Part shown: piece by piece, positions 1-64,000 of the stretch
Layout of the letters: the number at the start of each line of letters is the position of its first letter
How positions within the stretch are numbered: position 1 is the stretch's first letter
IMG/VR virus record: IMGVR_UViG_3300032226_000829
Source: a virus
Taxonomy: Duplodnaviria; Caudoviricetes
Direction: 5' to 3' (one strand)
DNA: 64,000 nt
Position numbers and translations under genes: made by a program
The notes under the pieces: generated by a model
Told to the model about the DNA's origin: nothing
The model's database searches: none
The model's input: only the letters and a program-made list of their open reading frames with translations

Positions 1-15
1 CATCAGGGATATAAT

Positions 16-525
16 ATGCACGATACAGCAGATATTTTAAAAAATATAGAAAGCATCTACAGCAATGATAATGCTTTTGCTATTATTAAAGATTTTGAAA
101 GAGTACTGGACGAATTGGATCTATATGTGTATGCCAATTGGCAGGATGGTGAATTGATTGAAGGACCAATCATGACCAAACATTATGTGTCCTGCAAATT
201 TATGTGGCCTATGCTGCAAATGCCAGACCCCATGGGCGGCAAAAGATTATTGGATTATGACTGCCGAGTAACTTATAAAAAAGATCAATTGGTCACTGCT
301 AGAAAAATTGTGGAACCTGATGATGTGAGACCAGGCACTAAAAAAGGCAAGTTGGACACTGTGCCTGTGTGGATTGTGGAAATCACCATGCCAATTAATC
401 TTATGAAAAATATATTTGATGGCATGCAAAATCAAGTGGACTTTAATCAAGAGCCAACCAAGAACAATACCATTACTGATATTCAAGATACTGCTGCAGT
501 TCAACCCATAAATCCAGAAATATAA
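16..525 (+). CDS. Hypothetical phage protein (169 aa)
   Basis: Long ORF on the dominant strand, abuts the next gene (taatATG); no recognisable catalytic motif. Confidence 0.75.
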   Translation: MHDTADILKNIESIYSNDNAFAIIKDFERVLDELDLYVYANWQDGELIEGPIMTKHYVSCKFMWPMLQMPDPMGGKRLLDYDCRVTYKKDQLVTARKIVEPDDVRPGTKKGKLDTVPVWIVEITMPINLMKNIFDGMQNQVDFNQEPTKNNTITDIQDTAAVQPINPEI

Positions 526-526
526 T

Positions 527-1237
527 ATGTCACTCAAAACAGGAGATCTTCAATACTGCGTGGATGATATTTTTGAAGTGGATTCATATCAATCCAAAAT
601 GGGCATGGATGACAAGATTGTGGTGTTGAGTTTCAGAGTCAAACCCACACAAGCAGCAGAAGATTTGGTAAACTTTATTGAAAAAGGTTACGACTTTGTG
701 TTGGATGCAGACAAAACCAGTGGTGAACAATCTGATGGTTACTACAGAGTATTTGTGGAGATTGAAAGAAGCAAAAAGATTGGTGCGCAAATTATGGAAG
801 TACTGGATGGTGTAAAAAAATTATCAGATTTGAAAGAATTTAAATTTAGATACTACAAAAATTTTAGAAGTCAACCAGCAGATCAGGCCACACTGGAAAA
901 CATTGTGCCCAAGGATGGCAATGAGTACAGCATACGCAAAAATGAAACTGCAATGGAAAATTACAAAAACTTTTTTGCCAACAGCTATGTGGATGAAGTG
1001 ATAATGGAAGGCGATCACATTGTGTTCAGTAAAAAATATGCTGAGCCATTAAGATTTAGATTTGTGGATTTTGGTATCACAGTGGACAAACTGCAAGAGC
1101 TCAAAGAAGGTTATAATTTGAACAAATTTCCTGAAATACTCTATCTCAGCAAGTACATGGGAAATTACAACATAAGTATCTATGGCAACAAATACATATT
1201 TGAAAATGATAACAAATGTGTGATACTGGAAAAATAA
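527..1237 (+). CDS. Hypothetical phage protein (236 aa)
   Basis: Long ORF coupled to neighbours; no motif recognised. Confidence 0.75.
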   Translation: MSLKTGDLQYCVDDIFEVDSYQSKMGMDDKIVVLSFRVKPTQAAEDLVNFIEKGYDFVLDADKTSGEQSDGYYRVFVEIERSKKIGAQIMEVLDGVKKLSDLKEFKFRYYKNFRSQPADQATLENIVPKDGNEYSIRKNETAMENYKNFFANSYVDEVIMEGDHIVFSKKYAEPLRFRFVDFGITVDKLQELKEGYNLNKFPEILYLSKYMGNYNISIYGNKYIFENDNKCVILEK

Positions 1238-1238
1238 C

Positions 1239-1706
1239 ATGAATCTATCAGAAAATTTTACCGTGACAGAATTTACCAAAAGTCAAACAGCAGCTCGTCT
1301 GGGTATAGACAACATGCCCACACCTGAGCATTTGGAAAATGCCAAAAGATTATTTGAAAATGTGGTACAGAGAGTGCGAGATCACTTTGGTGCCACCACT
1401 ATTAACTCTGGATACAGAGGCGCAGCACTGAACAAAGCAGTGGGCGGTGCATCCACCAGTCAACATTGCAACGGTGAAGCAGCTGATATAGAAGTGCCTG
1501 GAGTGGCCAACTATGATGTGGCACTATGGATTGAACAAAATTGTGAATATGATCAACTGATACTGGAAGCAGCCAAAAAAGATGATCCAGCAGCAGGTTG
1601 GGTGCATGTGAGCTACAAAAAAGGCAAGAATAGAAAACAAAGTCTCACAGCAGTGTTTGTGAATGGCAAACCCATCTACAGCAACGGATTAGGAGTGTAC
1701 GAATAA
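1239..1706 (+). CDS. Peptidase M15 (Zn D-Ala-D-Ala peptidase fold), probable endolysin
   Basis: INSGYR...SQHCNGEAADI (SxHx6D) and WVHVS Zn ligands; directly upstream of a spanin-like pair. Confidence 0.8.
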   Translation: MNLSENFTVTEFTKSQTAARLGIDNMPTPEHLENAKRLFENVVQRVRDHFGATTINSGYRGAALNKAVGGASTSQHCNGEAADIEVPGVANYDVALWIEQNCEYDQLILEAAKKDDPAAGWVHVSYKKGKNRKQSLTAVFVNGKPIYSNGLGVYE

Positions 1707-2191
1707 TGTTTGGATTGTTTGGATCAGCCAAATTAATCATGATAGGCATCATGGTGATAGGATTGTCTGGAGGAGTTAGTTATGTGTACAAACTCAAAGC
1801 GGACAATGCCACACTCAAAGGCAATCAGGTCAAGATGGAACAGGCCTTGGAAACACAGACCAAGTTCATCGAAGATCAAAAGAGAGACTTTGAGGCTATT
1901 ATGAAAGCCAATCAAGAAGTCAACAAGTTAGTGGGCAATCTTAAAAAAGATATCGATGACTTGGATAAAAGATTCAACAAAGGCACCAGAGACTTGGGCA
2001 AGACAGCAATGGAAAGACCTGAAGCCATGGAAAGAATTATCAACAAAGCATCAGACAAAGCACTGAGATGTGTGGAGATCGCAGGCGGTGCCAAACTTAC
2101 AGAAGCAGAAAAAACAGCCACTAAGAAATCAGAGATCAATTCCGAGTGTCCAGCCATAGCCAACCCAGCTTACAAGCCATACAACGAATAA
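1706..2191 (+). CDS. Inner-membrane spanin-like (Rz-like) protein
   Basis: Single N-terminal hydrophobic helix, long heptad coiled coil, two C-terminal Cys; follows the peptidase. Confidence 0.55.
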   Translation: MFGLFGSAKLIMIGIMVIGLSGGVSYVYKLKADNATLKGNQVKMEQALETQTKFIEDQKRDFEAIMKANQEVNKLVGNLKKDIDDLDKRFNKGTRDLGKTAMERPEAMERIINKASDKALRCVEIAGGAKLTEAEKTATKKSEINSECPAIANPAYKPYNE

Positions 2192-2192
2192 T

Positions 2193-2555
2193 ATGATTAA
2201 AATAATTTCCGTGATAGCTTTGAGTTTGTTGCTGACCAATTGCAGCATCCTTGGAGAAAAAGTGATCAAAGTGTTGACACAAGAACAGTCTCGTGAGAAA
2301 TTAAATTTCAAGACTCCCACACTGGAAGAGATGGAGAAGTTGAGATGGATAGTGATCACCAGCAACAATGCCCAAGAAGTATTTGCCAAAATGAAAGCAG
2401 AAGGATTGGATCCTGTGTTGTTTGGATTGAGTGATGAGGACTATGAATTGCTGGCTAAAAATTTTGCACAAATTCGCAGCACACTAAAACAAACCCAAGA
2501 CATATTGGATCGCTACAAAGAATACTATGAAGGAACGACTAAAACAAATAATTAA
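2193..2555 (+). CDS. Outer-membrane lipoprotein, o-spanin-like (Rz1-like)
   Basis: MIKIISVIALSLLLTNC signal peptide ending in a lipobox-like Cys; follows the i-spanin-like gene. Confidence 0.55.
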   Translation: MIKIISVIALSLLLTNCSILGEKVIKVLTQEQSREKLNFKTPTLEEMEKLRWIVITSNNAQEVFAKMKAEGLDPVLFGLSDEDYELLAKNFAQIRSTLKQTQDILDRYKEYYEGTTKTNN

Positions 2556-2901
2556 TTCCACAGTTACCGTTGCCAAAAATACATGGCCTTGTGTGAAGAA
2601 TTTCAGTACACAAGCATACAGCCAATGCAAAATTTTATTTTGTGCAATTTACAAATATTCTGTAATAATCTTCAAAAATACTTGGTCTGGCATGATGTGG
2701 ATCTACAACATCATAGCAGACATGTTTCGAAAAGTGCCAGCAGAATTGACCTATTGGCATGATGGAGTACAGAATGTGGTGCAGGTGGATGATTTTGTGG
2801 AATTGGCTCCCAATATGATACAGTATGAAGACACAGACACCAAAAAAAGAGTCAAAGTAAAAGCCGAATATCCCATCAAATATATCTTGAAAGAAAAATA
2901 A
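2527..2901 (+). CDS. Hypothetical protein (124 aa)
   Basis: ORF overlapping the upstream gene; start uncertain. Confidence 0.6.
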   Translation: MKERLKQIINSTVTVAKNTWPCVKNFSTQAYSQCKILFCAIYKYSVIIFKNTWSGMMWIYNIIADMFRKVPAELTYWHDGVQNVVQVDDFVELAPNMIQYEDTDTKKRVKVKAEYPIKYILKEK

Positions 2902-2914
2902 ACCTTTCAATCAC

Positions 2915-2944
2915 TTGACTTTTTATCAAAATACACTATATTAT
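2915..2944 (+). promoter_or_regulatory. sigma70-type early promoter for dnaJ-def-clpA
   Basis: TTGACT (2915-2920), 18 nt, TATTAT (2939-2944) in the intergenic gap. Confidence 0.6.
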
Positions 2945-2949
2945 AGCAT

Positions 2950-3786
2950 ATGGATCCATACAAAGTTTTAGGTGTTGATCGCAACATCAACGAAAACGAT
3001 TTGAAAAAAGCCTACAAGAGCAAGGCCATGAAACATCATCCTGACAGAGGTGGTGATGAAAACAAATTTAAAGAACTAAACGAAGCCTACGACATACTGA
3101 AAGATCCACAAAAAAAAGCTGCCTATGACAGATACGGCACTGCAGATCCCAATCAAATGAATTCACAAAATTTTAATTTTAATGGTGATATCAATGATGT
3201 GTTCAACACATTCTTTGGTGGTGGTTTCAATAGAGCAAACAGTGCGAGACACAGACCTCGCAACGCCGACATAAACATAGAAGCCACATTGGATTTAGTA
3301 GATGTGCAAAATGGAAAATCCTTAATTGCCAGTTATAGATTACCCAACGGTCGACAGGAGAGTGTGAACATTGACATTCCGCCAGGAGTGGAACACAACA
3401 ACATGATCAAATTTAATGGTTTGGGTTCTGATTCAGTGAGCAATGCTCCCAGAGGAGATTTGATTGTGAGAGTAAAAATTCTAAGACATAAAACATGGGA
3501 AAGAGATGGCCCTCATCTACTCACAAGAATAAAAGTCAATATATTGGATTTGATATTGGGCACAAAGGAAGAAATACACACACTGTCTGGCAAGAACCTT
3601 TCAATCAGCATACCCAAAGGCACTCAGAACGGCACAGTGTTCAATGTCACAGGAGAAGGATTGCCCAATGTGCATAATCCTAGACAGAAAGGCAACATCT
3701 ATGTCACAGTGCAGGCAGATACGCCACGAGTGGATGACGCAGAATTATTACAAAAAATAAAAAATTTAAAAGATGAACTTAATTAA
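2950..3786 (+). CDS. dnaJ: DnaJ-class co-chaperone (type II/CbpA-like, no Zn finger)
   Basis: J domain with HPD (KHHPDRGG), G/F-rich linker, C-terminal substrate-binding domain (GDLIVRV, GEGLP). Confidence 0.9.
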   Translation: MDPYKVLGVDRNINENDLKKAYKSKAMKHHPDRGGDENKFKELNEAYDILKDPQKKAAYDRYGTADPNQMNSQNFNFNGDINDVFNTFFGGGFNRANSARHRPRNADINIEATLDLVDVQNGKSLIASYRLPNGRQESVNIDIPPGVEHNNMIKFNGLGSDSVSNAPRGDLIVRVKILRHKTWERDGPHLLTRIKVNILDLILGTKEEIHTLSGKNLSISIPKGTQNGTVFNVTGEGLPNVHNPRQKGNIYVTVQADTPRVDDAELLQKIKNLKDELN

Positions 3787-4267
3787 ATATCCTGATCAGA
3801 GACTGCAACAGACTGTAAAAGATTTTGATTTCAATTCTTTGGATGCTAAAAAAATAGAGCATGAGATGATTCAAACCATGCAAACAGAAATGGGCATTGG
3901 TCTGTCTGCCAATCAGGTTGGATTGGATGCCAAAATATTTGTGATGCAACCACACAGTGTGCTTGGAAAAACCCAACCATTTGCAGTGATAAATCCTGTG
4001 ATACAGGAAGCTTCCACAGATTTGGTTCTGATGGAAGAAGGCTGTTTGAGCTTTCCAAAATTATATCTTAAAATACTCAGACCAAACACCATAGTGGTTA
4101 AATATATTGACAGTGATCAAAAAGAATGTATAATAAAATTAGATAGAATAAATGCTAGAATTTTTTTACATGAATTTGATCATTTGTACGGTATCAACTT
4201 TATCGACAGAGTCAGCAAGTTAAAATTAGATATGGCCCTTAAGAAACAACAGAGATTGCTAAAATAA
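3773..4267 (+). CDS. def: Peptide deformylase
   Basis: All three PDF motifs: GIGLSANQVG, EGCLS, HEFDHLYG. Confidence 0.95.
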   Translation: MNLIKYPDQRLQQTVKDFDFNSLDAKKIEHEMIQTMQTEMGIGLSANQVGLDAKIFVMQPHSVLGKTQPFAVINPVIQEASTDLVLMEEGCLSFPKLYLKILRPNTIVVKYIDSDQKECIIKLDRINARIFLHEFDHLYGINFIDRVSKLKLDMALKKQQRLLK

Positions 4268-4268
4268 T

Positions 4269-6527
4269 ATGGTAGAACCCAGCGACGAACTACAACGCAT
4301 ATTTGACAAAGCAGTAGAAAATGCTGCCAAACTCAAACATGAATACATCACAGTGGAACATCTGTTGTTCTCCATGCTGTGCTATGATAAATTTGTGAAA
4401 AATTTGTCTGACTTTGGCGCAGATGCTGAATCAATCAAAAAAAATCTTGAAAAATATCTTAAGGACAATCTAAAAGAGATTGAACTGTTGGAAGTGCCTG
4501 CAAAATTCAAACCCAAAAAGACTGTGGCTGTGGAGCGAGTACTCAACAGAGCATTCACACAGGTGTTGTTCAGTGGTCGTCAACAGATTGAACTGACTGA
4601 TGTGTTTTTGAGCATGATGAGTGAAAAGAAGAGCTGGAGTTATTATTACATTGCCAAAAGCAACATCAGCAAAGACAAATTTGCTGATTTTTTAAACAGT
4701 GAATTAGAAACTGATTATGAAGCAGAAGAAAACAGTTCTGCCACTCAAAGAGCATTGAATCTATACACTACAAATTTGAATTCGGAAGCAAAAAAAGAAA
4801 AAATAGATCCCGTGATAGGTCGACATGCTGAGTTGGATCAAATTTCATTGGCTTTGGGTCGTAGAATGAAAAACAATGTGATATTAGTGGGTGATCCAGG
4901 AGTGGGTAAAACTGCCATAGCAGAAGGATTGGCATTGAACATTGTGACCAATAAGGTTCCAGACTTTTTAAAAGAGTATCAGGTGTATAATTTAGACATT
5001 GGTGCCATGTTGGCTGGTAGCAAATACAGAGGAGATTTTGAAGAAAGATTCAAAATGGTGTTGCAAGCACTAAAGAAAAAAGGCAAAACCATTGTGTTCA
5101 TAGACGAAGCACACAATATCAGCGGAGCAGGAGCAGGTGGTGGAGACAAAGGATCCAATGATTTAGCAAATTTATTAAAACCAGTGCTGACCAAAGGCAC
5201 ACTAAAAGTTGTGGCCAGTACCACTTGGGAAGAATACAGAAAATACTTTGAAAAAGATCGTGCTCTTATGAGAAGATTCCAAAGAATCACTGTGGATGAG
5301 CCCAGTCAATCAGTGGCCATAGACATATTGAAAGGTCTTAAAAAATATTATGAAAATTATCACAAAGCTGAAATCACAGATGCAGCCATTGAAGCAGCAG
5401 TAAAATTAAGTTGCAAATATCAAACTGATAAGAAATTACCTGACAAGGCCATTGATTTAATAGATCTATCTGGCAGTAGATTCAATATCAGTCCCAAAGA
5501 AAATCGTAAGATTGATGTGGCTGAAGTAGAATTTGAATTAAGTAAACTGATCACCATGCCTGTGGAAAACATTCAACAGAGAGAGAACAGCAACTTGGTA
5601 CATCTTGAAAAAAATTTAAAATCTGAAGTGTACGATCAGGATGAAGCTATTGACAATATTGTGGACAAAGTGTTCATTGCTCAAGCAGGATTGAAAGCAG
5701 AAAATAAACCCATAGGTTCATTTATATTCATGGGACCAACTGGATGTGGTAAAACAGAGACAGCCAAGCAACTCAGCAAACATTTGGGAGTAAAATTGAT
5801 AAGATTTGACATGAGTGAATATCAAGAAAAACACAGTATCAGCAAACTGATTGGATCCCCTCCAGGTTATGTGGGCTATGAAGAAAATGCTGGATCATTG
5901 ATTACAAAATTACAAGAATCACCCAACTGTGTGTTACTGTTGGATGAAATAGAAAAAGCACATCCTGATATTTCACAAATATTGCTTCAGATTATGGATG
6001 AAGGCACAGTGACTGGCAGCAACGGCAAAGTGGCTGACTGCAGGAACATTATGTTGATATTAACCACCAATCTTGGTGCTGAACAGGCAGAAAAAGGCAG
6101 TATAGGTTTTGCTCAGTACATGGATGAAGCATATTCTGACACAGCATTAAAAAAATTCTTCACGCCTGAATTTAGAAACAGATTGGATGCTGTGGTCACA
6201 TTCAAAAAATTAGGCAAACCTACCATGATCAAAATTGTGGGCAAATTCTTGACCGAATTAAAAAAATTCTTAACTGAAAAAAATATTCAAGTAACAGTGT
6301 CTGATGAAGCCATTGATTATCTTGTGGACAAAGGATTTGATCCTAAAATGGGTGCTAGACCCATGCAGAGAACCATTGACAGAGAAATTAAAAAACCATT
6401 GTCAAGAGAACTGCTGTTTGGTGCTTTAAAAAAGGGTGGAAAACTTGTGATCAATGCCAAAGACAATAAAATAGTATTAGAAGTGTCGAATTCGTCGCAG
6501 ACCATAGAAATCGCCACAAACATCTAA
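4269..6527 (+). CDS. clpA: ClpA-type ATP-dependent unfoldase (752 aa)
   Basis: Clp N-domain, two AAA+ modules ([14 protein letters not shown]; [15 protein letters not shown]), GYVGYE pore loop, IGF ClpP-docking loop; no ClpB middle domain. Confidence 0.9.
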
Positions 6528-6541
6528 CAGCATACAAGGAC

Positions 6542-6547
6542 TAAATA
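6542..6547 (+). promoter_or_regulatory. T4-type late promoter core (TAAATA)
   Basis: TAAATA, 5 nt, ATG 6553; no Shine-Dalgarno. Confidence 0.55.
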
Positions 6548-6552
6548 TACGT

Positions 6553-6915
6553 ATGCCAGCATACAGCGAAACAATATTAACAGCACAAAACCATCCCAAT
6601 GACAGCACATCCACCACTGTCACAGGACAGCAATACAAAGGCGACGGATATTATGGTCGCAGTGATGGATTTCACACAGTGCAGTTGACTGTGACTGATT
6701 TTGTGGGTACCATAGTGATACAAGCCTCATTGGCCACTGAACCCACTGCCACAGATTGGTTTGATGTCACAGGCACTGCACACACCAGCACCAACAATGC
6801 TCATGCAAATGCTGATGGTAGTTTTTTTTATAATTTTACCGGTAATTTTGTGTGGATCAGAGCCAAAGTGGTGTACACAGCAGGCGATATAGCATCAATC
6901 AAACTGAATCACTAA
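6553..6915 (+). CDS. Hypothetical beta-rich protein (120 aa), possibly structural
   Basis: ORF behind a late-promoter motif; Thr/Gly-rich. Confidence 0.7.
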   Translation: MPAYSETILTAQNHPNDSTSTTVTGQQYKGDGYYGRSDGFHTVQLTVTDFVGTIVIQASLATEPTATDWFDVTGTAHTSTNNAHANADGSFFYNFTGNFVWIRAKVVYTAGDIASIKLNH

Positions 6916-6916
6916 T

Positions 6917-7504
6917 ATGCAACATTTTTTCAGCATCATAGGCAAAGACATCAATCCAGAATCATTGTTGAACACAGCAATGAGCGAGAGCGCTATTGGA
7001 TTGTTGGAAGACCAAACCACATATGAGATTTTTGAGGATGAAGATGACAATCAAGTATTGCGAGTGGAACTGCACAGATCATTGGATTCGACTGAAGCAG
7101 ATGAATTGGCAGAAAGTTTAAACGAAAAACTGAAAGCCATGGGATTGAATGAATTTGACATTGAAATCAGCACTGACGAAACATTGGATGAAGAAACACT
7201 GGAAGGTGACGATTTTCATTCAGCCTATGATGTGATGTGGTTCAATGAAGATGAAAATTTAGATGAAGCAGAATACAGAGGACGCAAAGTGCCTTTGGGT
7301 AAACCCATGCGTGGTGATCGAAAAAAATTTAAAGTGTATGTGCGAAAACCCAACGGCAATGTGGTCAAAGTGAACTTTGGTGATCCCAACATGAGAATTA
7401 GAAAATCCAATCCAGCAAGACGTAGAAGTTTTAGAGCAAGACACAACTGTGCTAACCCAGGTCCAAGAACAAAGGCCCGTTATTGGAGTTGTCGCAAATG
7501 GTAA
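6917..7504 (+). CDS. Hypothetical protein with very acidic N-domain and basic Cys/His C-terminal module
   Basis: Glu/Asp-rich first 115 aa, then LDE|AEYRGRK...SFRARHNC...YWSCRKW. Confidence 0.75.
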   Translation: MQHFFSIIGKDINPESLLNTAMSESAIGLLEDQTTYEIFEDEDDNQVLRVELHRSLDSTEADELAESLNEKLKAMGLNEFDIEISTDETLDEETLEGDDFHSAYDVMWFNEDENLDEAEYRGRKVPLGKPMRGDRKKFKVYVRKPNGNVVKVNFGDPNMRIRKSNPARRRSFRARHNCANPGPRTKARYWSCRKW

Positions 7505-7689
7505 AAATTACAGATTACAAAACTCATAAAAAAACTATCTCCAAGGAAGATCAAGAAGTATTCGATTGGATTGGACAGCAATTACAAGATGTTTATGATG
7601 GCAAGAATGTATATCTTTCAGATGAGTCAGTGGAGAAAGATAAACAAGCATGGTTAAAAACACAAATCACAACAGAGGAGATCAAATAA
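7498..7689 (+). CDS. Hypothetical protein (63 aa; start reassigned to ATG 7498)
   Basis: GGAG at 7485-7488 before ATG 7498. Confidence 0.6.
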   Translation: MVKITDYKTHKKTISKEDQEVFDWIGQQLQDVYDGKNVYLSDESVEKDKQAWLKTQITTEEIK

Positions 7690-7690
7690 C

Positions 7691-7966
7691 ATGTGGGAAA
7701 TGATTGAAAGAATGGTAGGAGATCGTCTGTGGATATACACAGGCATAATGGGTTCAATATTTGGTGCATTGTTTCTGACCTATATCAAAGACACTCGCAT
7801 TGGCTTATGGGTGTACAGCAAGTGGGACGGAGCCATTGATTTCTTGCGTGATAGATATGGTTGGACTTGGTTAAATCAAGATCCAGATGCTTGGAAAAAA
7901 TCAAATCCTGGTGCGGCCAAAAAGATAGACGAATTAGAAGCAAGAATTAAAAGATTGGAAAAATAA
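7691..7966 (+). CDS. Small membrane protein (91 aa)
   Basis: One hydrophobic segment LWIYTGIMGSIFGALFLTYI; C-terminal short coiled coil. Confidence 0.7.
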   Translation: MWEMIERMVGDRLWIYTGIMGSIFGALFLTYIKDTRIGLWVYSKWDGAIDFLRDRYGWTWLNQDPDAWKKSNPGAAKKIDELEARIKRLEK

Positions 7967-7968
7967 TC

Positions 7969-8295
7969 ATGGTCAAGATGAAAGATTTCACAGCAATTAC
8001 CAGAGACAATATGGGATATGATGTGGTAGAGGACATATATCAATTCATGTTGAATGACAGTGTTTTTTTTAGGAAACATTTCTTTCCAGTGGCCAAACAA
8101 GTCACAGACAATCATATGATTGAAAAAGATGTCAACATGTGGAGCAATTGTGTGGAAAATGCCATCCAAGAATATTTTAAAAAATTTAAAATCAAAGCCA
8201 AACCAGAAAAAATAATCAATGCAGATGATCGCGTGAATCTTGTGGGCAAGATTACCAAAGGGTTGGCACAACATCCGGTCAAGAATGCACAATGA
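7969..8295 (+). CDS. Hypothetical protein (108 aa)
   Basis: ORF coupled to neighbours. Confidence 0.7.
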   Translation: MVKMKDFTAITRDNMGYDVVEDIYQFMLNDSVFFRKHFFPVAKQVTDNHMIEKDVNMWSNCVENAIQEYFKKFKIKAKPEKIINADDRVNLVGKITKGLAQHPVKNAQ

Positions 8296-8858
8296 GACTC
8301 ATAGAAATAAGTCAGCCAGCGCCTAAAATTGCCGCATTTGCTTACGGCAGAATGAATCCACCCACCACAGGTCATAAAAAATTAGTGGATACCATTGCGT
8401 CTCAGCCAGGAGATCATTTTTTATTTTTAACACACACTCAAGATGCCAAAACAAATCCTTTGAGTTTTGAAGACAAAGTGCTGTATGCTCAAAAAATGTT
8501 CCCCACAGTCACAGTGGGAGATGCAGGAGTTAAAACCATCATTGATGCCATGAAGAAATTACAAGGCATGGGCTACCGAGATATCATATATGTGGCAGGT
8601 TCAGACAGAGTACAACAATTTGATCAATTGCTGAGCAAATACAATGGCAAAGATTATCAGTTTGACAGTATTAGAACTGTGAATGCTGGCATGAGAGATC
8701 CAGATGCCGAAGGTGCTGCAGGTGTGAGTGCCAGCAAAGCCCGTGAATATGCTGTGCAAGGTGCTAGACGCAGCTTTTTAAGCACCATTCCCGCAGATGA
8801 AAAAATTGGCAACGAGATATATCAAAAAATACGTCAAAACCTAAAGCAAACAGCATAA
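8292..8858 (+). CDS. Cytidylyltransferase-like (HIGH-family) nucleotidyltransferase
   Basis: YGRMNPPTTGH (HIGH-like), VAGSDRV, SASKAR (KMSKS-like); N-terminus MRLIEI. Confidence 0.75.
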   Translation: MRLIEISQPAPKIAAFAYGRMNPPTTGHKKLVDTIASQPGDHFLFLTHTQDAKTNPLSFEDKVLYAQKMFPTVTVGDAGVKTIIDAMKKLQGMGYRDIIYVAGSDRVQQFDQLLSKYNGKDYQFDSIRTVNAGMRDPDAEGAAGVSASKAREYAVQGARRSFLSTIPADEKIGNEIYQKIRQNLKQTA

Positions 8859-8861
8859 ATA
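8856..8861 (+). promoter_or_regulatory. T4-type late promoter core
   Basis: TAAATA overlapping the stop codon, 4 nt, ATG 8866. Confidence 0.55.
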
Positions 8862-8865
8862 TTGT

Positions 8866-9084
8866 ATGAACGAGATTGATAAATTAAAAAAACTGGCAGG
8901 CATAGACACTCTTTCACACACAATGCCATCAGTGGAAAATATCAGTCACACAGCACAGGCATTAAAAGACAAAGAAAAAAAATTAGGCTTGAAACCAGGT
9001 GATCCAGATTGGTTCAAACTGTGGTTCAGTCTGCCACACATGACTGGTTCAGTAGACAGTAAATTTAGAGGAAGAAAGAAATGA
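8866..9084 (+). CDS. Hypothetical protein (72 aa)
   Basis: MNEIDKLKKLAGI N-terminus; behind a late motif. Confidence 0.7.
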   Translation: MNEIDKLKKLAGIDTLSHTMPSVENISHTAQALKDKEKKLGLKPGDPDWFKLWFSLPHMTGSVDSKFRGRKK

Positions 9085-10196
9085 AGCTAAGACACATCAT
9101 CAACGAAATGGGTTCTAGAATGCCATCATCTATGGTAAAAACTAAATCTAAACTGGACATGATGAATCCAGATGAGATTAGAGCGTTCTTTAAAAATAGA
9201 GAAGATTTTGCAGCACAACACAGAGGCGGAAAGATAGCACCAGGATTTTCAGCCAAAGAATTAGCACAGAGACAGGAGTTCAGCTATGGCAGAGAATTTG
9301 CCAAAGGTCGTCCTTACTCTAAACATTTTGAAAGCACAGAATTAGACGAAGGTTTAAAAGATTGGTTACAAAAAATGGCTGTGGCTGGAATTATTGTGGG
9401 CAGTGTGGCAGGCATAGGTTCCATCAATAATGCCATCAATAATAATGTGCCAGTGATACAAGCCATGAACAAAGCATTAGATGTTGCTAATCAAAAAGGC
9501 GACAAACAATTGATACAGAACATAAAACAAGATATTGATGTGGCTAAAATAAGTTTGGATTCAGGCAAAGATTTGAATACTGTAAAGCAATTACAAGATA
9601 GATATGCAAAATTTATGCCAGCTGATTATAAACCTTCTACTCCTGCTCCTAAATTTAAAGAAGCAGAACAGAACATTGCATATGATCCTACAAATAACAA
9701 ATACGAACATCCTGAATATATTGTATTCTATGCAAAAAGTCGTTCTCACAAAATGAAAGGCGAATATTTTGATTCAAAAGAAGAAGCAGAAAAATTTAGA
9801 GATCAATTGATAGCACAAAAATTTAAAATTGTAGATCTTACACCTTATATGGATCACGTAAATGCTTTAACAAGAAGAAATCGACCATCTAATCCTAAGA
9901 CAGTGGGCGAAGAAGTGGCTAAAACAGACACACTGACCATAGACATACCTATGTTTATTAGATTGATGGAATATGCCAGAGAAGATGCCAAGACTGATAT
10001 GGATCTACACAATGTTACCACAAATTTATTAAAGATCAAAGACAAAACTATCAGCATGGCTGATTATGATCAAGTGGTTCAGTCCACAGATGTTGACACT
10101 GCTGACGAAAGTTTCAAAGATAAAATTGCTAAAAAAATTGTTCAACCCATAAAAGATTACAACAAAGATAAAGAGCAAGAACCAAAAAAATCTTAA
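9081..10196 (+). CDS. Modular putative internal head protein (371 aa)
   Basis: MKLRHIINE N-terminus; several sequence blocks separated by Glu-ending linkers. Confidence 0.7.
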   Translation: MKLRHIINEMGSRMPSSMVKTKSKLDMMNPDEIRAFFKNREDFAAQHRGGKIAPGFSAKELAQRQEFSYGREFAKGRPYSKHFESTELDEGLKDWLQKMAVAGIIVGSVAGIGSINNAINNNVPVIQAMNKALDVANQKGDKQLIQNIKQDIDVAKISLDSGKDLNTVKQLQDRYAKFMPADYKPSTPAPKFKEAEQNIAYDPTNNKYEHPEYIVFYAKSRSHKMKGEYFDSKEEAEKFRDQLIAQKFKIVDLTPYMDHVNALTRRNRPSNPKTVGEEVAKTDTLTIDIPMFIRLMEYAREDAKTDMDLHNVTTNLLKIKDKTISMADYDQVVQSTDVDTADESFKDKIAKKIVQPIKDYNKDKEQEPKKS

Positions 10197-10200
10197 TCAT

Positions 10201-10362
10201 ATGATCAAAGAAAAACCATACTGTGTCAACTGCGGTGGGTCAACTCATTGTGGTAAAACTTTCAAAAGAAAAGAGAGCGAAACTGTCAATAACAAAGTCA
10301 CACGTGAATGGACCATAGAAGTATGCCGCAATTGTTGTTGTTCAAAATGTGACAAAGAGTAA
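10201..10362 (+). CDS. Small Cys-rich putative Zn-binding protein (53 aa), not in the ORF track
   Basis: Hand translation MIKEKPYCVNCGGSTHCGKTFKRKESETVNNKVTREWTIEVCRNCCCSKCDKE; fills the gap exactly, stop overlaps the next ATG (taATG). Confidence 0.8.
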   Translation: MIKEKPYCVNCGGSTHCGKTFKRKESETVNNKVTREWTIEVCRNCCCSKCDKE

Positions 10363-11081
10363 TGAAAATAGCCGAAATCACACATACCAAAATAACACTT
10401 GATTTGCACAACGAAAAGTTGTATAATAATACTTGCATGACAGAACAAAATCAAGTGAGACCCACTGTGTATTTGGACATGGATGGTGTGATTGCTGACT
10501 TTTTTGGTGGAGTGGAGAAATTGTACGGTGTGGATCACTGGAAACAATTGACTTCTGACAAAACCAAAGATCTCAAACAAGAAGTGATAGACAGAATAGC
10601 CGGCACAGATTTCTTTGCTAATCTGCCTAAATTTCCCACAACTGACACACTGATTGAAATGATTAAAAAATTCACTGGTGGAAAATACAGCATACTAACA
10701 TCTCCATTGAGAGGTGACACTGAAAACAGTGGATATTACAAAAAGATTTGGATAGGTAAAAACATAGTCAAGCCTGATGAGATTATTGTTACAGGCAGCA
10801 AAGAAGGTTGGGCCACAAAGAATGGTGTGAGCAACATATTGATTGACGATAGACCTATCAATATTGAAAAGTGGCGTGCCAAAGGTGGATATGGCATACT
10901 GTATCAAGCCAACAAAGATCCATTGAGCAAAGTCACACAAGCATTTGAAAATTATCATAAAAAACAATTGGAACCTGTGGAAGATGCAGCAGGCGTGGGC
11001 ATCATTACCAAACAAAATACCACTCGAGATGTCAAACCAGGTGAGATCCGCAGACAAGCAAAAAAATTAAAACTGGTTTAA
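10362..11081 (+). CDS. HAD-family 5'(3')-deoxyribonucleotidase-like protein with N- and C-terminal extensions
   Basis: YLDMDGVIADF (DxDxV), ILTSP, K, LIDDRPINIEKW; in-frame second ATG at 10437. Confidence 0.8.
   Translation: MKIAEITHTKITLDLHNEKLYNNTCMTEQNQVRPTVYLDMDGVIADFFGGVEKLYGVDHWKQLTSDKTKDLKQEVIDRIAGTDFFANLPKFPTTDTLIEMIKKFTGGKYSILTSPLRGDTENSGYYKKIWIGKNIVKPDEIIVTGSKEGWATKNGVSNILIDDRPINIEKWRAKGGYGILYQANKDPLSKVTQAFENYHKKQLEPVEDAAGVGIITKQNTTRDVKPGEIRRQAKKLKLV
10399..10427 (+). promoter_or_regulatory. sigma70-type promoter inside the nucleotidase ORF
   Basis: TTGATT (10399-10404), 17 nt, TATAAT (10422-10427); preceded by cac as at 2912 and 19946; in-frame ATG 10 nt downstream. Confidence 0.6.
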
Positions 11082-11085
11082 TACC

Positions 11086-11289
11086 ATGAAGATTCGTGAA
11101 GTAACAGAAAATTTTGCAGATGGCAAAGGTCCAGGCAAACCAGGTGACAGCAAGCGAGCAGGCATACCCAAAGGTGCTACCATCACACAATTAAAGAAGA
11201 TACGCAGTTCTAAAACAGCATCCGCACGCAAGAAACAACTGGCACACTGGCAGATAAACATGCGCCAAGGTCGCAAACGCAATAAATAA
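11086..11289 (+). CDS. Small basic putative internal head protein (67 aa)
   Basis: MKIREVTE N-terminus, Lys/Arg-rich body. Confidence 0.75.
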   Translation: MKIREVTENFADGKGPGKPGDSKRAGIPKGATITQLKKIRSSKTASARKKQLAHWQINMRQGRKRNK

Positions 11290-11306
11290 TAGTGTAAAAC
11301 ACTATT
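11283..11306 (+). promoter_or_regulatory. Late promoter core plus 8-bp hairpin abutting ATG 11307
   Basis: TAAATA 11283-11288; AATAGTGT-aaa-ACACTATT perfect inverted repeat 11288-11306. Confidence 0.55.
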
Positions 11307-11468
11307 ATGAAACTCAAAGAAATCACTCAAGGACTGCAAGAAAAACAGGATGCCTGCTATCGTAAGGTCAAATCCAGATACAAAGTGTGGCCCAGTGCCT
11401 ATGCATCAGGTGCATTGGTTCAGTGTCGTAAAAAAGGTGCAGCCAACTGGGGCAACAAGAGCAAATGA
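11307..11468 (+). CDS. Small basic putative internal head protein (53 aa), not in the ORF track
   Basis: Hand translation MKLKEITQGLQEKQDACYRKVKSRYKVWPSAYASGALVQCRKKGAANWGNKSK; ATGA overlap with the next gene; family N-terminal motif. Confidence 0.85.
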   Translation: MKLKEITQGLQEKQDACYRKVKSRYKVWPSAYASGALVQCRKKGAANWGNKSK

Positions 11469-11809
11469 AATATAGAGAGATTTTAGAAAAATGCTGGCAA
11501 GGTTATGTGCAGCGTGGCATGAAACCCAAAGGTGATAGAATGGTACCCAACTGTGTGCCCGTGAAGGAAATGGAAGAAGATTTAAAAAAATGGTTCCGTC
11601 AGAAGTGGGTGAGATTTGGTCCAGACGGCAAAATCAAAGGTGATTGTGCCAGAGGTTCTAGTAAAGAAGGCAAGCCCAAATGTTTGCCACAAGCCAAAGC
11701 ACACGCACTGGGTAAAAAAGGTCGTGCCACAGCAGCAGCAAGAAAAAGACGCGAGGATCCCAATCCAGAACGTCGTGGCTCTGCCAAGAATGTGAAGACA
11801 AAAAAATGA
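11465..11809 (+). CDS. Basic two-module putative internal head protein (114 aa)
   Basis: MKYREILE, then CWQGY...VPNCVP module, then a KWFRQKWV...KPKCLP module. Confidence 0.75.
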   Translation: MKYREILEKCWQGYVQRGMKPKGDRMVPNCVPVKEMEEDLKKWFRQKWVRFGPDGKIKGDCARGSSKEGKPKCLPQAKAHALGKKGRATAAARKRREDPNPERRGSAKNVKTKK

Positions 11810-11997
11810 AGATACGTGAAATAGTAGAATCCCGAGCAGATTATCATTACGGCATTGATCCAGCACAGTTGAGCTACACATTCAAAGTGGGCGATATATA
11901 CGGTCCAAAAAATCTCAAAGTGCCACACGCAAGGCTTTACAAAGGTGGCAAAGCAGTGAAAAAGCTGGGCATCACTGTGCCCAAAGTTCACAAATAA
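11806..11997 (+). CDS. Small putative internal head protein (63 aa)
   Basis: MKIREIVE N-terminus. Confidence 0.75.
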   Translation: MKIREIVESRADYHYGIDPAQLSYTFKVGDIYGPKNLKVPHARLYKGGKAVKKLGITVPKVHK

Positions 11998-12011
11998 TCC
12001 CAAACACCACA

Positions 12012-12017
12012 TAAATA
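12012..12017 (+). promoter_or_regulatory. T4-type late promoter core
   Basis: TAAATA in the gap, followed by AGG and ATG 12036. Confidence 0.5.
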
Positions 12018-12035
12018 CAGCATAGGCGAAACACA

Positions 12036-12236
12036 ATGAAAATAAGAGACATCATAAGAGAAGTGGCTTCTGTGGGATCAACGTCTGCGGGCAATATTGC
12101 CAGCATAGCCAATCCACAAGTGACCAATCCTTATGCTTACAAAAGTGCCAAAGCCAAACCCAAAAAACAAAAACCCACTGATAATGCACTGGACATGAAA
12201 AACGTCAGCATATTCGGCGGCCCATTAAAAAGATAA
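12036..12236 (+). CDS. Small putative internal head protein (66 aa)
   Basis: MKIRDIIRE N-terminus. Confidence 0.75.
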   Translation: MKIRDIIREVASVGSTSAGNIASIANPQVTNPYAYKSAKAKPKKQKPTDNALDMKNVSIFGGPLKR

Positions 12237-12239
12237 ATA
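12234..12239 (+). promoter_or_regulatory. T4-type late promoter core
   Basis: TAAATA overlapping the stop, 5 nt, ATG 12245. Confidence 0.55.
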
Positions 12240-12244
12240 CTCAT

Positions 12245-12622
12245 ATGAAATACAAACAGATCAAAGAAGGTTTAGGAGATGCAGCTCACAAAGCAGAGTT
12301 GGATCACGAAGTTCAAATGGCTCGTGCTGACTTATACAAGTTGGCCAAATACAGCATCAAACTGCATGAGTTATTAAAGAACGTTTCCGAAGCAGAAGGT
12401 CTGGAAGGTTGGGTTCAAGCCAAGATTACTAAAGCATCTGATTACATCAGTTCTGTGTATCATTACATGGATTATGATGAAAAATTTGATCAAGCTGAAA
12501 TTGACAGCATACCTGTGCAAGACATTGCGAAACAATCCGACGGCAAAATAGAAACCTACGAAGAGATTCTTTTTAAAATCTTAAATAAAAAAGTCACAGA
12601 GAAGAAAAATAACAAAAAATAA
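12245..12622 (+). CDS. Putative internal head protein (125 aa)
   Basis: MKYKQIKE N-terminus; helical DHEVQMAR...LEGWVQAKITKA block. Confidence 0.75.
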   Translation: MKYKQIKEGLGDAAHKAELDHEVQMARADLYKLAKYSIKLHELLKNVSEAEGLEGWVQAKITKASDYISSVYHYMDYDEKFDQAEIDSIPVQDIAKQSDGKIETYEEILFKILNKKVTEKKNNKK

Positions 12623-12639
12623 AAAATTGGAGTGCTGGA

Positions 12640-13158
12640 ATGAAAATTAATGAAATAGTTTCAGAAGCACCTTTTGTCAAAGCATTAAAAAGTTTCCCTG
12701 CTCAAGCAACCAAAGCTATAAAAAATTTCCCCAATCAAATAAAACAAGGCGCCAAAGACGTTAAACAAACAGTAAAAAACTTTCCAGGAAGTGTTCAAAA
12801 TTATTTGTCAAAAGACGACAATATGTCTAAAATAGCCACTGATATTTCCACCATAGGTGGTGGCCCAGGTCTTAAAGACTATGGAGCTGGTGACAAATCA
12901 TCAGATGCACAATTTCAGGATCTGTTAAATGTGCTACAGGATAAATCCTTGAGCAAAAAAATTGACAAGCAAAAAATTACCACAGCAATGACAAACATGT
13001 ATCAATCAGATAAACAACTTCCCACTGATAGACAGTATTTTATAAATGCAATCAAGCATTTATCCGCAACACATCCAGCGATCACGCCTGATAAAATATA
13101 CAGCGAGTATAAACCAATATTCAAAAGATATCAAATCAATCCTAACGAAATAAAATAA
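12640..13158 (+). CDS. Putative internal head protein (172 aa)
   Basis: MKINEIVSE N-terminus, GGAG SD; three K(S/N)FP repeats. Confidence 0.75.
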   Translation: MKINEIVSEAPFVKALKSFPAQATKAIKNFPNQIKQGAKDVKQTVKNFPGSVQNYLSKDDNMSKIATDISTIGGGPGLKDYGAGDKSSDAQFQDLLNVLQDKSLSKKIDKQKITTAMTNMYQSDKQLPTDRQYFINAIKHLSATHPAITPDKIYSEYKPIFKRYQINPNEIK

Positions 13159-13178
13159 TTGATTGATAACTATTGTGT

Positions 13179-13829
13179 ATGAATTTCGTAGTGAACACGC
13201 CATACATTCAAGCCTACATCAAAAAAGAATATCTGTATGACTTTCAAAAAGGTCATGGAGAATTTGTGCCTTGCACTTGGGTCACATTAAAGTCTATTCC
13301 TCGCAGAGCATTCTACATAGAAGCATATCTACCAGAATATGGTGCATTGTATGACAAATTGCCTTTGAGTGCATTCACTTGGCGCACAGATATCAAACCA
13401 GAAGAACAGTTGCCTTTGGATTACTTGCAATTGTGGGATGGTTTCAGCTATCATATCACCATCATTGAAAAACAATATCTACAGTACAGCCGAGTGGATG
13501 TGATTCTCAAAGATGGCAAAAAGATGTCAGGGGTATATCTGTTCACAGTGGACAGTGCTCATTCAGATCCCAACACTCCCAATGTGACTGAATCAGAAGT
13601 GCCATCTGAACACAAAGGACACAACATAGGCCAATTGGACAATGGTCAATTTTTTGCTCAGCCCAACAATAGAATGATCTGGCATGAATCCAGTGCCAAT
13701 CCAGGCAAGTTAAAAACACCCGATTTCAAAGTGAGTACCAAATATTGGCACTGTGAACAGAATGCCAAATGGGTGTTTGGTGATTCTGATGAATATTTTT
13801 ACAAAGAATCCAAAAAAGAAGACAAATAA
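13179..13829 (+). CDS. Hypothetical protein (216 aa; start reassigned to ATG 13179)
   Basis: Preceded by TAACTA (13167-13172) and 6 nt; aromatic-rich, no motif recognised. Confidence 0.75.
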   Translation: MNFVVNTPYIQAYIKKEYLYDFQKGHGEFVPCTWVTLKSIPRRAFYIEAYLPEYGALYDKLPLSAFTWRTDIKPEEQLPLDYLQLWDGFSYHITIIEKQYLQYSRVDVILKDGKKMSGVYLFTVDSAHSDPNTPNVTESEVPSEHKGHNIGQLDNGQFFAQPNNRMIWHESSANPGKLKTPDFKVSTKYWHCEQNAKWVFGDSDEYFYKESKKEDK

Positions 13830-13832
13830 ACC

Positions 13833-13861
13833 TTGACAATTGTGTGATAATCGATTACAAT
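13833..13861 (+). promoter_or_regulatory. sigma70-type early promoter
   Basis: TTGACA (13833-13838), 17 nt, TACAAT (13856-13861), then AAGGAG SD. Confidence 0.85.
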
Positions 13862-13890
13862 ATAACAATCTAAATCAAAGGAGAAATAAA

Positions 13891-14148
13891 ATGGCAAGAA
13901 CATATGGCCCAGAAGAACAAGCCAAACTGAAAAAAATAGTGGATGAAGGTGTTAATGTGCTTTCAGAAATTGAAGATTTAAGCACAGGTTTGAAAGACAC
14001 TATCAAAGCAGTGGCAGAAGAATTAGAAATTAAACCAGCCATCATCAACAGAGCAATCAAAATTGCTCAAAAAGGTGATTGGAACAAAGTTGCTGAAGAG
14101 TTTGACAATTTAGAAAACTTGGTGATAGCAGTAGGCAAAGACAAGTAA
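13891..14148 (+). CDS. Small dsDNA-binding protein, T4 DsbA/GapR-like (85 aa; start reassigned)
   Basis: Strong SD before ATG 13891; size and helical pattern LKDTIKAVAEELEIKPAIINRAIKIA resemble DsbA/GapR. Confidence 0.5.
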   Translation: MARTYGPEEQAKLKKIVDEGVNVLSEIEDLSTGLKDTIKAVAEELEIKPAIINRAIKIAQKGDWNKVAEEFDNLENLVIAVGKDK

Positions 14149-14157
14149 TCTATTAAG

Positions 14158-14382
14158 ATGATTAGATGGGTCGCAGCAGGGTTTGGTATCACAGCAGCCA
14201 CCATTCATGCCACGGCCATCATCTCCCTACAATGGTTGGGTTGGCTGATCTGCCTAGCATCCATATCCTTATGGTATTATATTGCCATACTGGACAAAGA
14301 CAGAGCTAGACAAACTCAACAGATATATTTTCTTATCATTGCTGTGATAGCAGTGTACAATTGGTCAAAACACATTTGGTAA
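14158..14382 (+). CDS. Three-TM membrane protein, PnuC/SemiSWEET half-transporter-like (74 aa)
   Basis: Three hydrophobic segments; pattern W...LW...D...Q...Y.W. Confidence 0.5.
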   Translation: MIRWVAAGFGITAATIHATAIISLQWLGWLICLASISLWYYIAILDKDRARQTQQIYFLIIAVIAVYNWSKHIW

Positions 14383-14386
14383 TCCT

Positions 14387-14680
14387 ATGAAGTACATCAT
14401 TGACATTGACAACACAATTTGCTATAATAAAGACAGCGATTATGTCAACAGTACACCTGACATCACACGCATAGCCCGAGTTAATCAGTTGTATGATGAT
14501 GGACACGAGATTCATTATTACACAGCAAGAGGTGGCAACAGTGGCAAAGACTGGAGTGAGTTAACTCGTCAACAGTTGACTGAATGGGGGTGCAAATTCC
14601 ATTCAGTAAATTTGGGCAAACCAGTGTATGATGTTTGGGTGGATGACAGAGCTGTTAAAGCAGAGGATTTTTTTAAATGA
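14387..14680 (+). CDS. Minimal HAD phosphatase (97 aa)
   Basis: IIDIDNTI (DxDxT), YYTARG, GKP, WVDDRA. Confidence 0.8.
   Translation: MKYIIDIDNTICYNKDSDYVNSTPDITRIARVNQLYDDGHEIHYYTARGGNSGKDWSELTRQQLTEWGCKFHSVNLGKPVYDVWVDDRAVKAEDFFK
14400..14428 (+). promoter_or_regulatory. Consensus sigma70 promoter within the HAD gene
   Basis: TTGACA (14400-14405), 17 nt, TATAAT (14423-14428) with extended -10 TGn; may partly reflect DID/CYN codons. Confidence 0.5.
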
Positions 14681-15735
14681 GAATAGATTATAACATACAT
14701 TTGGATTACGCAGACGTACTATTAAAACCCAAAAGATCCACACTGAGTTCAAGACGTGATGTGGACATGACTAGAGATTTCACATTTCGTAACAGCAAAC
14801 AGCAGATCTCATTTGTGCCTGTGGTTGCCAGCAACATGGATGGTGTGGGCACATTCAGTATGGCCAGAGTATTACAAGAATATAAACTTTTAACTGTGTT
14901 AAGAAAACATTACACCATTGCGGATTGGGACAGAGCAATAGGCACAGGATTAAAATTACAATATGTGAGTGCGTGTACAGGCACAGGAGCTATGTGGGAC
15001 AACAATTCACCAGACTATCAAACTTTAAAAAAAGTTATGGAGAAATATCCAGATGTGAGCATGATTACCATAGATGTGGCCAATGCTTATCATGAACAGT
15101 TTGTGGACTTTGTTAAGAGAATAAGATCTGAATTTCCCGACAAGACCATCATAGCAGGCAATGTGGTATCACCAGAGATGGTGGAAGAATTAATCATCAA
15201 TGGAGCAGACGTGGTCAAAGTGGGCATAGGTCCAGGATCAGTGTGTACCACTCGTACACAAACAGGAGTGGGAGTGCCACAGTTTTCTGCCATCATAGAA
15301 TGTGCTGATGCTGCCAACGGAGTGGGTGGACACATCATTGCTGATGGTGGTTGCACACAGCCAGGAGACATAGCCAAAGCATTGGCTGCAGGTGCTCACA
15401 TGGTGATGTTGGGTGGCATGCTGGCAGCACATGATGAATCAGAATTAGAATTGAAAGATGGCAAAAGAGTATTCTACGGCATGAGTTCCGAATCAGCATT
15501 TGAAAAACACGGCGCAAGAAAAGATGGCTACAGAGGCACTGAAGGCAAAACAGTAAAATTAGACAACAAAGGTCCTGTGAAAGACACTGTGGAACAGATA
15601 TTGGGTGGAGTCAGAAGCACTTGCACTTATATAGGAGCAAGAAGAATCAAAGACATGCCCAAGTGTGCTCACTTCGTGAGAGTGAACAATGTGATCAACA
15701 GAGTTTTTGACAGATATGAAACAAATAAAAATTGA
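14677..15735 (+). CDS. guaC: GMP reductase
   Basis: LDYADVLLKPKRSTLSSR, SNMDGVGT, KVGIGPGSVCTTR (catalytic Cys), IADGG, FYGMSS, EGKTV; no CBS domains. Confidence 0.92.
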   Translation: MRIDYNIHLDYADVLLKPKRSTLSSRRDVDMTRDFTFRNSKQQISFVPVVASNMDGVGTFSMARVLQEYKLLTVLRKHYTIADWDRAIGTGLKLQYVSACTGTGAMWDNNSPDYQTLKKVMEKYPDVSMITIDVANAYHEQFVDFVKRIRSEFPDKTIIAGNVVSPEMVEELIINGADVVKVGIGPGSVCTTRTQTGVGVPQFSAIIECADAANGVGGHIIADGGCTQPGDIAKALAAGAHMVMLGGMLAAHDESELELKDGKRVFYGMSSESAFEKHGARKDGYRGTEGKTVKLDNKGPVKDTVEQILGGVRSTCTYIGARRIKDMPKCAHFVRVNNVINRVFDRYETNKN

Positions 15736-15955
15736 TCTAATTCTCAAATGGATAGCCACAGCCATATTGATTGTGGGCACATTTGTTAATGCTGGATTTC
15801 CAGAACTATATCCCGTGGGACCAATACTGTTGGCCTTGGGTGGAGTATTTTGGTTGGTAGTTTCATTGATTTGGCGAGAACCTGCACTGATTGTGACCAA
15901 CATTGTGTTGACATGTGTGGGCTTTGGTGGTATAATACTATATTACATTAGATAA
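15716..15955 (+). CDS. Three-TM membrane protein, PnuC/SemiSWEET half-transporter-like (79 aa)
   Basis: Three hydrophobic segments; LKWIAT...FW...WRE.AL...N. Confidence 0.5.
   Translation: MKQIKIDLILKWIATAILIVGTFVNAGFPELYPVGPILLALGGVFWLVVSLIWREPALIVTNIVLTCVGFGGIILYYIR
15908..15936 (+). promoter_or_regulatory. Perfect sigma70 promoter for DNA polymerase, embedded in the upstream ORF
   Basis: TTGACA (15908-15913), 17 nt, TATAAT (15931-15936) with TGn. Confidence 0.9.
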
Positions 15956-15958
15956 GGC

Positions 15959-16007
15959 ATAATCGGCCATAAGCGATTATTTGGTATGTGTCAGCCTTAA
16001 ATGACAC
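15959..16007 (+). promoter_or_regulatory. Twin hairpins in the polymerase 5' UTR (candidate translational operator)
   Basis: ATAATCG-gccataag-CGATTAT (15959-15980) and GTGTCA-gccttaaa-TGACAC (15988-16007). Confidence 0.7.
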
Positions 16008-16019
16008 GGATTGGAACAT

Positions 16020-18692
16020 ATGAGTTACATAGACGCATTCTTCGATAGAAATCAAGATTTTATTCGTGTGGTAGAACGCAAAGAAGGCAAAAGAATCTAC
16101 AAAGAATATCCCATTAGATACACATTCTTTTATGAAGATGCCAATGGCAAATTCAAAAGCATATATGGCAATTCTCTCAGCAGAATTGTCAGCAAGAGCA
16201 CCAAAGACTTTCATAAAGAATTAGCCATCAATAGAAACAAAAAATTATTTGAATCCGACATCAATCCCATATTTCAATGTCTCAGTGCCAACTACCTCAA
16301 TCACGATGCTCCCAAACTGAATGTGGCATTTTTTGATATAGAAGCAGACTTTGATCCTGAAAAAGGATTCGCTGATCCCTCAGATCCGTTCATGCCAGTC
16401 ACAGCTATCACTGTGTATCTGCAATGGATAGACAGCATGGTGACTTTTGCACTGATTCCTAAAACCTTAACACTTCAACAAGCCAAGGATCAGACCAAAG
16501 ACACAAAGAATTTATATCTGTATGAGCGTGAAGCAGACATGTTGCAGGCATTTTTAGACATAATAGAAGATGTGGATGTGTTGAGCGGTTGGAACTCAGA
16601 AGGTTATGACATGCCTTATCTAGTGAATAGAGTCAGCAAAGTATTGAGTAAAGATGACACTAGACGTTTTTGTTTATGGTCACAGATGCCTAAAAAAAGA
16701 ACATTTGAAAAGTATGGCAGAGAACAAGAAACTTATGATTTAATAGGCAGAGTACACATAGACAGTTTGGAACTGTATAGAAAATATACCTATGAAGAAC
16801 GCCACACATACAGACTGGATGCCATAGGAGAAATTGAATTGGGAGAAACAAAAACTGTGTATGAAGGCACGTTGGATCAACTGTACAACAATGACTTTAA
16901 AACTTTTATAGAATACAACAGACAAGACGTGCAACTGTTGAACAACTTGGATAAAAAACTTAAATTTTTAGATCTCAGCAATGAACTAGCTCATGCCAAC
17001 ACAGTGCTGATGCAAACTACTATGGGTGCTGTGGCAGTGACCGAACAAGCCATCATCAATGAAGCACACAAAAGAGGATTGCAGGTTCCCAATAGACCAC
17101 ACAGATCCGATGAAGAAAACACCACAGCAGCAGGTGCCTATGTGGCATTTCCCAAAAAAGGACTGCATGATTGGATAGGATCCATGGACTTGAATTCACT
17201 GTATCCAAGTGTGATCAGAGCTCTAAACATGGCTCCTGAATGTGTGGTGGGGCAATTGCGTAACACCTACACAGAATCATTTCTACAGGATCAAATAAAT
17301 CTACAAGGCAAATCATTTGCGGCAGCATGGGAGAATAAGTTTGGCAGTTTGGAGTATGAATATGTGATGACTCAAAGACGAGACATGCCTATCACAATAG
17401 ATTGGGAGAATGGTACCACAGAAGAAAAAAGTGGCGCAGAGATTTACAAGATGATATTTGACAGCCACAAGCCCATCATGATCAGTGCCAATGGCACCAT
17501 GTTTACCACAGAGTTTGAAGGTGTGATTCCTGGATTATTAAAAACATGGTATCAAGAAAGAACTGAGATGCAGGCCATGAAAAAGAAAGCACAAAGTGCC
17601 AGCAATCAAGCAGAGATAGAATTTTGGGACAAAAGACAATTGGTTAAAAAAATTAATTTGAACTCACTGTATGGTGCCATACTTAATCCAGGCTGTAGAT
17701 TCTTTGACAAACGCATAGGACAATCAACCACACTCACAGGTAGAACCATCAGCAAACACATGGCAGCAAAAATAAATGAAGTGATCACAGGCACATACGA
17801 TCATTTGGGAGATGCTGTGATATATGGTGATACAGACTCTGCTTATTTCAGTGCTTATAAAGTTTTAAAGAAAGACATTGATGCTGGATTGATTCCATGG
17901 ACCAAAGAGAGTGTGATCAAACTGTATGATCAAGTGGCTGAAGAAGTCAACAACAGTTTTAAAACATTCATGGGTGAAGCATTTCATTGTCCCAAAACAA
18001 GAGCAGAAGTGATTCAAGCAGGACGTGAATCCATCAGTGAAACAGGATTGTTTATCACTAAAAAAAGATATGCTGTGTTGATATATGAATTGGAAGGCGA
18101 TCGTATGGATGTGAATGGTAAACCAGGCAAGGTAAAAGCCATGGGATTGGATCTTAAACGTTCAGACACTCCGGTGTTTGTGCAGGATTTTTTAAGTGAA
18201 ATATTACTGATGGTGCTGACCAAATCAGACGAAAAAGCAGTATTGGAAAGAATCAGCACATTTAGAAATGAATTTAAATTGCGTCCAGGTTGGGAAAAAG
18301 GTTCTCCCAAACGTGCCAACAATGTGGCAGATTATCAAAGAAAAGAAAAAGCACAAGGCAAAGCCAACATGCCAGGACACGTGCGAGCTTCAATCAATTG
18401 GAACACATTAAAACGTATGAACAATGATCGTTACAGTTTGGAAATTGTGGATGGCATGAAAGTGATTGTGTGTAAACTCAGAAACAATCCTTTGGAGTAC
18501 ACCAGTGTGGCCTATCCCACAGATCAATTGAGAATACCTCAATGGTTTAAAGAATTACCTTTTGATCACTCAGCCATGGAAACCACAGTGATCGATAGTA
18601 AATTGGGCAACCTGTTGGGAGTGCTGGATTGGGATATTCAAAGCACAGAAACAGGCAACACATTCAACACATTATTTGACTTTGGAGATTAA
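16020..18692 (+). CDS. Family B DNA polymerase (T4 gp43-like, 890 aa)
   Basis: ExoI FFDIEADF, ExoII GWNSEGYD, ExoIII YNRQDV; pol motifs DLNSLYPS, KINLNSLYG, YGDTDS, KKRY. Confidence 0.97.
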   Translation: MSYIDAFFDRNQDFIRVVERKEGKRIYKEYPIRYTFFYEDANGKFKSIYGNSLSRIVSKSTKDFHKELAINRNKKLFESDINPIFQCLSANYLNHDAPKLNVAFFDIEADFDPEKGFADPSDPFMPVTAITVYLQWIDSMVTFALIPKTLTLQQAKDQTKDTKNLYLYEREADMLQAFLDIIEDVDVLSGWNSEGYDMPYLVNRVSKVLSKDDTRRFCLWSQMPKKRTFEKYGREQETYDLIGRVHIDSLELYRKYTYEERHTYRLDAIGEIELGETKTVYEGTLDQLYNNDFKTFIEYNRQDVQLLNNLDKKLKFLDLSNELAHANTVLMQTTMGAVAVTEQAIINEAHKRGLQVPNRPHRSDEENTTAAGAYVAFPKKGLHDWIGSMDLNSLYPSVIRALNMAPECVVGQLRNTYTESFLQDQINLQGKSFAAAWENKFGSLEYEYVMTQRRDMPITIDWENGTTEEKSGAEIYKMIFDSHKPIMISANGTMFTTEFEGVIPGLLKTWYQERTEMQAMKKKAQSASNQAEIEFWDKRQLVKKINLNSLYGAILNPGCRFFDKRIGQSTTLTGRTISKHMAAKINEVITGTYDHLGDAVIYGDTDSAYFSAYKVLKKDIDAGLIPWTKESVIKLYDQVAEEVNNSFKTFMGEAFHCPKTRAEVIQAGRESISETGLFITKKRYAVLIYELEGDRMDVNGKPGKVKAMGLDLKRSDTPVFVQDFLSEILLMVLTKSDEKAVLERISTFRNEFKLRPGWEKGSPKRANNVADYQRKEKAQGKANMPGHVRASINWNTLKRMNNDRYSLEIVDGMKVIVCKLRNNPLEYTSVAYPTDQLRIPQWFKELPFDHSAMETTVIDSKLGNLLGVLDWDIQSTETGNTFNTLFDFGD

Positions 18693-19232
18693 ATGGCAAG
18701 ATACGGCATGGTAGATTTGGAAACATTAGGCACAAGACCAGATGCTGCCATATTGACTGTGGGTGCTATCAAGTTTGATCCACATTCAGACTCAGAACCC
18801 TACGAAGGTAGATATTGGAGATTAAATGTGGATGAACAAACAGCATTGGGTAGAACAGTGGACGAAGGTACCATTGAATGGTGGGGCCGACAGGCACCTG
18901 AGATACGTGATGAGGCATTGGGAGACACAGATCGTGTGATCATAGCAGACTTTGCCAAAGAATTCAACAAATGGTGTGTGGGATTGGATCAGCTGTGGTG
19001 TCAAGGTCCATTGTTTGATTATGCCATCATACAAAATTTATATGACCAAGCTCGCACTCCTGTGCCTTTCAACTATTGGCAAATCAGAGACAGTCGCACA
19101 CTGTTTGATTTGATGCCACAGGATCCTAGAAAGAGCATGCAGAGCAGTCTACACAACGCATTGGCTGATTGTTACTATCAAGCCAAATGTGTGCAACAAG
19201 TTTTTAAACATTTAGGAGTAAAGAAAAAATGA
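18693..19232 (+). CDS. DEDDh 3'-5' exonuclease (Rv2179c-like)
   Basis: MVDLETLG, GPLFD, RDSRT, HNALAD. Confidence 0.8.
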   Translation: MARYGMVDLETLGTRPDAAILTVGAIKFDPHSDSEPYEGRYWRLNVDEQTALGRTVDEGTIEWWGRQAPEIRDEALGDTDRVIIADFAKEFNKWCVGLDQLWCQGPLFDYAIIQNLYDQARTPVPFNYWQIRDSRTLFDLMPQDPRKSMQSSLHNALADCYYQAKCVQQVFKHLGVKKK

Positions 19233-19960
19233 AAATATTATTGACAGGACATCTAGGGTTTATAGGCAGTGCTTTGTACAATGAACTGATCAAAGAACAC
19301 ACAGTGATAGGCATAGACATCAAAGATGGCAAAGATTTATTAACTTGTGATTTGAATTACACAGTGGATCTTGTGATACATTTGGCAGGAATAGCTTCTG
19401 TAAGAGATAGTCTTAAAGATCCTTTAAAATACTGGCATAATAATGTGTTGGCCAGTCAAAAAGTATTTGATTCATTTAAAGACACAAGAATTATATATGC
19501 TAGTTCCAGTTCAGCTGTTGAACCATCATTAAATCCTTATGGATTTAGTAAATTTGCTCTTGAAAAAATTGCACCAAAAAACAGTTTGGGTTTAAGATTT
19601 ACCACTGTGTGGGCTGAAGATGGCCGCTCAGATATGTTTATGTCAAAATTATTTAAAAATAATATTCAATACATCACTAACCATCATAGAGATTTTGTAC
19701 ATGTGTCTGACATAATATCAGCAATTAAATTATTAATGAACAAAGACATCACAGGAGTAATGGATGTAGGTACCGGAATCAGCAACAGTTTAAAAATTTT
19801 GGTTGATTTAGCAGGCATCAAGAATTATGAATCCGAATTAGGTGACGTATATGAAAGAATGGACAATTGTGCCGATATCAAAGAATTAAGAGATTTAGGT
19901 TGGGAACCAAAAGTTAACGTGATTAATTACATAAAAAACAAATATCACTTGACTTCTTAG
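19229..19960 (+). CDS. NAD-dependent nucleotide-sugar epimerase/dehydratase
   Basis: TGHLGFIG, IHLAG, YASSSS, YGFSK (YxxxK), RDFVHV. Confidence 0.85.
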   Translation: MKILLTGHLGFIGSALYNELIKEHTVIGIDIKDGKDLLTCDLNYTVDLVIHLAGIASVRDSLKDPLKYWHNNVLASQKVFDSFKDTRIIYASSSSAVEPSLNPYGFSKFALEKIAPKNSLGLRFTTVWAEDGRSDMFMSKLFKNNIQYITNHHRDFVHVSDIISAIKLLMNKDITGVMDVGTGISNSLKILVDLAGIKNYESELGDVYERMDNCADIKELRDLGWEPKVNVINYIKNKYHLTS

Positions 19961-19977
19961 CCAGGCCTAAATATAAT
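19949..19977 (+). promoter_or_regulatory. sigma70 promoter with overlapping late TAAATA
   Basis: TTGACT (19949-19954), 17 nt, TATAAT (19972-19977); TAAATA 19968-19973. Confidence 0.85.
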
Positions 19978-20001
19978 GCATATAACACAACGGAGAACAA
20001 A

Positions 20002-20730
20002 ATGAAAGACATCTTACAAGACGTGGTAGCACACACTCATCAACTGGGGTTTTTGAGTCTAGTGAAAGTTACCAATGAAGAACAAACTAAAATTGAAAGC
20101 ATGGCTGAAGACAGATCAGTTATTCTTTCAGCAACAACCAATAACAAAGTGATGGAATTCACAGGCACATTTGGTATGCCTAACTTGGACAAACTATCAT
20201 TACATTTGAAATGTCCTGAGTATCAAAAAGATGCCAAATTAAATGTGGTCAAAGCCACACGCAATGGCGTGGAAATTCCCACACACATTCACTTTGAAAA
20301 TGCATCAGGTGATTTCCAAAATGATTACAGATTTATGAACACTGAGATTATCAATGAAAAATTGAAATCAATCAAATTCAAAGGTACATCTTGGAACATC
20401 GAGTTTGAACCAGCTCTTGCTAGTATTCAAAGATTAAAATTGCAAGCGGCAGCACACACAGAAGAAACTGTGTTCACAGTTAAAACTGAAAATAAAAATT
20501 TAATGTTTTACTTTGGTGATGCAAACTCTCATGCAGGAAGTTTTACTTTTCAAGCCAATGTGGCGGGTGAATTAAAACAAGGTTGGAGTTGGCCTATTCA
20601 ACAAGTGATTAGTATATTAAATCTTGATGGCAAAATCAAAATGAAGATTAGTGATCAAGGTGCTATGCAAATTTCTGTGGATAGCGGTATTGCTGAATAC
20701 AATTACATATTGCCAGCACAGACCAAATAA
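20002..20730 (+). CDS. Probable sliding clamp (gp45/PCNA-like, 242 aa)
   Basis: Size, two-domain alternating helix/strand pattern and C-terminal YNYILPA strand typical of clamps; replication-gene context; no diagnostic motif. Confidence 0.5.
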   Translation: MKDILQDVVAHTHQLGFLSLVKVTNEEQTKIESMAEDRSVILSATTNNKVMEFTGTFGMPNLDKLSLHLKCPEYQKDAKLNVVKATRNGVEIPTHIHFENASGDFQNDYRFMNTEIINEKLKSIKFKGTSWNIEFEPALASIQRLKLQAAAHTEETVFTVKTENKNLMFYFGDANSHAGSFTFQANVAGELKQGWSWPIQQVISILNLDGKIKMKISDQGAMQISVDSGIAEYNYILPAQTK

Positions 20731-20756
20731 ATTAAGGCAAGTAAAATAGTAAAATT

Positions 20757-22220
20757 ATGCACACTGACTTAACAGCACAGCAAAAAGACTATGCAGTGTT
20801 TCTGCCGGCGTTGAGCAGTTTCTATGCAAGAGATTTGGGCAAGGCCAGACATGAGAAGGATTATATCCTGCCTCACAGAATTCCGGCTGCTTTTAATCAT
20901 GGCATAGAAGGCATGAATTATCTTGTGCCCACCAACACATATTTTCATTACAGATGGCATTTGTACAGTGCAGGTCATGCTGACTTGAACATGGACAAAT
21001 TTAGTGCCAGAGATGACATCATAAGAAATCGAGATAGAAAAACCAGTTTTGTACTGGGTGATTCAGGAGGGTTTCAGATTGGTAAAGGAGTATGGGAAGG
21101 CAATTGGAAAGATCCCACTTGTCCTCGAGCCAAGAAGAAGCGAGAACAGGTGCTCACTTGGATGGATGCCAACATGGATTATGGTATGATATTGGATATT
21201 CCAGCATGGGTTTCACGTTCTCCAGAAGGTGCCAAAGCCAGCAATATCAACTCCTATCAGGAAGCAGTGGATGGCACAAGAATCAATAATGATTACTTCA
21301 TGAAGACTAGAACAGGTGCTTGTAAGTTTTTAAATGTGCTGCAAGGTGAAAACTTTCAACAAGCAGATGATTGGTATCAGCAGATGAAAGATTACTGCGA
21401 TCCTAAAAAATATCCCACAACTCACTTTAATGGTTGGGCAATGGGTGGTCAGAACATGTGTGATGTGCATCTTATATTGAAAAGATTAGTGGCATTAAGA
21501 TTTGATGGTTTATTAGAAAAAGGCATTCATGATTGGATGCATTTTTTAGGCACATCCAAACTGGAATGGGCAGTGCTATTGACAGACATCCAAAGAGCAG
21601 TAAGAAAATATCACAATCCAAACTTTACTGTGTCATTTGATTGTGCTTCACCTTTCTTAGCATCAGCCAATGGACAAATTTACACAGAAGTGGATGTCAG
21701 AGACAAACAAAAATGGTCATATAGAATGGCTGCCAGCATAGATGATAAAAAATATGCCGGTGACACCAGAGCATTTAGAGATGCTGTGTTACAAGAAAAG
21801 ATATTTGACAATTTTCAAGACAGTCCTATCAGTAAAAGATTACAGTTGAAAGATGTCACTTGTTATGCTCCAGGAGATAAAAACAAAGTGGGCGGTGATC
21901 CCAAAACATCTTGGGATTCATTCAGTTATACCTTACAAATGGCACACAATGTTTGGACACACATCAATGCTGTGCAAGAAGCCAACAGACAGTATGATGC
22001 AGGATTAACTCCACGCATGTTGGTGGAAGAAAAGTTTGATAAAGTGGCATTCAAAGACATAGTGGAAGCAATATTTGCCACAGACAACAGAGACACAGCA
22101 GAAGCAGTGATTGAGGAATACAGCAGATTTTGGATGAGTATCATAGGTACCAGAGGCGCCACAGGCAAAAAAACAGTGAATGCTTCAACACAGTTTTCTA
22201 ACTTATTTGAGGAGGTATAA
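20757..22220 (+). CDS. dpdA: DpdA/TGT-like guanine transglycosylase (487 aa)
   Basis: TGT-fold motifs GDSGGFQ, ILDIP, NVLQG, GWAMGG, HFLG, SFDCAS, AHN; sits with queD/folE/queE; canonical CxCxxC Zn motif not evident. Confidence 0.75.
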   Translation: MHTDLTAQQKDYAVFLPALSSFYARDLGKARHEKDYILPHRIPAAFNHGIEGMNYLVPTNTYFHYRWHLYSAGHADLNMDKFSARDDIIRNRDRKTSFVLGDSGGFQIGKGVWEGNWKDPTCPRAKKKREQVLTWMDANMDYGMILDIPAWVSRSPEGAKASNINSYQEAVDGTRINNDYFMKTRTGACKFLNVLQGENFQQADDWYQQMKDYCDPKKYPTTHFNGWAMGGQNMCDVHLILKRLVALRFDGLLEKGIHDWMHFLGTSKLEWAVLLTDIQRAVRKYHNPNFTVSFDCASPFLASANGQIYTEVDVRDKQKWSYRMAASIDDKKYAGDTRAFRDAVLQEKIFDNFQDSPISKRLQLKDVTCYAPGDKNKVGGDPKTSWDSFSYTLQMAHNVWTHINAVQEANRQYDAGLTPRMLVEEKFDKVAFKDIVEAIFATDNRDTAEAVIEEYSRFWMSIIGTRGATGKKTVNASTQFSNLFEEV

Positions 22221-22221
22221 T

Positions 22222-22416
22222 ATGAGTAAGAAAAATAAAAGTTTAAAGAAATTAGAACATGAGTTTGATTACTATCATAGAAAAACTGAAGAAATGGAAC
22301 AAGAGCGAGAACATGATAGAAGTTGGGAGAGTAAAGCATTATTAAAGAATTATAAGAAAATTAAACTGGCAATCAAAACACAGATAGAAGAATACAGAAA
22401 ACAATTAAAAGCATGA
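22222..22416 (+). CDS. Small coiled-coil protein (64 aa; start reassigned)
   Basis: GAGGAGG SD before ATG 22222. Confidence 0.75.
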   Translation: MSKKNKSLKKLEHEFDYYHRKTEEMEQEREHDRSWESKALLKNYKKIKLAIKTQIEEYRKQLKA

Positions 22417-23300
22417 AAACATTGGTTATAGGATTGGGTATTGGACAATTGTATGTTAGAGTCTTAACACAGTTGGGTCATACAGTATTCACAGTGGATC
22501 CTGATCAAAACAAACAAGCCACATTCACAAATTTAAAAACAGCTCTATTGGCTCATCCCAAATTGGATGCAGTGTTCATATGCACTCCTAATTATACACA
22601 TGATTCAATAGCTCAAACAGTTGCACCACACAGTAGAGTGGTATTTGTAGAAAAACCAGGAGTGCTTAATTCTAAAAGATGGCAGAGTCTTCAACTCACA
22701 TATCCAAACGCTAAATTTATCATGATGAAAAACAATATGTGGCGCACAGTGGAAGAAGAAATGCGTATTAGAATAGATGATGCTGAAGAAATACATATTA
22801 ATTGGATCAATCGTAATAGAGTGCCTGCACCAGGCAGTTGGTTTACCACTAAAAAATTATCATTTGGTGGAGTCAGCAGAGATCTTATGCCACATTTATT
22901 GAGTATGTTCATCTGGTTGAATCCTGATACATATTCTCAATATCAAATAGTTTCTTCCAATCGTAAACAAAATTGGAAATTAAGTGATCTTACTGATACA
23001 GAATATGGTGCAGTAAATTTAGATGGCACATATGATGTGGATGATTGGGCTGAAATGGTGTTCAATAACGGTAAAAAAACATTCAAACTTACTGCTGATT
23101 GGCGCAGTATGGACAAAGATGACAGAGCACTGCACTGTTATAAAAGAGAAAAATTAATTAAAAGTTTTGAACTAGGATTATGTCCTGAATCAGCTTATGC
23201 TGCAATGATTCAAGATGTTTTCAATAATATTAACCATGAAGAGTTTTGGAATCAACACAAGCAGTATGATGTGTGGATTCATAATTTAATCAATGACTGA
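22413..23300 (+). CDS. Gfo/Idh/MocA-family oxidoreductase
   Basis: VIGLGIG Rossmann, CTPNYTH, VEKP, DLMPH. Confidence 0.8.
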   Translation: MKTLVIGLGIGQLYVRVLTQLGHTVFTVDPDQNKQATFTNLKTALLAHPKLDAVFICTPNYTHDSIAQTVAPHSRVVFVEKPGVLNSKRWQSLQLTYPNAKFIMMKNNMWRTVEEEMRIRIDDAEEIHINWINRNRVPAPGSWFTTKKLSFGGVSRDLMPHLLSMFIWLNPDTYSQYQIVSSNRKQNWKLSDLTDTEYGAVNLDGTYDVDDWAEMVFNNGKKTFKLTADWRSMDKDDRALHCYKREKLIKSFELGLCPESAYAAMIQDVFNNINHEEFWNQHKQYDVWIHNLIND

Positions 23301-24201
23301 AACTAAACTGTTATACACCAAAGGAGATGGCATGTTTCATGAAGGAACCATTGACATTCCTGCAGTGAAAGATAATCAGATTCAAGTAAAAAATATCATG
23401 ACAGGAGTATGTCGCAGTGATGTGGACATGATGTTGGGCAAATTCAAAACATTACCATTAAACATGCAAGGTCATGAAGGATTGGCTCAGGTCACACAAG
23501 TGGGTGCTCATGTGCGAGATGTTCAGGTGGGAGATCATGTGGCTACCAGAGGTGAACCTGCTTATGCTGATATTTACAATTGTGATTTTGAAACTTATGT
23601 TAAAGTTCCCACAGCAGATCCCAAATACATTGTGGAACCTGTGGCATGTGGCATTAATGTGATCAAACAATTTGAAACTGCCATTGCTCACAAAGCCAAC
23701 TACAACAGTAGACTGCTGCTGATAGGCAGTGGATTTTTATCCTATGTGGTTTACACCTATCTAAAAATAAAAAATTATCATTTTGATATCACTGTGTTGG
23801 GCAATCATAACAAACAGTTTTGGGGAGATAAACTCACTCACAATGCTGAAGGCGTGTTTGATGTTATTATAGATTTGAACAACAGATCAGAGGTGTTTGA
23901 CAAGAACATGTTTAACACTGAAGCATTGTTGATACTGGCTGCTGAAAAAACAGAATCCATTCGCACTAATTTTGCTGATTTATTATGGAATGCTGTAACA
24001 GTAGGCTTTCCTAGTCCTAGAAATAAAAAATTTATAGAGTGCATGCGTGAAGCAGTGGAATTAATCTCTGCAGGCAAACTGGATGTGTCTAATTTTTGGA
24101 CCAAAGGTTACAGCAGAAGCACAGAGTGGAACAATGCATTTGCAGATGCTACAAATAGAAAAAATGGCTATGCCAGAGGTTATATAGATTGGAGAAAATA
24201 A
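23293..24201 (+). CDS. Zn-dependent medium-chain dehydrogenase (sugar/polyol type)
   Basis: GVCRSD, GHEG, EPVAC, LIGSG. Confidence 0.85.
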   Translation: MTETKLLYTKGDGMFHEGTIDIPAVKDNQIQVKNIMTGVCRSDVDMMLGKFKTLPLNMQGHEGLAQVTQVGAHVRDVQVGDHVATRGEPAYADIYNCDFETYVKVPTADPKYIVEPVACGINVIKQFETAIAHKANYNSRLLLIGSGFLSYVVYTYLKIKNYHFDITVLGNHNKQFWGDKLTHNAEGVFDVIIDLNNRSEVFDKNMFNTEALLILAAEKTESIRTNFADLLWNAVTVGFPSPRNKKFIECMREAVELISAGKLDVSNFWTKGYSRSTEWNNAFADATNRKNGYARGYIDWRK

Positions 24202-24722
24202 TGTTGGACACACAATCAAGAAAAAAAGTAAAATTTTTTATAGGCAAAGAAGTGGAGAACACTGCTATGAAAGATCAAACCACACTGTTTGTGGTGGGTG
24301 TACAAAACGTGGTGAATATTATAAAGTACATCATGCAAACTGATGTGGAACATGTGTATCTAGGAACCAGTCAAAGTTTTACTCCCAACTCCAAAGAAGA
24401 ATGGCAGGATTGGAATAATTTGATCAATAAATTATTGGAAGGTGGTTATTGGGTTACATTGGATTATGATGTGCAATATGCTGAAGAAGTCAGCAAAATG
24501 AACTGGCATCTAAACAATCACTTTATCAATATGATATCTGTCAAAATACCCAATATCAAAGTATTCAATGCCAACACAGTGATCAAATTGGATGATGTCA
24601 CTTGGGGTGCTACCAATACAGGAGTTTGGACACATGATTTGGAAAAATTAATGACCAAAAAAACCTATACAGATTGGAGTGAATACAAAGGAGATCACCC
24701 TATAGACATTGACAGTGATTAA
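24201..24722 (+). CDS. Hypothetical protein in the deazaguanine cluster (173 aa; start reassigned)
   Basis: taATG coupling to the dehydrogenase; alpha/beta pattern (HVYLG, WVTLD). Confidence 0.75.
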   Translation: MLDTQSRKKVKFFIGKEVENTAMKDQTTLFVVGVQNVVNIIKYIMQTDVEHVYLGTSQSFTPNSKEEWQDWNNLINKLLEGGYWVTLDYDVQYAEEVSKMNWHLNNHFINMISVKIPNIKVFNANTVIKLDDVTWGATNTGVWTHDLEKLMTKKTYTDWSEYKGDHPIDIDSD

Positions 24723-24750
24723 AAAAGTTGTTATACTATAAACCTAAATA
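24709..24750 (+). promoter_or_regulatory. sigma70 promoter plus downstream late TAAATA for queD-GT
   Basis: TTGACA (24709-24714), 17 nt, TATACT (24732-24737); TAAATA 24745-24750. Confidence 0.8.
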
Positions 24751-24759
24751 CTGAAACAC

Positions 24760-25161
24760 ATGAGCAATTTAAAATCTAAAATTTGGGTTACATTTCGCAG
24801 AGAAGGCATACACAAGTATCCTGCAGCATTAACAGATCCAAAATTAAAAACTGGTGATGAATATGATGTGAGTTTTTTGGGTTATCCTCACAGACACATA
24901 TTTCATTTTAAGGTGGCTATTGAAGTGTTTCATGATGATAGAGACATTGAGTTTATACAGTTTAAAAGATGGTTGGAAAACTTGTATGGCAAAGGCACAT
25001 TAGAGTTGGATTATAAAAGTTGTGAAATGATTGGCGCTGATCTTTATCAACAGATCAATTCAAGATATCCCAATAGAGAAGTCACAATAGACGTGAGCGA
25101 AGATGGTGAGAACGGTGCCACAATGACTTGGGCAGCCAATTCATCCATAACAATCAACTAG
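24760..25161 (+). CDS. queD: QueD-like 6-carboxytetrahydropterin synthase (T-fold)
   Basis: Zn ligand pattern EGIH...HRH and SCE glutamate; 133 aa; folE/queE context. Confidence 0.7.
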   Translation: MSNLKSKIWVTFRREGIHKYPAALTDPKLKTGDEYDVSFLGYPHRHIFHFKVAIEVFHDDRDIEFIQFKRWLENLYGKGTLELDYKSCEMIGADLYQQINSRYPNREVTIDVSEDGENGATMTWAANSSITIN

Positions 25162-25169
25162 GGCGGGCC

Positions 25170-26261
25170 ATGAAGATTTACATTGTGGATCTAGAAGAAG
25201 TAGAAACTAGATATACCAAACAATGGAAAAAATATCTACCCATTCAATTAAAAAGACACACCAATAATGAAATCCAAGTGATCAGCGGAGGAAATGCTGT
25301 GAAAAGTACCACCCCGGGTGCTTTTTTAAACTTTGGATTCACCAACATGTACAAGAGCAGACAATTGGAACAGATTGCTGAAATGTTCTGCAATGGAGAT
25401 ATCAAAGATGGTGATTATTTCTTATACACTGATGCTTGGAATCCCACAGTGCTGCAACTCAAGTACATGGCAGAATTATTAAATGTAAAAATTAAAATAG
25501 GTGGCATGTGGCACGCAGGATCATATGATCCACAAGACTTTTTGGGCAGACTGATAGGTGATAAACCTTGGGTGCGTCTGGCTGAACGCAGCATGTTTGA
25601 ATCATTTGATCACAATTACTTTGCCACTGATTTTCATATTGATATGTTCTTACACAATTTGATGGATCTGGGCAGACTGGCTGACAAAGAAACTGTGGAT
25701 CAAATGTTTCACACAGGCAAAATAGTGAGATCGGGATGGCCCATGGAATATTTGGATGCTGACTTGACTGGTTATAAAAACATTGAAAAAAAGAATATTA
25801 TTCTTTTCCCGCATAGATTGGCTCCGGAAAAACAACACAACATATTTCAAGATTTGGCAAAAGAAATGCCACAGTATGAATTTGTCACTTGTTTGGATCG
25901 TTGCCAGTCAAAAAATGACTATCACAATCTTTTAGCAGAAGCCAAATTGATTTTCAGTGCTAATTTACAAGAAACATTAGGAATCAGTTGGTATGAAGGT
26001 GCAGTATTAGGAGTTATTCCAATGATTCCTGATCGTTTAAGTTACAAAGAAATGGCTCAAGAAGAATTCAAATATCCTTCAGAATGGACAGAATCTTTTG
26101 AGCTGTATAAGAAACACAAAGATTTGTTAAAAGCAAGAATAGATGACTATATGATCAACTACAAAAAGTATGCTCCATTGGTACACAAACAAAAAATATC
26201 ATTGGCTGAAAACTTTTTTAGTGGCAAACAACTTTACCAAAGGATTACAAATGGAAAATAA
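25170..26261 (+). CDS. GT-B glycosyltransferase (GT4-like, 363 aa; start reassigned)
   Basis: WHAGSYDP, FPHRLAPEK, QETLGISWYEG (Ex7E), YKEM. Confidence 0.8.
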   Translation: MKIYIVDLEEVETRYTKQWKKYLPIQLKRHTNNEIQVISGGNAVKSTTPGAFLNFGFTNMYKSRQLEQIAEMFCNGDIKDGDYFLYTDAWNPTVLQLKYMAELLNVKIKIGGMWHAGSYDPQDFLGRLIGDKPWVRLAERSMFESFDHNYFATDFHIDMFLHNLMDLGRLADKETVDQMFHTGKIVRSGWPMEYLDADLTGYKNIEKKNIILFPHRLAPEKQHNIFQDLAKEMPQYEFVTCLDRCQSKNDYHNLLAEAKLIFSANLQETLGISWYEGAVLGVIPMIPDRLSYKEMAQEEFKYPSEWTESFELYKKHKDLLKARIDDYMINYKKYAPLVHKQKISLAENFFSGKQLYQRITNGK

Positions 26262-26622
26262 AACTTTAGAACAAAATCAACCAGACAGCACAACGTATAA
26301 AGTAGATATAAACTATCAAGCAAATGTGGGCACAAATAACATTGTGGCCAGCACAGTGAGCGTGCCATATGGATTTGGTGGATCAGGCAATGGTGTTACT
26401 ACCACAGGCATAGATTTTGAAGCAGATGCAATGAAAGGTATAAACTTTGAGGATTACAAACTGCCTATTATGTTTGAGGATATCATGCCTGAAATGCACA
26501 AAATAAAAGAAATGTGTGAGTTGTATCCGTCATTGGATATTGCTTTTCAAAAATTTAAAAATGTTTACAATATTGTGATAGATGATTATGACAATAAAAT
26601 GCAACTGAAAATGCCTTTTTAA
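26251..26622 (+). CDS. Hypothetical protein (123 aa; start reassigned)
   Basis: AAGGA SD before ATG 26251. Confidence 0.7.
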   Translation: MENKTLEQNQPDSTTYKVDINYQANVGTNNIVASTVSVPYGFGGSGNGVTTTGIDFEADAMKGINFEDYKLPIMFEDIMPEMHKIKEMCELYPSLDIAFQKFKNVYNIVIDDYDNKMQLKMPF

Positions 26623-26623
26623 T

Positions 26624-27079
26624 ATGGAAACAGCCAATAAAAATTATTTTACCATGATCCAGATGCGTGCAGCTCTGCTGAATATACATCAGCAATTGAC
26701 TGAACAACAATGGCAACCTCAGGTAATATTAGGATTAAACAGAGGAGGATGTATTCCTGCTATCTATTTGTCACACAAATTGGATGTTCCTCATCATGTG
26801 TTAAATGTAAGTTTACGAGATCATGCTGATACTCCTGATTTACACACATTGGAAAAAGTATATGCTTGGCAAAAAAGAGTATTGATAGTGGATGATATCA
26901 ATGATACAGGTGCCACATTTAATTATATTATGAATAACTTTGGCAAACCAGAAAGATTAAAGTTTGCTGTGATATTGCACAACACAGTGAGCACCTACAA
27001 AGATATAGATTACAAAGGTTATGAAATCAACAAACTGGAAGATCCACGTTGGATAGTGTTTCCTTGGGAGCAATGGTAG
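26624..27079 (+). CDS. Type I purine phosphoribosyltransferase (Gpt-like)
   Basis: LNRGG, PRPP loop VLIVDDINDTGAT, C-terminal WIVFPWE. Confidence 0.85.
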   Translation: METANKNYFTMIQMRAALLNIHQQLTEQQWQPQVILGLNRGGCIPAIYLSHKLDVPHHVLNVSLRDHADTPDLHTLEKVYAWQKRVLIVDDINDTGATFNYIMNNFGKPERLKFAVILHNTVSTYKDIDYKGYEINKLEDPRWIVFPWEQW

Positions 27080-27080
27080 T

Positions 27081-27458
27081 ATGGAAAAAATTGACACTTT
27101 GAATCAAGCTCAAAAAGAAGGCAGAGCTCCTTGGACCAAAGTGATATATGATTTGAAAGATTGTGTGTGGTATGAGGATGGATATCCTGTGACTGAAGGA
27201 CATGCATTGCTGGTACCCAAACAAGCCAGTCAAAATATGATTGTGAAATGTTTTGAATTAGCATTAAAAATTGGCAATGAAAATATTGCCAAAGGTTTGA
27301 TTGACGGCTACAACATAGGTATCAACATGGGCGAGGCAGCAGGTCAAACTGTTCCTTATCCGCATGTTCATTTGATTCCAAGACGCAAGGGTGACATGGA
27401 AGATCCTAGGGGTGGGGTACGGCATGTGATCCCTCACAAAGGAAATTATAAAAAATGA
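27081..27458 (+). CDS. HIT-family nucleotide hydrolase
   Basis: YPVTEGHALLVPK, GEAAGQTV, HVHLIP. Confidence 0.9.
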   Translation: MEKIDTLNQAQKEGRAPWTKVIYDLKDCVWYEDGYPVTEGHALLVPKQASQNMIVKCFELALKIGNENIAKGLIDGYNIGINMGEAAGQTVPYPHVHLIPRRKGDMEDPRGGVRHVIPHKGNYKK

Positions 27459-28282
27459 GCAGAGCACTTTTCATAGGAGACAGTCACACTTGTGGATATG
27501 TCACTGTGCCTAACAAAACAGGTCCAGGCAGTTATACCTATTGGAATGATAACAACTATGCTGAAATTTACAACACAGTGAACGATAAACCCGTGAGTAT
27601 CTATGCACATGCTGGAACTGTCAATAGAATGTACACTGATTGGATGAAACACATGTTTAACACATTTCCAGACACCGATGAAGTTTTTCTTTGTTTGGCT
27701 CCATTGAATAGATTTGTGTTGGCTTTTGATGAGAAACTCACAGATGAAGCACTGCCTTTGGATTATTTTGTGCATGAATGTGTGGAAAGCACACCCACAG
27801 TAAAAAAGTATATGGATTTATTGGTCAAAGAAGGCAGAGTGCAATTATACAACAAACCCACAGCAGAAGATTATGAAAAATTTCCAGGTTTAAAAATTTC
27901 TGAAACAGATGGATTGCAACAACCGGACATAAGAAAAAACACATTTATGGAGATAAAATTATTTTTTGAATTGAACACACATTTGGAAAGACGTGATTTT
28001 TTATTGAATGTGTTTGCTTGGGATAGAATTTGTGCTGAAAACAATGCCAAACTTTATGTGTTTAATTTTATGAATAGATTGAAATGGCCCAAGAGTTTGG
28101 AATATTACGGTGCATTAAAAAATACCACAGTAGCAAAAAAAACTGTTGAGCAATATATGTTGGACAATGGCATTGATCCTCAAAAATATTTGCTGCATGA
28201 CAAAGAACATTACAATACAGAATATCACAAAACGATTGTGGAAAGATACATACCATGGCTAAAAAATCAAAAAAAATCCTAA
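27455..28282 (+). CDS. SGNH/GDSL-like protein (275 aa)
   Basis: FIGDSHT block I; C-terminal DKEH (DxxH). Confidence 0.55.
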   Translation: MSRALFIGDSHTCGYVTVPNKTGPGSYTYWNDNNYAEIYNTVNDKPVSIYAHAGTVNRMYTDWMKHMFNTFPDTDEVFLCLAPLNRFVLAFDEKLTDEALPLDYFVHECVESTPTVKKYMDLLVKEGRVQLYNKPTAEDYEKFPGLKISETDGLQQPDIRKNTFMEIKLFFELNTHLERRDFLLNVFAWDRICAENNAKLYVFNFMNRLKWPKSLEYYGALKNTTVAKKTVEQYMLDNGIDPQKYLLHDKEHYNTEYHKTIVERYIPWLKNQKKS

Positions 28283-28872
28283 TCATTGGTGATAGTTTTG
28301 CTTGTGAGTGGCCCAATGGCCTTGCTGGATGGCCCGCTCAGTTGGCTCAACAACATGATGTGACCAATTTGGCTCAGGCAGGTGTGGGCGAATATAAAAT
28401 ATTAAGACAACTGCTAAACTTTACCAAAGAAAATCCTTGGTGGCAGCATGACTATGATTGTGTGATTGTGTGTCATACCAGTCCCAGCAGAGTACACACT
28501 CCCGTTCATCCCATACACAAAGAAGGACTGCACAAAGATTGTGATCTCATATGGAATGACATTGAATCTCGCAACAGTTGGTTCAATAAAAGTTTAGACA
28601 CTGCTAAAAATTGGTTCAAGTATCACTATGATGATCAATACCAAAAAGACATCTACAGATTGATACGCAGAGATATCAACAGAAAACTGGAGCAAATCAC
28701 CAGTTTACACATAGATAATTTTGGTATCAGTAACCATTTTGTTGAGGAACAGAATCTGTTGGACTTCAGTATGATCTGGCCTAACTACAGAGGAGAAATT
28801 AATCATTACAATGATGAAGGAAACCAAATTGTTTTGGCACAAATCATTGACAAACTGGAACAAATCTGTTAA
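28255..28872 (+). CDS. SGNH/GDSL-like protein (205 aa)
   Basis: IIGDSFA, NLAQAG, C-terminal NHY..EGN. Confidence 0.55.
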   Translation: MAKKSKKILIIGDSFACEWPNGLAGWPAQLAQQHDVTNLAQAGVGEYKILRQLLNFTKENPWWQHDYDCVIVCHTSPSRVHTPVHPIHKEGLHKDCDLIWNDIESRNSWFNKSLDTAKNWFKYHYDDQYQKDIYRLIRRDINRKLEQITSLHIDNFGISNHFVEEQNLLDFSMIWPNYRGEINHYNDEGNQIVLAQIIDKLEQIC

Positions 28873-28875
28873 AAT
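28847..28875 (+). promoter_or_regulatory. sigma70 promoter for folE-queE
   Basis: TTGACA (28847-28852), 17 nt, TAAAAT (28870-28875) with TGn; AAGGAG SD follows. Confidence 0.8.
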
Positions 28876-28895
28876 AGTACAATATAAGGAGTATA

Positions 28896-29582
28896 ATGAA
28901 AGTATCAGAAAAGATTAAACAAAGACTGATTGAGGCTGGTGTGAATTATCATGCTGATGATAATATTTCAGCCTATGTTGAAAAAGATGAACTGGTTCTA
29001 TTGGAAAAAGAATTAACAGAATCATTCAAATCTGTTTTAAACAGTCTTGTGATTGATACTGAAAATGATCCTAATAGTAAAAACACAGCACACAGACTGG
29101 CCAAGATGTATTTGAAAGAATTAATGAGTGGAAGATATGAATCCAGACCTGATGCCACAGCATTTCCCAATGTGGGAGAAAATGCCTACACAGGCATGTT
29201 GGTGGTGCGTAGTGAATTAAAATCAGTGTGCAGTCATCATCATCAACCAGTGAGCGGAGTAGCATACATTGGAATCATACCCAATGGCAAAGTGATAGGA
29301 TTGAGCAAATACACAAGAATAGCACAATGGTGTGCTAGAAGAGGCACACTGCAAGAAGCACTGTGCAATAACATTGCCAATGAGATTGAAATGGCCACTG
29401 GAGCCAAAGATCTAGGAGTGTACATACAAGCCACACATGGCTGTTGTGAAAACAGAGGCATAATGGCACACAGTTCATTGACTCAGACCACTGTGTTAAA
29501 AGGTGCTTTCAAAGATGATGCTGGCACTAAAAAAGAATTTATGGATAATATTAACCTGCAACAACAATTTGCACCAAGATAG
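28896..29582 (+). CDS. folE: GTP cyclohydrolase I
   Basis: CSHH, GLSKYTR, LQE, HGCCENRG. Confidence 0.95.
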   Translation: MKVSEKIKQRLIEAGVNYHADDNISAYVEKDELVLLEKELTESFKSVLNSLVIDTENDPNSKNTAHRLAKMYLKELMSGRYESRPDATAFPNVGENAYTGMLVVRSELKSVCSHHHQPVSGVAYIGIIPNGKVIGLSKYTRIAQWCARRGTLQEALCNNIANEIEMATGAKDLGVYIQATHGCCENRGIMAHSSLTQTTVLKGAFKDDAGTKKEFMDNINLQQQFAPR

Positions 29583-29591
29583 GAGACACAG

Positions 29592-29795
29592 ATGACCAAT
29601 AAAGAAGGACCATTTTACGCAGCATTCGGAGGTGATACCACAGGTATTATCAAACAAGAATTAATCACTTACAAAGTTAAAGATGGTGTGCTGTACAAAG
29701 AAACAGTGAAGAGAGATTATCACAGCCAAGGAGATTACATTGATTCATGTGAGTCAATTCCTTTGAAAGAAAACAAACATGAACATACAGCCTAA
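29592..29795 (+). CDS. Hypothetical protein (67 aa)
   Basis: AGGAG SD. Confidence 0.7.
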   Translation: MTNKEGPFYAAFGGDTTGIIKQELITYKVKDGVLYKETVKRDYHSQGDYIDSCESIPLKENKHEHTA

Positions 29796-29946
29796 AGACA
29801 CCAGTAAAGGTCATTTCTATGTGTCACTAATCAAGAGTGCATTTAGAATCATTGCAGGCATTAGTTTAATATTTGGTAACTTTATTACTGCTGGATTTTT
29901 ATTCATACTGGCAGAATTATTAGGAGTGGTAGAGGAATTAGTATAA
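29779..29946 (+). CDS. Small membrane protein (55 aa), not in the ORF track
   Basis: Hand translation MNIQPKDTSKGHFYVSLIKSAFRIIAGISLIFGNFITAGFLFILAELLGVVEELV; stop overlaps the queE ATG. Confidence 0.75.
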   Translation: MNIQPKDTSKGHFYVSLIKSAFRIIAGISLIFGNFITAGFLFILAELLGVVEELV

Positions 29947-30806
29947 TGAGCAAAATTAAAATAGCAGAATTATTTTACAGCATACAAGGAGAAGGCAGGT
30001 ACATGGGTGTGCCTTCAGTGTTCTTGAGAACATTTGGCTGCAACTTTACTTGTGCTGGCTTTGGTTTGCCTCGAGGCATGCGTAGTGATGAGAATGACAA
30101 AGTATTTGAACAGCACAAACAATTTCCTTTTAAAAGCTATGAAGAATTGCCATTGGTGAACACAGGCTGTGATTCGTATGCATCTTGGGATCCTCGATTC
30201 AAAGATTTATCTCCCATGCTGACATCAGATGCTATTGTGGAAAGAACAATGGAAATATTGCCACACAAACAATGGGTGGATGAACATTTTATATTCACAG
30301 GCGGTGAACCATTGCTGGGTTGGCAACGTGCTTATCCAGATGTATTGGAACATGCAAAGATGCAGGCTTTAAAAGAGATCACTTTTGAAACCAATGGCAC
30401 ACAAAAACTACACAAAGATTTTAAAGATTATTTGACTCAATGGAATCAGAAGAATGGTAGAACTAAAGAATCCATATCATTCTCTGTGAGTGCAAAATTA
30501 AGTGTGAGCGGAGAAAAACGTGAAGAAGCTATACTGCCTGAAGTGGTGGCAGAATATGGAGATGTAGGGCATGTGTATTTGAAATTTGTGGTGGCCACCA
30601 AGGAAGATGCTGATGAGGCATTCCAAGCAGTGGCTGATTATCGTAAAGCAGGATTCTCGGGATCAGTTTATTTGATGCCTGTGGGTGGAGTAGAAAGTGT
30701 CTATCATATGAACAATAGAACAGTGGCAGAACTGGCAATGAAGATGGGATATAGATACAGTGATAGATTACAAGTGCCATTGTTTAAAAACGCATGGGGT
30801 ACATAA
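29946..30806 (+). CDS. queE: QueE 7-carboxy-7-deazaguanine synthase (radical SAM)
   Basis: ELFYSIQGEG, FLRTFGCNFTC...GCDS, TGGEPL, ETNGT, SAK, RLQV. Confidence 0.9.
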   Translation: MSKIKIAELFYSIQGEGRYMGVPSVFLRTFGCNFTCAGFGLPRGMRSDENDKVFEQHKQFPFKSYEELPLVNTGCDSYASWDPRFKDLSPMLTSDAIVERTMEILPHKQWVDEHFIFTGGEPLLGWQRAYPDVLEHAKMQALKEITFETNGTQKLHKDFKDYLTQWNQKNGRTKESISFSVSAKLSVSGEKREEAILPEVVAEYGDVGHVYLKFVVATKEDADEAFQAVADYRKAGFSGSVYLMPVGGVESVYHMNNRTVAELAMKMGYRYSDRLQVPLFKNAWGT

Positions 30807-31195
30807 TGGAGAAAAAAGATATGGGAATATTTGATAAAGTTAAAAAAATATTTAAAAAAGAAGACACAACAGAAAACAAAAGCGAATCACATCAAGCATT
30901 GTTGCGTGAAAAAGAAGCAGCAACCAAAGAAGGCAAGCCTTGGGTGGCAGTGTTGGAGACTCACGTGAACAAAGAAAACATCAGAAATGGATTTTTTGAA
31001 CTGGATTGGAACAATGCTTTCATAGAGGATTTATTAGATGCAGGTTACAAAGGTGAAACCAATGAAGAAATAGTGGAAGGTTGGTTTAAAGAAGTCACTA
31101 GAAACGTGCTGAAGGATCAAGGACAGGACGCCACACGTGATGCTGGATACATCAATGTGAACAAATTAGGAAAAGATAGATCGGAAATCAGTTAA
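30806..31195 (+). CDS. Hypothetical protein (about 129 aa)
   Basis: taATG coupling; alternative start 30821. Confidence 0.7.
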   Translation: MEKKDMGIFDKVKKIFKKEDTTENKSESHQALLREKEAATKEGKPWVAVLETHVNKENIRNGFFELDWNNAFIEDLLDAGYKGETNEEIVEGWFKEVTRNVLKDQGQDATRDAGYINVNKLGKDRSEIS

Positions 31196-32196
31196 TGACC
31201 TACTTGCTTGTGGATTTAGCCAATGTATTTTTTAGATCACGTCACGTAACTGACGGAAGTCTTAATGATAAGATTGGTATGGCTCTACATATTACTCTTA
31301 ACGGTGTAAGAAAAGTATGGAAAGATTTCAAAGGAGACCATGTGGTATTCTGTTTGGAAGGACGCAGTTGGCGCAAAGATTATTATCTTCCATACAAACG
31401 CAATAGATCTGATGCTCGTGCAGCACTCACAGCCAAAGAAAAAGAAGAAGAAACAATATTTTGGGAAACTTTTGATAATTTTAAAGAATTTATACAAACT
31501 AAGACCAATTGCACAGTGTTGCAAAATCCAAGATTAGAAGCAGATGATTTAATCTCTGCTTGGATACAAGCTCATCCCAAAGACCAGCACGTGATCATCA
31601 GCACAGACAGTGATTTTGCACAATTGATTGCTCCCAATGTGAAACAATACAATGGTATTTCAGAAGTGACCATCACTGATAAAGGTTATTTTGATCAAAA
31701 AGGTAATCCTGTAAAAGATAAAAAAACAGGTGAAAACAAAACAGCACCTGAACCAGAATGGCAATTGTTTGAAAAATGTGTGCGTGGAGACAGCACAGAC
31801 AATATATTTTCTGCTTTTCCAGGAGTAAGAACCAAAGGAACCAAGACCAAAGTAGGATTGCGTGAAGCATATGAAGATAGAAAAAATAAAGGGTTTAACT
31901 GGAACAACATGATGTTGCAACGTTGGATGGATCATGAAGGAGTAGAGCACAGAGTATTGGATGATTACAATAGAAATGTTATATTGTGCGATTTACGAGC
32001 ACAACCAGATGAAATAAAACAAATTATGGCTCAAACTGTGGCAGAAGCAGCCAACCCCAAAGCAGTGGAACAAGTGGGAATCAAATTGATTAGATTTTGT
32101 GCCAAATGGGACATGCAAAGAATTGTGGATCAAGCACAGAGTTATGCTGAGCCATTGAATGCCAAATATAAAATAACAGAAGAGGTCACAGCATGA
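31195..32196 (+). CDS. rnh: 5'-3' exonuclease / T4 RNase H-like flap nuclease
   Basis: LVDLAN, EADDLI, STDSDFAQL, GDSTDNI. Confidence 0.9.
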   Translation: MTYLLVDLANVFFRSRHVTDGSLNDKIGMALHITLNGVRKVWKDFKGDHVVFCLEGRSWRKDYYLPYKRNRSDARAALTAKEKEEETIFWETFDNFKEFIQTKTNCTVLQNPRLEADDLISAWIQAHPKDQHVIISTDSDFAQLIAPNVKQYNGISEVTITDKGYFDQKGNPVKDKKTGENKTAPEPEWQLFEKCVRGDSTDNIFSAFPGVRTKGTKTKVGLREAYEDRKNKGFNWNNMMLQRWMDHEGVEHRVLDDYNRNVILCDLRAQPDEIKQIMAQTVAEAANPKAVEQVGIKLIRFCAKWDMQRIVDQAQSYAEPLNAKYKITEEVTA

Positions 32197-32708
32197 CAGT
32201 GATTGCCAAACCCATATTGGATGGTAAGTTTTGGATATTGGAATCTGAAGGTATCAAACTGGGCACACTGTGCCGTCAGGAAGATCACAGATACATGTTC
32301 AGTTGTGCCTCAGGCAGTCGCATGTTTGACAATGAGCAACAATTGAGACAGGAATTCAAAGGAGATTGGCTGTGGGGAAATACCACTGTGACTGTGTCAC
32401 AAGATCCTGCTGTGGATACAAACTCTGTGTATGGATATCCCACTAAATTTGAACCTTGTAATCCTGTGTTTGATGTGCAAAAAAAATTACCATTGTTTAC
32501 CAAAAGTAAAAAATCCAAATCATTGTATTGTGCTGGATATTATGTTATTAAATTTGAAAAAGGATGGGTCAAAAGTTTCTGTCCCAAACTGCTCACCATA
32601 GACAGGTATCCCAACAAAGGACCATTCAGAACATTGCTGGAGATGAAACAGGAACTCAGCAGTGCCAACAAACAGGAAGGAAATATCAATGAGCAACACA
32701 CCAATTAA
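32193..32708 (+). CDS. Hypothetical protein (171 aa)
   Basis: Coupled ORF. Confidence 0.75.
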   Translation: MTVIAKPILDGKFWILESEGIKLGTLCRQEDHRYMFSCASGSRMFDNEQQLRQEFKGDWLWGNTTVTVSQDPAVDTNSVYGYPTKFEPCNPVFDVQKKLPLFTKSKKSKSLYCAGYYVIKFEKGWVKSFCPKLLTIDRYPNKGPFRTLLEMKQELSSANKQEGNINEQHTN

Positions 32709-32919
32709 CACAGCACCCATACAACAATTGATACAACAGATCAAAGTGGCTGATCAAAGCAATCAAAAAGAAGTGCGAATCGATATCACCACTGCCAAAA
32801 ATGTGGCCTACGCATTGGGCATTGTGATGAGCAGACTGGCTGGAAATTACGAAGATTTACTCAGCAAGAAAGACAAGGATGAAGTGATTCAGGTACAAAT
32901 GGATGGGGGCAAACTGTGA
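32689..32919 (+). CDS. Hypothetical protein (76 aa; start reassigned)
   Basis: GGAAGG SD before ATG 32689. Confidence 0.65.
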   Translation: MSNTPINTAPIQQLIQQIKVADQSNQKEVRIDITTAKNVAYALGIVMSRLAGNYEDLLSKKDKDEVIQVQMDGGKL

Positions 32920-33128
32920 GCATCACTGACAAAGAAATAGAACAAATAGCCAGCACCAATCTGCCCAACAACCATTTCAATCCCTACATGACTGCTCCTG
33001 AATACTTCCAACAAGAGGGTGAAAACATGTGGATTAGATTCAAATTAAAGGCGTTTTACCCACTGCTTTGTGTGAGTCTGCTGTCTACACTTGCCCTGCT
33101 GTGTGTGCTGATATATACCCTATTTTAG
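32916..33128 (+). CDS. Small protein with C-terminal TM helix (70 aa)
   Basis: GTG start overlapping the upstream stop; hydrophobic tail. Confidence 0.6.
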   Translation: MSITDKEIEQIASTNLPNNHFNPYMTAPEYFQQEGENMWIRFKLKAFYPLLCVSLLSTLALLCVLIYTLF

Positions 33129-33184
33129 CACTGATCCATTAGGGTTCCTTTCATTCAACCAAAAAATAAATCTACCAAAAGGCA

Positions 33185-33190
33185 TAAATA
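33185..33190 (+). promoter_or_regulatory. T4-type late promoter core
   Basis: TAAATA in the gap upstream of 33221. Confidence 0.45.
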
Positions 33191-33220
33191 TACATGCTTA
33201 ATCATTTTTACAAGGAACAC

Positions 33221-33511
33221 ATGAGCAGACCCAAACCCATTATCCTTTTGGAGAATGTTAATAAAAAAGACTACAAATCTGAACAGGTTTTGGATGCAGA
33301 AGCCATATGGGCCGTATTTTACAAAAATAAACCTTTCAATTTAAAGTCATCCAACATGACCACCAACTATCCAGGACCCAAATACAAGAAAGTTTCTTTC
33401 AGCAATCCAGGCCATGCTTTTAACCTTGCTAAAAAACTCAACACACTGTTCAACGTTCAAGACTTTTCAGTGGTGAAATTAACTCAGGGCGAAACCGTCA
33501 CTGAAAAATAA
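33221..33511 (+). CDS. Hypothetical protein (96 aa; start reassigned)
   Basis: AAGGA SD before ATG 33221 (MSRPKP). Confidence 0.75.
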   Translation: MSRPKPIILLENVNKKDYKSEQVLDAEAIWAVFYKNKPFNLKSSNMTTNYPGPKYKKVSFSNPGHAFNLAKKLNTLFNVQDFSVVKLTQGETVTEK

Positions 33512-33897
33512 TGGACTGGAAAACTACCTATACTAAAATATTCCTTCAACAGGCAAACATTTCCGTGAACGATAATACCATGAAAGAATATCTACCCATA
33601 TGGTGGAAAAATAGTCGTATCAAAACAGAAGGTGGATTAAGACTCACTGAAGAAGGTCTTAAATTTGTTCAAGAAAAATTAGAATTACAGACTTATGATG
33701 TGCCATTCCCATTGGACTTCACCATAACCACACAGATATTGATATTTTTAGACAAGTTCATTGATTGTCCATATTACTTGGCTGCTGATGGTATTATCGT
33801 GACCAATGAAAAGAAGGCCATGGAACTTCACTTATTTTCAGGTGACATACGCAAATATGGTTTGACCAAAGCCATGAGTAGACCCTTCGAACAGTAA
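33511..33897 (+). CDS. Hypothetical protein (128 aa)
   Basis: taATG coupling; GGLRLTEEG may be a winged-helix segment. Confidence 0.75.
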   Translation: MDWKTTYTKIFLQQANISVNDNTMKEYLPIWWKNSRIKTEGGLRLTEEGLKFVQEKLELQTYDVPFPLDFTITTQILIFLDKFIDCPYYLAADGIIVTNEKKAMELHLFSGDIRKYGLTKAMSRPFEQ

Positions 33898-33962
33898 AGA
33901 TATCCACAATTATCAAGCATTTTAAGCCATTGAAATCAACGACTTTTTTGATGCAAAACCAA

Positions 33963-33991
33963 TTGACTTCTTTTTTCACAGATGCTATTAT
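33963..33991 (+). promoter_or_regulatory. sigma70 promoter for the AAA-vWA operon
   Basis: TTGACT (33963-33968), 17 nt, TATTAT (33986-33991) with TGn; AAGGAG SD. Confidence 0.8.
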
Positions 33992-34036
33992 GTATATAAC
34001 ACTAAGGCACTGAAACAAACTTAAAAGGAGTACAAC

Positions 34037-35140
34037 ATGGCCAAAGCAGACAAAGACAGTTTAGCAGTTAGACAGGTCAGTCCTAACAATGCTAAAAGTA
34101 GCATAACACACGCAATCAACAAAAAACGTCCATTATTTTTATGGGGAGCACCTGGTATTGGTAAATCAGATGTGGTACATCAAATTGCTGCCAGCATTGA
34201 TGCTCATGTGATCGACATAAGATTAAGTCTATGGGAACCCACAGATATCAAAGGTATTCCATACTACAACATGAAAGAAAACAACATGATTTGGGCCGCC
34301 CCAAGTGAACTGCCCAATGAAGAATTTGCTAAAAAACACAAAAAAATTATATTGTTTTTGGATGAAATGAATTCAGCCGCACCATCAGTTCAAGCGGCAG
34401 CATATCAATTGATCCTAAACAGAAGAGTGGGCACATACAGGCTGCCTGACAATGTGGTTATTATTGCCGCTGGTAATAGAGAAGCGGACAGAGGTATCAC
34501 ATACAGAATGCCTGCACCATTGTCCAATAGATTTATCCATATAGAAATGAAAGTGGATTTTGATGATTGGTTTCAGTGGGCTGTACAGAACAACATGCAC
34601 AAAGATGTGGTGGGGTTCTTAACATTCAGCAAGAAAGATTTATACGATTTTGAACCCAAGAGTTCAGGCAGATCGTTCGCAACTCCAAGATCTTGGGCAT
34701 TTGTCAGTGAATTATTGTCTGATGAAGTGGATGAGAATACCACAGCCGATCTAGTTAGTGGAGCAGTAGGCGAAGGATTAGCAGTAAAATTCATGGCTCA
34801 CAGAAAAGTGGCTAAGGACCTACCAAATCCGTCTGACATCTTGTCAGGGAAGGTAGAAAAAATGAAGACTAAAGAAATCAGTGCCATGTATTCCTTAACA
34901 GTCTCCCTTTGCTACGAACTGAAAGACGCATGTGATAAGAAAGACAAGAAGTTTAATGATAAAGTCAATAAATTTCTTAGATTTTCTATGGATAATTTCG
35001 ATACTGAAATTGTTGTGATGGGCATTAAACTTGCTCTTACGCAATATCAATTACCGATTGATCCAGACAGTATCAAATGTTTCGATGAGTTTCATGAAAA
35101 GTACGGCAAGTATGTTATTGCCGCACAAAAGGTTGCTTAA
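34037..35140 (+). CDS. MoxR-type AAA+ ATPase
   Basis: GAPGIGKS, LFLDEMN, AAGNR, LSNRF, TPRSW. Confidence 0.85.
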   Translation: MAKADKDSLAVRQVSPNNAKSSITHAINKKRPLFLWGAPGIGKSDVVHQIAASIDAHVIDIRLSLWEPTDIKGIPYYNMKENNMIWAAPSELPNEEFAKKHKKIILFLDEMNSAAPSVQAAAYQLILNRRVGTYRLPDNVVIIAAGNREADRGITYRMPAPLSNRFIHIEMKVDFDDWFQWAVQNNMHKDVVGFLTFSKKDLYDFEPKSSGRSFATPRSWAFVSELLSDEVDENTTADLVSGAVGEGLAVKFMAHRKVAKDLPNPSDILSGKVEKMKTKEISAMYSLTVSLCYELKDACDKKDKKFNDKVNKFLRFSMDNFDTEIVVMGIKLALTQYQLPIDPDSIKCFDEFHEKYGKYVIAAQKVA

Positions 35141-35151
35141 CTGTGACCATT

Positions 35152-35177
35152 CACAGGGCATTTTCGAGTGCCCTGTG
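35152..35177 (+). other. Intercistronic hairpin with UUCG-type loop
   Basis: CACAGGGCA-tt-TTCG-ag-TGCCCTGTG; no U-tract follows. Confidence 0.75.
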
Positions 35178-35194
35178 TACAAATAAAGATTCTT

Positions 35195-36433
35195 ATGACT
35201 ACTAAAAAACAAGAAAAATTAAACAAATTACAAGAAGAAGTATTGGATAAAATTATTGTGGCAAGAGTAGGATTGTTGTTGAGACATCCTTTCTTTGGCA
35301 ACATGGCCACTAGATTGGGCATTCAAGAATGTGATGAATGGTGTCCCACAGCAGCCACTGATGGAAGAAATCTTTATTATAATACAAAATTCTTTAGCAA
35401 ACTTTCTGCTAGAGAAATCGAATTTGTGATAGCACATGAAATACTTCATTGTGTGTTTGATCACATTGGCAGAAATGAACAGAGAGATAGACAGATATAC
35501 AATGTGGCTTGTGATTACATTGTGAACAACACATTGGTGCGAGACAACATTGGTGAAAAACCCAAAGACATTCCTATATTTCAAGACTTCAAATATGAAG
35601 GTTGGAGTTCTGAAAGAGTGTATGATGAAATTTATAAAAAATATGATGAAAAACAATTGCAAAAATTAGGTCAATTGTTGGATGAACATTTGGATTGGGA
35701 CAAGGACGAAAACGGCGGCGGTAAAGATAAAAAAGACGGCAAAGAAGGTGACCAACAAAAAAGACCAGCATACAGCAAAGAAGAATTGAGAAAAATTAGA
35801 GATGAGATCAAAGATTCCATACTGCAATCAGCACAAGCCACAGGCGCTGGTAATCTTCCCAAAGAAGTGGAAAGAATCATAAAAAATATGACCAATCCTA
35901 AAATGAATTGGAGAGAAATATTACAGACTCAGATACAGAGTACCATCAAAAGTGATTACAGTTTTATGAGACCCAGTCGCAAAGGTTGGCACACAGGCGT
36001 GGTATTGCCAGGTTCACAGTTTGAACAGACCATTGATTTGGCTGTGGCCATTGATGCCAGTGGATCCATTGATGAAAAACAATTGAGTATATTCTTAGGC
36101 GAAATCAAATCCATCATGGATCAATACAAAGATTATAGAATTAAAGTGTGGACTTTTGACACAGAAGTGTACAATGAACAAGACTATGGTCCCACAGATG
36201 GTGACATCAGCCAGTATGAAATCACCGGTGGTGGTGGCACAGATTTCATGTGCAACTGGGAGTACATGAAAAAGAATGACATTCAACCAAAAAAATTCAT
36301 CATGTTCACAGACGGATACACATTTGACAGCTGGGGAGATCCTCACTACTGTGACACCGTGTTTGTGATACACAACAATCACAACGAAAGAATTGAATCA
36401 CCGTTTGGTATCACTACCAAATACGAAGACTAA
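35195..36433 (+). CDS. HExxH metallopeptidase-like plus vWA domain protein (412 aa; start reassigned)
   Basis: TAATDG, AHEILH, charged linker, MIDAS DASGS...GGGGTDF...FTDG. Confidence 0.85.
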   Translation: MTTKKQEKLNKLQEEVLDKIIVARVGLLLRHPFFGNMATRLGIQECDEWCPTAATDGRNLYYNTKFFSKLSAREIEFVIAHEILHCVFDHIGRNEQRDRQIYNVACDYIVNNTLVRDNIGEKPKDIPIFQDFKYEGWSSERVYDEIYKKYDEKQLQKLGQLLDEHLDWDKDENGGGKDKKDGKEGDQQKRPAYSKEELRKIRDEIKDSILQSAQATGAGNLPKEVERIIKNMTNPKMNWREILQTQIQSTIKSDYSFMRPSRKGWHTGVVLPGSQFEQTIDLAVAIDASGSIDEKQLSIFLGEIKSIMDQYKDYRIKVWTFDTEVYNEQDYGPTDGDISQYEITGGGGTDFMCNWEYMKKNDIQPKKFIMFTDGYTFDSWGDPHYCDTVFVIHNNHNERIESPFGITTKYED

Positions 36434-36717
36434 TGTTGCAGAAAACTGGAGAACCCAATCCTTTAAACTTTTTTGGTATTAGAAAAGTTCAAAAACCACT
36501 GCCGCATTTCACATATTTGGAAATCAAATTCGATTATGGCATGGAAGACAAGATCAATAATTGGATTAGAATCAATTTAAAAAGTAGATATTTTTTGGAA
36601 AAAACAATCAAAAGCTCTCATGAACACAAAGTGGAGTATGTGATAAAAATTGGTTTTGAAGAAGCCAAAGAACTCACCATATTCACTTTGAGTTGTCCTT
36701 ATGTGAATCGAAGTTAA
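36433..36717 (+). CDS. Hypothetical protein (94 aa)
   Basis: taATG coupling. Confidence 0.7.
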   Translation: MLQKTGEPNPLNFFGIRKVQKPLPHFTYLEIKFDYGMEDKINNWIRINLKSRYFLEKTIKSSHEHKVEYVIKIGFEEAKELTIFTLSCPYVNRS

Positions 36718-36749
36718 ATAATTTCGTATATACAACAAGGAGAACATAC

Positions 36750-37040
36750 ATGAACGAAGAAACTAAAAAAACTGCCACAGCCAGCACTGCTGCACCAAAA
36801 GCTGCAGCACCAGAAGCTGATTTAAAATCAGGAGATTTAACTGTGCAGGATTTAAACACTATCAAAGCTATCATTGACGTGGCATCACAGAGAGGTGCTT
36901 TCAAAGCCAATGAGATGCAAGCCGTAGGAACAACCTACAACAAACTTGAATCTTTTTTGAATGCCATTCAAGCTCAACAAGCGGCTGCAGCTAAATCTGC
37001 TCCAGCAGCAACAGCAGCACCTGTGGGAGATAAAAAATAA
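36750..37040 (+). CDS. Ala-rich hypothetical protein (96 aa; start reassigned)
   Basis: TAAATA 36715-36720 and AAGGAG SD before ATG 36750. Confidence 0.75.
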   Translation: MNEETKKTATASTAAPKAAAPEADLKSGDLTVQDLNTIKAIIDVASQRGAFKANEMQAVGTTYNKLESFLNAIQAQQAAAAKSAPAATAAPVGDKK

Positions 37041-37618
37041 TGTCTGAAATAAAACATTTGGGTAGATTCAAAGACACCAAAGAAGTGGTAGGAGTGGTCT
37101 ACAGAGTATTGCCCAGTGATCCAGAACATGCATTGGTGGTACCCACCAGCGGTTTGGATGGAGATGAACATGCAAGACTGATGGATTTAATTCACAGTGC
37201 TGCCAGTCAAACTTCATATGAACTAGCAGAAGCTATGGCCCGTGCCCCGTTGGGTGATGGTTCCATCATGCTGGCTAGATTCCATGTGAAAAAATTGATG
37301 AAAAAAGTCAAGAGCAATCAAATAGAAATGACTCCCAATCAATTCACCACTATCAGTTTGGATGCATTGAATGCTGCCATAGCACAACAAAAAGGTTTAA
37401 AAATTGCTGAACTGGCCATCACTGCCAGCAACGATACACCAGCAAACACACAGGCCAGAAACATAGTGAATCCCATTGTGGAATCTGTGAAAAACGAGTC
37501 TGTGTTGACCGATGAACAATTGGCTGCAAAATTAAGAAGTGATGCAGACAGATTGTACAAAGAAGCAGCACGATTGAGAAAACAAGCAGACGAGTTAAAA
37601 ACTAAGTCAGCAGAATAA
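37040..37618 (+). CDS. Hypothetical protein with C-terminal coiled coil (192 aa)
   Basis: Coupled ORF; heptad C-terminus. Confidence 0.75.
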   Translation: MSEIKHLGRFKDTKEVVGVVYRVLPSDPEHALVVPTSGLDGDEHARLMDLIHSAASQTSYELAEAMARAPLGDGSIMLARFHVKKLMKKVKSNQIEMTPNQFTTISLDALNAAIAQQKGLKIAELAITASNDTPANTQARNIVNPIVESVKNESVLTDEQLAAKLRSDADRLYKEAARLRKQADELKTKSAE

Positions 37619-37624
37619 TCAATT

Positions 37625-37939
37625 ATGGTCATTTTTGGCAAAAAATCACTGCCCAAAAATGTTGTGGATCATTGGCCAGAAGTGTTCAATGATGTCACAG
37701 TGAATGCCATACCTATTGAGTACCTATTGGCCATAAAAGTAACATTTAATGATGGCAAAAAATGGGAAATCAAAGTCAAAAACAGTCATAAAAAAATGAC
37801 CAACAGTAGGCTGGAACAAACACTGAATGAACTGTTCAAAAACTACACCAACAGCATCAAGAATGTGGATTTTAGGCTGGATACTGAAAAGGTCAAAAAG
37901 GACATTGAAAAACACACCAAAAAGTTCTTTAAAAAATAA
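37625..37939 (+). CDS. Hypothetical protein (104 aa)
   Basis: ORF in operon. Confidence 0.7.
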   Translation: MVIFGKKSLPKNVVDHWPEVFNDVTVNAIPIEYLLAIKVTFNDGKKWEIKVKNSHKKMTNSRLEQTLNELFKNYTNSIKNVDFRLDTEKVKKDIEKHTKKFFKK

Positions 37940-37970
37940 AACTTTTAAGTGATGAATACTGTTTATTCAG

Positions 37971-37978
37971 TATAAATA
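37971..37978 (+). promoter_or_regulatory. Full T4 late promoter TATAAATA for the fibre gene
   Basis: Exact octamer in the intergenic gap, then AGGAG SD and ATG 38012. Confidence 0.75.
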
Positions 37979-38011
37979 CACAGTAATAAGACATTAGGAG
38001 CAACGCACAAT

Positions 38012-39373
38012 ATGGCATTCAAAATAAGACGTGGCACAAACGCACAAAGATTACTGATAACTCCAGCAGAAGGAGAATTAATCTACACTACAGACACCAA
38101 AAAACTGTTCACAGGTGATGGTACAACTTTGGGTGGTGTGGCTGTGGACACAGGCACTGTGGCGTTTTCAGGCATTGCATCAGATGTTACTCCAGATGTG
38201 GACAGCACAAGAGACATTGGTGCCACAGGCAACAGATGGGCCGAAGGTTGGTTTGACAATGTGTATGGTGCATTCACAGGTGCTCTCACAGGCAATGTCA
38301 CAGGAAATTTATCAGGCAATGTCACAGGTAATGTCACAGGAAATTTAATAGGCAACGTGTCAGGTGACGTCACAGGAGATCTCAACGGTTCAGTGTTTGC
38401 AGATGATTCCACAGCAATGTTGGATGCCATACAAAAAAGAATTAAAGCAGATGTGTACAGCACAGCAGGCACATTATTATTGAGCACCAACCCTGCCACC
38501 AATGTGGTCAGCAACGGTGATGTGGTAATCACAGACAACGTGGTGACTCTGTTGAACGGATTAGACAATATACAATTAGGCACCAACACTTCAGCATTAG
38601 GAGTGGGATTAAGAATTAAATCACCAGTTATCAGTAACAAAGCCATTGAAACCACTTCACTCACAGATGGTAACAATGCTGACAGTTTTGAAATTCAAGT
38701 ATCCAGAGGCACTTTAAGTATTCCCACTTCTGTGCAACAAGGTGATCCACTGTTCACCATAGTGGCCAATGGCTATGATGGATCTGCATACAGATTTTCC
38801 AGTGCCATGTTTGCCAATGTGGAAACAGACTCCAACAATCCAGTATCACCAGGAGCAGTGCCAGGCATCATAGGTTTTGTTACTTCTGCAGATGGTGGAG
38901 CCACTACAAAAAATTTAGTATTCAATTCATTTGGTGAACTAGGAGTGAACTTAACCACTCCCACTGCCACATTATCAGTAGCAGGCAATGCATCTTTTAA
39001 TACTACAGCTGGTGTGGAAAAAGTTTTAACCGGAATGAATTCAGGCACATACACACAAGTGACCAGCAGCACTCTGGAAACCTACACAGCATTGACTTAT
39101 GCTCACGCAATTTACAGAGCAGCCAAAGTGACCATTCACGTGCATTGGAGTGCCAATGACAGCTATATTGGAGAATTTTTGATTGCGAACGGTACTGGAG
39201 CAGCCAGCATACAATCTATTCAATCCACATTTACCGGCACCAACCCAGTGAATGCCGTCACAGCTGATATCAGTGGAGCAAACGTGAGATTGAGAGTGCA
39301 GACAACTAACACATTTTCATCTGGTACGGTTTTCAAATACGAAGTACACTTCACTAACTTCGTAGCATACTAA
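38012..39373 (+). CDS. Virion fibre/tail-fibre-like protein (453 aa)
   Basis: Mtd-type N-terminal module IRRGT...EGELIYTTDTKKLFTGDG, G-x-x-T repeats, Gly/Thr/Ser-rich shaft, YRAAK...ISGANVRL C-terminal domain. Confidence 0.75.
   Translation: MAFKIRRGTNAQRLLITPAEGELIYTTDTKKLFTGDGTTLGGVAVDTGTVAFSGIASDVTPDVDSTRDIGATGNRWAEGWFDNVYGAFTGALTGNVTGNLSGNVTGNVTGNLIGNVSGDVTGDLNGSVFADDSTAMLDAIQKRIKADVYSTAGTLLLSTNPATNVVSNGDVVITDNVVTLLNGLDNIQLGTNTSALGVGLRIKSPVISNKAIETTSLTDGNNADSFEIQVSRGTLSIPTSVQQGDPLFTIVANGYDGSAYRFSSAMFANVETDSNNPVSPGAVPGIIGFVTSADGGATTKNLVFNSFGELGVNLTTPTATLSVAGNASFNTTAGVEKVLTGMNSGTYTQVTSSTLETYTALTYAHAIYRAAKVTIHVHWSANDSYIGEFLIANGTGAASIQSIQSTFTGTNPVNAVTADISGANVRLRVQTTNTFSSGTVFKYEVHFTNFVAY
38267..38386 (+). 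repeat. Ten tandem 12-bp (G-x-x-T/S type) repeats in the fibre gene
   Basis: GAFT GALT GNVT GNLS GNVT GNVT GNLI GNVS GDVT GDLN; ggcaatgtcaca exact at 38291 and 38315. Confidence 0.85.
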
Positions 39374-39384
39374 TACTTTTTATT

Positions 39385-40533
39385 TTAATTTTTTAACAAT
39401 TTAGATTGTTTGATTTTATAATCAGCCCAACTGCGATTGGTCCATTGAGAAGGTTTGTAATCTATATTTTTTGATTGAATACCATAACATGCTGGCACAG
39501 TATCATACAGTATCATTTTTTTATTCACTGCAGCATCACGCAACATAATTTGATGTAAAAAATTAGTGACAGGTTTGCCTGGCACAAAATCACACCAAGG
39601 TCCGCACTTTAATTGTTCCAAGTCAATGGTTTTAACATCACTCCATTGTATAATTCTATGAGTTATGCCATTGATATTCACCATGTAATGATAAAGATTA
39701 TCGTCGGCAGGATGTTTTTCCCAAGTCCAACCTTTACGTTCACAAATTTGTTTGATCAATTTGACATGATCACTGAGATAAAATCTAGGTTCATCAGGAG
39801 ATCTACCTATGTCTGATCCGGCTCTTATTCTGTATTGCCAACTCTTATGTCCTAAAGATTGTATTTCTTCCAGAACATGTTCCATATGATCCAAACTTTC
39901 CAATGTATATCCCACATAGTACACAAAAATTCCTTCAGCAATACAATTGTCTATGCCTTGCAGTTGTTTTTGATGCACAGTTGCTCCTTGATAGGAATGA
40001 TGATTCAAACCAATCATAACCATAGTGGTTCCAGCATCAGCGATTTCTTTTACCCAAGCTCTGTCAGACAACTTTACTCCATTGGTCAATATGCACACAT
40101 CTTCAGGTCTGTTTAATCTTTTCAACAATGCTTTAATTTGTCTAATTAATTCTGGCAAGTCTTTACGCACAGTGGGTTCAGCACCAGCCAATATCACAGC
40201 ACCAGATTCTGCATGAAATCTATGTTCAATCTGATCCAATATTTGTTCGATGGGTCTATCAGCTTGTTTATTGTCAGGTTTATGATAACAGTGCGGACAA
40301 TTTAAATTACATTTGTCAGTGACTTCCACCATGATCCCATGAGGAATGGTGTATCCTGAAACATCATAGTGTAATTGTTTATAAAATTCTACGTCTCTTT
40401 CTATTCTAATGTTTTGTGTGCCATGTTCAGCACAAGTCTTGGTTAGATACACTCCAGAATCTCTTGTTTCTCTCACTGCTTCACAGTGTCTATAACAGAT
40501 ATCACACAAGCTAGTAGTTTTTATATCTTCCAT
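39385..40533 (-). CDS. Radical SAM enzyme with N-terminal CxxC...CxxHG metal domain (MJ0619/Tes-like architecture)
   Basis: TSLCDIC...VYLTKTCAEHG; CNLNCPHC; GAEPT; TNG. Confidence 0.8.
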   Translation of the reverse strand: MEDIKTTSLCDICYRHCEAVRETRDSGVYLTKTCAEHGTQNIRIERDVEFYKQLHYDVSGYTIPHGIMVEVTDKCNLNCPHCYHKPDNKQADRPIEQILDQIEHRFHAESGAVILAGAEPTVRKDLPELIRQIKALLKRLNRPEDVCILTNGVKLSDRAWVKEIADAGTTMVMIGLNHHSYQGATVHQKQLQGIDNCIAEGIFVYYVGYTLESLDHMEHVLEEIQSLGHKSWQYRIRAGSDIGRSPDEPRFYLSDHVKLIKQICERKGWTWEKHPADDNLYHYMVNINGITHRIIQWSDVKTIDLEQLKCGPWCDFVPGKPVTNFLHQIMLRDAAVNKKMILYDTVPACYGIQSKNIDYKPSQWTNRSWADYKIKQSKLLKN

Positions 40534-40535
40534 GA

Positions 40536-41225
40536 TTATTTGTACAGTGCTATGGCAGCATCTATAAAATCCTTAGGGTAATTGTTTCTAAAACTTTCCA
40601 AACACAATATCTGCAAGCTGGCAAAGTCTGTGGGAGTGTGCATGTCAATATTTAGTTCATGCATTTTGGGCAGCAAAACTGTTCTCCTGTCTTGGGATAT
40701 GTGACTGAAATGATCCTGCACAGTGATAAGTGGTTCGCTTTTGTGATAACAAAAGAAATAGTTAACACTTTTTAATTTGCCTTCCACCACAAAATAACTG
40801 CTGGGGTGTAAACTGTATTTGTATAATCCTAATGTTTTGTGTGCTTGCAAAATCTCCAACATCTGTTCACGCCAATTGGGCAGCACTGCATCCATGCCCA
40901 CTGTGTGACTCTGTTCCCAAAAATCCACGCCATCAACGCCAAAGATAATTTTTTTAGCGTCATAGTCCAGTTCTAATATGTCAGGAATGTGTTCTGGAAA
41001 ATTGTGATGCATCATCAGCAGCATGTCTACTTCTCTCTGCCATTTTTGTTCCATTAGTATGGGATCCATCACTTCGTTTTGATCTTTGTGATAAGCTGTG
41101 TCGTTATGAAACCATTGCACAAATTCTGTTTTATTTTGATTGATGAGGCTGGTGTACACAAGATTGTTCCTGCACAATCCTTTGCCTGGCACATTGTTGT
41201 AATAGTATACGTAGTCAGTTACCAT
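40536..41225 (-). CDS. Protein-kinase-fold protein lacking the catalytic Asp (pseudokinase-like)
   Basis: WQRE, HIPDIL, LYKYSLHPSSY catalytic-loop-like, NYFF; paralog of 49497. Confidence 0.5.
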   Translation of the reverse strand: MVTDYVYYYNNVPGKGLCRNNLVYTSLINQNKTEFVQWFHNDTAYHKDQNEVMDPILMEQKWQREVDMLLMMHHNFPEHIPDILELDYDAKKIIFGVDGVDFWEQSHTVGMDAVLPNWREQMLEILQAHKTLGLYKYSLHPSSYFVVEGKLKSVNYFFCYHKSEPLITVQDHFSHISQDRRTVLLPKMHELNIDMHTPTDFASLQILCLESFRNNYPKDFIDAAIALYK

Positions 41226-41773
41226 CTAGGATATCTTTCCAATTGTTTGTAAAATTCTTGAACATTTAATTGCCATACAGTTTGATTTGTGCCTCTGTAT
41301 TTTATTTGATCGATTTTTTTCAAACATTTAGATTCTGCTAACATGGGTGCCCAAATATTATGCACTAGACGTTGAGTGCCTTCACTATTTTCATTGGTGG
41401 TCACATAAAGATTATTTTGCGATCCAGCCCATTCAACACAAGTGGGAATAAAAAATTGTGGAGTGACGCTTTGATGCGTGAGTATGCCTGTTTTGGTTCT
41501 TAATCTTGAGATAGGCAATTGATCCGTGAACACACAAGTTCTACACAATATTCTAAAACTATTTTCACCCATTTCAGGAAAAGAATGAGCGCCAGTAGAC
41601 CCCACTATTTTATTGTTGTATTTAAGCAACCAAATTTTCCATTTTTTTTCTGTGGAGATGCTGTCCACCAACATTTTTTTATTACTGTTGTTTTTGAATC
41701 CTTTGGATTCTGCTTGAAGATAAAATTCTGTTAAATCAACCGATTCAGAATATGGTACCAATTTATAAGTCAT
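41219..41773 (-). CDS. GNAT-like acyltransferase
   Basis: WLLKYNNKIVG strand pair, RILCRTC, YVTTN. Confidence 0.5.
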   Translation of the reverse strand: MTYKLVPYSESVDLTEFYLQAESKGFKNNSNKKMLVDSISTEKKWKIWLLKYNNKIVGSTGAHSFPEMGENSFRILCRTCVFTDQLPISRLRTKTGILTHQSVTPQFFIPTCVEWAGSQNNLYVTTNENSEGTQRLVHNIWAPMLAESKCLKKIDQIKYRGTNQTVWQLNVQEFYKQLERYPRW

Positions 41774-41789
41774 AAATTATTTTGCTCTC

Positions 41790-41809
41790 AATATTTAACA
41801 CTAAATATT
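41790..41809. promoter_or_regulatory. Back-to-back late promoters
   Basis: AATATTTA-acac-TAAATATT palindrome; TAAATA on both strands pointing at 41773(-) and 41813(+). Confidence 0.65.
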
Positions 41810-41812
41810 TGG

Positions 41813-42619
41813 ATGATAAGAGGAATTGGTGGCCGACCATATATTGATTTAACTCCACATTTGGATATAGAAGGTTTTAGGAAATTACATCCTGAAATTT
41901 GTCGAGGATTTGCTTTGGCTAGAGAATATGCCAAAGAAGGCACATGGATGTCGCCAGGATTTAATCTACAAGACATGAGTTATCAATTGAATTGGAAACC
42001 AATTTATATGGCTGTGAAAGAATATCTTGCACTGCCCACAGATCACCCTATTAGAAAAAACGGTGATGATTTGTATGCCAATATCAAAGATTACCGCACA
42101 AGAAATCAATTCACACGCTACCTCAAAGCAGTGTTGGGTGCCAAAGATCCATACATCTATTATTTTTTATGGAATGAAGGCGATTGGGATAATAGAAATT
42201 CTGAAAGACATCTCACAGAAGAAAGCAAACATTTTCCTGGATTGGTCACATGGGTTAAAAATCTTGTGGATCAAAACATTATCAGTCAAATAGGCAGAGT
42301 GATATTTTTTCACTGTGAACATGATGGACAACCATTTGAACACAGAGATCTAGATGGCAAACTGGGTGATCAACAAGGGTACAGTGATCATCGCAATGAG
42401 TTCATACACATACGTTATAACACCAAAAGAGGATTTTATATCTGGGATCCTGAAACAAAAAACAAAACCTACATCAATGCCAATGCAGCTTTCTGGAACG
42501 ATCAAGACTGGCATGGTGGAGAAATCAATCGTGAACAAGAGTATGGATTGAGAATTGACTGTGTGTTCACCGATGCATTTAGAAAAAAATTAGGCATCGA
42601 TCATTTAAAAAATTATTAA
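41813..42619 (+). CDS. 2OG-Fe(II)-type (DSBH) oxygenase-like protein
   Basis: HRD...WHG...RID; paralog of 48199. Confidence 0.65.
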   Translation: MIRGIGGRPYIDLTPHLDIEGFRKLHPEICRGFALAREYAKEGTWMSPGFNLQDMSYQLNWKPIYMAVKEYLALPTDHPIRKNGDDLYANIKDYRTRNQFTRYLKAVLGAKDPYIYYFLWNEGDWDNRNSERHLTEESKHFPGLVTWVKNLVDQNIISQIGRVIFFHCEHDGQPFEHRDLDGKLGDQQGYSDHRNEFIHIRYNTKRGFYIWDPETKNKTYINANAAFWNDQDWHGGEINREQEYGLRIDCVFTDAFRKKLGIDHLKNY

Positions 42620-42620
42620 T

Positions 42621-43214
42621 ATGAATCATTATCACAGATATCTAAAACTGCCTTTTGAGTATGCCAAACCTGATTTTTTTACTGGTAGTTATGATGATCC
42701 TCAATCTTTTTATTATTCAAAAGAAAAAGTTGATGATACTATTATAAAATGGATTGAGTCTTTTGATTTAAAAATTTTAAATTTAGTTGACGGTTTATAT
42801 ACGCCGCCCAAAGGTGGAAAATTAGCCATACATAGTGACACTAAAACAATCTGCAATGCTGTAAAAATTAATTTTACTTGGGGGCCAGACAACAGTGTTA
42901 CTAGATGGTGGCAAGTCAAAGACGAATCTTTTTTAACTTTAAATAGATCTAATAACGAAGAAAAAGCCACAGGTATTGTTTCAGATGTTGATATATCTTA
43001 TGCGTTATTTGCCAAAGAAGAAAATTGCAAACTTTTACATGAGCAAGTGATCAATAGACCCAGTTTGATGAACATAGGACAACTGCATAGCACATATAAT
43101 CCTCATCCAGAACAGGATCGTTGGACATTGTGTTTTACCTTGTTAAAACCTAACAAAGAATTTTTACAATTTGAAGAAGCGTTAAAAATATTCAAGGATT
43201 TTGTTTATGAATAA
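42621..43214 (+). CDS. 2OG-Fe(II) oxygenase-like, tandem copy 1
   Basis: HSD...LHST...RWTL. Confidence 0.65.
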   Translation: MNHYHRYLKLPFEYAKPDFFTGSYDDPQSFYYSKEKVDDTIIKWIESFDLKILNLVDGLYTPPKGGKLAIHSDTKTICNAVKINFTWGPDNSVTRWWQVKDESFLTLNRSNNEEKATGIVSDVDISYALFAKEENCKLLHEQVINRPSLMNIGQLHSTYNPHPEQDRWTLCFTLLKPNKEFLQFEEALKIFKDFVYE

Positions 43215-43682
43215 AAATAATTATCACAGATATTTAAAATTACCATTTGAATATTTAAAACCAAGGTGTTTTAATAAAAGTTATGATCATCCTAATATGA
43301 TATATGTTTTGCCACAATCAATTGACCAAAGTGTGATCAAATGGATTGAGTCCTTCGATTTAAAAGTATCCAATCTTATTGAAGGATTTTATACTCCCAC
43401 AAATGGTGGAAAGATACCCCTGCACAATGACACCTCGACTATAAGCAATGCTGTAAAAATTAATTTTACTTGGGGTCCTGACAACAGTGTGACTAGATGG
43501 TGGCATGTGAAACAACCAGAATATTTAAAACCGGTCAAACCAGACAATAGTCATATATCAACTGCGGGTGTGGTGCCCGATATAGTGGTCACAGATGCCT
43601 ACTCAGCACGTGAAGAAGATTGTGATTTGGTGCATGAGCAAGTGATCAATAGACCCAGTTTGATGAACATAGGACAACTGCA
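43038..43682 (+). repeat. 50-nt perfect direct repeat (43038-43087 and 43633-43682)
   Basis: catgagcaagtgatcaatagacccagtttgatgaacataggacaactgca in both tandem oxygenase genes. Confidence 0.9.
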
Positions 43683-43809
43683 CAGCACATTCAATCCCAA
43701 CATGACTGAAGATCGTTGGACACTGTGTTTTACTCTGTTAAAATTAGATAACACACATCTACAATTTGAAGAAGCTGTGCAAATATTCAAAGATTATATA
43801 CATGAATAG
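43207..43809 (+). CDS. 2OG-Fe(II) oxygenase-like, tandem copy 2 (200 aa)
   Basis: HND...LHST...RWTL; near-identical blocks to copy 1. Confidence 0.65.
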   Translation: MNKNNYHRYLKLPFEYLKPRCFNKSYDHPNMIYVLPQSIDQSVIKWIESFDLKVSNLIEGFYTPTNGGKIPLHNDTSTISNAVKINFTWGPDNSVTRWWHVKQPEYLKPVKPDNSHISTAGVVPDIVVTDAYSAREEDCDLVHEQVINRPSLMNIGQLHSTFNPNMTEDRWTLCFTLLKLDNTHLQFEEAVQIFKDYIHE

Positions 43810-44338
43810 AACAGTGCGTATTACCTGCCCCAAAGAATTTAATAAAAAATATATGTCTCGTCAACATGACAATTATATCAACAAGTTGGATGTGTATCAC
43901 AATGCACAAAAAATATTTGCCAACATTGATGATGCAGAGGAGAATCTTCCTATAATATTAGAAAAATCCATTGTGTTCGATAATATCAACGTTTTTGAAT
44001 TCAATTATGATATTAAATTTCACTCAGTGGAAGAGCAGGCCAAAATTATATGGAGTCTTAAACCAATAAATTATCTATATCAAAGTCATGTGCAGTTGAT
44101 CAGACTCAACAGTGTGCAAGGCAGTGAGCATGTGTCAGATGACTATTGTATCACAGTGAAGTGTAATCAACACACTCACTCAGTGGGCAAGGAATATCAT
44201 CAAGGACAACATCAAAACATAAATTTTGAGGATCTCATAGATGCCAATGGTTATTGTTGTTTCAGTGTGCAAACCAAAAAAGTTTTTGATAACACTCCAT
44301 CCATCACATACGATCAATTACAATTTGAAATACTATAA
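43802..44338 (+). CDS. Hypothetical protein (178 aa; start reassigned)
   Basis: ATG 43802 overlaps the upstream stop. Confidence 0.65.
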   Translation: MNRTVRITCPKEFNKKYMSRQHDNYINKLDVYHNAQKIFANIDDAEENLPIILEKSIVFDNINVFEFNYDIKFHSVEEQAKIIWSLKPINYLYQSHVQLIRLNSVQGSEHVSDDYCITVKCNQHTHSVGKEYHQGQHQNINFEDLIDANGYCCFSVQTKKVFDNTPSITYDQLQFEIL

Positions 44339-44346
44339 TTACTGCT

Positions 44347-45462
44347 ATGACTCTCAAAGGACTTATACCTGGCAGACAGCAGCCCACACATCCAGCAGAC
44401 AAACATTGGCAATTTGGTACTGTTATGAATGGCGTTAAAAAGGTTGATCCTTTGTTGCATTATAGTTGCTTTACTTTGGGTTTCGATAGAACAGACATCA
44501 TTGAATATGTGTGTGATGCTATGAAAAATATCAAACCAGAAATAGCAGAATCTATTGTGCATGCTGAAGATTTAAAGTTAAACCATGCAAGTTATGAACT
44601 CAGCAATAAGTTGTTTGAGATGAGTGGAGGATATAGAAGCTTTTTCGCATTGTCAGGCAGTGATGCCAACGAAGGAGCGATAAAGTTATCTTCTGCCTAT
44701 CATCATGTGAAGAAAAACAATAACAAAAAACAAGTGATAAGTTTTGAGGGCAGTTATCACGGCAGCACTTTCCTTAACAATAATCTTGGAGATCTGCTGA
44801 TGGTTAATCCCATGTATACTATGGATAGGTATCATGGTGCAACAAAACTTGCCAGAGATTTTGAAATAGATCAAGTGGATTGGACCAAAGTGATGAGTGT
44901 GATAGTAGAACCATGTTCATACGGTGGGGACATGACTCCAAACTCAAATGAGTTTTGGCAAAAACTAAAACATGTTCAACAAACATTTGATGTGTTGATC
45001 ATTATGGATGATATTTTTATAGGGGGAGGCAAAACTGGTAATTATTTTGGATGGAAACACTTGCCCATACAACCTGATATCTGCACCATGGGCAAAGCCA
45101 TCACAGGTGGTTATTTTCCTTTGAGTATTACCATGTACAATGAAAAAATACATCAAACACTGCCCACAAACTTTGATTGGGATCATGGATACACTTACAA
45201 TTTTTCTTTGTCAGGCATCAACAGTGCTTTGAAATATATGGACATACTGGAAAAAGAACAGGTATTGAACAACCATCAAACAATTCAAAACACTGCTGTT
45301 AAAACTATTCAAAGCACAGGTTTTGAAATACTGAATCGTTTTGGTTGCCTCTATATGATACGCAAAGGCAATTATAAAAATTTATATATTGTGCCTTTGA
45401 ATGCTACTGAAGAATATTTTACTGTGCTTAAACAAAATTTAGAATCATATGAAAATAATTGA
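44347..45462 (+). CDS. Class III PLP aminotransferase
   Basis: SGSDANEGAIK, SYHG, VEP, DDIFIGGGKTG, PDICTMGKAITGGYFP, HGYTY; TAATTA plus 5 nt before ATG. Confidence 0.85.
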   Translation: MTLKGLIPGRQQPTHPADKHWQFGTVMNGVKKVDPLLHYSCFTLGFDRTDIIEYVCDAMKNIKPEIAESIVHAEDLKLNHASYELSNKLFEMSGGYRSFFALSGSDANEGAIKLSSAYHHVKKNNNKKQVISFEGSYHGSTFLNNNLGDLLMVNPMYTMDRYHGATKLARDFEIDQVDWTKVMSVIVEPCSYGGDMTPNSNEFWQKLKHVQQTFDVLIIMDDIFIGGGKTGNYFGWKHLPIQPDICTMGKAITGGYFPLSITMYNEKIHQTLPTNFDWDHGYTYNFSLSGINSALKYMDILEKEQVLNNHQTIQNTAVKTIQSTGFEILNRFGCLYMIRKGNYKNLYIVPLNATEEYFTVLKQNLESYENN

Positions 45463-46003
45463 TAATTTTTTTGACTCTGCAACGCTATCAGAACTAAAAA
45501 AAGCCATTCAAAACGAAATAGCTAACGAAATCAGTGCTATTAAAAAATCCGACCTGAGCACAGAAAAAGACCATGTGGGATTAGAAAACAGCAATTATTA
45601 TTTTTTAAATGGTCCTGCTAAAATTATTGTATTAAAAAATTTAGTGGCAAATAAGTTGTTGTCTGCTGAAGTGATGGATGATAACGACAGTATGCTACGC
45701 TATCATGTCAATAGAGCTCCCTACAATGCTAGATGGCATTTGGATGGATTATATGCTAAAAAAGATGAATTGGACTACATAGGCATAACAATTTTCTTAA
45801 ATGATGTTTGGCAAACAAATGACGGAGGATTATTTGTTTACAAAGAAAATAAAAATGATACACAGGGCAAGTTTGTTGAACCTATAGGTAATAGAGTTAT
45901 AATTAATTCCAAAGATCTTGATCACGCAGTTACAGCAATAACCAACCAAGAAGTGGTTCGATATTCTTTACAGATGTTTATTAATCACAAATACTTAATA
46001 TGA
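45449..46003 (+). CDS. 2OG-Fe(II) oxygenase (prolyl-hydroxylase-like)
   Basis: WHLD, IFLNDVW..NDGG, NR, HAV, RYSL. Confidence 0.75.
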   Translation: MKIIDNFFDSATLSELKKAIQNEIANEISAIKKSDLSTEKDHVGLENSNYYFLNGPAKIIVLKNLVANKLLSAEVMDDNDSMLRYHVNRAPYNARWHLDGLYAKKDELDYIGITIFLNDVWQTNDGGLFVYKENKNDTQGKFVEPIGNRVIINSKDLDHAVTAITNQEVVRYSLQMFINHKYLI

Positions 46004-47073
46004 TACACACAGAATTTGATCCATTACAAGAAGTAATTGTGGGAGATTGCTATGCTCCTGGAGATATGGATCATTTTTTACCCAAAGAAAGCATATCAAG
46101 TTTCAATAGAATACTGGAAGAAACCAAACAAGACCTTAACAATCTTGCAGATTTTATAAAAAACTCTAACATTAAAGTGCATAGACCAGAAGTATTAAAA
46201 TACACAAAATCTATAGAGATGCCTAATTTTAAAGTGAATTTTCCCATGTGTCCCATGGTGCCTAGAGATCAATATCTAATTTTAGATAGACAAATTATAC
46301 AAACTTATACCAGCTACACAGATAGATATTTTGATTCGTTGAGTTATGCGAAAATTTTTAATGAATTATTCAAAGAAGGATACAATTGGATTTCACAACC
46401 TCTGCCCAAACTAATCAACACTCAGATAGATGAAAGTTGGTACATATCTGACTCTATCTATCAAGAAAAATTATCAGATCAATTGCTATGGCACACAGCT
46501 ACCATATTCAAAGCAGGAGATTCTTTGCTGTATAACAGTAGAGGTCCTGGTTCTACTTTTGGTTTGGAATGGTTCAAACGTAATTGTAAGGATTATACAC
46601 TGATTGAAAACACTGGTGATACTGTGTTTAAAAACTATGGACATATTGATCATGGATTTTTATTAATAGACGATGACACAGTAATACATGCTGGCATAGA
46701 ATGGGTGCCTTTGGCATTAAGAAATAAAAAATTAATAGATGTTAAAAATTATGTTGGCAAGGTTGTGATAGACAACTACATTAAAGACTACACTGCCACA
46801 GATGGCAGATATTCCAATGCTTGGCTGGAACAATATCTGGCTAATTGGAGAGGATACACACAAGAAGTTTGTTTTGATTTAAACGTATTAATTTTAGATT
46901 CAAAAAACATATTGTTTGGCAAACATTTACCTGAACTATTTCAATATTTAAAGACTTTTAACATCAATTGTCATGTGGTGCCACAACGTCACGAAGTATA
47001 TTGGGAAGGTGGAACTCATTGCTGCACACTAGATGTTAAAAGAAAAGGTTCAAAAAGAAAGATAATAAATTAA
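46000..47073 (+). CDS. Amidinotransferase (glycine/inosamine-phosphate AT superfamily)
   Basis: EFDPLQEVIVG, PRD, HID, GGTHCCTLD catalytic Cys motif. Confidence 0.85.
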   Translation: MIHTEFDPLQEVIVGDCYAPGDMDHFLPKESISSFNRILEETKQDLNNLADFIKNSNIKVHRPEVLKYTKSIEMPNFKVNFPMCPMVPRDQYLILDRQIIQTYTSYTDRYFDSLSYAKIFNELFKEGYNWISQPLPKLINTQIDESWYISDSIYQEKLSDQLLWHTATIFKAGDSLLYNSRGPGSTFGLEWFKRNCKDYTLIENTGDTVFKNYGHIDHGFLLIDDDTVIHAGIEWVPLALRNKKLIDVKNYVGKVVIDNYIKDYTATDGRYSNAWLEQYLANWRGYTQEVCFDLNVLILDSKNILFGKHLPELFQYLKTFNINCHVVPQRHEVYWEGGTHCCTLDVKRKGSKRKIIN

Positions 47074-47624
47074 ATTTTTCTTACATCAATAGTGCTGACG
47101 TACAAAGGCTCATTCAATACAGTATTAAAAATACGAATGATATCTTGAGTATCACAGAAGGGTTCACTCTGTCTAACTCCGGTTTTTTCACCATAATTTA
47201 AAATTCGTATCAGCACACTTTGAGGTTGAGCACCAAATGGTGTTTTAACACTTAAAAACCTATGCACATTTTCCAAATGAGTTTTTTGTTTAATATAATT
47301 TAAATCAGCGCCCACTTGTTTTAAAATATCTTCTGATAACTCAGTACCCAATGTACCAAAAGTTATTATTTTGCCTGTTTTATTTGTTTCACTCCATTTT
47401 TTATGAACCATCATCAACAGTTGAATCTGTGCATCACCCACGTGTGCTAGATTGACAAAATGGTCATAACTCGCACTTTGATCAACCACTCGTTGAATAT
47501 CTTCCAATTTGTTCAAATTGTATCCAGTGTTTCTAGATATGCCCACAACTTCATGATGATGTTTGAGATGTTCAAACAACACAGATCCTATGGGAGAAGT
47601 ATGTCCGGTCATTAATATTTTCAT
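47070..47624 (-). CDS. Short-chain dehydrogenase/reductase-like
   Basis: MTGHTSPIG, GISR, FVNLA, Y..QK. Confidence 0.7.
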   Translation of the reverse strand: MKILMTGHTSPIGSVLFEHLKHHHEVVGISRNTGYNLNKLEDIQRVVDQSASYDHFVNLAHVGDAQIQLLMMVHKKWSETNKTGKIITFGTLGTELSEDILKQVGADLNYIKQKTHLENVHRFLSVKTPFGAQPQSVLIRILNYGEKTGVRQSEPFCDTQDIIRIFNTVLNEPLYVSTIDVRKI

Positions 47625-48202
47625 GATACTGTGAACCTCACTATCTGTATAAATCTACTGTCCATGCTGCTGCCATGTCCGTATTCTTCAATTTCAAACA
47701 TGATAGGATTGACTCCTTGCCAAAAAAATTCTTTTTCTGCACTCAAGGTGGTACCTGCTTGCACGTTTTGATTGTGTATCAGTGTTTCGCCATTCAGTTT
47801 AAAATGGAAGTATTCTTGACTGATACCAAATTTGTCATTGAAAGATTGCAATGATTGTGCATCACACAGTGATAAGTTATAGGTAAATTTACATGACCAC
47901 CAGTCTACATCTTTATAAATCAACTCAATTTGAGCTGTGAGTTCTATTTGTTTGTCATCATGCCAACTTTGTTTATTTTGTAGTACCAATGTGTTATTGT
48001 TTTTTTGTAAAACAATTTCAGCGCTTCTGCTTATGCTTTTTTTTTCAGCAGTTTCCTTGCTTAATTCTATGGTATCAAACAATACAGAGTTGTTCCATTG
48101 CAATATCAATTGATCCTGTAACTTGCCTTCAGCAACCAGTTCATTGGCTACATAAGAAGAACGCATCACTGGAAAATAATCAAACTGTAATTTTTTTTTC
48201 AT
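47621..48202 (-). CDS. Hypothetical protein (193 aa)
   Basis: Coupled ORF. Confidence 0.65.
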   Translation of the reverse strand: MKKKLQFDYFPVMRSSYVANELVAEGKLQDQLILQWNNSVLFDTIELSKETAEKKSISRSAEIVLQKNNNTLVLQNKQSWHDDKQIELTAQIELIYKDVDWWSCKFTYNLSLCDAQSLQSFNDKFGISQEYFHFKLNGETLIHNQNVQAGTTLSAEKEFFWQGVNPIMFEIEEYGHGSSMDSRFIQIVRFTVS

Positions 48203-48954
48203 TGTTTTAATTGAGCCATTAATTCTTTGTTAAAGATACCTTCTATCCTCATAGACCAACTCACGTTATTGGTATTTTCTACTCCGCCATGCCAATCATG
48301 ATTGTTCCAATAGAATGAGCTGCCAGGAGTCATGTGTATTTTTTCGTCTCCGTTTTCCACATACAAAGATCTAACATTCATGGGATCAAACCATATAAAA
48401 TGCTCTTCCTGTTCATAGGGTTCCATCTGTAAAAAACAATCTCTGTGTTTGGCAGTTTTTAATCCAGAATTTTTCAATAATAGTATGATTGGTCCCAATG
48501 GTTCAAATGGCAATTTTTTAGCCCAATCCACTAGTGATGGAAAATACTTGGATTCTTCTGTCCATCTACAGTCATATATTGGTTTTTTATTTGCATCATA
48601 AGGTAGATATGGAGCGTTAATACATCTATCAAATTCTCTTATCACAAGATAATTCAGCGCTTCGTACACAGGATACTGATACATTAACCAGTAATGAAAA
48701 CCCACCATGTCGGTTTTTTCCAACTCTGCACCGTACTGTTTTAGTTTAGGATCTGTTTCTTTATCACGCCAATAATTATAGGCTCCTTTAATATCATCCA
48801 CATATTCTTCATGATTTTCTATGCCGTAGTTCAATCTAATATGTGCGTGAGCTTTGCCTATGCCGTAGTGAACATCTTTTGTGATGTCTTTTAATTGTTG
48901 TATATTCACATAGGGATCCATACAGATGTATGGTTTGCCGTAAACACCTTTCAT
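48199..48954 (-). CDS. 2OG-Fe(II)-type oxygenase-like, paralog of 41813
   Basis: G..GKPYI N-terminus, HRD...WHGG...RIE. Confidence 0.65.
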   Translation of the reverse strand: MKGVYGKPYICMDPYVNIQQLKDITKDVHYGIGKAHAHIRLNYGIENHEEYVDDIKGAYNYWRDKETDPKLKQYGAELEKTDMVGFHYWLMYQYPVYEALNYLVIREFDRCINAPYLPYDANKKPIYDCRWTEESKYFPSLVDWAKKLPFEPLGPIILLLKNSGLKTAKHRDCFLQMEPYEQEEHFIWFDPMNVRSLYVENGDEKIHMTPGSSFYWNNHDWHGGVENTNNVSWSMRIEGIFNKELMAQLKQ

Positions 48955-48955
48955 A

Positions 48956-49504
48956 TTATCCCCATATGTTAAAAATATATTTGGGCACTAATCCTGCATT
49001 GGATCCTGCATGCCATGAAGTACGTTTGGGCCATTTCCAAGTGGCTCCTGTTTCTTGATTGTACAAACAATGATCTTCCACAATTAAAACATGTCCTGGT
49101 GCTGGTGGACTTATGTGGCAATGAAATCGAACTATTTCTTTTTTGTGTTCTAAAGTTTTTTCATCGTCGGTGATATCCCAATGCCAAGGTGCTACGTCAC
49201 CAGGTTTTACTCTGCTGATCCAAGCATTGATATAACTGCTCATTCCCACCCATTCACAAAACTTTTCCGCTATCTTTTTATCAAAATTTGTGCCTGGTAG
49301 GTACATGTCCCAACTGGCATTGCCGCCTTCGTGTTTCATCTTATATCCAGCTTCACGCAATGGTTTGGCCACTTCTTCCACACCGGGCACATGATGTCCC
49401 ACATCATGTCTTGGTCCTATGTAAGCACTCTGTTGATCTTCAATGCTTTTTATAATACTGTGCCAATCAATCAGATCTTTGCAGTTACCCACATATTCAA
49501 GCAT
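48956..49504 (-). CDS. 2OG-Fe(II) oxygenase (AspH-like)
   Basis: ISRVKPG..APWHWD, RFHCHI, WHAG. Confidence 0.7.
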   Translation of the reverse strand: MLEYVGNCKDLIDWHSIIKSIEDQQSAYIGPRHDVGHHVPGVEEVAKPLREAGYKMKHEGGNASWDMYLPGTNFDKKIAEKFCEWVGMSSYINAWISRVKPGDVAPWHWDITDDEKTLEHKKEIVRFHCHISPPAPGHVLIVEDHCLYNQETGATWKWPKRTSWHAGSNAGLVPKYIFNIWG

Positions 49505-50132
49505 TTAAAAAATCTCCTGGCCAATTGCCATAATTCATTTCCACAGTTAATTCATACAATTTAAAAGTGTCATACAATTCACCCACAAGACTTTGAGCAA
49601 ATCTAGGATGAGTGGGATCAAATAATATGGATTTTAACAATTCCTTGGACACATATCTATCTTCGTCACAGGTACAACCGTAAAGATCCATTATGCGAAC
49701 TTTGTTTTTATCATCCAAATAAAATGTGTGTGGATACAGATTGGATTTGTGTATGTTCATTGACAATAAGTCTGACAAAATGTCTTTGACCTGTTGTTGC
49801 CAGTTGGGCACTGCGGATATTTCGCCTGTGTGTATGAGTTTGCTTAGACTACGATCATACCATTTGAACTCAATGGTTCTATTTCTGTGATCAATGTTTA
49901 AGATTTCAGGAGCATATGGTTTATTTTTTAATTTTTCTATATAATTGATTTCTCTAGAAAACCAATTTTGTCTAAAGTCATCTGTCATATTGGAATTAAC
50001 AAAATATTGATTGCTGTTAAAATTCATTTTAAATATATCTTTGTCAGGACTAATCAATGGTTCATACACCATGTTGGCAATGGCTAATGTGCCCAGTTCA
50101 TGTTTGTAAAAATTATTCCAATATTTCATCAT
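49497..50132 (-). CDS. Protein-kinase-fold protein, catalytic Asp replaced by Asn
   Basis: FK, SRE, APEIL, IHKSNLYPHTF, DLYG; paralog of 40536. Confidence 0.55.
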   Translation of the reverse strand: MMKYWNNFYKHELGTLAIANMVYEPLISPDKDIFKMNFNSNQYFVNSNMTDDFRQNWFSREINYIEKLKNKPYAPEILNIDHRNRTIEFKWYDRSLSKLIHTGEISAVPNWQQQVKDILSDLLSMNIHKSNLYPHTFYLDDKNKVRIMDLYGCTCDEDRYVSKELLKSILFDPTHPRFAQSLVGELYDTFKLYELTVEMNYGNWPGDFLNA

Positions 50133-50796
50133 ACATAACCTTTATGTTAAATCCACAAGTGTCTACCAGTTTGTTCACTTGTGGTAGATGAGTGCGTTCT
50201 ATTTTAAAACTTATTTCAGTTTCAGAAATTTTTTTAAATTTATTCATACATCCTTGTTTGTTTAATCTATTTAAAACTATGGAAAAACTATGATCAAACA
50301 AATATCTTAGATTGTATGGAGGATCATTAACTATAATTTTGACCGAACACGGATCTTTTAGTTCTACTTTGTTTAATAATTTTCTTACCACAAGTTGAAT
50401 GCGTGATTTATATCCCAAATTAGCAGCAGAATGTATGCGACCAGCATCCATAAGATACACTGTGTTGTCCACTTCAGTGGGGTACATTTTTAAATTTTTT
50501 AAATCATACAGATAACTGTGTTCACCTTGCAGTGTCAAATGGTATCGGTCATCTATGTCAGCATGAGCACAATAACTTTCACCTGGCTCTAATACAATTA
50601 TTCTTGCTTCACCCACAGATCCCAGTTGAGCAAACAGATCCACAATGGCGGGCTTTTTGAATTCATCTTTCAACTGCCAAGCATCATAGAAAAAATCTCC
50701 AGTGGGTTTATTCAATTGAGTTTTTGGTAAATCCAAAATTGGTAAACTGTTAAAAATTTCTTTGGCTGAACATGTTATATTAATTTGGTCAAGCAT
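50113..50796 (-). CDS. Aspartyl/asparaginyl beta-hydroxylase-like oxygenase
   Basis: ARIIVLEPGESYCAHADIDDRYHL, MDAGRIHSAAN, RIQLV. Confidence 0.7.
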   Translation of the reverse strand: MLDQINITCSAKEIFNSLPILDLPKTQLNKPTGDFFYDAWQLKDEFKKPAIVDLFAQLGSVGEARIIVLEPGESYCAHADIDDRYHLTLQGEHSYLYDLKNLKMYPTEVDNTVYLMDAGRIHSAANLGYKSRIQLVVRKLLNKVELKDPCSVKIIVNDPPYNLRYLFDHSFSIVLNRLNKQGCMNKFKKISETEISFKIERTHLPQVNKLVDTCGFNIKVMYDEILE

Positions 50797-50800
50797 AGCT

Positions 50801-50846
50801 GTACTTATCGTGAAAAATTATGTGGGCAGTTAATTACGATAAATAC
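50801..50846. promoter_or_regulatory. Divergent late promoter pair
   Basis: GTACTTATCG (50801-50810) and CGATAAATAC (50837-50846) inverted repeat with one mismatch; TAAGTA on - strand, TAAATA on + strand. Confidence 0.6.
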
Positions 50847-50858
50847 TCTGTCCATACT

Positions 50859-51902
50859 ATGTCCAATTTCGAGCAGTCAAATTTCAGTGATGAATCGTCA
50901 GTCAATGCTGGCCAATCATCTGAACAGTTAATCAGGATACAGAGCAACCAAAAAAAAGATAGTTTTAGGATAGAATTATTCCTCAGCAACAGATGCAACT
51001 ACAAGTGCTGGTATTGTTTTCCAGGATCCAATGAAGGCACACATGGTTGGCCTGATCTTGAAATAATCAAAAAGAATCTTTCCCATCTTATTGAACACTA
51101 CAAAAAAAATATTGGCAAAAAAGATTTCTATCTGCACCTCATAGGAGGTGAACCCACCATATGGAAAGATTTTGGAGAATTTACCAAATATTTCAAAGAA
51201 CAATTCAACTGTTTGATTAGCATGAGCACCAATGGATCACGCACACTGAGATGGTGGGAAGAATATGGTCATTACAATGACATTGTGATGCTGAGCTGTC
51301 ATCATGAAAGAGTGGACGTGCCACATATTGTTGCTGTGGCAGATTTATTGTATAAAAAAGGAGTCAGCGTGGATGCTAACGTGCTGATGGATCCACATGC
51401 TTGGGATAAATGTGTGGCCATAGTGGAGCAGTTAAAATCCAGCCGAAAAAAATGGGCTATAAATGTGTTGGAGATTTATCACAGCACAGTGAATTATAAT
51501 GCAGAACAAAAGAAATATCTCAGTGACTGCAACAAAAGAAATCCGTCATTTTTTCAACTGTTCAATTGGAAAAAAAGAAGGTTTGAAAAATTCAATTCCA
51601 CTCCCACATTACATTTTAACAATAAGAAAAAGAAAAGAGTATTACAAAATTATCTTTCATTGAACAGTATGAACAATTTTGAAGGATGGCAGTGCAATGT
51701 GGGTGTGGACACCATACAGATCGACAAGCATGGATTAATCAAAGGCTCTTGTGGCAATCGTCTTTATAATTTAAATCGTTCATTCAATCTGTTCAACCAT
51801 GATTTTACTGATAACTTTTACCCTGATATTGTGCCCACAATTTGTGAAAGAAAACGTTGTACTTGTCAACCCGAAATCAACTGCAATAAAAAAACTTTAT
51901 GA
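50859..51902 (+). CDS. Radical SAM enzyme with C-terminal SPASM/twitch-like Cys (347 aa; start reassigned)
   Basis: CNYKCWYC, GGEPT, TNGSR, WQCNVG...GSCG...CERKRCTC. Confidence 0.9.
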   Translation: MSNFEQSNFSDESSVNAGQSSEQLIRIQSNQKKDSFRIELFLSNRCNYKCWYCFPGSNEGTHGWPDLEIIKKNLSHLIEHYKKNIGKKDFYLHLIGGEPTIWKDFGEFTKYFKEQFNCLISMSTNGSRTLRWWEEYGHYNDIVMLSCHHERVDVPHIVAVADLLYKKGVSVDANVLMDPHAWDKCVAIVEQLKSSRKKWAINVLEIYHSTVNYNAEQKKYLSDCNKRNPSFFQLFNWKKRRFEKFNSTPTLHFNNKKKKRVLQNYLSLNSMNNFEGWQCNVGVDTIQIDKHGLIKGSCGNRLYNLNRSFNLFNHDFTDNFYPDIVPTICERKRCTCQPEINCNKKTL

Positions 51903-52720
51903 GTAACACAGAGCAATTAAAAACAATTTACGAAACCAGTGTGTTCAAAAACATATTGCATCTAGTTGATGATGTGTATTTTCCTTTGGCCAGCCAGTGG
52001 AAAAACATTGGCGTCAGTGTGAGTGGTGGTGCTGACAGTGCTTTAATGGCATATCTGCTGTGTGATTTGATTGACAAAAATCAGTTGAATATCACTGTGC
52101 ATATTATTACCAATGTTAGATGTTGGAAAACCAGACCTTGGCAGCGTCATAACAGCATGGAAGTTTATAACTGGTTGACTGATGAATTTAAAAACATAAA
52201 ATTTAAAAGACACGAAAATTTTATTGCTCCTGAACTGGAATGGGGATCCAAAGGACCCAGCATTGTGGATGAATATGGTAGATTAAAGAGTGGCAATCAA
52301 ATAGAACTAAGAGCACATGCTGAATATGTGGCTCACACAAAAAAATTAGATGCTTGGTACTGTGGAGTGACCAAGAATCCCGATAAAGAATTTGATCATC
52401 GTCTCACTGACAGAGATGTGTTGCTCGACACATTGTCTGACACAGTGCTGGACAGATTAATCAAAGCACACATGGGCGGCTATGCTTGTCACCCTTTCAC
52501 TTATGTGCAGAAAGATTGGATAGTTGCCCAATATAAAAAATTAGGCATAATGGACCTATTTGATCTCACTCGCAGTTGTGAAGGTGACCGCGACACATCA
52601 CCTAAAATCTTTGGAGACTTGGACTACAGGACTTATGTGCCGGGGCAGCCCGTGCCTGTGTGTGGAGAATGTTTTTGGTGTCAAGAGCGACAATGGGGAG
52701 TAGACAGTGTCAGACCATAA
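51899..52720 (+). CDS. QueC-like PP-loop ATPase with Zn site
   Basis: VSVSGGADS; TRSC...CGECFWCQER. Confidence 0.7.
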   Translation: MSNTEQLKTIYETSVFKNILHLVDDVYFPLASQWKNIGVSVSGGADSALMAYLLCDLIDKNQLNITVHIITNVRCWKTRPWQRHNSMEVYNWLTDEFKNIKFKRHENFIAPELEWGSKGPSIVDEYGRLKSGNQIELRAHAEYVAHTKKLDAWYCGVTKNPDKEFDHRLTDRDVLLDTLSDTVLDRLIKAHMGGYACHPFTYVQKDWIVAQYKKLGIMDLFDLTRSCEGDRDTSPKIFGDLDYRTYVPGQPVPVCGECFWCQERQWGVDSVRP

Positions 52721-54125
52721 CGAATATTGGATGAATCCTGAAGATTCACAACTGGGCAAATGGCAGAGAGAAATAGAATCTGTCACAGGCACACCCACCT
52801 ATTGCATATTGCCTTGGATACATTTTGCCACTAGACCCAATGGTGATATGAGGCTGTGTTGTTCAGCCAATGCCAGTGGTGCTGGATCAGATCACACAGT
52901 GGGGATTATTAAAAAAGAAGATGGCACACCTGCCAACTTTGGTGTGGACACTCCCATGAGTGCTTGGAACAATGATTATATGAAAAGTGTGCGTACCACC
53001 ATGCTGAAAGGTCAGATACCTGCCAGTTGTCGCAAGTGTTTTGATGAAGAACGTGTGGGTGTGGTGAGCAAAAGAATATGGGAAACTGGCACATGGCATC
53101 GAGACGGTGTGGATGTGCCTGAACTGATACGTCAAACCCAAGAAGATGGCACAGTGCCTGAAAAATTATTGTATTTGGATCTGCGTTTGGGACACACTTG
53201 TAATATCAAATGTGTGATGTGTTCTCCACATGACAGCAGCAAATGGGTGAATGATTGGCAACAACTGATGCCACAATTACAAAACAAAGAAGTCAAAGAC
53301 CAAATACAATGGGATCGAAAAGAATTCAACAACTTCTGGCATGAAAAAGATACATTCTGGCAGGAAATGTACAAACAAATACCCAATCTCAAACAGGTGT
53401 ATTTTGCTGGTGGTGAACCATTGATGATCAAAGAACACAAAACTTTTATAGAGGAGATCATAAGACAAGGTTATCAAGATCGTATATTGTTGCGTTACAA
53501 TTCCAATGGTATATTAGTGGATGAAGATTTAATCCAGTTATGGAGTAAATTTAAAAAAGTTAAATTTGCTGTGAGCATGGATGCCACACATCAGCGTGAT
53601 GAATACATACGCTTTCCCACACAATGGGACACAGTAGAAAAGAATTTACACATGTTGGACAATACTCCTGACAACATACAAGTGAGTTTAGCCACTGCCA
53701 TACAAATTTTCAATATCAAACACTTGCCTGATTTTATGAAATGGAAAATACAGAGCGGATTTAAAAAATTAAATGTGGGCACTGTGCCTGGTGGAGTACA
53801 AATGGGTGGTGGATTGGTTAACATGCATTTATTATACATACCAACTTTTTTAAGCATACAAATATTACCCCGAGAAGACAAACAACAAATAAGAGAACTG
53901 TTTATGGATTTTAAAGATTGGTTGAGGCACAATTATAGACAGGACGATGATTTTTGGAAAACTAATCCTTATGGATGGAGACGTTGGGAAGCAGTGTTGA
54001 TGCACATGGAAGCCAAAGATAATTCTAGATTGTTGCCAGGCTTTAAAGAATATGTGAACAAATTGGATGCTATCAGAGGATTGAGTGCTGCTAAAATTTT
54101 TCCTGAATTAGCACATCTTTTATAG
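52707..54125 (+). CDS. Radical SAM enzyme with N-terminal twitch-like domain
   Basis: CILPW...LCC...CRKC; CNIKCVMC; GGEPL; GTG start with GGGGAG SD. Confidence 0.9.
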   Translation: MSDHNEYWMNPEDSQLGKWQREIESVTGTPTYCILPWIHFATRPNGDMRLCCSANASGAGSDHTVGIIKKEDGTPANFGVDTPMSAWNNDYMKSVRTTMLKGQIPASCRKCFDEERVGVVSKRIWETGTWHRDGVDVPELIRQTQEDGTVPEKLLYLDLRLGHTCNIKCVMCSPHDSSKWVNDWQQLMPQLQNKEVKDQIQWDRKEFNNFWHEKDTFWQEMYKQIPNLKQVYFAGGEPLMIKEHKTFIEEIIRQGYQDRILLRYNSNGILVDEDLIQLWSKFKKVKFAVSMDATHQRDEYIRFPTQWDTVEKNLHMLDNTPDNIQVSLATAIQIFNIKHLPDFMKWKIQSGFKKLNVGTVPGGVQMGGGLVNMHLLYIPTFLSIQILPREDKQQIRELFMDFKDWLRHNYRQDDDFWKTNPYGWRRWEAVLMHMEAKDNSRLLPGFKEYVNKLDAIRGLSAAKIFPELAHLL

Positions 54126-54783
54126 CCTTAAACACAGCAGCATCACCTTCCGGTCCCATGTGATTCACTGTGAAATGAAATATATCATTCAACCAATGAT
54201 TTTCAAATTTATGTCTAAAAGAATCTGTTCTACAACTGATATAAAACAAAGGTGTACGCATTTCTATTCCATGTTTCCAATCATGTAAAAATTTAATGTC
54301 TTTTAATTCTGCTTTGGGCCAATCATGTATACGTATGTCTCCAAAACTCCAAAGATGTATGATTTTTCCAGATACTTTGCTGAGATATTCATGATCCAAC
54401 CAATATGCTGTGGCTGTGAATTCCATTCTTTCTTTGTTCCAATCACGCAAATGTTCTATGTACATCTGTGCTGCTTTAGATCTAGGATCGTCTTTTTTGT
54501 ATGCTTTAGGACCTGTAAAATCTCCTTTGTGATGATATATTCTGTAAGGTTCGGTCCAGCAGAACACTGTGTAATCTAAATTTTTATATTGATCAAAGTT
54601 TTTTGTGTAATCTATCACTGTGGTCCAATAGCTGGAACCTCCCACTCCATTGTGAACAACTTTGCTGTCCAAATGATCTGCTAATTGTCCCATCCAATTT
54701 TGTTTTTCAGCATAGGAACAAAAACTATCTCCAAAAAATCCTATCTGCTTTTGGGCACCTGTACGTCCGCGATACATACACAT
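54091..54783 (-). CDS. SGNH/GDSL-like protein
   Basis: FFGDSFC, GVGGSS, C-terminal NHM. Confidence 0.55.
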   Translation of the reverse strand: MCMYRGRTGAQKQIGFFGDSFCSYAEKQNWMGQLADHLDSKVVHNGVGGSSYWTTVIDYTKNFDQYKNLDYTVFCWTEPYRIYHHKGDFTGPKAYKKDDPRSKAAQMYIEHLRDWNKERMEFTATAYWLDHEYLSKVSGKIIHLWSFGDIRIHDWPKAELKDIKFLHDWKHGIEMRTPLFYISCRTDSFRHKFENHWLNDIFHFTVNHMGPEGDAAVFKAIKDVLIQEKF

Positions 54784-55721
54784 CTCCTTTGATTACAAAT
54801 GATTGATTTTGTGGGAAATTCAAATTCTTCATTGTATTTTTTTCCAACAAAATTATTTAATTCAACTCTACAGCCTGCTCCCAAATACATGCGTTTGTCA
54901 TAATTTATGTATATTCTATTGATGCCTGCGTCGCATTTGAACCCACTCCAGTCCACAATGTCATGAGTAACTGCCCAATAAGGATCAAAATCTTTGATGC
55001 CTTCCTCAGTGACCATGTACATGTCTCTGTTCAATTTGGAATCCACTCTTGGGCTGATTCTTGTTTGTGCTCTGATAGGAGCTTGAAAAATTTGTTTTTG
55101 TTCTGTAGTGTAAGGATATAAATCTCTTTCTTCTGCAGTGTCTGATTCCCAAGTGTGATGCAAAGGTTTGGCTTGTATGCCCCATTGTTTGTGCTGACTG
55201 TTTTTTAACACTTCTACTATTTCCAAACATCTATTCCAATCGTTGGGCTTCATCATCACATGACAGATGCTGTCGATTTTTTGTTCTATCAGATTATCAC
55301 ACACTGCCACAATGTGATTGGGATCCACAAATTCCGGATGTATGCTGAAATGCACAGCAAAAAAATTTTTAGCATGCTCCTGCCACCAGTGTAATTTTCT
55401 GCTGCCATTGGTAATGGGTATGATATAATTATTGGGTTTGGAATTTATGTAAACACACAACTCGGCAAAATCCTTGTATAGTGTGGGTTCACCCCCACCA
55501 AATTTCCAAATGTAATCTGTGATACCTAGGTTGCTGTAATGATTGTGCAACTTGTCTATGAATGTTTTGCTTTCATCCAAGTTTATCCAAGGAAAACTAT
55601 TGTTGTGCAGTATGGGCAGGCAGTATGAACAATTGTAATTGCAAGTGTTGCCCAGTGTCCATTCAATTTGTAGCACACGATTAAATTCTTTAAATTTATA
55701 ATCTATTTTTTCAATCAGCAT
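54741..55721 (-). CDS. Radical SAM enzyme (SPASM/twitch-like)
   Basis: CNYNCSYC, GGEPT, TNGSR, KCDAG...GCR...CNQRRCVC. Confidence 0.9.
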   Translation of the reverse strand: MLIEKIDYKFKEFNRVLQIEWTLGNTCNYNCSYCLPILHNNSFPWINLDESKTFIDKLHNHYSNLGITDYIWKFGGGEPTLYKDFAELCVYINSKPNNYIIPITNGSRKLHWWQEHAKNFFAVHFSIHPEFVDPNHIVAVCDNLIEQKIDSICHVMMKPNDWNRCLEIVEVLKNSQHKQWGIQAKPLHHTWESDTAEERDLYPYTTEQKQIFQAPIRAQTRISPRVDSKLNRDMYMVTEEGIKDFDPYWAVTHDIVDWSGFKCDAGINRIYINYDKRMYLGAGCRVELNNFVGKKYNEEFEFPTKSIICNQRRCVCIADVQVPKSR

Positions 55722-56622
55722 TGTTCAATTTGGTTATGTTTATGTCTGCAGCACAAGTGCACCATGTGCGAGTGCAGTCAACTGAGGTTGTGGGTTTTAT
55801 AAAAGTGTCTTGATAAATGTTGCCCAAACTGCCACCCACTCTACAAGTAGCTCGGTGAACTTCACCATCCCAATTGATCATTAAACTTTCCACACCAGCC
55901 ATACAACTCCATCCTTGGAATTGATTGGTTTTATTGATCAGCAAATCATTCACATTGCATTCCACTGTGTTGTCTATGAGAGTATTTTTTGGTGGTGTGT
56001 GATTGCTTACTGCCAAAAATTCTTTCTCTTCTTCACTGTAATGAATCATGTCTTCAAAATCATCGTGTGTTTTGGTCCAGCGTATGGGTCTTAATGCATA
56101 GCGTATGCCCGCATCTAAAAGAGCCTTGCAAGCGTCTTTAACGTCTTTTAAACGCCCTGGTAGCATCATCATATGCACTAGAACATTTTTGTTGGCAGAC
56201 TGTGTGTAAACCTTGATAATTGTGTTTATCACCTTCAGCCAATCAGATTCCAAATGCACACTGAACACAATGTGATTGATATAATTTTCCAAAATATTTT
56301 GGTAGAATTCCACAGTTCTGGTACCATTGGTGGTGACATTGATCCAACCAATTTTATTTTTAGCATGTTGTAATAACTGTTCTATGTGTGGATGCACACA
56401 AGGTTCACCGCCAGTCAAACTGATTCTCACATTGGGTATAACGCTCAATGTGTCCACAGTGCGTTTCAGTATTTTTATATCAGTGTGTTCACTGTGATTG
56501 TCATGTATTTCAGCTGGACAATAGCTGCAATCCAAATTGCATCGTTTGCCAAGATTCCATTCCACTTTGACACTGTTTCTGATATGAGGATGTAAATGTT
56601 CTACCTTAAACATAATCAGCAA
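55711..56622 (-). CDS. Radical SAM enzyme (SPASM/twitch-like)
   Basis: CNLDCSYC, GGEPC, TNGTR, WSCMAG...ATC...CTRTWCTC. Confidence 0.9.
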   Translation of the reverse strand: MLIMFKVEHLHPHIRNSVKVEWNLGKRCNLDCSYCPAEIHDNHSEHTDIKILKRTVDTLSVIPNVRISLTGGEPCVHPHIEQLLQHAKNKIGWINVTTNGTRTVEFYQNILENYINHIVFSVHLESDWLKVINTIIKVYTQSANKNVLVHMMMLPGRLKDVKDACKALLDAGIRYALRPIRWTKTHDDFEDMIHYSEEEKEFLAVSNHTPPKNTLIDNTVECNVNDLLINKTNQFQGWSCMAGVESLMINWDGEVHRATCRVGGSLGNIYQDTFIKPTTSVDCTRTWCTCAADINITKLNNAD

Positions 56623-57874
56623 ACTCCGGATTTATTTTTTCAAAAGGTCCTTGATTTCTTGTGATGTCTAATTTACGATTAAAGTCCACACAATCCATCC
56701 AGTATTGATTAAGATCTCTGGCTTTTAAAAAATTAATGTTGTCCTGTATTTGTTGTAGAGTAATTTTTTCCAATATTGGATGCTGTTGGACCAATGCATA
56801 ATCTTTAATTCGAGGTTTCATTGCTTCCAGTTTGTCTATCACTTGATTTTTTAATTTTGCTGGCAACACTTGAGCACTCAATGCTCGGGGATAGTTTACT
56901 CTGTGACTGTAAAACACAATGCCCAAATCATTTAAAAAGTAATCAATCACACGGTCTATTTGCATGATATTGTTGGCTTGCACTGTGAATGCTCCCACTA
57001 TTCTACTCACTGTGGGTATTTGTTTCATTATTTTTATGTTGTTGACCACATCCATAAACTTGCCATTTCCTCGGATATATTCATAAGTGTCAAAGATTCC
57101 ATCAATACTCACATTCACTGCCACACTTTTGAATCGGGGCCAGTAGTCTTGTATGGTTCTTCCACCTTTGATGCCCAACACTGTGCCATTGGTAGCATAT
57201 TTGATTTCAATGTTGGATCCATTTTCACTCAATAGGTCTAATATTTTATAATGTGTGGGATCCATCAGAGGTTCGCCACCAGCAAATTCCACACGTTTAA
57301 AATGAGGAATAAGTTTTTTTAAATTATCCCAAAAATGTGGTTTATCTTCAAACAGATCCACATGCGGCGCCTGTGTCAGACCCAGATCTTCCACTGCTTT
57401 GACCAAGTAATTGTTTTCTTTCTTGTAATGATCCACAATACTGTTCCAGTCTTTCCATTGTGTACTGTCCAATGGATTACACATACGACATTTTAAGTTG
57501 CACAAGTTATTAATTTTGATTTCCATAGTGGGTAATTCAAAAGGCATGGTATAATCTTCTTTTAAACTGTCCAAAGCTGTGGGATATAGATTGATTCTAG
57601 ATTCAGGCATATTATCACTGATGTGTCTTTGTCTCAAACTCTGAACTCCTTGATCTTCCAGATCAAAACAAGGCGCACACACATCAGGTCGTTCATTGTT
57701 CAACACCTGACGTCGCACTTCTTTCATCTTTTCATTGTTCCATGCTTGTTCCATGGTTTCATTTTGTATGTTACTGATGGGTAAACTTCTGCAACACACT
57801 TTGATAGCACCATCTTCTCTGGTGGCCAATCCTGTGAATGGGTGCATACAAAATGTACAGCTTTTATTTTTCAT
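56606..57874 (-). CDS. Radical SAM enzyme with N-terminal twitch-like domain
   Basis: CMHPF...VCC...CAPC; CNLKCRMC; GGEPL. Confidence 0.9.
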   Translation of the reverse strand: MKNKSCTFCMHPFTGLATREDGAIKVCCRSLPISNIQNETMEQAWNNEKMKEVRRQVLNNERPDVCAPCFDLEDQGVQSLRQRHISDNMPESRINLYPTALDSLKEDYTMPFELPTMEIKINNLCNLKCRMCNPLDSTQWKDWNSIVDHYKKENNYLVKAVEDLGLTQAPHVDLFEDKPHFWDNLKKLIPHFKRVEFAGGEPLMDPTHYKILDLLSENGSNIEIKYATNGTVLGIKGGRTIQDYWPRFKSVAVNVSIDGIFDTYEYIRGNGKFMDVVNNIKIMKQIPTVSRIVGAFTVQANNIMQIDRVIDYFLNDLGIVFYSHRVNYPRALSAQVLPAKLKNQVIDKLEAMKPRIKDYALVQQHPILEKITLQQIQDNINFLKARDLNQYWMDCVDFNRKLDITRNQGPFEKINPEFADYV

Positions 57875-58478
57875 TTTTCTTTCCTATAATCATAAATCTT
57901 TTGTATTTTTCTGTTTGTAATTCGCTGGGCTCCACAATAGGATACAGTTTGCTATTGCTCACAAACTGATTCAAATCTTTCATAGGGTTCACATGTTCAG
58001 GAATCACAAAGTCATTGCTTTGGCACACAATAATTTTGTCCTCAGGTATTAGTTTCAACCATTCATTGTATTGTTCTGGCGTTAAATGTTCACACACTGT
58101 GTTAATAATCATGTCATAACGACTGTAATCTTTATAAGTGAGCATGTCTTGAGTAATAGCATGGAATCTACCAGACATTTCATACTGTTTGTTCATGGTG
58201 TTGGCTGTGTTTTCACACTTGCTGTCTATATCCATGCTGGTTATTTGGTTCACATACAGATCACTGTTGAACAAAAGTGTGGCCATCACTCCATACCATC
58301 CACCACAAATTAAAATATCCATGCTGTGTGCTCTGGGTAATTTTTTTAATTGTTCAATCAACCATACTTTGCTGTTGATTTGACCTTTCCAGAAACTTTC
58401 CAATGTACGATATCTGTCATCAGATTGTCTGATAGCATCCATCCAAAATAAAACGTCTTGTATATTAATTTTCAACAA
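57864..58478 (-). CDS. Class I SAM-dependent methyltransferase
   Basis: ILICGGWYG motif I, DID, QDM, INTVCEH. Confidence 0.75.
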   Translation of the reverse strand: MLKINIQDVLFWMDAIRQSDDRYRTLESFWKGQINSKVWLIEQLKKLPRAHSMDILICGGWYGVMATLLFNSDLYVNQITSMDIDSKCENTANTMNKQYEMSGRFHAITQDMLTYKDYSRYDMIINTVCEHLTPEQYNEWLKLIPEDKIIVCQSNDFVIPEHVNPMKDLNQFVSNSKLYPIVEPSELQTEKYKRFMIIGKKNEK

Positions 58479-59454
58479 ATTGTGCTCCTAGTTTATCAAA
58501 TGAACCACACTGCTTGGTGCATTCTTTCAATCCCACTGTGCTCCATTGTGTTTCTATTTTTGAAAAAAATCCATTATCAAATATTTCTTTCAATGTTTCG
58601 CGATGTAAGTTGGGAAATTCAGAAATTTTTTCCATATAATCCACTCTAGATTCTTGCATGGGTGGTATCCATTCCATATCCAACCAACAGCAAGGCGACA
58701 CATTACCACAAGCACTCACATACAACTGTTTGTATTTTTGTGCTTTGCACACAATGTGTGGTTTAACTTCTTTTTGTGCTGCTTCAGACAACGGAATCAT
58801 ATTCAAACTGGTTTGAGTGGGTTTGATTCTGTGTGTGGGTCTACCCATATCATCAATCACTTGTAAATAATCCTGTTTGAATCTAGAAGTGTGTTTGATT
58901 GAGAAATCCGCAAAGCCCATTTGTTTACTCATAGTTCTTGCTTCTTCAATTTGGTGTTCATTGTGATCAAACACCAGCATGTGCCATTTGGCCACTCCAC
59001 CTGCTGAGATAAATGCTCGAGCATTTTCAATTATTTTATTGAAATCTGTACTGATTCTATAAAGATGATGGGTATCTGCCAAACCATCAATGCCAAATGT
59101 CACTTTTACTTTCAATTGAGCCAATCTTTGCCACCATTCGGTATCTCTAGCACTGCCGTTGGTGTGCATGGCTAATCTAATGTTGGGATTTAGCTCACGC
59201 AAGTATTGATATATTTCCAATGTGTCTTTGGATATGATGGGATCTCCCAAGTTACCACACATGAATAAACTGTCCAATTGTTTTATAAAATCTGGTTCAA
59301 ACCATTGTTTGAATACGCCCAAAGTTATTTCGTCCAATTTGATAAATGGATTTATTGGTCCTCCACTGATTCTTCTGGGACACATGGGACACTTGGCTTG
59401 ACACTTGCTGGTGATTTCCAAATGAATATCTCTTATATCTTGATATCTATACAT
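58465..59454 (-). CDS. Radical SAM enzyme with C-terminal SPASM-like domain
   Basis: CQAKCPMC, GNLGDP, TNGS, CKAQ...PCCW...CTKQC. Confidence 0.9.
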   Translation of the reverse strand: MYRYQDIRDIHLEITSKCQAKCPMCPRRISGGPINPFIKLDEITLGVFKQWFEPDFIKQLDSLFMCGNLGDPIISKDTLEIYQYLRELNPNIRLAMHTNGSARDTEWWQRLAQLKVKVTFGIDGLADTHHLYRISTDFNKIIENARAFISAGGVAKWHMLVFDHNEHQIEEARTMSKQMGFADFSIKHTSRFKQDYLQVIDDMGRPTHRIKPTQTSLNMIPLSEAAQKEVKPHIVCKAQKYKQLYVSACGNVSPCCWLDMEWIPPMQESRVDYMEKISEFPNLHRETLKEIFDNGFFSKIETQWSTVGLKECTKQCGSFDKLGAQFVEN

Positions 59455-60448
59455 GTTTGGCCTTGGGTATTTTTGAATCTGCTGAACTCACACAAGTGGG
59501 AGTCACACAAACTCTTGGTTTATCAAACAATTTAAATCCTTGTTCTATGCTGCCCAGTGGTTCATCATGACAACTGTAACTGCGTTTGACTTCTCCGCCT
59601 GGTTCTCTGATGATACAACTTTGATATCCAGCATTACAGTGCCATCCTTTAAACTTGTTGAAGCCAAAAGCATTGAATCGCTCTGCTTGATCCATGTAAT
59701 ACTTGTTGCCTTGAGCATCCTGCATCTCAATTTGAAACAAGTCTTTGTAGTTTTCACCTTCCTGTATGCGTTGTGGGAACCCTGTTTGTAAAATGTTCAG
59801 TTGATCTCGAGTATAACCTTCAATAATAAAACTTGCTGTGGGATCACTCTGTGGTTTTAGTGTGACATTGATGCCTCTGGAATTAAATCTTGCGCATCTG
59901 TCATAGTATTCTGTGAATCTATCAGGCACCATCACTTGATTGATTGTGACAAACACATTGTGCTTCATTAACAGCAATATTTTATCTCCAAATTTTTGTT
60001 CATCAGCAAATTCAGCATGAAAACTTGCAGTGATGCTGCGACGGTTCAATGTTTTTGTGGCTTCCAACCATCGCTCCCACCATTTTTCTGAAGGACTTAG
60101 GTTGGTGGTCATGTGAATACTCTGATATTCAGGAGCAGTATCAGCACTGTAGTGCTGTACCAATTGTAAAAAATCTTTGTAGGCAGTGGGTTCTCCACCT
60201 GAAAAACTAAAATGATAGTCAGTGAATCCATTCAACCTGGCCTGGCGTTTGATTTCATCCACCACTTGTGTGTAAACTGACAGTGGTCTGTGATCTTTCT
60301 GTTTGCTTTTGGCATAAGGCCAGCAGTAAGAACAATCATAGTTGCAAAAACGAGCCAAGATCCAACTCACAGAAAACAATTTGCTGTTCAACATGGTGCG
60401 TTGACCAAAGTTTATGATTTTATCAAATGGAATGTTAGAATCTATCAT
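59447..60448 (-). CDS. Radical SAM enzyme (333 aa; start reassigned)
   Basis: CNYDCSYC, GGEPT, WHCNAG...YSC...CVTPTC; GGAG SD before ATG 60448. Confidence 0.9.
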   Translation of the reverse strand: MIDSNIPFDKIINFGQRTMLNSKLFSVSWILARFCNYDCSYCWPYAKSKQKDHRPLSVYTQVVDEIKRQARLNGFTDYHFSFSGGEPTAYKDFLQLVQHYSADTAPEYQSIHMTTNLSPSEKWWERWLEATKTLNRRSITASFHAEFADEQKFGDKILLLMKHNVFVTINQVMVPDRFTEYYDRCARFNSRGINVTLKPQSDPTASFIIEGYTRDQLNILQTGFPQRIQEGENYKDLFQIEMQDAQGNKYYMDQAERFNAFGFNKFKGWHCNAGYQSCIIREPGGEVKRSYSCHDEPLGSIEQGFKLFDKPRVCVTPTCVSSADSKIPKAKHV

Positions 60449-61152
60449 AGTATTTCTTTCTCCATGTGTGGAAATTGTCCCACAAACGCCAATCGCAACC
60501 ATTCAAAATTATTGATCATTCTTAAAGCATCTGAATTACTTCTGTTGTCTGTGCCATACACTCTGCCTGCCAGTGCTCCAGCAATGGCATATTCTCCATA
60601 TGGTTGATCTGCACCTACTGTGCACCAAATCAATAATCTTTTTTCAGTTTCTTTGTCTTCTTGACGATCGATCACTTTGCTGCTGAGTTTGACACACTCT
60701 CTGAAAGCACTTTTCCATGTGTTGAATGGATCTGTGTTGAAATCTGTGCTGTTGGATACTTCATGCATGGCTCTAAATCTATTGGATATGCTGGTGGTCA
60801 TGTCTATTCTGTTGGGATCCATATGCATGGTTAATTTTTTAGGCAATAATTTTACTCCACCGTAACCATATTCCAGTTCATTGATAGGATTTCGACTTCT
60901 CCACACATGCACAGCATCCATATCTTTATCAGGCACTTCATAGTCAAACATAAAGTTGTGTTCAATCACTGCATCACCATCCACCACCCAAAACATTTTA
61001 GTCAAACTCTGAGTGGCAGCTTTGATATGTGCCTGTTGAATGCCTTTTACTCCGTGAACTCTTTGCGCCAATGGAAATCTTTGTTTCAATAGAGCATAAT
61101 TTTGATCTGCATTGGGTTCATTGTAACTGATAAAAAATATATCGTGCATCAT
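60445..61152 (-). CDS. GT-A (GT2-like) glycosyltransferase
   Basis: FFISYNEP, AH..AA, WVVDGDA (DxD), GYGGVKL, WKSAFRE. Confidence 0.7.
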   Translation of the reverse strand: MMHDIFFISYNEPNADQNYALLKQRFPLAQRVHGVKGIQQAHIKAATQSLTKMFWVVDGDAVIEHNFMFDYEVPDKDMDAVHVWRSRNPINELEYGYGGVKLLPKKLTMHMDPNRIDMTTSISNRFRAMHEVSNSTDFNTDPFNTWKSAFRECVKLSSKVIDRQEDKETEKRLLIWCTVGADQPYGEYAIAGALAGRVYGTDNRSNSDALRMINNFEWLRLAFVGQFPHMEKEIL

Positions 61153-62057
61153 ACAGTCTTTCTTATGGTTCTGGGTGAATTAATATATACCTTTTTAAAA
61201 AATTCACTGCTTTCTGCATCGTAGGGTTCCGTAGGAAACTCCATTTGGAATCGTTCTTTGATAGTTTTACCCAGAGAGATACATTTTTGTTTGGCATCTT
61301 GTGCATTCATGCTGTTGCTGTTGCTGGTGCTGATCCATAATTGTTCTAAAACTTTAAAATCTCTCACTTGTTTGAAATCCCATTGGGTGCAAAGTGTTCT
61401 GTAACAGCCTTCTCTGGCTCCTGCAATGGCCCAAATGCCATGTTCCACATCCTGACCCACAGTCATCCAGATCAATAATCTGTGATAATTCTGCCACCAC
61501 AGTTGATCCAACGACTGTATTTTAAAATTTTTATACAAACTCATCTTAACACCTTCTCTAAATCCAGCTCTCCATGCTTGTTTGGGTGTGCTGTTGATGT
61601 AACTGGTGGAATAGTTTTCATTGAATTGAAACAGTTTATCAAAATAACAAAATTCTATCTCATTATTATCCTTACCAGAAAAATTTTCATGTGTTTTCAT
61701 CTCATTCACAAAAGTTTTGGTCCATAATTTTAAACTGCCATTGCCATACTTTAATCCATTCACGTTGGTATGTCCACACCAGCTGAAAATATATGTGTGG
61801 TCCATGCCCATGCTGTTTAGATCCAGTTGAATATTGAGAAATTTAGGATCTAGTTGTGTGTCTCCGTCCACAGTTAAAAAATATTCTGTGTCAGACACAG
61901 CAGCACAGGCTTTGTGTGCAGCATCTGATCCTTCCACGCCGTGAACTCTTTTGGCCCAAGGTATTTTTCTTTTTAAATCTGCATAATTTCTATCAGCATT
62001 GGGCTCATCAAAGCTCAAAAATACCACATCGCAATCTTTAATAGCAATCTTATGCAT
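61149..62057 (-). CDS. GT-A glycosyltransferase, paralog of 60445 (302 aa; start reassigned)
   Basis: VFLSFDEP, AHKACA, TVDGDT, YGNGSLKL, WRAGFRE. Confidence 0.7.
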   Translation of the reverse strand: MHKIAIKDCDVVFLSFDEPNADRNYADLKRKIPWAKRVHGVEGSDAAHKACAAVSDTEYFLTVDGDTQLDPKFLNIQLDLNSMGMDHTYIFSWCGHTNVNGLKYGNGSLKLWTKTFVNEMKTHENFSGKDNNEIEFCYFDKLFQFNENYSTSYINSTPKQAWRAGFREGVKMSLYKNFKIQSLDQLWWQNYHRLLIWMTVGQDVEHGIWAIAGAREGCYRTLCTQWDFKQVRDFKVLEQLWISTSNSNSMNAQDAKQKCISLGKTIKERFQMEFPTEPYDAESSEFFKKVYINSPRTIRKTV

Positions 62058-62628
62058 GAATCCTTTCAATAGAATAATCAAAAGTTTTTCTACAGTAAAT
62101 GTCCATGTTTGTCTCGGCATTCACATTGATCTGCACACTATCTTGAGTGAGCAGTTCATAAAGATTCAAATCTAATATTTTAATCAGTTGTGTGGCATCG
62201 TTGGATTTGCAACAATAAAACTTGTGGTTACGATGATTTTCTTTGGAAACTATGGTTTCTAAAGTTTTTTTAAATGTTTTGTCTGCTGTGAATTCAACTT
62301 TGTTTTGATTCAAATGTAATTTTATTTGTATGCCACTGTGATTTTTAATTTTATTGGGAATTTTATAAACGTTGTGATTAATTGTTTCAGTTTTTTTAGA
62401 ATGAATCACATTTTCCACTGAGTTTAATACTCCATCTTTTTGAATTTGATATTGACCATTGAGATATATCACTTTGTACTTGTGTATGGACTCTGTACCC
62501 ATAATAAATTTTTCACCCAAAGCAGTGTCTATGGCTAGACTGTTGTTGTTTTGGCTGCCTGAACAACCTAAGATTTTTCCTGATTCTGGGTCAAATGTTA
62601 CGTACATATGGTTATTGGGTTGATTCAT
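62050..62628 (-). CDS. Hypothetical protein (192 aa; start reassigned)
   Basis: Coupled ORF between GT genes. Confidence 0.65.
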   Translation of the reverse strand: MNQPNNHMYVTFDPESGKILGCSGSQNNNSLAIDTALGEKFIMGTESIHKYKVIYLNGQYQIQKDGVLNSVENVIHSKKTETINHNVYKIPNKIKNHSGIQIKLHLNQNKVEFTADKTFKKTLETIVSKENHRNHKFYCCKSNDATQLIKILDLNLYELLTQDSVQINVNAETNMDIYCRKTFDYSIERIHA

Positions 62629-63460
62629 AATATTTTTTTTTAATGATTGCAAACAGTTCATCAGTTAAGAATTCATTTTCCACATAATGCAACACTCCTC
62701 GTTGACGAAAATTATCAATTTTTATATAACCTTCCATGTCATGATACACATTTACTTTTTTCATCCAGTGATCCGGCACTGTTTTCCAGTCTTGCAGATA
62801 AGGTTTCATATGAGTGAACGTGATGTAAGGTGTTCGGCTGGTAATTTTTTCAGTGATACCTAATAATTTACTGGCCAGTGCCACACTCACATCCATACTG
62901 CACCATTTTTGAGTGTGTTTGGGAGTGAATCTATTATAGAACAATGTGTAATTTCTCACTATGTCTCGTAAAAGTTCTACAAACTGATCATTTTCTTTGC
63001 ATCTTTGATAGTAATGCACACCACAATAAAGGTTGGGCAGACTATTGCTTGTGAAAGTTTTGCGATAGTGATCATTGTGATTGAATTCATCTCTATAATT
63101 TTTAACTGCACTGGTAAAATACATTTTATAATTTTTTAAAAACTTCCACCAATGACTGATATCACTCAACACCAACATGTCTGCATCCAATATTATTGAA
63201 TGTTTGAAAGGAGTGGCTGTGTAAATTTTATATCTGTTCTGTATTTTCCAATCCTGATCCACTGCTTCATCCATGCCAGGAATATCCACCACGTGATCAA
63301 ACACTGCAGACACAGTTTTTGTGATGTTAACATTTGTGATCAAACACACTTTGCTGTGAGGCATGTGCGTTTTGATACTCATGGCCAATGCATGTGCCTG
63401 TCTCACATAATCCACTTGCTCATTTTGCTGTACAAACACACAGAACCCTTGTTCTATCAT
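62612..63460 (-). CDS. GT8-like glycosyltransferase
   Basis: ALAMSIK, KYK-like RYK, IILDADML (DxD), FTHMK, HY. Confidence 0.7.
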   Translation of the reverse strand: MIEQGFCVFVQQNEQVDYVRQAHALAMSIKTHMPHSKVCLITNVNITKTVSAVFDHVVDIPGMDEAVDQDWKIQNRYKIYTATPFKHSIILDADMLVLSDISHWWKFLKNYKMYFTSAVKNYRDEFNHNDHYRKTFTSNSLPNLYCGVHYYQRCKENDQFVELLRDIVRNYTLFYNRFTPKHTQKWCSMDVSVALASKLLGITEKITSRTPYITFTHMKPYLQDWKTVPDHWMKKVNVYHDMEGYIKIDNFRQRGVLHYVENEFLTDELFAIIKKKYYESTQ

Positions 63461-64000
63461 TTGGAAAACTCCTCGTCAATAATGTGGTCCAGACTGCATT
63501 TGTTCATCACGTGCAGATTGATATGTTTGGCCAAAGTTTTTGTGTATCCTTGTGTGTTGTACAATGAAACAGTCCAGCAGTCCTGATCAAAATTGTCTGC
63601 TTTGTCTCTGTCAGTGATGTAATACAACGAATCTGGCAAGCATTGTGGCCAAGCACCTTTACAATATCCATTCAATATGTGTATGGCCATGCTGAAAGCA
63701 AAATCATTTCTAAAATTTGGTTCATGTATCTGCCATGTGAATCTGTAAAAGTCCCAATGATTTTTAATGTGTCCAATTAAATCAAACAACTGTTTGACTC
63801 TGGGAGTTTTTTTAAAATAAAACACTGTGGCCCAATACATCTCCATGCCTGTTTCACTGATGTATTTGATTTTCCATTCAGGTTGATTAAAATAATTGAT
63901 GTAAATGGATTTTTGATGTATTAAAAAATCTTCTTTGCTGTGAAAACATCGGAGTAAATTATCATTGCCCACTATATAATCAGTGTCCATCACAATAGTT
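63457..64000 (-). CDS. GT8-like glycosyltransferase, 5'-truncated by the window edge
   Basis: Frame is open to the edge (TIVMDTDY, DxD motif); WATV, FRNDFAFS, HVMNK; paralog-like to 62612. Confidence 0.7.
   Translation of the reverse strand, partial: TIVMDTDYIVGNDNLLRCFHSKEDFLIHQKSIYINYFNQPEWKIKYISETGMEMYWATVFYFKKTPRVKQLFDLIGHIKNHWDFYRFTWQIHEPNFRNDFAFSMAIHILNGYCKGAWPQCLPDSLYYITDRDKADNFDQDCWTVSLYNTQGYTKTLAKHINLHVMNKCSLDHIIDEEFSK

Follow-up and report, generated by a model that had tools for sequence, protein, structure and literature searches.

Why do ten neighboring genes in the genome of an uncultured freshwater jumbo phage start with nearly the same short leader, though the proteins they encode are otherwise unrelated? 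The cluster lies at positions 8292–13158 of the window, i.e., the whole stretch of 64,000 nucleotides analyzed here. We consider T4-type capsid targeting the best explanation, with a probability of about 0.6, based on the clustering of the motif, selection at the protein level, an add-on tag present once per polypeptide, forms bridging it to the T4 tag, the machinery of the phage's clade, virion data for cyanophage S-CREM2, and a second tagged set of genes. The likely products of the ten genes would then be enzymes and small basic proteins that are packaged together with the DNA. The features of the cluster and its flanks are given below, G006 being a 282-kb relative.

4269..6527, + strand: ClpA/ClpC-type double-AAA+ unfoldase (Clp_N, AAA, AAA_lid_9, AAA_2, and ClpB_D2-small domains)
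6553..7504, + strand: two genes for proteins of 120 aa and 195 aa (phrog_14467 'virion structural protein', E 4e-9)
7969..8295, + strand: 108-aa protein with the start MVKMKDFTAI, showing hydrophobic-x-D-F in the T4 register (G006 homologue starts MLLKEMFS)
8292..8858, + strand: adenylyltransferase of the HIGH-motif superfamily (PPAT/NadD-like), 188 aa, leader MRLIEISQ (phrog_3041/395 'cytidyltransferase')
8866..9084, + strand: basic 72-aa protein with the start MNEIDKL, TAAATA 4 nt upstream (G006 homologue begins MSELDEL)
9081..10196, + strand: 371-aa protein, leader MKLRHIINE, no Pfam or PHROG match (orthologues in L008, L010, and L013)
10201..10362, + strand: Cys-rich (zinc-ribbon-like) 53-aa entry of the ORF list without leader, inside the cluster and not a member of it
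10362..11081, + strand: NT5C-type 5'(3')-deoxyribonucleotidase (HAD fold), leader MKIAEITH (PF06941 at residues 33–183; phrog_2643)
11086..11289, + strand: very basic 67-aa peptide (pI 11.7), leader MKIREVTE (G006 homologue with leader MRASEFIVE)
11307..11468, + strand: DUF5872-like Cys module, 53 aa, leader MKLKEITQGLQE (phrog_727/3477)
11465..11809, + strand: 114-aa protein, leader MKYREILE, two basic modules (CWxGY...NCV and WF..KWV..KPKC..RREDPN; phrog_727)
11806..11997, + strand: basic 63-aa protein, leader MKIREIVE (orthologues in many IMG/VR contigs)
12036..12236, + strand: basic 66-aa 'TSAGNIA' peptide, leader MKIRDIIRE, TAAATA 18 nt upstream
12245..12622, + strand: 125-aa helical module (DHEV..WVQAKIT), leader MKYKQIKE, TAAATA 5 nt upstream
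12640..13158, + strand: 172-aa protein, leader MKINEIVSE, no match in family searches

All ten plus-strand ORFs revealed the starts and N-termini listed in an earlier note on this DNA, and each N-terminus fits M-[K/R]-[I/L/Y]-x-[E/D/Q/H]-[I/V]. Given the position frequencies in the window's other 85 genes, the regular expression M[KR][ILVYFM].[EDQH][ILV] is expected to match at a rate of 0.0014 per gene; it matched 10 of the 14 genes in 8292–13158 and none of the 85 elsewhere in the window (Fisher p = 6e-11; binomial ~1e-26). Within residues 1–12, an [ILV]-x-E triplet was found in 10/10 cluster genes versus 8/85 others (p = 4e-9), which places a putative prohead-protease-type site (L/I-x-E) in or at the end of the leaders. 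Comparison of the bodies from residue 13 to the end resulted in no mutual similarity (best blastp E = 0.2), and nine of the ten tagged proteins are basic (pI 8.9–11.7); thus, the earlier descriptions of unrelated bodies and of many very basic proteins were both upheld. The putative address tag has the consensus M-K-[I/L]-x-E-I-[I/V/T]-x-(E).

The codons used vary between the leader copies (Ile ATA/ATT/ATC, Lys AAA/AAG, Leu CTC/CTA), with synonymous choices mirroring ordinary genome usage, and in the DNA, repeats extend across the start for just some 20 nt (71–83% identity). Thus, the leader is conserved at the protein level and not at the DNA level. Upstream of the starts, nothing conserved was detected among the cluster genes.

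Further genes may belong to the tagged set. The start of the gene at 8866 may be a shortened leader, making it an eleventh member, while the gene at 7969 is a possible and uncertain addition on the basis of its N-terminus. The two genes at 6553..7504 are probably part of this virion-protein locus as well: the gene for the 120-aa protein has a TAAATA 5 nt upstream, and the 195-aa protein (6917–7504) ends with a basic C-terminal module that is 80% identical to part of a 358-aa protein of G006, which carries one leader, MRDLLSKLDAIVSE.

For the adenylyltransferase at 8292, the AlphaFold2 (AF2) model (pLDDT 84) left residues 1–12 unstructured ahead of the first strand, and the top Foldseek matches were PPAT/NadD enzymes (TM ~0.6). 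In the cultured giant relatives GAP32, XbC2, Vibrio phage 2.275.O, and Phosso, its orthologues lack the leader and begin directly at the fold. In the protein encoded at 10362, the leader is followed by a 32-aa extension, the NT5C domain starting at residue 33, and a basic C-terminal 'AAGVGIITKQNTT' module. Based on the model, the leaderless orthologues, and the position of the NT5C domain, the leader is an add-on in front of the enzyme fold, with disorder predicted by the model. The 5'-nucleotidase is an unusual cargo and counts against the capsid reading.

The distribution of the leader over fused and split modules follows one tag per polypeptide: modules that are fused in cyanophage proteins or in the 358-aa protein of G006 are encoded by individual genes in the window phage, and every one of these has a leader. 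Both modules of the protein at 11465 are fused in cyanophage proteins P0001 and P0002, the module at 12245 is part of fused proteins in S-CAM9 and G006, and the 'AAGVGIITKQNTT' module of the nucleotidase forms its own gene in L011/G3r, with its own leader MKIREIVHR. The orthologues of the 9081 protein in L008, L010, and L013 retain MKLR[HD]II at body identities down to 49–89%, and leaders of the cluster type precede new bodies in the related contigs L008, L010, L011, and L076. In L010 and L013, where the leader reads MKLRDIISQE, the sole [ILV]-x-[ED] near the start is L-R-D inside the core motif, the leader end having none. A 61-aa relative of the peptide at 12036 with the start MKIREIVES is widespread and also found in G006.

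In the 116-kb contig G2r and the 114-kb contig G3r, the motif likewise occurs only within the cluster, with eight and four matches, respectively, and spurious matches in relatives amount to about 1 among about 890 ORFs. A second tagged set from the lineage of the same genome (L042/L044) includes matches to PHROG 'virion structural protein' families. Furthermore, G006 harbors two leader-bearing genes some 4 kb upstream of its portal gene and on the same strand as its portal-protease-scaffold-capsid block. The head genes of the phage itself lie outside the 64,000-nt window, and we infer its protease, scaffold, and capsid genes from relatives with 42–66% identical DNA polymerase; Peptidase_S77 (the T4 gp21 family) was found in G006, Atu_ph07, Phosso, and Vibrio phage 2.275.O.

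Late expression of the cluster may be indicated by TAAATA hexamers, putative late-promoter-like motifs. The plus strand of the cluster contains five of them (8856, 11283, 12012, 12234, 12582), one more than previously counted, and four of the five sit 4–18 nt before a start (8866, 11307, 12036, 12245), while in the whole window the hexamer is rarer than expected (30 sites versus 55.5 +/- 6.8). In G006, which encodes a gp55-type late sigma factor, TAAATA stands ahead of large structural-type genes.

The original work on the T4 capsid targeting sequence (CTS) and the T-even ip loci is reportedly that of Mullaney and Black (1996) and Repoila et al. (1994). The T4 genome (NC_000866) confirmed the leader MKTYQEFIAE, as given in the earlier note, for ipII and ipIII, and revealed MKTFKEFTST for ipI and MELITELFDE for alt. 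The CTS is found on IPI, IPII, IPIII, and Alt, the ip loci being variable in T-even phages (PMC9026906, PMC3012670, PMC12373910); residues 4 and 7 serve targeting, residues 8 and 10 processing, and gp21 cleaves after L/I-x-E (PMC9026906). As in T4, a short N-terminal leader is the sole common feature of unrelated, mostly basic proteins in variable clusters, two hydrophobic residues are spaced three positions apart, the second is preceded by Glu, and a protease-type site of the form hydrophobic-x-Glu comes next; a protease of the gp21 family and a late sigma factor of the gp55 type are encoded in the clade of the window phage. The pattern MK-phi-x-E-phi fits MK(T)-Y-Q-E-F of T4, although a leader of just 6–9 residues is too short to prove homology. 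In addition, the G006 leaders MRAYEFVTE, MRASEFIVE, MLLNELFEA, and MKTFKEYLVE are comparable to MKTYQEFIAE, MKTFKEF, and MELITELFDE of T4, and the first two and the last of them are intermediate forms that bridge the window leader to MKTYQEFIAE. Unlike in T4, the consensus here (MK-I-x-E-I-(V)-x-E) has one residue fewer ahead of the core, its register differs, and aliphatic residues replace the aromatic ones. Moreover, a single 5-kb block holds ten or more tagged genes as compared to three ip genes in T4, an adenylyltransferase and a 5'-nucleotidase are among the cargo, and neither this freshwater jumbo phage nor its close relatives have been cultured.

The bodies of three cluster proteins have homologues in virions of the T4-like cyanophage S-CREM2. 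The adenylyltransferase is 36% identical (E 3e-26) to ORF154, the protein at 11307 matches the C-terminal module of ORF160 at 76% identity (E 3e-25), and both modules of the protein at 11465 align to ORF160 as well. In purified virions, both ORF154 and ORF160 were identified (PMC10665884, Table 3), although by few peptides (3 and 7), and the virion preparation may have been contaminated. The non-structural proteins associated with these virions are ORF6 (SAM hydrolase), ORF13, ORF14 (kinase), ORF136, ORF154 (cytidylyltransferase), and ORF160 (PMC10665884), and the first five of them begin M-K-x-[F/L]-x-S-F-L-x-E, a leader not mentioned in that paper. A regular expression for T4-like leaders, composed after the positive cases were already known, matched four S-CREM2 proteins, all of them virion proteins, and 0/164 non-virion genes (p = 0.003); the count rises to five with the GTG-started kinase. 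This suggests a rule for cultured cyanophages, according to which T4-like leaders may mark 'non-structural' proteins found in virions. In contrast to the window phage, the S-CREM2 leader follows the aromatic type of T4, and the small basic modules are fused in one protein instead of forming separate tagged genes. The multi-module basic cyanophage protein is the counterpart of these separately tagged genes.

The phiKZ-like giants SPN3US and 201phi2-1, whose ejection or inner-body proteins carry propeptides (PMC5694885, PMC10052503), resemble this system in that many head-internal proteins are cut after Glu by a gp21-related protease. However, cleavage there occurs at S/A-x-E, the propeptides are long and share no common short tag, and replication and head genes are unrelated to those of the window phage.

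Taken as capsid targeting, the cluster would be a variable locus for 'internal protein' cargo in a freshwater jumbo myophage that is a distant relative of T4, and the tag a lineage variant of the T4 sequence. Late in infection, the tag would bind the scaffolding core of the assembling prohead and bring the protein into the head, the conserved hydrophobic pair and its Glu being the presumed counterpart of T4 Tyr4 and Phe7. A gp21-type prohead protease would then clip the tag after [I/L/V]-x-Glu, and the mature proteins, mostly small and basic together with the PPAT/NMNAT-like adenylyltransferase and the 5'-nucleotidase, would remain with the DNA and probably enter the host along with it. The earlier note had proposed packaged cargo acting as effectors or DNA-condensing peptides. 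Its packaging part gained support from the leader's likeness to the T4 tag, the add-on tag, the protease and sigma factor of the clade, TAAATA, and the S-CREM2 virion homologues, while the functions named for the cargo stay conjectural. The note mentioned neither the cyanophage fusions of several bodies nor the adjoining unfoldase. If the tag works as in T4, an abundant clade of uncultured lake phages delivers at least a dozen proteins with its DNA, some of them enzymes, and the tagged genes would be a list of candidates for first-minute effectors and for peptides that pack the DNA. Having a second, shorter natural tag would also help in putting foreign proteins into phage heads.

The unfoldase gene 2 kb upstream raises another explanation, namely that the leader is a recognition tag for this ClpA/ClpC-type protein together with a ClpP, serving timed degradation or unfolding instead of capsid loading. 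ClpA is known to read N-terminal signals, the product of 4269–6527, a Clp unfoldase of the double-AAA+ kind, has a Clp_N domain, its gene adjoins the cluster in G006 too, and ClpP is encoded in G006 (away from the cluster) and in G007. We nevertheless regard this as unlikely, as the adjacency may simply be gene order kept between related phages, the tag fits the T4 capsid tag and no known Clp signal, and further tagged genes lie near head genes, distant from the unfoldase. In addition, the same enzyme bears a T4-like leader in S-CREM2, and homologous cargo was stable enough for detection in cyanophage virions (PMC10665884). A functional pairing, in which the unfoldase reads MK-I-x-E-I and passes tagged proteins to the prohead or remodels them after ejection, the adenylyltransferase and nucleotidase being enzymes loaded in advance to act on the host's nucleotide pools or signals upon injection, seems very improbable; it would imply that proteins are loaded in an ATP-driven step, which T4 is not known to have.

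The leader could also be a functionless leftover of polyprotein splitting or of 5'-end duplication, the pieces having kept a linker and gained Met-Lys. Three bodies are indeed modules of fused cyanophage proteins, the fused junctions are leader-like (TFQQVQE|KCW, YDTLFE|KCW), and the ATGA stop-start overlaps at five cluster genes favor an A-initial codon at position 2. Against this, the leader is also carried by non-module enzymes and proteins (8292, 9081, 10362, 12640), it is retained where bodies drop to 49% identity or are replaced, and its positions 3, 5, and 6 are almost invariant in 31 distinct leaders, though a functionless relic would decay, which renders this origin as improbable as a degradation tag.

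Compared with capsid targeting, it is scarcely credible that the motif exists because the mRNA start needs an A-rich unstructured stretch after AUG in leaderless or translationally coupled genes, with a functionless peptide: several genes have TAAATA 4–5 nt before the ATG or overlap the preceding stop, and Lys, Ile, and Glu have A/T-rich codons, but A+T in codons 2–9 is 0.70 in the cluster versus 0.67 in other genes with genome-like synonymous choice, other genes with TAAATA near the ATG (6553, 24760, 33194) lack the motif, and it is the amino-acid class that is conserved (Ile/Leu/Tyr at position 3; Glu/Asp/Gln at position 5).

Ten closely spaced genes on the plus strand of the window, spread over 4.9 kb (8292-13158), encode proteins with a common N-terminal leader, and five of their starts overlap the preceding stop codon. 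Starts and N-termini are present on this strand just as the earlier note had claimed:

8292, 9081, 10362, 11086, 11307, 11465, 11806, 12036, 12245 and 12640, plus strand, starts of the ten leader-bearing ORFs

The motif M[KR][ILVYFM].[EDQH][ILV], for which residue frequencies by position in the remaining 85 window genes predict 0.0014 matches per gene, matched 10 of the 14 block genes and none of the 85 genes in the rest of the window (Fisher p = 6e-11). An [ILV]-x-E triplet within residues 1-12 was detected in 10/10 leader genes and in 8/85 controls (p = 4e-9). Based on 31 distinct leaders, the consensus reads M, K (25) or R (5), I (18) or L (9), any residue, E (24), I (23), and I/V/T, with E being frequent at position 8 or 9. 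The bodies behind the leaders had been described as unrelated and often short and very basic; both descriptions held, since the best pairwise E value beyond residue 12 was 0.2 and 9/10 leader proteins are basic, five short ones displaying a pI of 9.9-11.7.

The window derives from an uncultured freshwater jumbo myophage, whose family-B DNA polymerase revealed 42-48% identity to those of Sinorhizobium phage Phosso, Agrobacterium phage Atu_ph07, Xanthomonas phage XbC2, and Cronobacter phage GAP32. Near-identical DNA was not found among cultured phages, and IMG/VR contains both near-identical and more distant relatives, the near-identical contigs coming from lakes (IMG samples 3300027973, 3300027734, and 3300009068). 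In place of the window's own complete genome, three contigs of relatives were assembled for the enrichment control, namely G2r (116 kb), G3r (114 kb), and G006 (282 kb; 281,658 bp, estimated 80% complete). Motif matches were located only in the homologous cluster, with eight within 5 kb in G2r and four within 4 kb in G3r; outside it, one spurious antisense ORF matched among about 890 ORFs per contig. Orthologues of 9081 retained MKLR[HD]II at 49-89% body identity, and the same leader heads bodies absent from the window in four contigs (L008, L010, L011, L076).

The leader stands outside the protein folds. In the AF2 model of the 8292 product (pLDDT 84), residues 1-12 are unstructured; they lie ahead of the first strand of the fold, which is of the PPAT/NadD-like adenylyltransferase type. 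The orthologous proteins of GAP32, XbC2, Vibrio phage 2.275.O, and Phosso begin right at this strand. The NT5C domain of 10362 starts at residue 33; a PDB sequence search with the two enzymes gave no informative result. The basic C-terminal module of the 10362 nucleotidase ('AAGVGIITKQNTT.DV.PGE'; window 10362-11081) is a separate tagged gene in L011 (7648-7962), where the leader MKIREIVHR immediately precedes the module, a clear case of gene fusion or fission. A 358-aa protein of G006 with a single leader combines three modules that are separate in the window, either as tagged genes or (6917-7504) as the basic end of the gene just 5' of the block. Each polypeptide therefore has one tag.

A comparable arrangement is known from phage T4, in whose genome ipII and ipIII start with MKTYQEFIAE, ipI with MKTFKEFTST, and alt with MELITELFDE. 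Residues 1-10 of IPIII are enough for packaging, residues 4 and 7 of the tag being used for targeting and residues 8 and 10 for processing, and gp21 cleaves after L/I-x-E (PMC9026906). Among T-even internal proteins the leader is the sole common feature, and their genes occupy variable hotspots (PMC3012670, PMC12373910). The spacing is alike, with a core of I3-x-E5-I6 in the window and Y4-Q5-E6-F7 in T4. Intermediate leaders were identified in the homologous cluster of G006, namely MRAYEFVTE, MRASEFIVE, MLLNELFEA (adenylyltransferase), MRAKDIIP, and MKIREIVES. A broader leader regex matched 8/342 genes of this contig at 1.1 expected; seven of the eight fall into three groups, and one of these groups is situated among structural genes, with the portal gene about 4 kb downstream. 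One G006 protein without a family match starts with almost the T4 IPI/IPIII leader and sits among large late-type genes:

41968-42564 of G006 (IMGVR_UViG_3300042907_001080), minus strand, 198-aa protein starting MKTFKEYLVE, TAAATA 5 nt upstream

G006 codes not only for the portal but also for a gp21-family protease (Peptidase_S77), a major capsid protein, a scaffold-like protein, and a late sigma factor of the gp55 type. The protease was also found in Atu_ph07, Phosso, and Vibrio 2.275.O; the closest contigs, G001-G005, are fragments of 13-32% completeness and gave no match in searches for Peptidase_S77 and Gp23.

We favor, with a probability of about 0.6, the reading that this is a variable cargo locus whose products bear a capsid-targeting leader of T4 type that is clipped off. 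The leader would bind the prohead core and thereby bring the tagged protein into the head; it may then be cleaved off, and the protein might be retained in the head and could be injected. The T4 tag and variable ip loci have long been known, and reviewers proposed the tag as a general protein-loading route for T4-like phages (PMC9026906); we found no paper tying such tags to cyanophages or to the jumbo clade of the window. What sets the present leader apart is its aliphatic, shorter consensus. Furthermore, at least ten tagged genes lie in one block, enzymes are among the putative cargo, and tagged genes are split where a cyanophage virion protein is fused.

Genes 5' of the block encode a DnaJ-like protein, a peptide deformylase-like protein, and then a 752-aa protein, the last assigned as follows:

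4269-6527, double-AAA+ unfoldase of the ClpA/ClpC type that has a Clp_N domain but lacks a protease domain (see also 2950-3786 and 3773-4267)

Its PHROGs label ('Lon-like protease' / 'ATP-dependent protease') is thus wrong. The leader could serve as a recognition tag for this adjacent unfoldase, a reading helped by the clade also encoding ClpP, the gene for which lies apart from the unfoldase in relatives (G006 273316-273834; end of contig G007); we consider it unlikely. The cluster itself probably extends to 8866 (MNEIDKL), 7969 (MVKMKDF), and two genes at 6553-7504, one of which is preceded by TAAATA at 5 nt and matched a PHROG family of virion proteins.

Several block genes have homologs in T4-like cyanophages. 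Thus, 8292 corresponds to the cyanophage 'cytitidyltransferase'. S-CAM9 and ACG-2014b encode, between their terminase genes, long basic proteins in which 11307 and 11465 recur as modules; the S-CAM9 protein also includes 12245 as a module. The published virion proteome of the Synechococcus phage S-CREM2 (Table 3) includes ORF154 and ORF160 (PMC10665884). ORF154 shares 36% identity with 8292 (E 3e-26), and ORF160 contains the modules of both 11465 and 11307, the latter at 76% identity (E 3e-25). T4-like leaders were recognized on S-CREM2 virion proteins classed as 'non-structural' (MKDFDSFLEE, MKDLHSFLTE, (V)KRFDAFLTE, MKNFSSFLTE, MQTFSMFFSE), which the virion paper does not mention (PMC10665884). 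A regex for this leader matched four called genes, or five when the kinase with a GTG start is counted, all for virion proteins, and 0/164 non-virion genes (p = 0.003), the informative part being the lack of non-virion matches, because the regex was composed after the positives were known. The pattern M-K-x-[F/L]-x-S-F-L-x-E occurs in S-CREM2 (OR473000; L105, L057) on a SAM hydrolase, a kinase, ORF13, ORF136, and the cytidylyltransferase. The 8292 enzyme family carries a T4-type leader in a cyanophage, where it is found in particles, MLLNELFEA in G006, and MRLIEISQ in the window, and is untagged in cultured jumbo relatives.

Small basic Cys modules are separate genes in the window (11307-11809, 12245-12622), namely DUF5872-like 'DACY..WPSAYASG', 'CWxGY..NCV', 'WF..KWV..KPKC..RREDPN', and 'DHEV..WVQAKIT'. 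In T4-like cyanophages, they form one virion protein with varying module order (phrog_727/3477), as at these loci:

L001:3002-5101, basic Cys modules of a T4-like cyanophage
L002:2999-4354, same
L045:1111-2004, same

Fused cyanophage proteins display hydrophobic-x-Glu at pre-module junctions (VQE|KCW, LFE|KCW, ISE|GKKDACY), sites that would fit polyprotein cleavage. The leader might be imagined as a functionless relic of polyprotein splitting, but this is improbable, as positions 3, 5, and 6 are near-invariant and the tag also occurs on proteins that are not polyprotein modules.

The likeness of the leaders resides in the peptide and not in the DNA. Their codons are mixed: Ile is encoded by each of its three codons, Lys by both of its own, and Leu by differing ones; synonymous codon choice is like that of the rest of the genome, and the A+T fraction of codons 2-9 was 0.70 in the block vs. 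0.67 in other genes. DNA repeats among the leader genes cover about 20 nt across the start (71-83% identity), with no conservation upstream. An mRNA-level start effect is very improbable given this ordinary codon usage and the same promoter-to-ATG spacing in untagged genes. A mobile DNA cassette or promoter repeat at gene starts was ruled out, the repeats being about 20 nt of coding sequence only, as was a RiPP-like precursor family, since the common part of about eight residues also heads enzymes of 188-371 aa.

The earlier note had counted four TAAATA motifs in the cluster; the plus strand of the block holds five, four of them 4-18 nt 5' of a start. The whole window contains 30 sites vs. 55.5 expected from shuffles, about half as many (e.g., 6542, 8856, 12234, 24745, 33185), often 3-9 nt 5' of an ATG and thus leaving no space for a ribosome-binding site. 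In G006, the gaps between TAAATA and the gene concentrate around two sizes, 4-5 nt and 24-33 nt; many of the genes concerned are large and of structural type.

A second tagged set was found in contigs L042 and L044, which may come from the phage of the window, with the leaders MKLVEF (DUF6267), MKIVEILSE, MRLKEF, MKINELIS, and MKFTQLIKTLTAE; the proteins starting with the last two matched PHROG families labelled virion structural protein. In phrog_455, which is 764 aa long, the N-terminal part matches the DUF6267 protein (L042 747-1889) and the C-terminal part the adenylyltransferase (window 8292-8858), so that both are a single fused protein in some phages. Finally, a 61-aa protein starting with MKIREIVESATAGATSAGN is near-identical over about 17 IMG/VR lake-metagenome contigs (L060-L083; 41-43% GC), and the phage group carrying it is widespread and abundant.

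What the first reader, a model, noticed from the sequence alone, without database searches (positions are those of the whole stretch)
15959..16007. Twin hairpins with matching 8-nt loops in the DNA polymerase leader: candidate autogenous operator
Seen: between a perfect sigma70 promoter (15908-15936) and ATG 16020 lie ATAATCG-[GCCATAAG]-CGATTAT and GTGTCA-[GCCTTAAA]-TGACAC. The stems differ in sequence, but both loops are 8 nt and match GCCWUAAR. I saw no such loop in other intergenic regions. Established: T4 gp43 represses its own translation by binding a leader hairpin with an 8-nt loop (the original SELEX target). Inference: a duplicated operator read by the polymerase or by a dimeric RNA-binding protein, with a loop sequence unlike that of T4.
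Basis: partly seen in the sequence, partly recalled or inferred. Interest (0 to 1): 0.7.

Follow-up and report, generated by a model that had tools for sequence, protein, structure and literature searches.

The report
Twin RNA hairpins before phage polymerase
The messenger RNA of this uncultured lake giant phage's DNA polymerase starts with two small folded RNA units set against the ribosome-binding site; hundreds of related phages keep them, no catalogue lists them, and they probably limit how much polymerase is made, as phage T4 does with a different hairpin.

Summary
The two hairpins (15959-15980 and 15987-16008), their 8-nt GCCWUAAR loops and the 12/12 sigma-70 promoter are all there.

The structure is real. 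In 39 leaders chosen only by polymerase homology, 10 of 11 stem pairs show compensatory changes, while GCC and AA in both loops never vary.

Each hairpin is also preceded by GGY (97 of 97 twin leaders). GGY is complementary to the loop GCC, which suggests two H-type mini-pseudoknots. One lineage carries the matched change AGU/GCU.

A covariance model finds the unit only at the polB leader: in the window, in 588 kb of relatives and in a complete 372-kb relative. It is absent from prokaryote genomes and from Rfam.

In a sister clade the Shine-Dalgarno sequence lies inside the stem.

The best reading is a translational operator of polB. It is analogous to, but not homologous with, the T4/RB69 gene 43 operator, and most plausibly the polymerase itself binds it. 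No binding was tested. A riboswitch or another binding protein remains possible.

This scan already found the same element on other genomes (e1-5378310, e1-5389835, e1-5367488), with the same reading.

The parts
15908..15936 (+). Sigma-70-type promoter: TTGACA (15908-15913), 17-nt spacer with TG at 15928-15929, TATAAT (15931-15936). The predicted transcript start is near 15943 (inferred).
   Evidence: One search gives 12 of 12 matches. A promoter scoring at least 9/12, with its -10 box ending mostly 18-20 nt before the first GGY, is present in 44 of 97 unique relatives' leaders, against 3 in coding controls.
15956..15958 (+). GGC, the 5' element of unit 1. It is complementary to the loop GCC (15966-15968) and is the proposed first strand of mini-pseudoknot helix S1.
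   Evidence: GGY lies 6-8 nt 5' of the loop GCC in 97 of 97 unique twin leaders, although it was not used to select them. The pairing itself is inferred.
15959..15980 (+). Hairpin 1: stem 15959-15965 with 15974-15980, loop GCCATAAG at 15966-15973. The conserved core is the inner 4-5 pairs.
   Evidence: All 5 tested pairs show compensatory changes. RNAalifold predicts it independently.
15983..15985 (+). GGU, the 5' element of unit 2. It is complementary to the loop GCC (15994-15996) through G-C, G-C and U-G pairs.
   Evidence: GGT is present in 97 of 97 twin leaders. Natural variants are GGU with ACC (U-A pair) and AGU with GCU (A-U pair).
15987..16008 (+). Hairpin 2: stem 15988-15993 with 16002-16007 (plus a U15987-G16008 wobble), loop GCCTTAAA at 15994-16001. 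Its 3' end abuts the weak Shine-Dalgarno-like GGA copies at 16008-16010 and 16013-16015.
   Evidence: Five of 6 pairs show compensatory changes. It is the best covariance-model hit in the window, 31.8 bits at 15979-16010.
16020..18692 (+). polB, a family B (gp43-type) DNA polymerase of 890 aa, and the gene controlled by the leader.
   Evidence: Pfam DNA_pol_B and DNA_pol_B_exo1. The nearest solved structures are the RB69 and T4 gp43 polymerases, E about 1e-60.

Best explanation
The 5' untranslated leader of the polB mRNA carries a conserved cis-regulatory RNA made of two tandem units of about 25 nt. Each unit is GGY, then 1-3 nt, then a 4-7 bp stem closing an 8-nt loop GCC-N-N-A-A-R.

Shown: the stems are maintained by compensatory substitutions. 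GG(Y), GCC and AA are fixed. The element is unique to the polB leader. It always lies 9-14 nt from the start codon, against or inside the Shine-Dalgarno sequence.

Inferred: GGY pairs with the loop GCC, so each unit folds as a compact H-type pseudoknot. In that fold S1 has 3 bp, S2 has 4-7 bp, and the A-rich NNAAR strand crosses the S1 minor groove.

Inferred: the folded element is a translational operator. When a factor holds it, the 30S subunit cannot reach the adjacent Shine-Dalgarno sequence, and polymerase synthesis is capped. The most plausible factor is free polymerase itself, by analogy with autogenous repression by T4/RB69 gp43. Two units would give cooperative or bivalent binding.

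My confidence that this is a real polB-specific translational control RNA is about 0.8. My confidence that the polymerase is the ligand is about 0.4-0.45.
For: Structure: in 39 leaders picked by PolB homology alone, 91.6% of cells are paired against 24-47% when partners are slid, and 10 of 11 pairs have double changes. RNAalifold finds the same two helices. G-U pairs outnumber A-C mismatches 10 to 3, which fits sense-strand RNA.

Conservation: 97 unique twin leaders all have GGY before both hairpins. Loop 1 is GCCAYAAR and loop 2 is GCCNNAAR.

Specificity: the covariance model R1 hits only the polB leader in the window. The same holds in a complete 372-kb relative and four large contigs, and in 588 kb around 80 polB genes, always on the sense strand. 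There are no real hits in 596 Gb of prokaryote genomes.

The element stays with polB while the upstream gene changes: DUF6552 here, a DsbA-like gene in G002.

Link to translation: the 3' end of hairpin 2 lies 9-14 nt before the start codon. In the sister clade the Shine-Dalgarno sequence overlaps the 3' strand of the stem in 41 of 56 leaders. Where a mini-ORF intervenes, its stop overlaps the polB ATG as ATGA.

Pseudoknot: natural variants keep the pairing, namely GGC:GCC, GGU:GCC, GGU:ACC in at least 8 leaders, and AGU:GCU in L370 and L553. No GGC:ACC combination was seen.

Analogy: the T4-type and RB69-type gene 43 leaders have one hairpin with the 8-nt loop AAUAACUC just 5' of the Shine-Dalgarno sequence, and gp43 represses its own translation there (review PMC3014915). 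This PolB is of the gp43 type. No RegA homologue is present in the complete relative, and the positive control worked.
Against: No binding or expression data exist.

The loop and stem sequences share no demonstrable homology with the T4/RB69 operator.

According to the review, some T4-related polymerases do not autoregulate.

The element has been lost in at least 3 lineages. In at least 4 lineages a 2OG-Fe(II)-oxygenase-like gene with no obvious coupling sits between it and polB, which then has its own Shine-Dalgarno sequence. So polB control is not obligatory, and the element may act on whichever cistron comes first.

Pseudoknot support rests on one double-change lineage plus one-sided changes, in alignments that I selected.

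Weak helices, invariant unpaired bases and a Shine-Dalgarno sequence inside a helix are equally typical of small riboswitches.
Confidence: 0.45

Rival explanations
1. The element is a small tandem riboswitch. Each mini-pseudoknot binds a metabolite or ion (for example a nucleotide or dNTP-pool signal), and ligand binding stabilises the fold and hides the Shine-Dalgarno sequence. This would be analogous in logic to the preQ1-I, SAM-II and guanidine-II/III riboswitches.
For: Invariant unpaired nucleotides (GG, GCC, AA) sit beside freely covarying stems. In the sister clade the helices are very short (a 3-bp stem plus 3-bp S1), so they would need a ligand to be stable, and the Shine-Dalgarno sequence lies inside the stem in 41 of 56 leaders. 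Tandem arrangement is common among riboswitches.
Against: There is only one copy in a complete 372-kb genome, and only at polB. A metabolite sensor would be expected at other nucleotide-metabolism genes too. No Rfam riboswitch model matches, even at E up to 10. In the twin form hairpin 2 is stable on its own (-8.2 kcal/mol) and the Shine-Dalgarno sequence lies outside it.
Confidence: 0.15
2. The element is an operator for a different phage or host RNA-binding protein, not the polymerase. That protein would set polB translation or mRNA stability.
For: This rests on the same structural evidence as the best explanation. Two like units suit a dimeric binder. The element also heads other first cistrons, namely Cys-rich mini-ORFs and oxygenase-like genes.
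Against: A dedicated regulator with a single target per genome is less economical than feedback. No RegA homologue is present in the complete relative. No candidate gene travels with the element: the upstream neighbours differ.
Confidence: 0.12
3. The element is a constitutive structural feature with no ligand. Candidates are a 5'-terminal fold that protects the early polB transcript from 5'-end-dependent decay, a ribosome standby or spacing device that tunes initiation, or an HK022 put-like RNA that modifies RNA polymerase just downstream of the promoter.
For: In 44 of 97 leaders a sigma-70 promoter places the first unit about 12 nt from the predicted 5' end. Metatranscriptome contigs do contain the leader, though this shows presence only.
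Against: Protection or spacing does not explain invariant loop bases and the fixed GGY. The distance to the start codon is kept even where no promoter is recognisable. The Shine-Dalgarno sequence lies inside the stem in the sister clade. No terminators follow in the operon.
Confidence: 0.15
4. The element acts at the DNA level, as a protein-binding inverted repeat or origin or primase signal, or it is a chance pair of inverted repeats.
For: The antisense strand also folds (-12.9 kcal/mol).
Against: Compensatory changes with G-U wobbles occur on the sense strand. The orientation relative to polB is fixed in every locus. The asymmetric loops are conserved. The position is tied to the Shine-Dalgarno sequence.
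Confidence: 0.03

Closest known systems
Translational operator of T4 / RB69 / RB49 gene 43 (autogenous repression by the gp43 DNA polymerase)
   Same: The gene is of the same type (gp43-like family B polymerase). The position is the same, in the leader directly 5' of the Shine-Dalgarno sequence. The hairpin also has an 8-nt loop rich in A. In both cases there is a single site per genome. Loop 1 (GCCAUAAA/G) shares the tetranucleotide AUAA with the T4 loop AAUAACUC. The review states that the UAAC/UAAA loop bases matter for gp43 binding. That resemblance is a lead, not a test.
   Different: There are two units, not one. The loop consensus is GCCNNAAR, not AAUAACUC. A conserved 5' GGY and a probable pseudoknot are present, whereas no pseudoknot is reported for gene 43. 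There is no sequence homology, and binding is untested.
T4 gene 32 leader pseudoknot and the E. coli rpsO (S15) pseudoknot operator
   Same: These are small H-type pseudoknots in the leader of a replication or ribosomal protein gene, used for autogenous translational control. The rpsO operator alternates between a double hairpin and a pseudoknot (abstract of PMC3985624 as listed; PMC3014915).
   Different: The sequences and dimensions differ. Here the pseudoknot is only inferred, it is duplicated in tandem, and the gene is the polymerase.
Small tandem or pseudoknot riboswitches (guanidine-II mini-ykkC, preQ1-I, SAM-II)
   Same: Very small units with conserved loop bases beside covarying stems, and a Shine-Dalgarno sequence next to or inside a helix. 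Guanidine-II likewise consists of two hairpins with matching loops (my own knowledge).
   Different: No Rfam model matches. The loop sequences are unrelated. The element has only one target gene per genome.
Candidate structured RNAs of IMG/VR phages (Fremin et al. 2023, PMC10690425)
   Same: That catalogue lists 879 candidate RNAs lying within 25 nt upstream of phage genes, including 12 before gene 32. This element comes from the same data source and could be among them.
   Different: The main text names no polymerase-associated motif. The supplementary tables are not held, so whether it is included could not be checked.

Membership tests
T4/RB69 gene 43 translational operator | Hairpin in the 5' leader of a gp43-type DNA polymerase gene, immediately upstream of the Shine-Dalgarno sequence | tested here: met
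   T4-type and RB69-type leaders were read for comparison.
T4/RB69 gene 43 translational operator | Single hairpin whose 8-nt loop is AAUAACUC (UAAC/UAAA core), with sequence similarity to the T4/RB69 operator | tested here: not met
   The loops are GCCATAAG and GCCTTAAA, and the family consensus is GCCNNAAR. There are two hairpins. No alignable similarity to the leaders.
T4/RB69 gene 43 translational operator | Bound by its own polymerase, which represses translation | not testable with these tools
   This needs gel-shift, toeprint or reporter assays.
Any Rfam 15 family (riboswitches, leaders, phage RNAs) | Match to a curated covariance model | tested here: not met
   No hit at the site at E up to 10, either in a 2-kb scan or in a 96-nt scan.
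H-type pseudoknot | A 5' strand complementary to loop bases (a-b-a'-b' order), with loop lengths able to span the grooves and with covariation in the second helix | tested here: inconclusive
   GGY:GCC complementarity is present in 97 of 97 leaders, with 6-9 nt between them. The pairing is kept in the variants GGU:ACC and AGU:GCU. However, there is only one independent double change, and no structure probing.
Intrinsic terminator or attenuator of the upstream gene | GC-rich hairpin followed by a U tract | tested here: not met
   No terminator call on the + strand. The linkers after hairpin 1 are variable and not U-rich in relatives.

The most novel reading that the evidence does not exclude
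The two units are ligand-sensing mini-pseudoknots of about 25 nt each. That would make them a new and unusually small tandem riboswitch class, carried only by giant aquatic phages, which couples synthesis of the replicative polymerase to a cellular or phage metabolite such as a nucleotide-pool signal.
Probability: 0.13. Interest if true: 0.85.

Novelty: new variant of a known kind. Interest (0 to 1): 0.58.

Why it matters
Autogenous translational control of a replicative polymerase is known experimentally only from T4-type coliphages. There the RNA was the first SELEX target, and no structure of the complex has been solved (the review PMC3014915 says one is still awaited).

This element would be a second, unrelated RNA solution to the same problem. 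It is spread over hundreds of uncultured freshwater and marine giant phages, and its natural sequence variation already maps the helices and the invariant contact bases.

It is short enough, about 55 nt, for direct biochemical and structural work with a recombinant polymerase. It is also a ready-made covariance model for annotating polB leaders in viral metagenomes.

If the ligand is not the polymerase, it is either a new phage RNA-binding regulator or a new small riboswitch.

Tried and rejected
- **Rfam:** scans of 2 kb and of 96 nt gave nothing at the site.
- **Octamer count:** GCCWTAAR alone is not enriched in the window, so I dropped it as evidence.
- **Whole-leader folding energy:** not exceptional, z = -0.06. 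Stability is not the argument.
- **Cultured relatives:** Sinorhizobium phage Phosso (48% PolB identity) and Salmonella phage SD-6_S16 lack the element, so no laboratory phage carrying it was found.
- **Prokaryote genomes:** 19 pattern hits. Eighteen have no stem complementarity. The other is an isolated chance match on a Borreliella plasmid, with no twin unit and no ribosome-binding site nearby.
- **RegA as a possible binder:** absent from the complete relative, and the control in RB27 was positive.
- **Metatranscriptome contigs:** four RNA libraries hold the leader. One contig bridges 15331-16120 and one begins at 15957. Contigs cannot show transcript ends or exclude DNA carry-over, so this is presence only and I did not use it as support.
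- **Loop variants GDC, CCC and UCC:** only chance hits.
- **Metagenome scan for GCU-loop variants:** no member beyond L370 and L553.
- **Papers not available:** Petrov & Karam 2002 (PMC137073) is not held. The supplements of PMC10690425 are not held.
- **Tree:** the maximum-likelihood run did not finish in time, so I used FastTree instead.
- **Terminator reading of hairpin 1:** rejected, because there is no U tract in relatives.

Full report
**What is in the window**

One search shows the 64-nt spacer between the stop codon of a small hydrophobic DUF6552 gene (15716-15955) and the ATG of an 890-aa family B DNA polymerase (16020-18692; Pfam DNA_pol_B and exo1). The spacer reads GGC, hairpin 1 (ATAATCG / GCCATAAG / CGATTAT, 15959-15980), UU, GGU-A, hairpin 2 (TGTGTCA / GCCTTAAA / TGACACG, 15987-16008), then a weak GGA-type ribosome-binding site.

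Both hairpins appear in the centroid fold. Folded alone they give -5.4 and -8.2 kcal/mol, well below shuffles.

The octamer GCCWTAAR is not enriched in the window. Isolated hairpins with such loops occur by chance. The window alone is therefore only suggestive.

**Relatives show a real structure**

The polymerase has hundreds of relatives in IMG/VR. Most of their leaders have the same layout with different stems.

I aligned 39 non-redundant leaders chosen only because they precede a homologous polB. In that alignment 91.6% of stem cells pair, against 24-47% when partners are slid. Ten of 11 pairs show changes on both sides, and no shuffle reaches these values. RNAalifold independently returns the same two helices, with 9 of 10 pairs compensated. 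G-U pairs outnumber A-C mismatches 10 to 3, as expected for RNA of the sense strand.

A pattern scan that ignored the downstream gene recovered more leaders. Once stems were required, essentially every hit was followed by a polB start.

**Anatomy of the family**

Among 97 unique twin leaders, loop 1 is GCCAYAAR and loop 2 is GCCNNAAR. Stems are 4-8 bp. Every hairpin is preceded by GGY: GGU 76 and GGC 21 for unit 1, and GGU 97 for unit 2. GGY lies 6-9 nt 5' of the loop GCC, although it was not a selection criterion.

GGY is the complement of GCC. The order GGY, 5' stem strand, GCC, NNAAR, 3' stem strand is that of an H-type pseudoknot. In that fold S1 has 3 bp and a 1-3 nt loop crosses the deep groove of the 4-7 bp stem. 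The 5-nt A-rich strand crosses the minor groove of S1. These dimensions fit the usual stereochemical rules (my own knowledge; inference).

I then searched for natural variants of the otherwise invariant loop triplet.

- G>A at loop position 1 (ACC) occurs in at least eight distinct leaders. It always occurs with GGU, giving a U-A pair, and never with GGC.
- GCU occurs only in L370 and L553. There the 5' triplet is AGU, a matched G-C to A-U change.
- No genuine variants at loop position 2 were found, and none with C or U at position 1.

On an alignment of unit-2 sequences including these variants, S1 is 100% paired, with one double change and six one-sided changes. This supports the pseudoknot but rests on a single independent compensatory event and on sequences that I selected.

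**Specificity**

I built a covariance model of one unit (R1).

- In the window it finds only 15979-16010 (31.8 bits) and 15951-15978 (15 bits). Noise starts at 10.7 bits.
- In a complete 372-kb relative with terminal repeats, and in four contigs of 170-240 kb, it finds only the polB leader.
- In 588 kb around 80 polB genes every hit is at the leader and on the sense strand.
- A strict unit-2 pattern has no real match in 596 Gb of bacterial and archaeal genomes.
- Rfam 15 has nothing at E up to 10.

The upstream neighbour differs between relatives: DUF6552 here and a DsbA-like gene in the 372-kb genome. So the element belongs to polB and not to the preceding gene.

**Evolution**

On a FastTree of 67 distinct polymerases, the twin form occurs in all three major clades. 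A single-unit form, with a different covarying hairpin in first place, occurs in two subclades. The element is missing in at least three lineages and in the outgroup Phosso.

A second sample of 80 loci around the L370 polymerase is dominated by the single-unit form. There a conserved GAGUCG-hairpin-CAUGAAUCAUGG segment is followed by GGY-N3-4-CCG[GCCAUAAA]CGGAG. In that form the Shine-Dalgarno sequence overlaps the 3' strand of the unit's stem in 41 of 56 leaders.

In several lineages a mini-ORF follows the element and ends in an ATGA overlap with the polB start. These ORFs are 15-20 codons in L370 and L553, or Cys-rich and 46-63 aa in L084, L111, L112 and L146. That arrangement implies translational coupling.

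In four lineages a 200-aa gene lies between the element and polB, and polB then has its own ribosome-binding site. Two of these genes hit the 2OG-Fe(II) oxygenase family in Pfam at or just below its cut-off, and the L052 representative of the other two had no Pfam hit.

**Mechanism**

The constant placement against or inside the Shine-Dalgarno sequence points to control of translation initiation. So do the coupling arrangements and the absence of a U tract or terminator.

The polymerase is of the gp43 type. RB69 and T4 gp43 are the nearest solved structures, at E about 1e-60 and about 26% identity. T4 gp43 represses its own translation by binding a leader hairpin plus the ribosome-binding site (PMC3014915). 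I read that operator in RB27 (AGCCU / AAUAACUC / GGGCU, 19 nt before the AUG) and in a Mosigvirus (AGAC / AAUAACUC / GUCU).

The present element has the same position, the same loop size and a single copy per genome. But it has a different loop, a second unit and the GGY feature. It works like that operator without being a member of its family.

One site per 372-kb genome argues for feedback by the gene's own product rather than a regulon-wide regulator or a metabolite sensor. No RegA homologue is present, and the control was positive.

Against this, no binding has been tested, some T4-type polymerases do not autoregulate, and the element can be lost or separated from polB. Short helices with invariant unpaired bases and a Shine-Dalgarno sequence inside a stem would also suit a small riboswitch.

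My estimates for the mechanism are:

| Reading | Probability |
|---|---|
| Autogenous operator bound by the polymerase | about 0.45 |
| Riboswitch | about 0.15 |
| Another binding protein | about 0.12 |
| Ligand-free structural role | about 0.15 |
| DNA-level element or chance | about 0.03 |

**Expression**

Four lake metatranscriptome libraries contain contigs covering the leader. Contigs cannot prove transcription or define ends, so I list this only as tried.

**Novelty and earlier notes**

The held literature gave no description. The IMG/VR catalogue of candidate structured RNAs may contain it unnamed, but its tables are not held.

This scan has already flagged the same element on other genomes, with follow-ups reaching the same reading: twin units or mini-pseudoknots, T4 gene 43 as the closest known system, and no Rfam family. 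I had noted the pseudoknot idea before reading those notes, and I tested the claims here on independent data.

Verdict: a real, uncatalogued, polB-specific leader RNA. It is a new variant of a known kind of control, and its ligand is unproven.

Noticed in passing
window 14677-15735, 15716-15955: A GMP reductase / IMPDH-family gene (352 aa) overlaps by 20 nt the start of a 79-aa hydrophobic DUF6552 gene. The polB promoter lies inside the last codons of that small gene.
   Followed up: partly
window 18693-19232: An Rv2179c-like 3'-5' exoribonuclease gene starts on the base right after the polB stop codon, so it is probably co-translated with the polymerase.
   Followed up: no
L084:2868-3008(-), L112:2042-2227(-), L146:406-597(-), L111:4643-4816(-): Cys-rich ORFs of 46-63 aa (MEEF.TC.EC..PE.C...) with no Pfam family sit between the twin element and polB. 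In L084 and L112, which were checked, the ORF overlaps the polB start by 4 nt, so it is translationally coupled to polB.
   Followed up: partly
L370 8701-8763(-) and L553: A 15-20 codon mini-ORF (MSNQNWF...) follows the single unit and ends in ATGA at the polB start. It could be a leader peptide. This is also the only lineage with the AGU/GCU variant.
   Followed up: partly
L052:1699-2319, L060:2053-2667, L024:2393-3001, L074:2396-3004: Genes of about 200 aa have been inserted between the operator and polB at the same spot in at least two separate lineages. The two in L024 and L074 hit 2OG-Fe(II) oxygenase in Pfam, at or just below its cut-off.
   Followed up: partly
L564-L642 leaders (e.g. 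L580 1420-1500): The single-unit architecture has a second conserved piece: GAGUCG, a covarying 4-5 bp hairpin with a 5-7 nt loop, then CAUGAAUCAUGG running into the GGY of the unit. Its role is unknown.
   Followed up: no
L632 about 1460-1500: This polB leader lacks the GCC unit. Instead it has the hairpin GUGG / UAUCAUAAC / CCAC directly before AAAGGAA-AUG. Its loop contains AUAAC, as in the T4/RB69 operator loop AAUAACUC.
   Followed up: no
L607 447-478, L609/L610 672-703: Unit-like covariance-model hits lie 0.8-1 kb upstream of polB. These may be further cases of genes inserted behind the element.
   Followed up: no

Follow-up and report, generated by a model that had tools for sequence, protein, structure and literature searches.

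A probable QueC-less, DpdL-type 7-deazaguanine cassette with a fixed glycosyltransferase in a freshwater jumbo phage, and its possible use in placing a sugar on a DNA base

The window analysed here, a 64,000-nucleotide stretch of DNA from an uncultured lake-water (freshwater) jumbo phage, contains a modification cassette adjoining the DNA polymerase gene. A sequence-only reading had described this block as a 7-deazaguanine DNA-modification cluster interleaved with sugar-tailoring enzymes; most of its gene identities stand, the name QueD does not, and its SGNH calls are weak. All open reading frames (ORFs) of the cassette were present in the window at the positions given below, on the plus strand. 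The cassette, which lies within the replication module between the DNA polymerase and clamp genes and the 5′-3′ exonuclease gene, is very likely a QueC-less, DpdL-type set for 7-deazaguanine modification of DNA, a modification that the earlier reading had proposed without naming DpdL. The clamp had been placed beside the block, but a probable sliding clamp of 242 aa (20002..20730; PHROG 12062), which shares 32-35% identity with proteins of PA5oct and Phosso that carry the annotation PCNA or sliding clamp, lies inside it; this protein belongs to the replication module and stands outside the modification chemistry. Three small ORFs have no family match: one of 78 aa (22180..22416; 45-100% conservation in close relatives), one of about 123 aa (26251..26622; weak, patchy conservation) and one of 67 aa (29592..29795; kept in close relatives only). 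The three sites read as strong sigma70 promoters, TTGACT-17-TATAAT upstream of the clamp gene (19949..19977), TTGACA-17-TATACT with TG upstream of dpdL (24709..24737) and TTGACA-17-TAAAAT with TG upstream of folE (28847..28875), are indeed the three best sigma-70 matches in the 16-33 kb scanned (each 11/12, plus strand) and lie just 5′ of a gene, but they are consensus matches only, and the total of promoter-like matches (55, against 60.3 in shuffled sequences) shows no excess.

The cassette encodes FolE, a GTP cyclohydrolase I of 228 aa (28896..29582; Pfam 6e-41, PHROG 2197 at 2e-45), and QueE, a radical-SAM 7-carboxy-7-deazaguanine (CDG) synthase of 286 aa (29946..30806; PHROG 2076, QueE-like, 6e-50; Pfam Radical_SAM; NCBIfam QueE models at 3.5e-13, under their cut-offs), both as previously named. 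Canonical QueD is encoded away from the cassette in four of five related records (PA5oct, Phosso, ACP17 and one 223-kb contig), so that GTP would be converted to CDG by the established route through FolE, QueE and a QueD from outside the cassette. The gene formerly called queD (24760..25161) instead encodes DpdL, a T-fold paralogue of QueD of 133 aa in which the LxxxHRHxF motif is invariant; in hhalign it matches DpdL of the Cellulophaga phage phiST (CGPG_00067; 98.8%, E 1e-16), and it matches neither phiST QueD nor the PTPS family of Pfam. DpdL, as defined by Cui, Hutinet et al. (NAR 2023; PMC10516641), is proposed to remove the carboxyl of CDG to give 7-deazaguanine, a role that is a proposal for phiST as well. 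The absence of QueC and QueF, noticed earlier in the window, holds in family searches of related genomes, as QueC, QueF and Pfam-TGT proteins were found in none of the five records checked; Pfam gave no match for a PP-loop ORF at 51899-52720. Because the T-fold gene is DpdL, the base expected is 7-deazaguanine itself, and because QueC is missing, preQ0 and ADG are not expected; insertion of CDG, ADG or preQ0, as first proposed, is thus unlikely.

The enzyme predicted, from fold and motifs, to replace guanine by the deazaguanine in phage DNA is a divergent transglycosylase of the TGT/DpdA superfamily (487 aa; 20757..22220). The DpdA/TGT fold assigned to it earlier is borne out by its AF2 model (pLDDT 91.9), which matches ArcTGT (VIA Z 17.5), QTRT2 (17.2), TGT (16.5) and DpdA 7ui4 (15.1) ahead of the next TIM barrels (11.4). 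Alignment with E. coli Tgt by hhalign pairs DSGGFQ (D102) and FDC (D295), so that both catalytic Asp motifs are kept, and D102, S103, G105, G226, H262, G265 and D295 are invariant among 34 diverse homologues. The enzyme thus appears to share the logic of the TGT-fold DNA transglycosylases of the DpdA type, which insert preQ0 or ADG (the Salmonella DpdA of 7ui4; phage DpdA1 and DpdA2). Unlike them, it has no Pfam TGT match and no conserved zinc-site cysteines, and the cassette includes neither QueC nor any visible DpdB or DpdC partner.

The dDG system of phiST consists of FolE, QueD, QueE, DpdL and DpdA3, and phiST DNA carries plain dDG (PMC10516641). The present cassette resembles it in lacking QueC, with a pathway halting at CDG, in its DpdL with LxxxHRHxF, in its TGT-superfamily inserter and in adjoining DNA polymerase genes. 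It differs in that the inserter is of a 487-aa branch with only a partial match to phiST DpdA3 (80%, 86 columns), and in the addition of a GT4 glycosyltransferase, a 173-aa protein, a purine phosphoribosyltransferase (PRTase) and a HIT protein, joined in some lineages by a Gfo/Idh/MocA oxidoreductase, a Zn-dependent dehydrogenase, an SDR and GDS-motif proteins; in their stead, phiST encodes a MazG-like pyrophosphatase. The 173-aa protein (24201..24722) is a core member found in 71 of 72 glycosyltransferase-centred loci, with homologues in PA5oct and ACP17; it had been read as unknown, and Pfam and PDB searches gave no match and the Atlas only weak leads.

The PRTase (151 aa; 26624..27079) is of the 6-oxopurine, xanthine-guanine type (Pfam Pribosyltran 2e-14; PDB matches to the purine PRTase 1vdm at 8.5e-15 and to E. 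coli XGPRT at 5e-7) and occurs in 37/37 loci, and the HIT-family nucleotide hydrolase/transferase (125 aa; 27081..27458; Pfam HIT 7.5e-12, PDB HIT proteins at 1e-8), which keeps the H-V-H motif, occurs in 32/37; both had been called correctly. The PRTase probably converts the released guanine to GMP, which would refeed FolE. It is also conceivable that the PRTase joins CDG or 7-deazaguanine to PRPP, that the HIT protein and host kinases or reductases process the nucleotide, and that polymerase incorporates 7-deaza-dGTP, the roles of the TGT-like enzyme and the glycosyltransferase being secondary or different. Deazapurine bases serve as PRTase substrates in toyocamycin and tubercidin biosynthesis, polymerases accept 7-deaza-dGTP well, both nucleotide enzymes are core members, and the MazG-like dNTP pyrophosphatase of phiST adjoins DpdL. 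We nevertheless consider such a nucleotide-level route quite improbable: the closest matches of the PRTase are ordinary enzymes of guanine/xanthine salvage, the TGT-like enzyme retains its catalytic motifs, and DpdA occurs in every deazaguanine-bearing phage studied, post-replicative insertion being the published model (PMC10516641).

The glycosyltransferase (363 aa; 25170..26261, the conserved ATG at 25170 being its true start) was rightly read as a GT-B enzyme and is of the GT4 type. Its AF2 model (pLDDT 83) has BshA as the top Foldseek match (6e-10), with VIA Z of 23.9 to SPS, 23.5 to BshA and 17.6 to T4 AGT bound to DNA, and E268-x7-E276, R216 and K221 are invariant; its nearest enzymes are thus GT4 enzymes of the small-molecule type (BshA, sucrose-phosphate synthase, MshA). 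Like the T4 alpha- and beta-glucosyltransferases, which act on 5hmC, it is a phage-encoded GT-B protein within a base-modification pathway, but it is nearer to the small-molecule GT4 enzymes (Z 21-24), and its presumed acceptor is a purine analogue and not hydroxymethylcytosine; no hydroxymethylase was seen in the cluster. The tRNA-queuosine mannosyltransferase QTMAN/GTDC1, also of GT4 type, sets a precedent for the glycosylation of a deazaguanine base, and bacterial clusters carrying QTMAN_N are among the non-viral shapes nearest to the phage enzyme (TM 0.73-0.74). The QTMAN_N HMM, however, gave no match in the phage enzyme, the structural likeness is no better than to other GT4 families, and the acceptor of QTMAN, the cyclopentenediol of queuosine in RNA, is not makeable by this pathway. 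The cyanobacterial UDP-glucose:tetrahydrobiopterin glucosyltransferase (5zer, Z 19.7) is likewise among the structural matches, and FolE and QueD make pterin intermediates, so that a pterin could be the acceptor in place of a deazapurine. This is very improbable, because 5zer matches no better than about 20 other GT4 families, CPH4, the pathway pterin, lacks a polyol side chain that could take up a sugar, and the enzyme shows linkage with DpdL and the TGT-like gene and not with QueD, whose gene is at another site in related genomes.

This linkage is tight. Among glycosyltransferase-centred contigs of the phage family, which stem from related phages and do not count as independent events, the glycosyltransferase occurs with DpdL in 75/75, with the TGT-like gene in 57/57 and with PRTase, FolE and QueE in 37/37 each, and its co-presence with deazaguanine genes is also seen in the presence/absence matrix of relatives. 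In ACP17, BUDD, BCSR5 and PA5oct, too, the glycosyltransferase adjoins DpdL and a TGT-like gene. The TGT-like proteins of these four are kin to the 487-aa protein at the profile level only, beyond BLAST detection; the neighbourhood is thus kept in no fewer than four phage lineages, whose genomes differ in type. The glycosyltransferase is therefore a fixed member of the cassette, in several unrelated phages too, and assorts together with the TGT-like gene. This arrangement would be left unexplained if the phage, like phiST, made only 2′-deoxy-7-deazaguanosine or another small derivative, with the glycosyltransferase and sugar redox enzymes riding the early replication operon and serving another acceptor, be it a small metabolite, a protein or a precursor of envelope or virion glycans. 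We regard this explanation as rather unlikely, yet it has real support, and the same observations count against a sugar on the base: phiST makes dDG by DpdL and DpdA3 without a glycosyltransferase, RHph_I1_18 has a DpdL 62% identical to ours and no glycosyltransferase nearby, PhiXhv-15 has a glycosyltransferase homologue (24% identical) accompanied by GlmS and a deacetylase but by no deazaguanine genes, and the closest structures act on small molecules, T4 AGT scoring lower.

Because the glycosyltransferase is fixed in the cassette, it most likely transfers a sugar to the deazaguanine, either ahead of insertion, with the free base as acceptor, or once the base is in DNA. The chemistry is not straightforward: 7-deazaguanine offers no obvious attachment point at C7, having neither a hydroxyl nor an amine there, the GT4 type comprises retaining O-glycosyltransferases, and the C-glycosyltransferases known to us are inverting GT1 enzymes. 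A C-glycoside at C7 is nevertheless conceivable, because this position is an electron-rich pyrrole carbon. Glycosylated deazaguanines are known in RNA as the mannosyl- and galactosyl-queuosine of animal tRNA, and we found no sugar-bearing purine of this kind described in DNA in the literature. In favor of the proposal, DNA of PA5oct carries a G modification: it resists cleavage at G-containing restriction sites and is cut by nucleases sensing modified G, the identity of the base being unsolved (PMC12191111). Because the modified G of PA5oct is chemically unsolved and DpdL phages without a glycosyltransferase exist, glycosylated deazaguanine in phage DNA is a plausible and serious hypothesis and not a finding, with somewhat less than an even chance of being correct.

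The two oxidoreductases and the epimerase/dehydratase that had been read from the sequence were all confirmed in identity. The Gfo/Idh/MocA protein (295 aa; 22413..23300; Pfam GFO_IDH_MocA) belongs with the 3-dehydrogenases that act on glycosides or sugars; its profile matches best in the PDB to the C-glycoside 3′′-dehydrogenase DgpA (5.7e-11), an oxidiser of the sugar of a glycoside, which again favors a sugar on the base, and at a further locus (L095) a Gfo gene also lies downstream of a TGT-like gene of 30% identity. The Zn-dependent medium-chain dehydrogenase/reductase (302 aa; 23293..24201; Pfam ADH_N 3e-10, weak NCBIfam MDR matches) shows the GHE and Cys motifs. Gfo always occurs with this dehydrogenase, and because the pair is present in only 16/57 loci, it assorts separately from the DpdA-like gene and is optional, contrary to the linkage first supposed. 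The SDR (243 aa; 19229..19960; Pfam Epimerase 4e-19, PHROG 540 nucleotide-sugar epimerase 5e-40), a short extended-type NAD epimerase/dehydratase with GxxGxxG and YxxxK motifs, is accessory, being carried by only part of the relatives in the presence/absence comparison. Of the two supposed SGNH-like proteins, both accessory, the first (275 aa; 27455..28282; 22/37 loci) has an N-terminal GDSH motif but no Pfam or PDB match, and the second (205 aa; 28255..28872; 7/37 loci) has an N-terminal GDS motif, no Pfam match and a language-model similarity (Atlas feature score 0.96) to phage clusters annotated in part with DUF6071 or Lipase_GDSL; the suggested O-acylation of the sugar rests on these weak calls. 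Where present, Gfo and the Zn-dependent dehydrogenase may oxidise and then re-reduce the sugar, and the SDR and GDS-motif proteins may provide further lineage-specific tailoring. The explanation as a whole, a DpdL-type deazaguanine cassette with a sugar placed on the base and then tailored, is tentative, falling just short of an even chance.

PA5oct, a Pseudomonas jumbo phage (Wroclawvirus), is a cultured relative, with the corresponding locus at EST35_0316-0322. The gene order is shared: PolB, clamp, TGT-like protein (35.6% identical), glycosyltransferase (44%), DpdL (57%), PRTase and QueE, followed by the 5′-3′ exonuclease; as in other related records, canonical QueD is elsewhere and QueC is absent. 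Unlike the locus described here, that of PA5oct is without the Gfo and Zn-dependent dehydrogenase pair, the HIT gene and the GDS-motif genes, and its homologue of the 173-aa protein lies 27 kb off the locus.

The genes between 16 and 32 kb of the window form a single block in which all are co-directional on the + strand (family assignments were made with Pfam, PHROGs and NCBIfam). A family B DNA polymerase gene (16011-18692) is abutted, directly at its 3′ side, by a gene for an Rv2179c-like 3′-5′ exonuclease with an exoribonuclease domain (18693-19232; Pfam, 1e-35), which is confined to closer relatives. These are followed by genes for a short SDR epimerase/dehydratase (19229-19960), a 242-aa protein (20002-20730) whose homologues in PA5oct and Phosso are annotated as PCNA or sliding clamp, a 487-aa TGT-like protein (20757-22220) and then a 78-aa ORF, a Gfo/Idh/MocA protein (22413-23300), a Zn-ADH (23293-24201), an unknown 173-aa protein (24201-24722), a 133-aa T-fold protein (24760-25161) and a glycosyltransferase (GT; 25170-26261). 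After a small ORF come a purine PRTase (26624-27079), a HIT protein (27081-27458), two proteins of 275 and 205 aa with an N-terminal GDS motif, FolE (28896-29582), a 67-aa ORF and QueE (29946-30806), next to which lies a 5′-3′ exonuclease gene. When compared with phage records by megablast, the cluster gave no match. The three sigma-70 promoters named in the sequence-only reading are the three best matches in the region (11/12) and lie just upstream of the clamp, T-fold and folE genes; promoter-like matches in the region total no more than in shuffled sequence.

The T-fold gene at 24760-25161, which had been called queD, encodes DpdL instead. The PTPS family (PF01242) does not match the 133-aa protein even at an E-value of 10, and the residues L40, H44, R45, H46 and F48 (LxxxHRHxF) are invariant among 18 homologues, with Leu in place of the Cys of the CxxxHGH motif of QueD. 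It was by this LxxxHRHxF signature that Cui, Hutinet and colleagues defined DpdL (PMC10516641), a paralogue of QueD that is proposed to decarboxylate 7-carboxy-7-deazaguanine (CDG) to 7-deazaguanine, an activity that is a proposal only, unproven even for phiST and ACP17 (PMC10516641). In phiST DNA, all G is replaced by 7-deazaguanine (PMC10516641). A profile of the 133-aa protein matches the phiST DpdL, CGPG_00067 (98.8%, E 1e-16), but not the phiST QueD, CGPG_00071, and the protein is 55% identical to the DpdL of ACP17.

A canonical QueD is encoded elsewhere in the genomes of PA5oct, Phosso and ACP17 and in a 223-kb contig of the same phage family, and the closest of the relatives searched, available as a 116-kb fragment, gave no PTPS match in that sequence. 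QueC, QueF and a Pfam-detectable TGT were found in none of these five related records, and the window ORFs scanned gave no match to PTPS or QueC. By extension from the related genomes, the phage of the window probably also has a separate QueD and lacks QueC. Because the T-fold gene is DpdL and the relatives are without QueC, the expected base is 7-deazaguanine, and not the CDG, ADG or preQ0 that had been put forward as the inserted base.

Insertion of this base is the predicted task of the 487-aa protein. PDB sequence and profile searches gave nothing for this protein, the GT, DpdL or the 173-aa protein; only comparison of folds was successful. The 487-aa protein likewise has no match in Pfam or NCBIfam, and the TGT family (PF01702) is absent from it and from the related genomes searched. 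Its AlphaFold (AF2) model (pLDDT 91.9), built on 34 diverse homologues, has the TGT-type TIM-barrel fold: the top 50 Foldseek matches are all tRNA-guanine transglycosylases, and in an exhaustive comparison with 48,161 chains the five highest Z scores belong to ArcTGT (17.5), QTRT2 (17.2), bacterial TGT (16.5), DpdA (15.1), which is the DNA preQ0 insertase, and Cap10 (14.6), with the next TIM barrels at 11.4. The residues invariant in the 34 homologues are D102, S103 and G105 (GDSGGFQ), G226, H262, G265 and D295 (FDCASP), and in a profile alignment to Escherichia coli Tgt they fall on TDSGGFQ, GYAVGG and MFDC, so that both catalytic aspartate motifs (DSGGFQ with D102, FDC with D295) are kept. 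The zinc site of TGT (CxCxxC...H) is not conserved in the family, because no cysteine is invariant among the 34 homologues. The likeness to phiST DpdA3 (CGPG_00065) in hhalign is partial (79.7%, over 86 columns only), tblastn with the protein found no match in phiST or Campylobacter phages, and the TGT-like proteins of ACP17, BUDD and BCSR5 are related to that of the window at the profile level only (93-96%). The protein belongs to a separate branch of the TGT/DpdA superfamily, and exchange of guanine for deazaguanine in DNA is predicted for it.

This family is very large: when 8000 candidates from a 90% cluster database were scored, 7970 matched, with 981 representatives at 50% identity, and metagenomic homologues number in the thousands. 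Four members (P0131, P0194, P0198 and P0210; 580-752 aa) have an additional 100-260 residues, and the match to them falls into two to four stretches. The extra parts contain no Pfam domain, so these variants offer no informative fusion; the added residues could be insertions or mobile elements within the gene. A lone TGT-like gene, 37% identical, occurs near integrase and head genes in two phage contigs of about 33 kb (L093, 1074-2405; L094, 10001-11332), with no other cassette gene within 10 kb. The enzyme may use a host-made base there, or another substrate.

The linkage of the GT to these genes was followed in two sets of 80 contigs, which are relatives, so that the counts are not independent events. 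Among contigs fetched with the TGT-like protein and scored in a presence/absence matrix, those reaching far enough contain the clamp, the 173-aa protein, DpdL, GT, PRT, FolE and QueE. Among contigs fetched with the GT, counted as loci with a gene over loci long enough to show it, DpdL is present in 75/75, the 173-aa protein in 71/72, the TGT-like gene in 57/57, and PRT, FolE and QueE in 37/37 each; HIT is found in 32/37, the 275-aa GDS-motif protein in 22/37 and the 205-aa one in 7/37. The Gfo and Zn-ADH genes always occur as a pair, in 16/57. Of the expected co-occurrence of DpdA, GT, Gfo and MDR genes, the GT thus kept its constant company with the TGT-like gene, whereas the oxidoreductase pair is an occasional member. 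The Phosso "glycosylase", phiST CGPG_00066 and two BUDD proteins were considered as relatives of the 173-aa protein and found not to be homologous.

More telling than contig counts is the recurrence of the neighbourhood in cultured phages of other types. The PA5oct locus contains PolB, clamp, TGT-like, GT, DpdL, PRT and QueE genes; that of ACP17 contains FolE, a homologue of the 173-aa protein, TGT-like, GT, DpdL and QueE; that of BUDD contains GT, TGT, DpdL and QueE; and that of BCSR5 contains GT and TGT-like genes. The GT gene is EST35_0317 in PA5oct and gp124 in ACP17. In Phosso, DpdL-GT-FolE-QueE lies beside PolB and the TGT-like gene is far away. In contrast, phiST, whose DNA carries plain 2′-deoxy-7-deazaguanosine, and the Rhizobium phage RHph_I1_18 have DpdL without the GT, and a GT homologue is found without deazaguanine genes in the Xanthomonas phage PhiXhv-15. 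The GT is therefore an addition to the DpdL pathway that is constant in some lineages and missing from others.

In RHph_I1_18 (7405-10336), the DpdL is 62% identical to that of the window, and beside it, in place of a GT, stand a protein with a macro domain (Appr-1-p processing) and a "DUF3310" protein of 422 aa; the latter might be the inserter of this phage. In PhiXhv-15 (6873-10107), the GT homologue (24% identical) stands beside GlmS and a deacetylase of the BshB/LmbE type, with no deazaguanine genes nearby, and the group looks like a putative module for GlcNAc transfer and subsequent deacetylation.

The conserved start of the GT is the ATG at 25170, which gives 363 aa. Pfam Glycos_transf_1 scores 19 bits, below the cut-off of 26.4, with weak matches in 11 of 18 homologues. 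The model (pLDDT 83) has a two-Rossmann GT-B fold and is nearest to GT4 enzymes, namely sucrose-phosphate synthase (Z 23.9), BshA (23.5; Foldseek E 6e-10), PglA (21.5) and PimA (20.9), with glycogen synthase and MshA as further neighbours. E268-x7-E276, R216 and K221 are invariant in the 18 homologues; they correspond to the EX7E motif and to basic residues that would, by analogy with GT4 enzymes, serve the diphosphate, and they are compatible with an active NDP-sugar enzyme. Lower Z scores were obtained with a pterin glucosyltransferase (19.7), the GT of phage HY126 (17.9) and DNA-bound T4 alpha-glucosyltransferase (17.6). A DNA glucosyltransferase of the T4 type is not the best match, as the alpha enzyme ranks 34th and the beta enzyme lies outside the top 50. 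For a queuosine mannosyltransferase (QTMAN/GTDC1), the likeness found did not go beyond that of GT4 in general: QTMAN_N (PF12038) gave no match in the 18 homologues (E 10) or in the five related genomes (E 1), QTMAN lies outside the top 30 Swiss-Prot models, and in shape the TM scores are 0.73-0.74 to bacterial QTMAN_N clusters versus 0.74-0.80 to other GT4 clusters.

The sequence-only reading was largely right in seeing deazaguanine DNA modification here, apart from the gene renamed DpdL, and the cassette is a DpdL-type deazaguanine system in an undescribed variant form. No other single explanation accounts for the GT as well as a sugar on the base, which we hold with a little less than even confidence. 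In its full form, the proposal is rather more doubtful than probable: the virion DNA of the window's phage family, PA5oct, ACP17, BUDD and BCSR5 would contain glycosylated 7-deazaguanine, possibly as a C7 C-glycoside that the GT4 enzyme would form at the pyrrole carbon, which is electron-rich, and a DgpA-like 3-dehydrogenase and a Zn-ADH reductase would remodel the sugar in some lineages. The proposal has a chemical difficulty. C7 of 7-deazaguanine has no acceptor hydroxyl or amine, so attachment of the sugar would have to occur at a different position, on an earlier intermediate or through a C-glycosidic bond. In the library of papers searched, none was found that describes glycosylated deazaguanine in DNA, and the identity of the modified G base of PA5oct is not given (PMC12191111).

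Among solved structures, the best relative of the Gfo profile is DgpA, followed by other sugar and inositol dehydrogenases. DgpA reportedly oxidises the 3″-hydroxyl of the sugar in C-glycosides. Since Gfo and Zn-ADH always occur together, they may reasonably be supposed, but no more than supposed, to oxidise an attached sugar and then reduce it again. The pair was also considered as setting the donor sugar of the GT, and this was rejected, as its presence does not follow the division of the GT into the subgroups DAWNPT and DAWHPG. In an unrelated short metagenomic contig (L095, 671-2920), a 30%-identical TGT-like gene is directly followed by a Gfo/Idh/MocA gene that shares 43% identity with that of the window, which argues that the adjacency of the two is older than the window's phage family.

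The PRTase is a type I enzyme of the xanthine-guanine type (PDB 1vdm, 8.5e-15 over the full length; E. coli XGPRT, 5e-7). In the simplest role, it would salvage the guanine released by base exchange; alternatively, it might belong to a tubercidin-like nucleotide route. The HIT protein keeps the H-x-H core. The two proteins that had been called SGNH-like both have the N-terminal GDS motif, the only SGNH block visible, and neither matches Pfam or the PDB; Atlas feature similarity to SGNH/GDSL was found for the 205-aa protein only, so the assignment is weak.

To our knowledge, all natural DNA glycosylations are on pyrimidines (hydroxymethyl-C, hydroxymethyl-U, 5-hydroxycytosine and base J). If the proposal is true, a sugar-bearing purine would be reported from DNA for the first time, and DNA hypermodification would gain a new class in which a purine analogue carries the sugar. 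The enzymology would be new as well, with a deazapurine as the substrate of a GT4 enzyme and possibly formation of a C-C bond. There would also be consequences for restriction, for CRISPR and for nucleases that sense modification, among them the END family, which already targets PA5oct. The question of the sugar can be tested directly in cultured relatives, one of which is a Pseudomonas phage considered for therapy.

Further along the window (39385-64000), genes for radical-SAM enzymes abound in a dense island, for which no link to the cassette was seen. Of the 10 ORFs scanned there, seven match Radical_SAM; two of these have SPASM domains and one has an HMPTM zinc ribbon. The island also holds a class III aminotransferase and a PP-loop ORF (SGGADS; 51899-52720), which was considered as QueC-like but has no Pfam match.

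The cassette is very abundant. Lake-water metagenomes of 17 separate studies contain the stretch 20757-26261 almost whole (70-100% of sampled words), and relatives at about 70% identity occur in marine (Tara) data. The phage of the window, which is uncultured and known from contigs of lake-water metagenomes alone, is widespread in fresh water.
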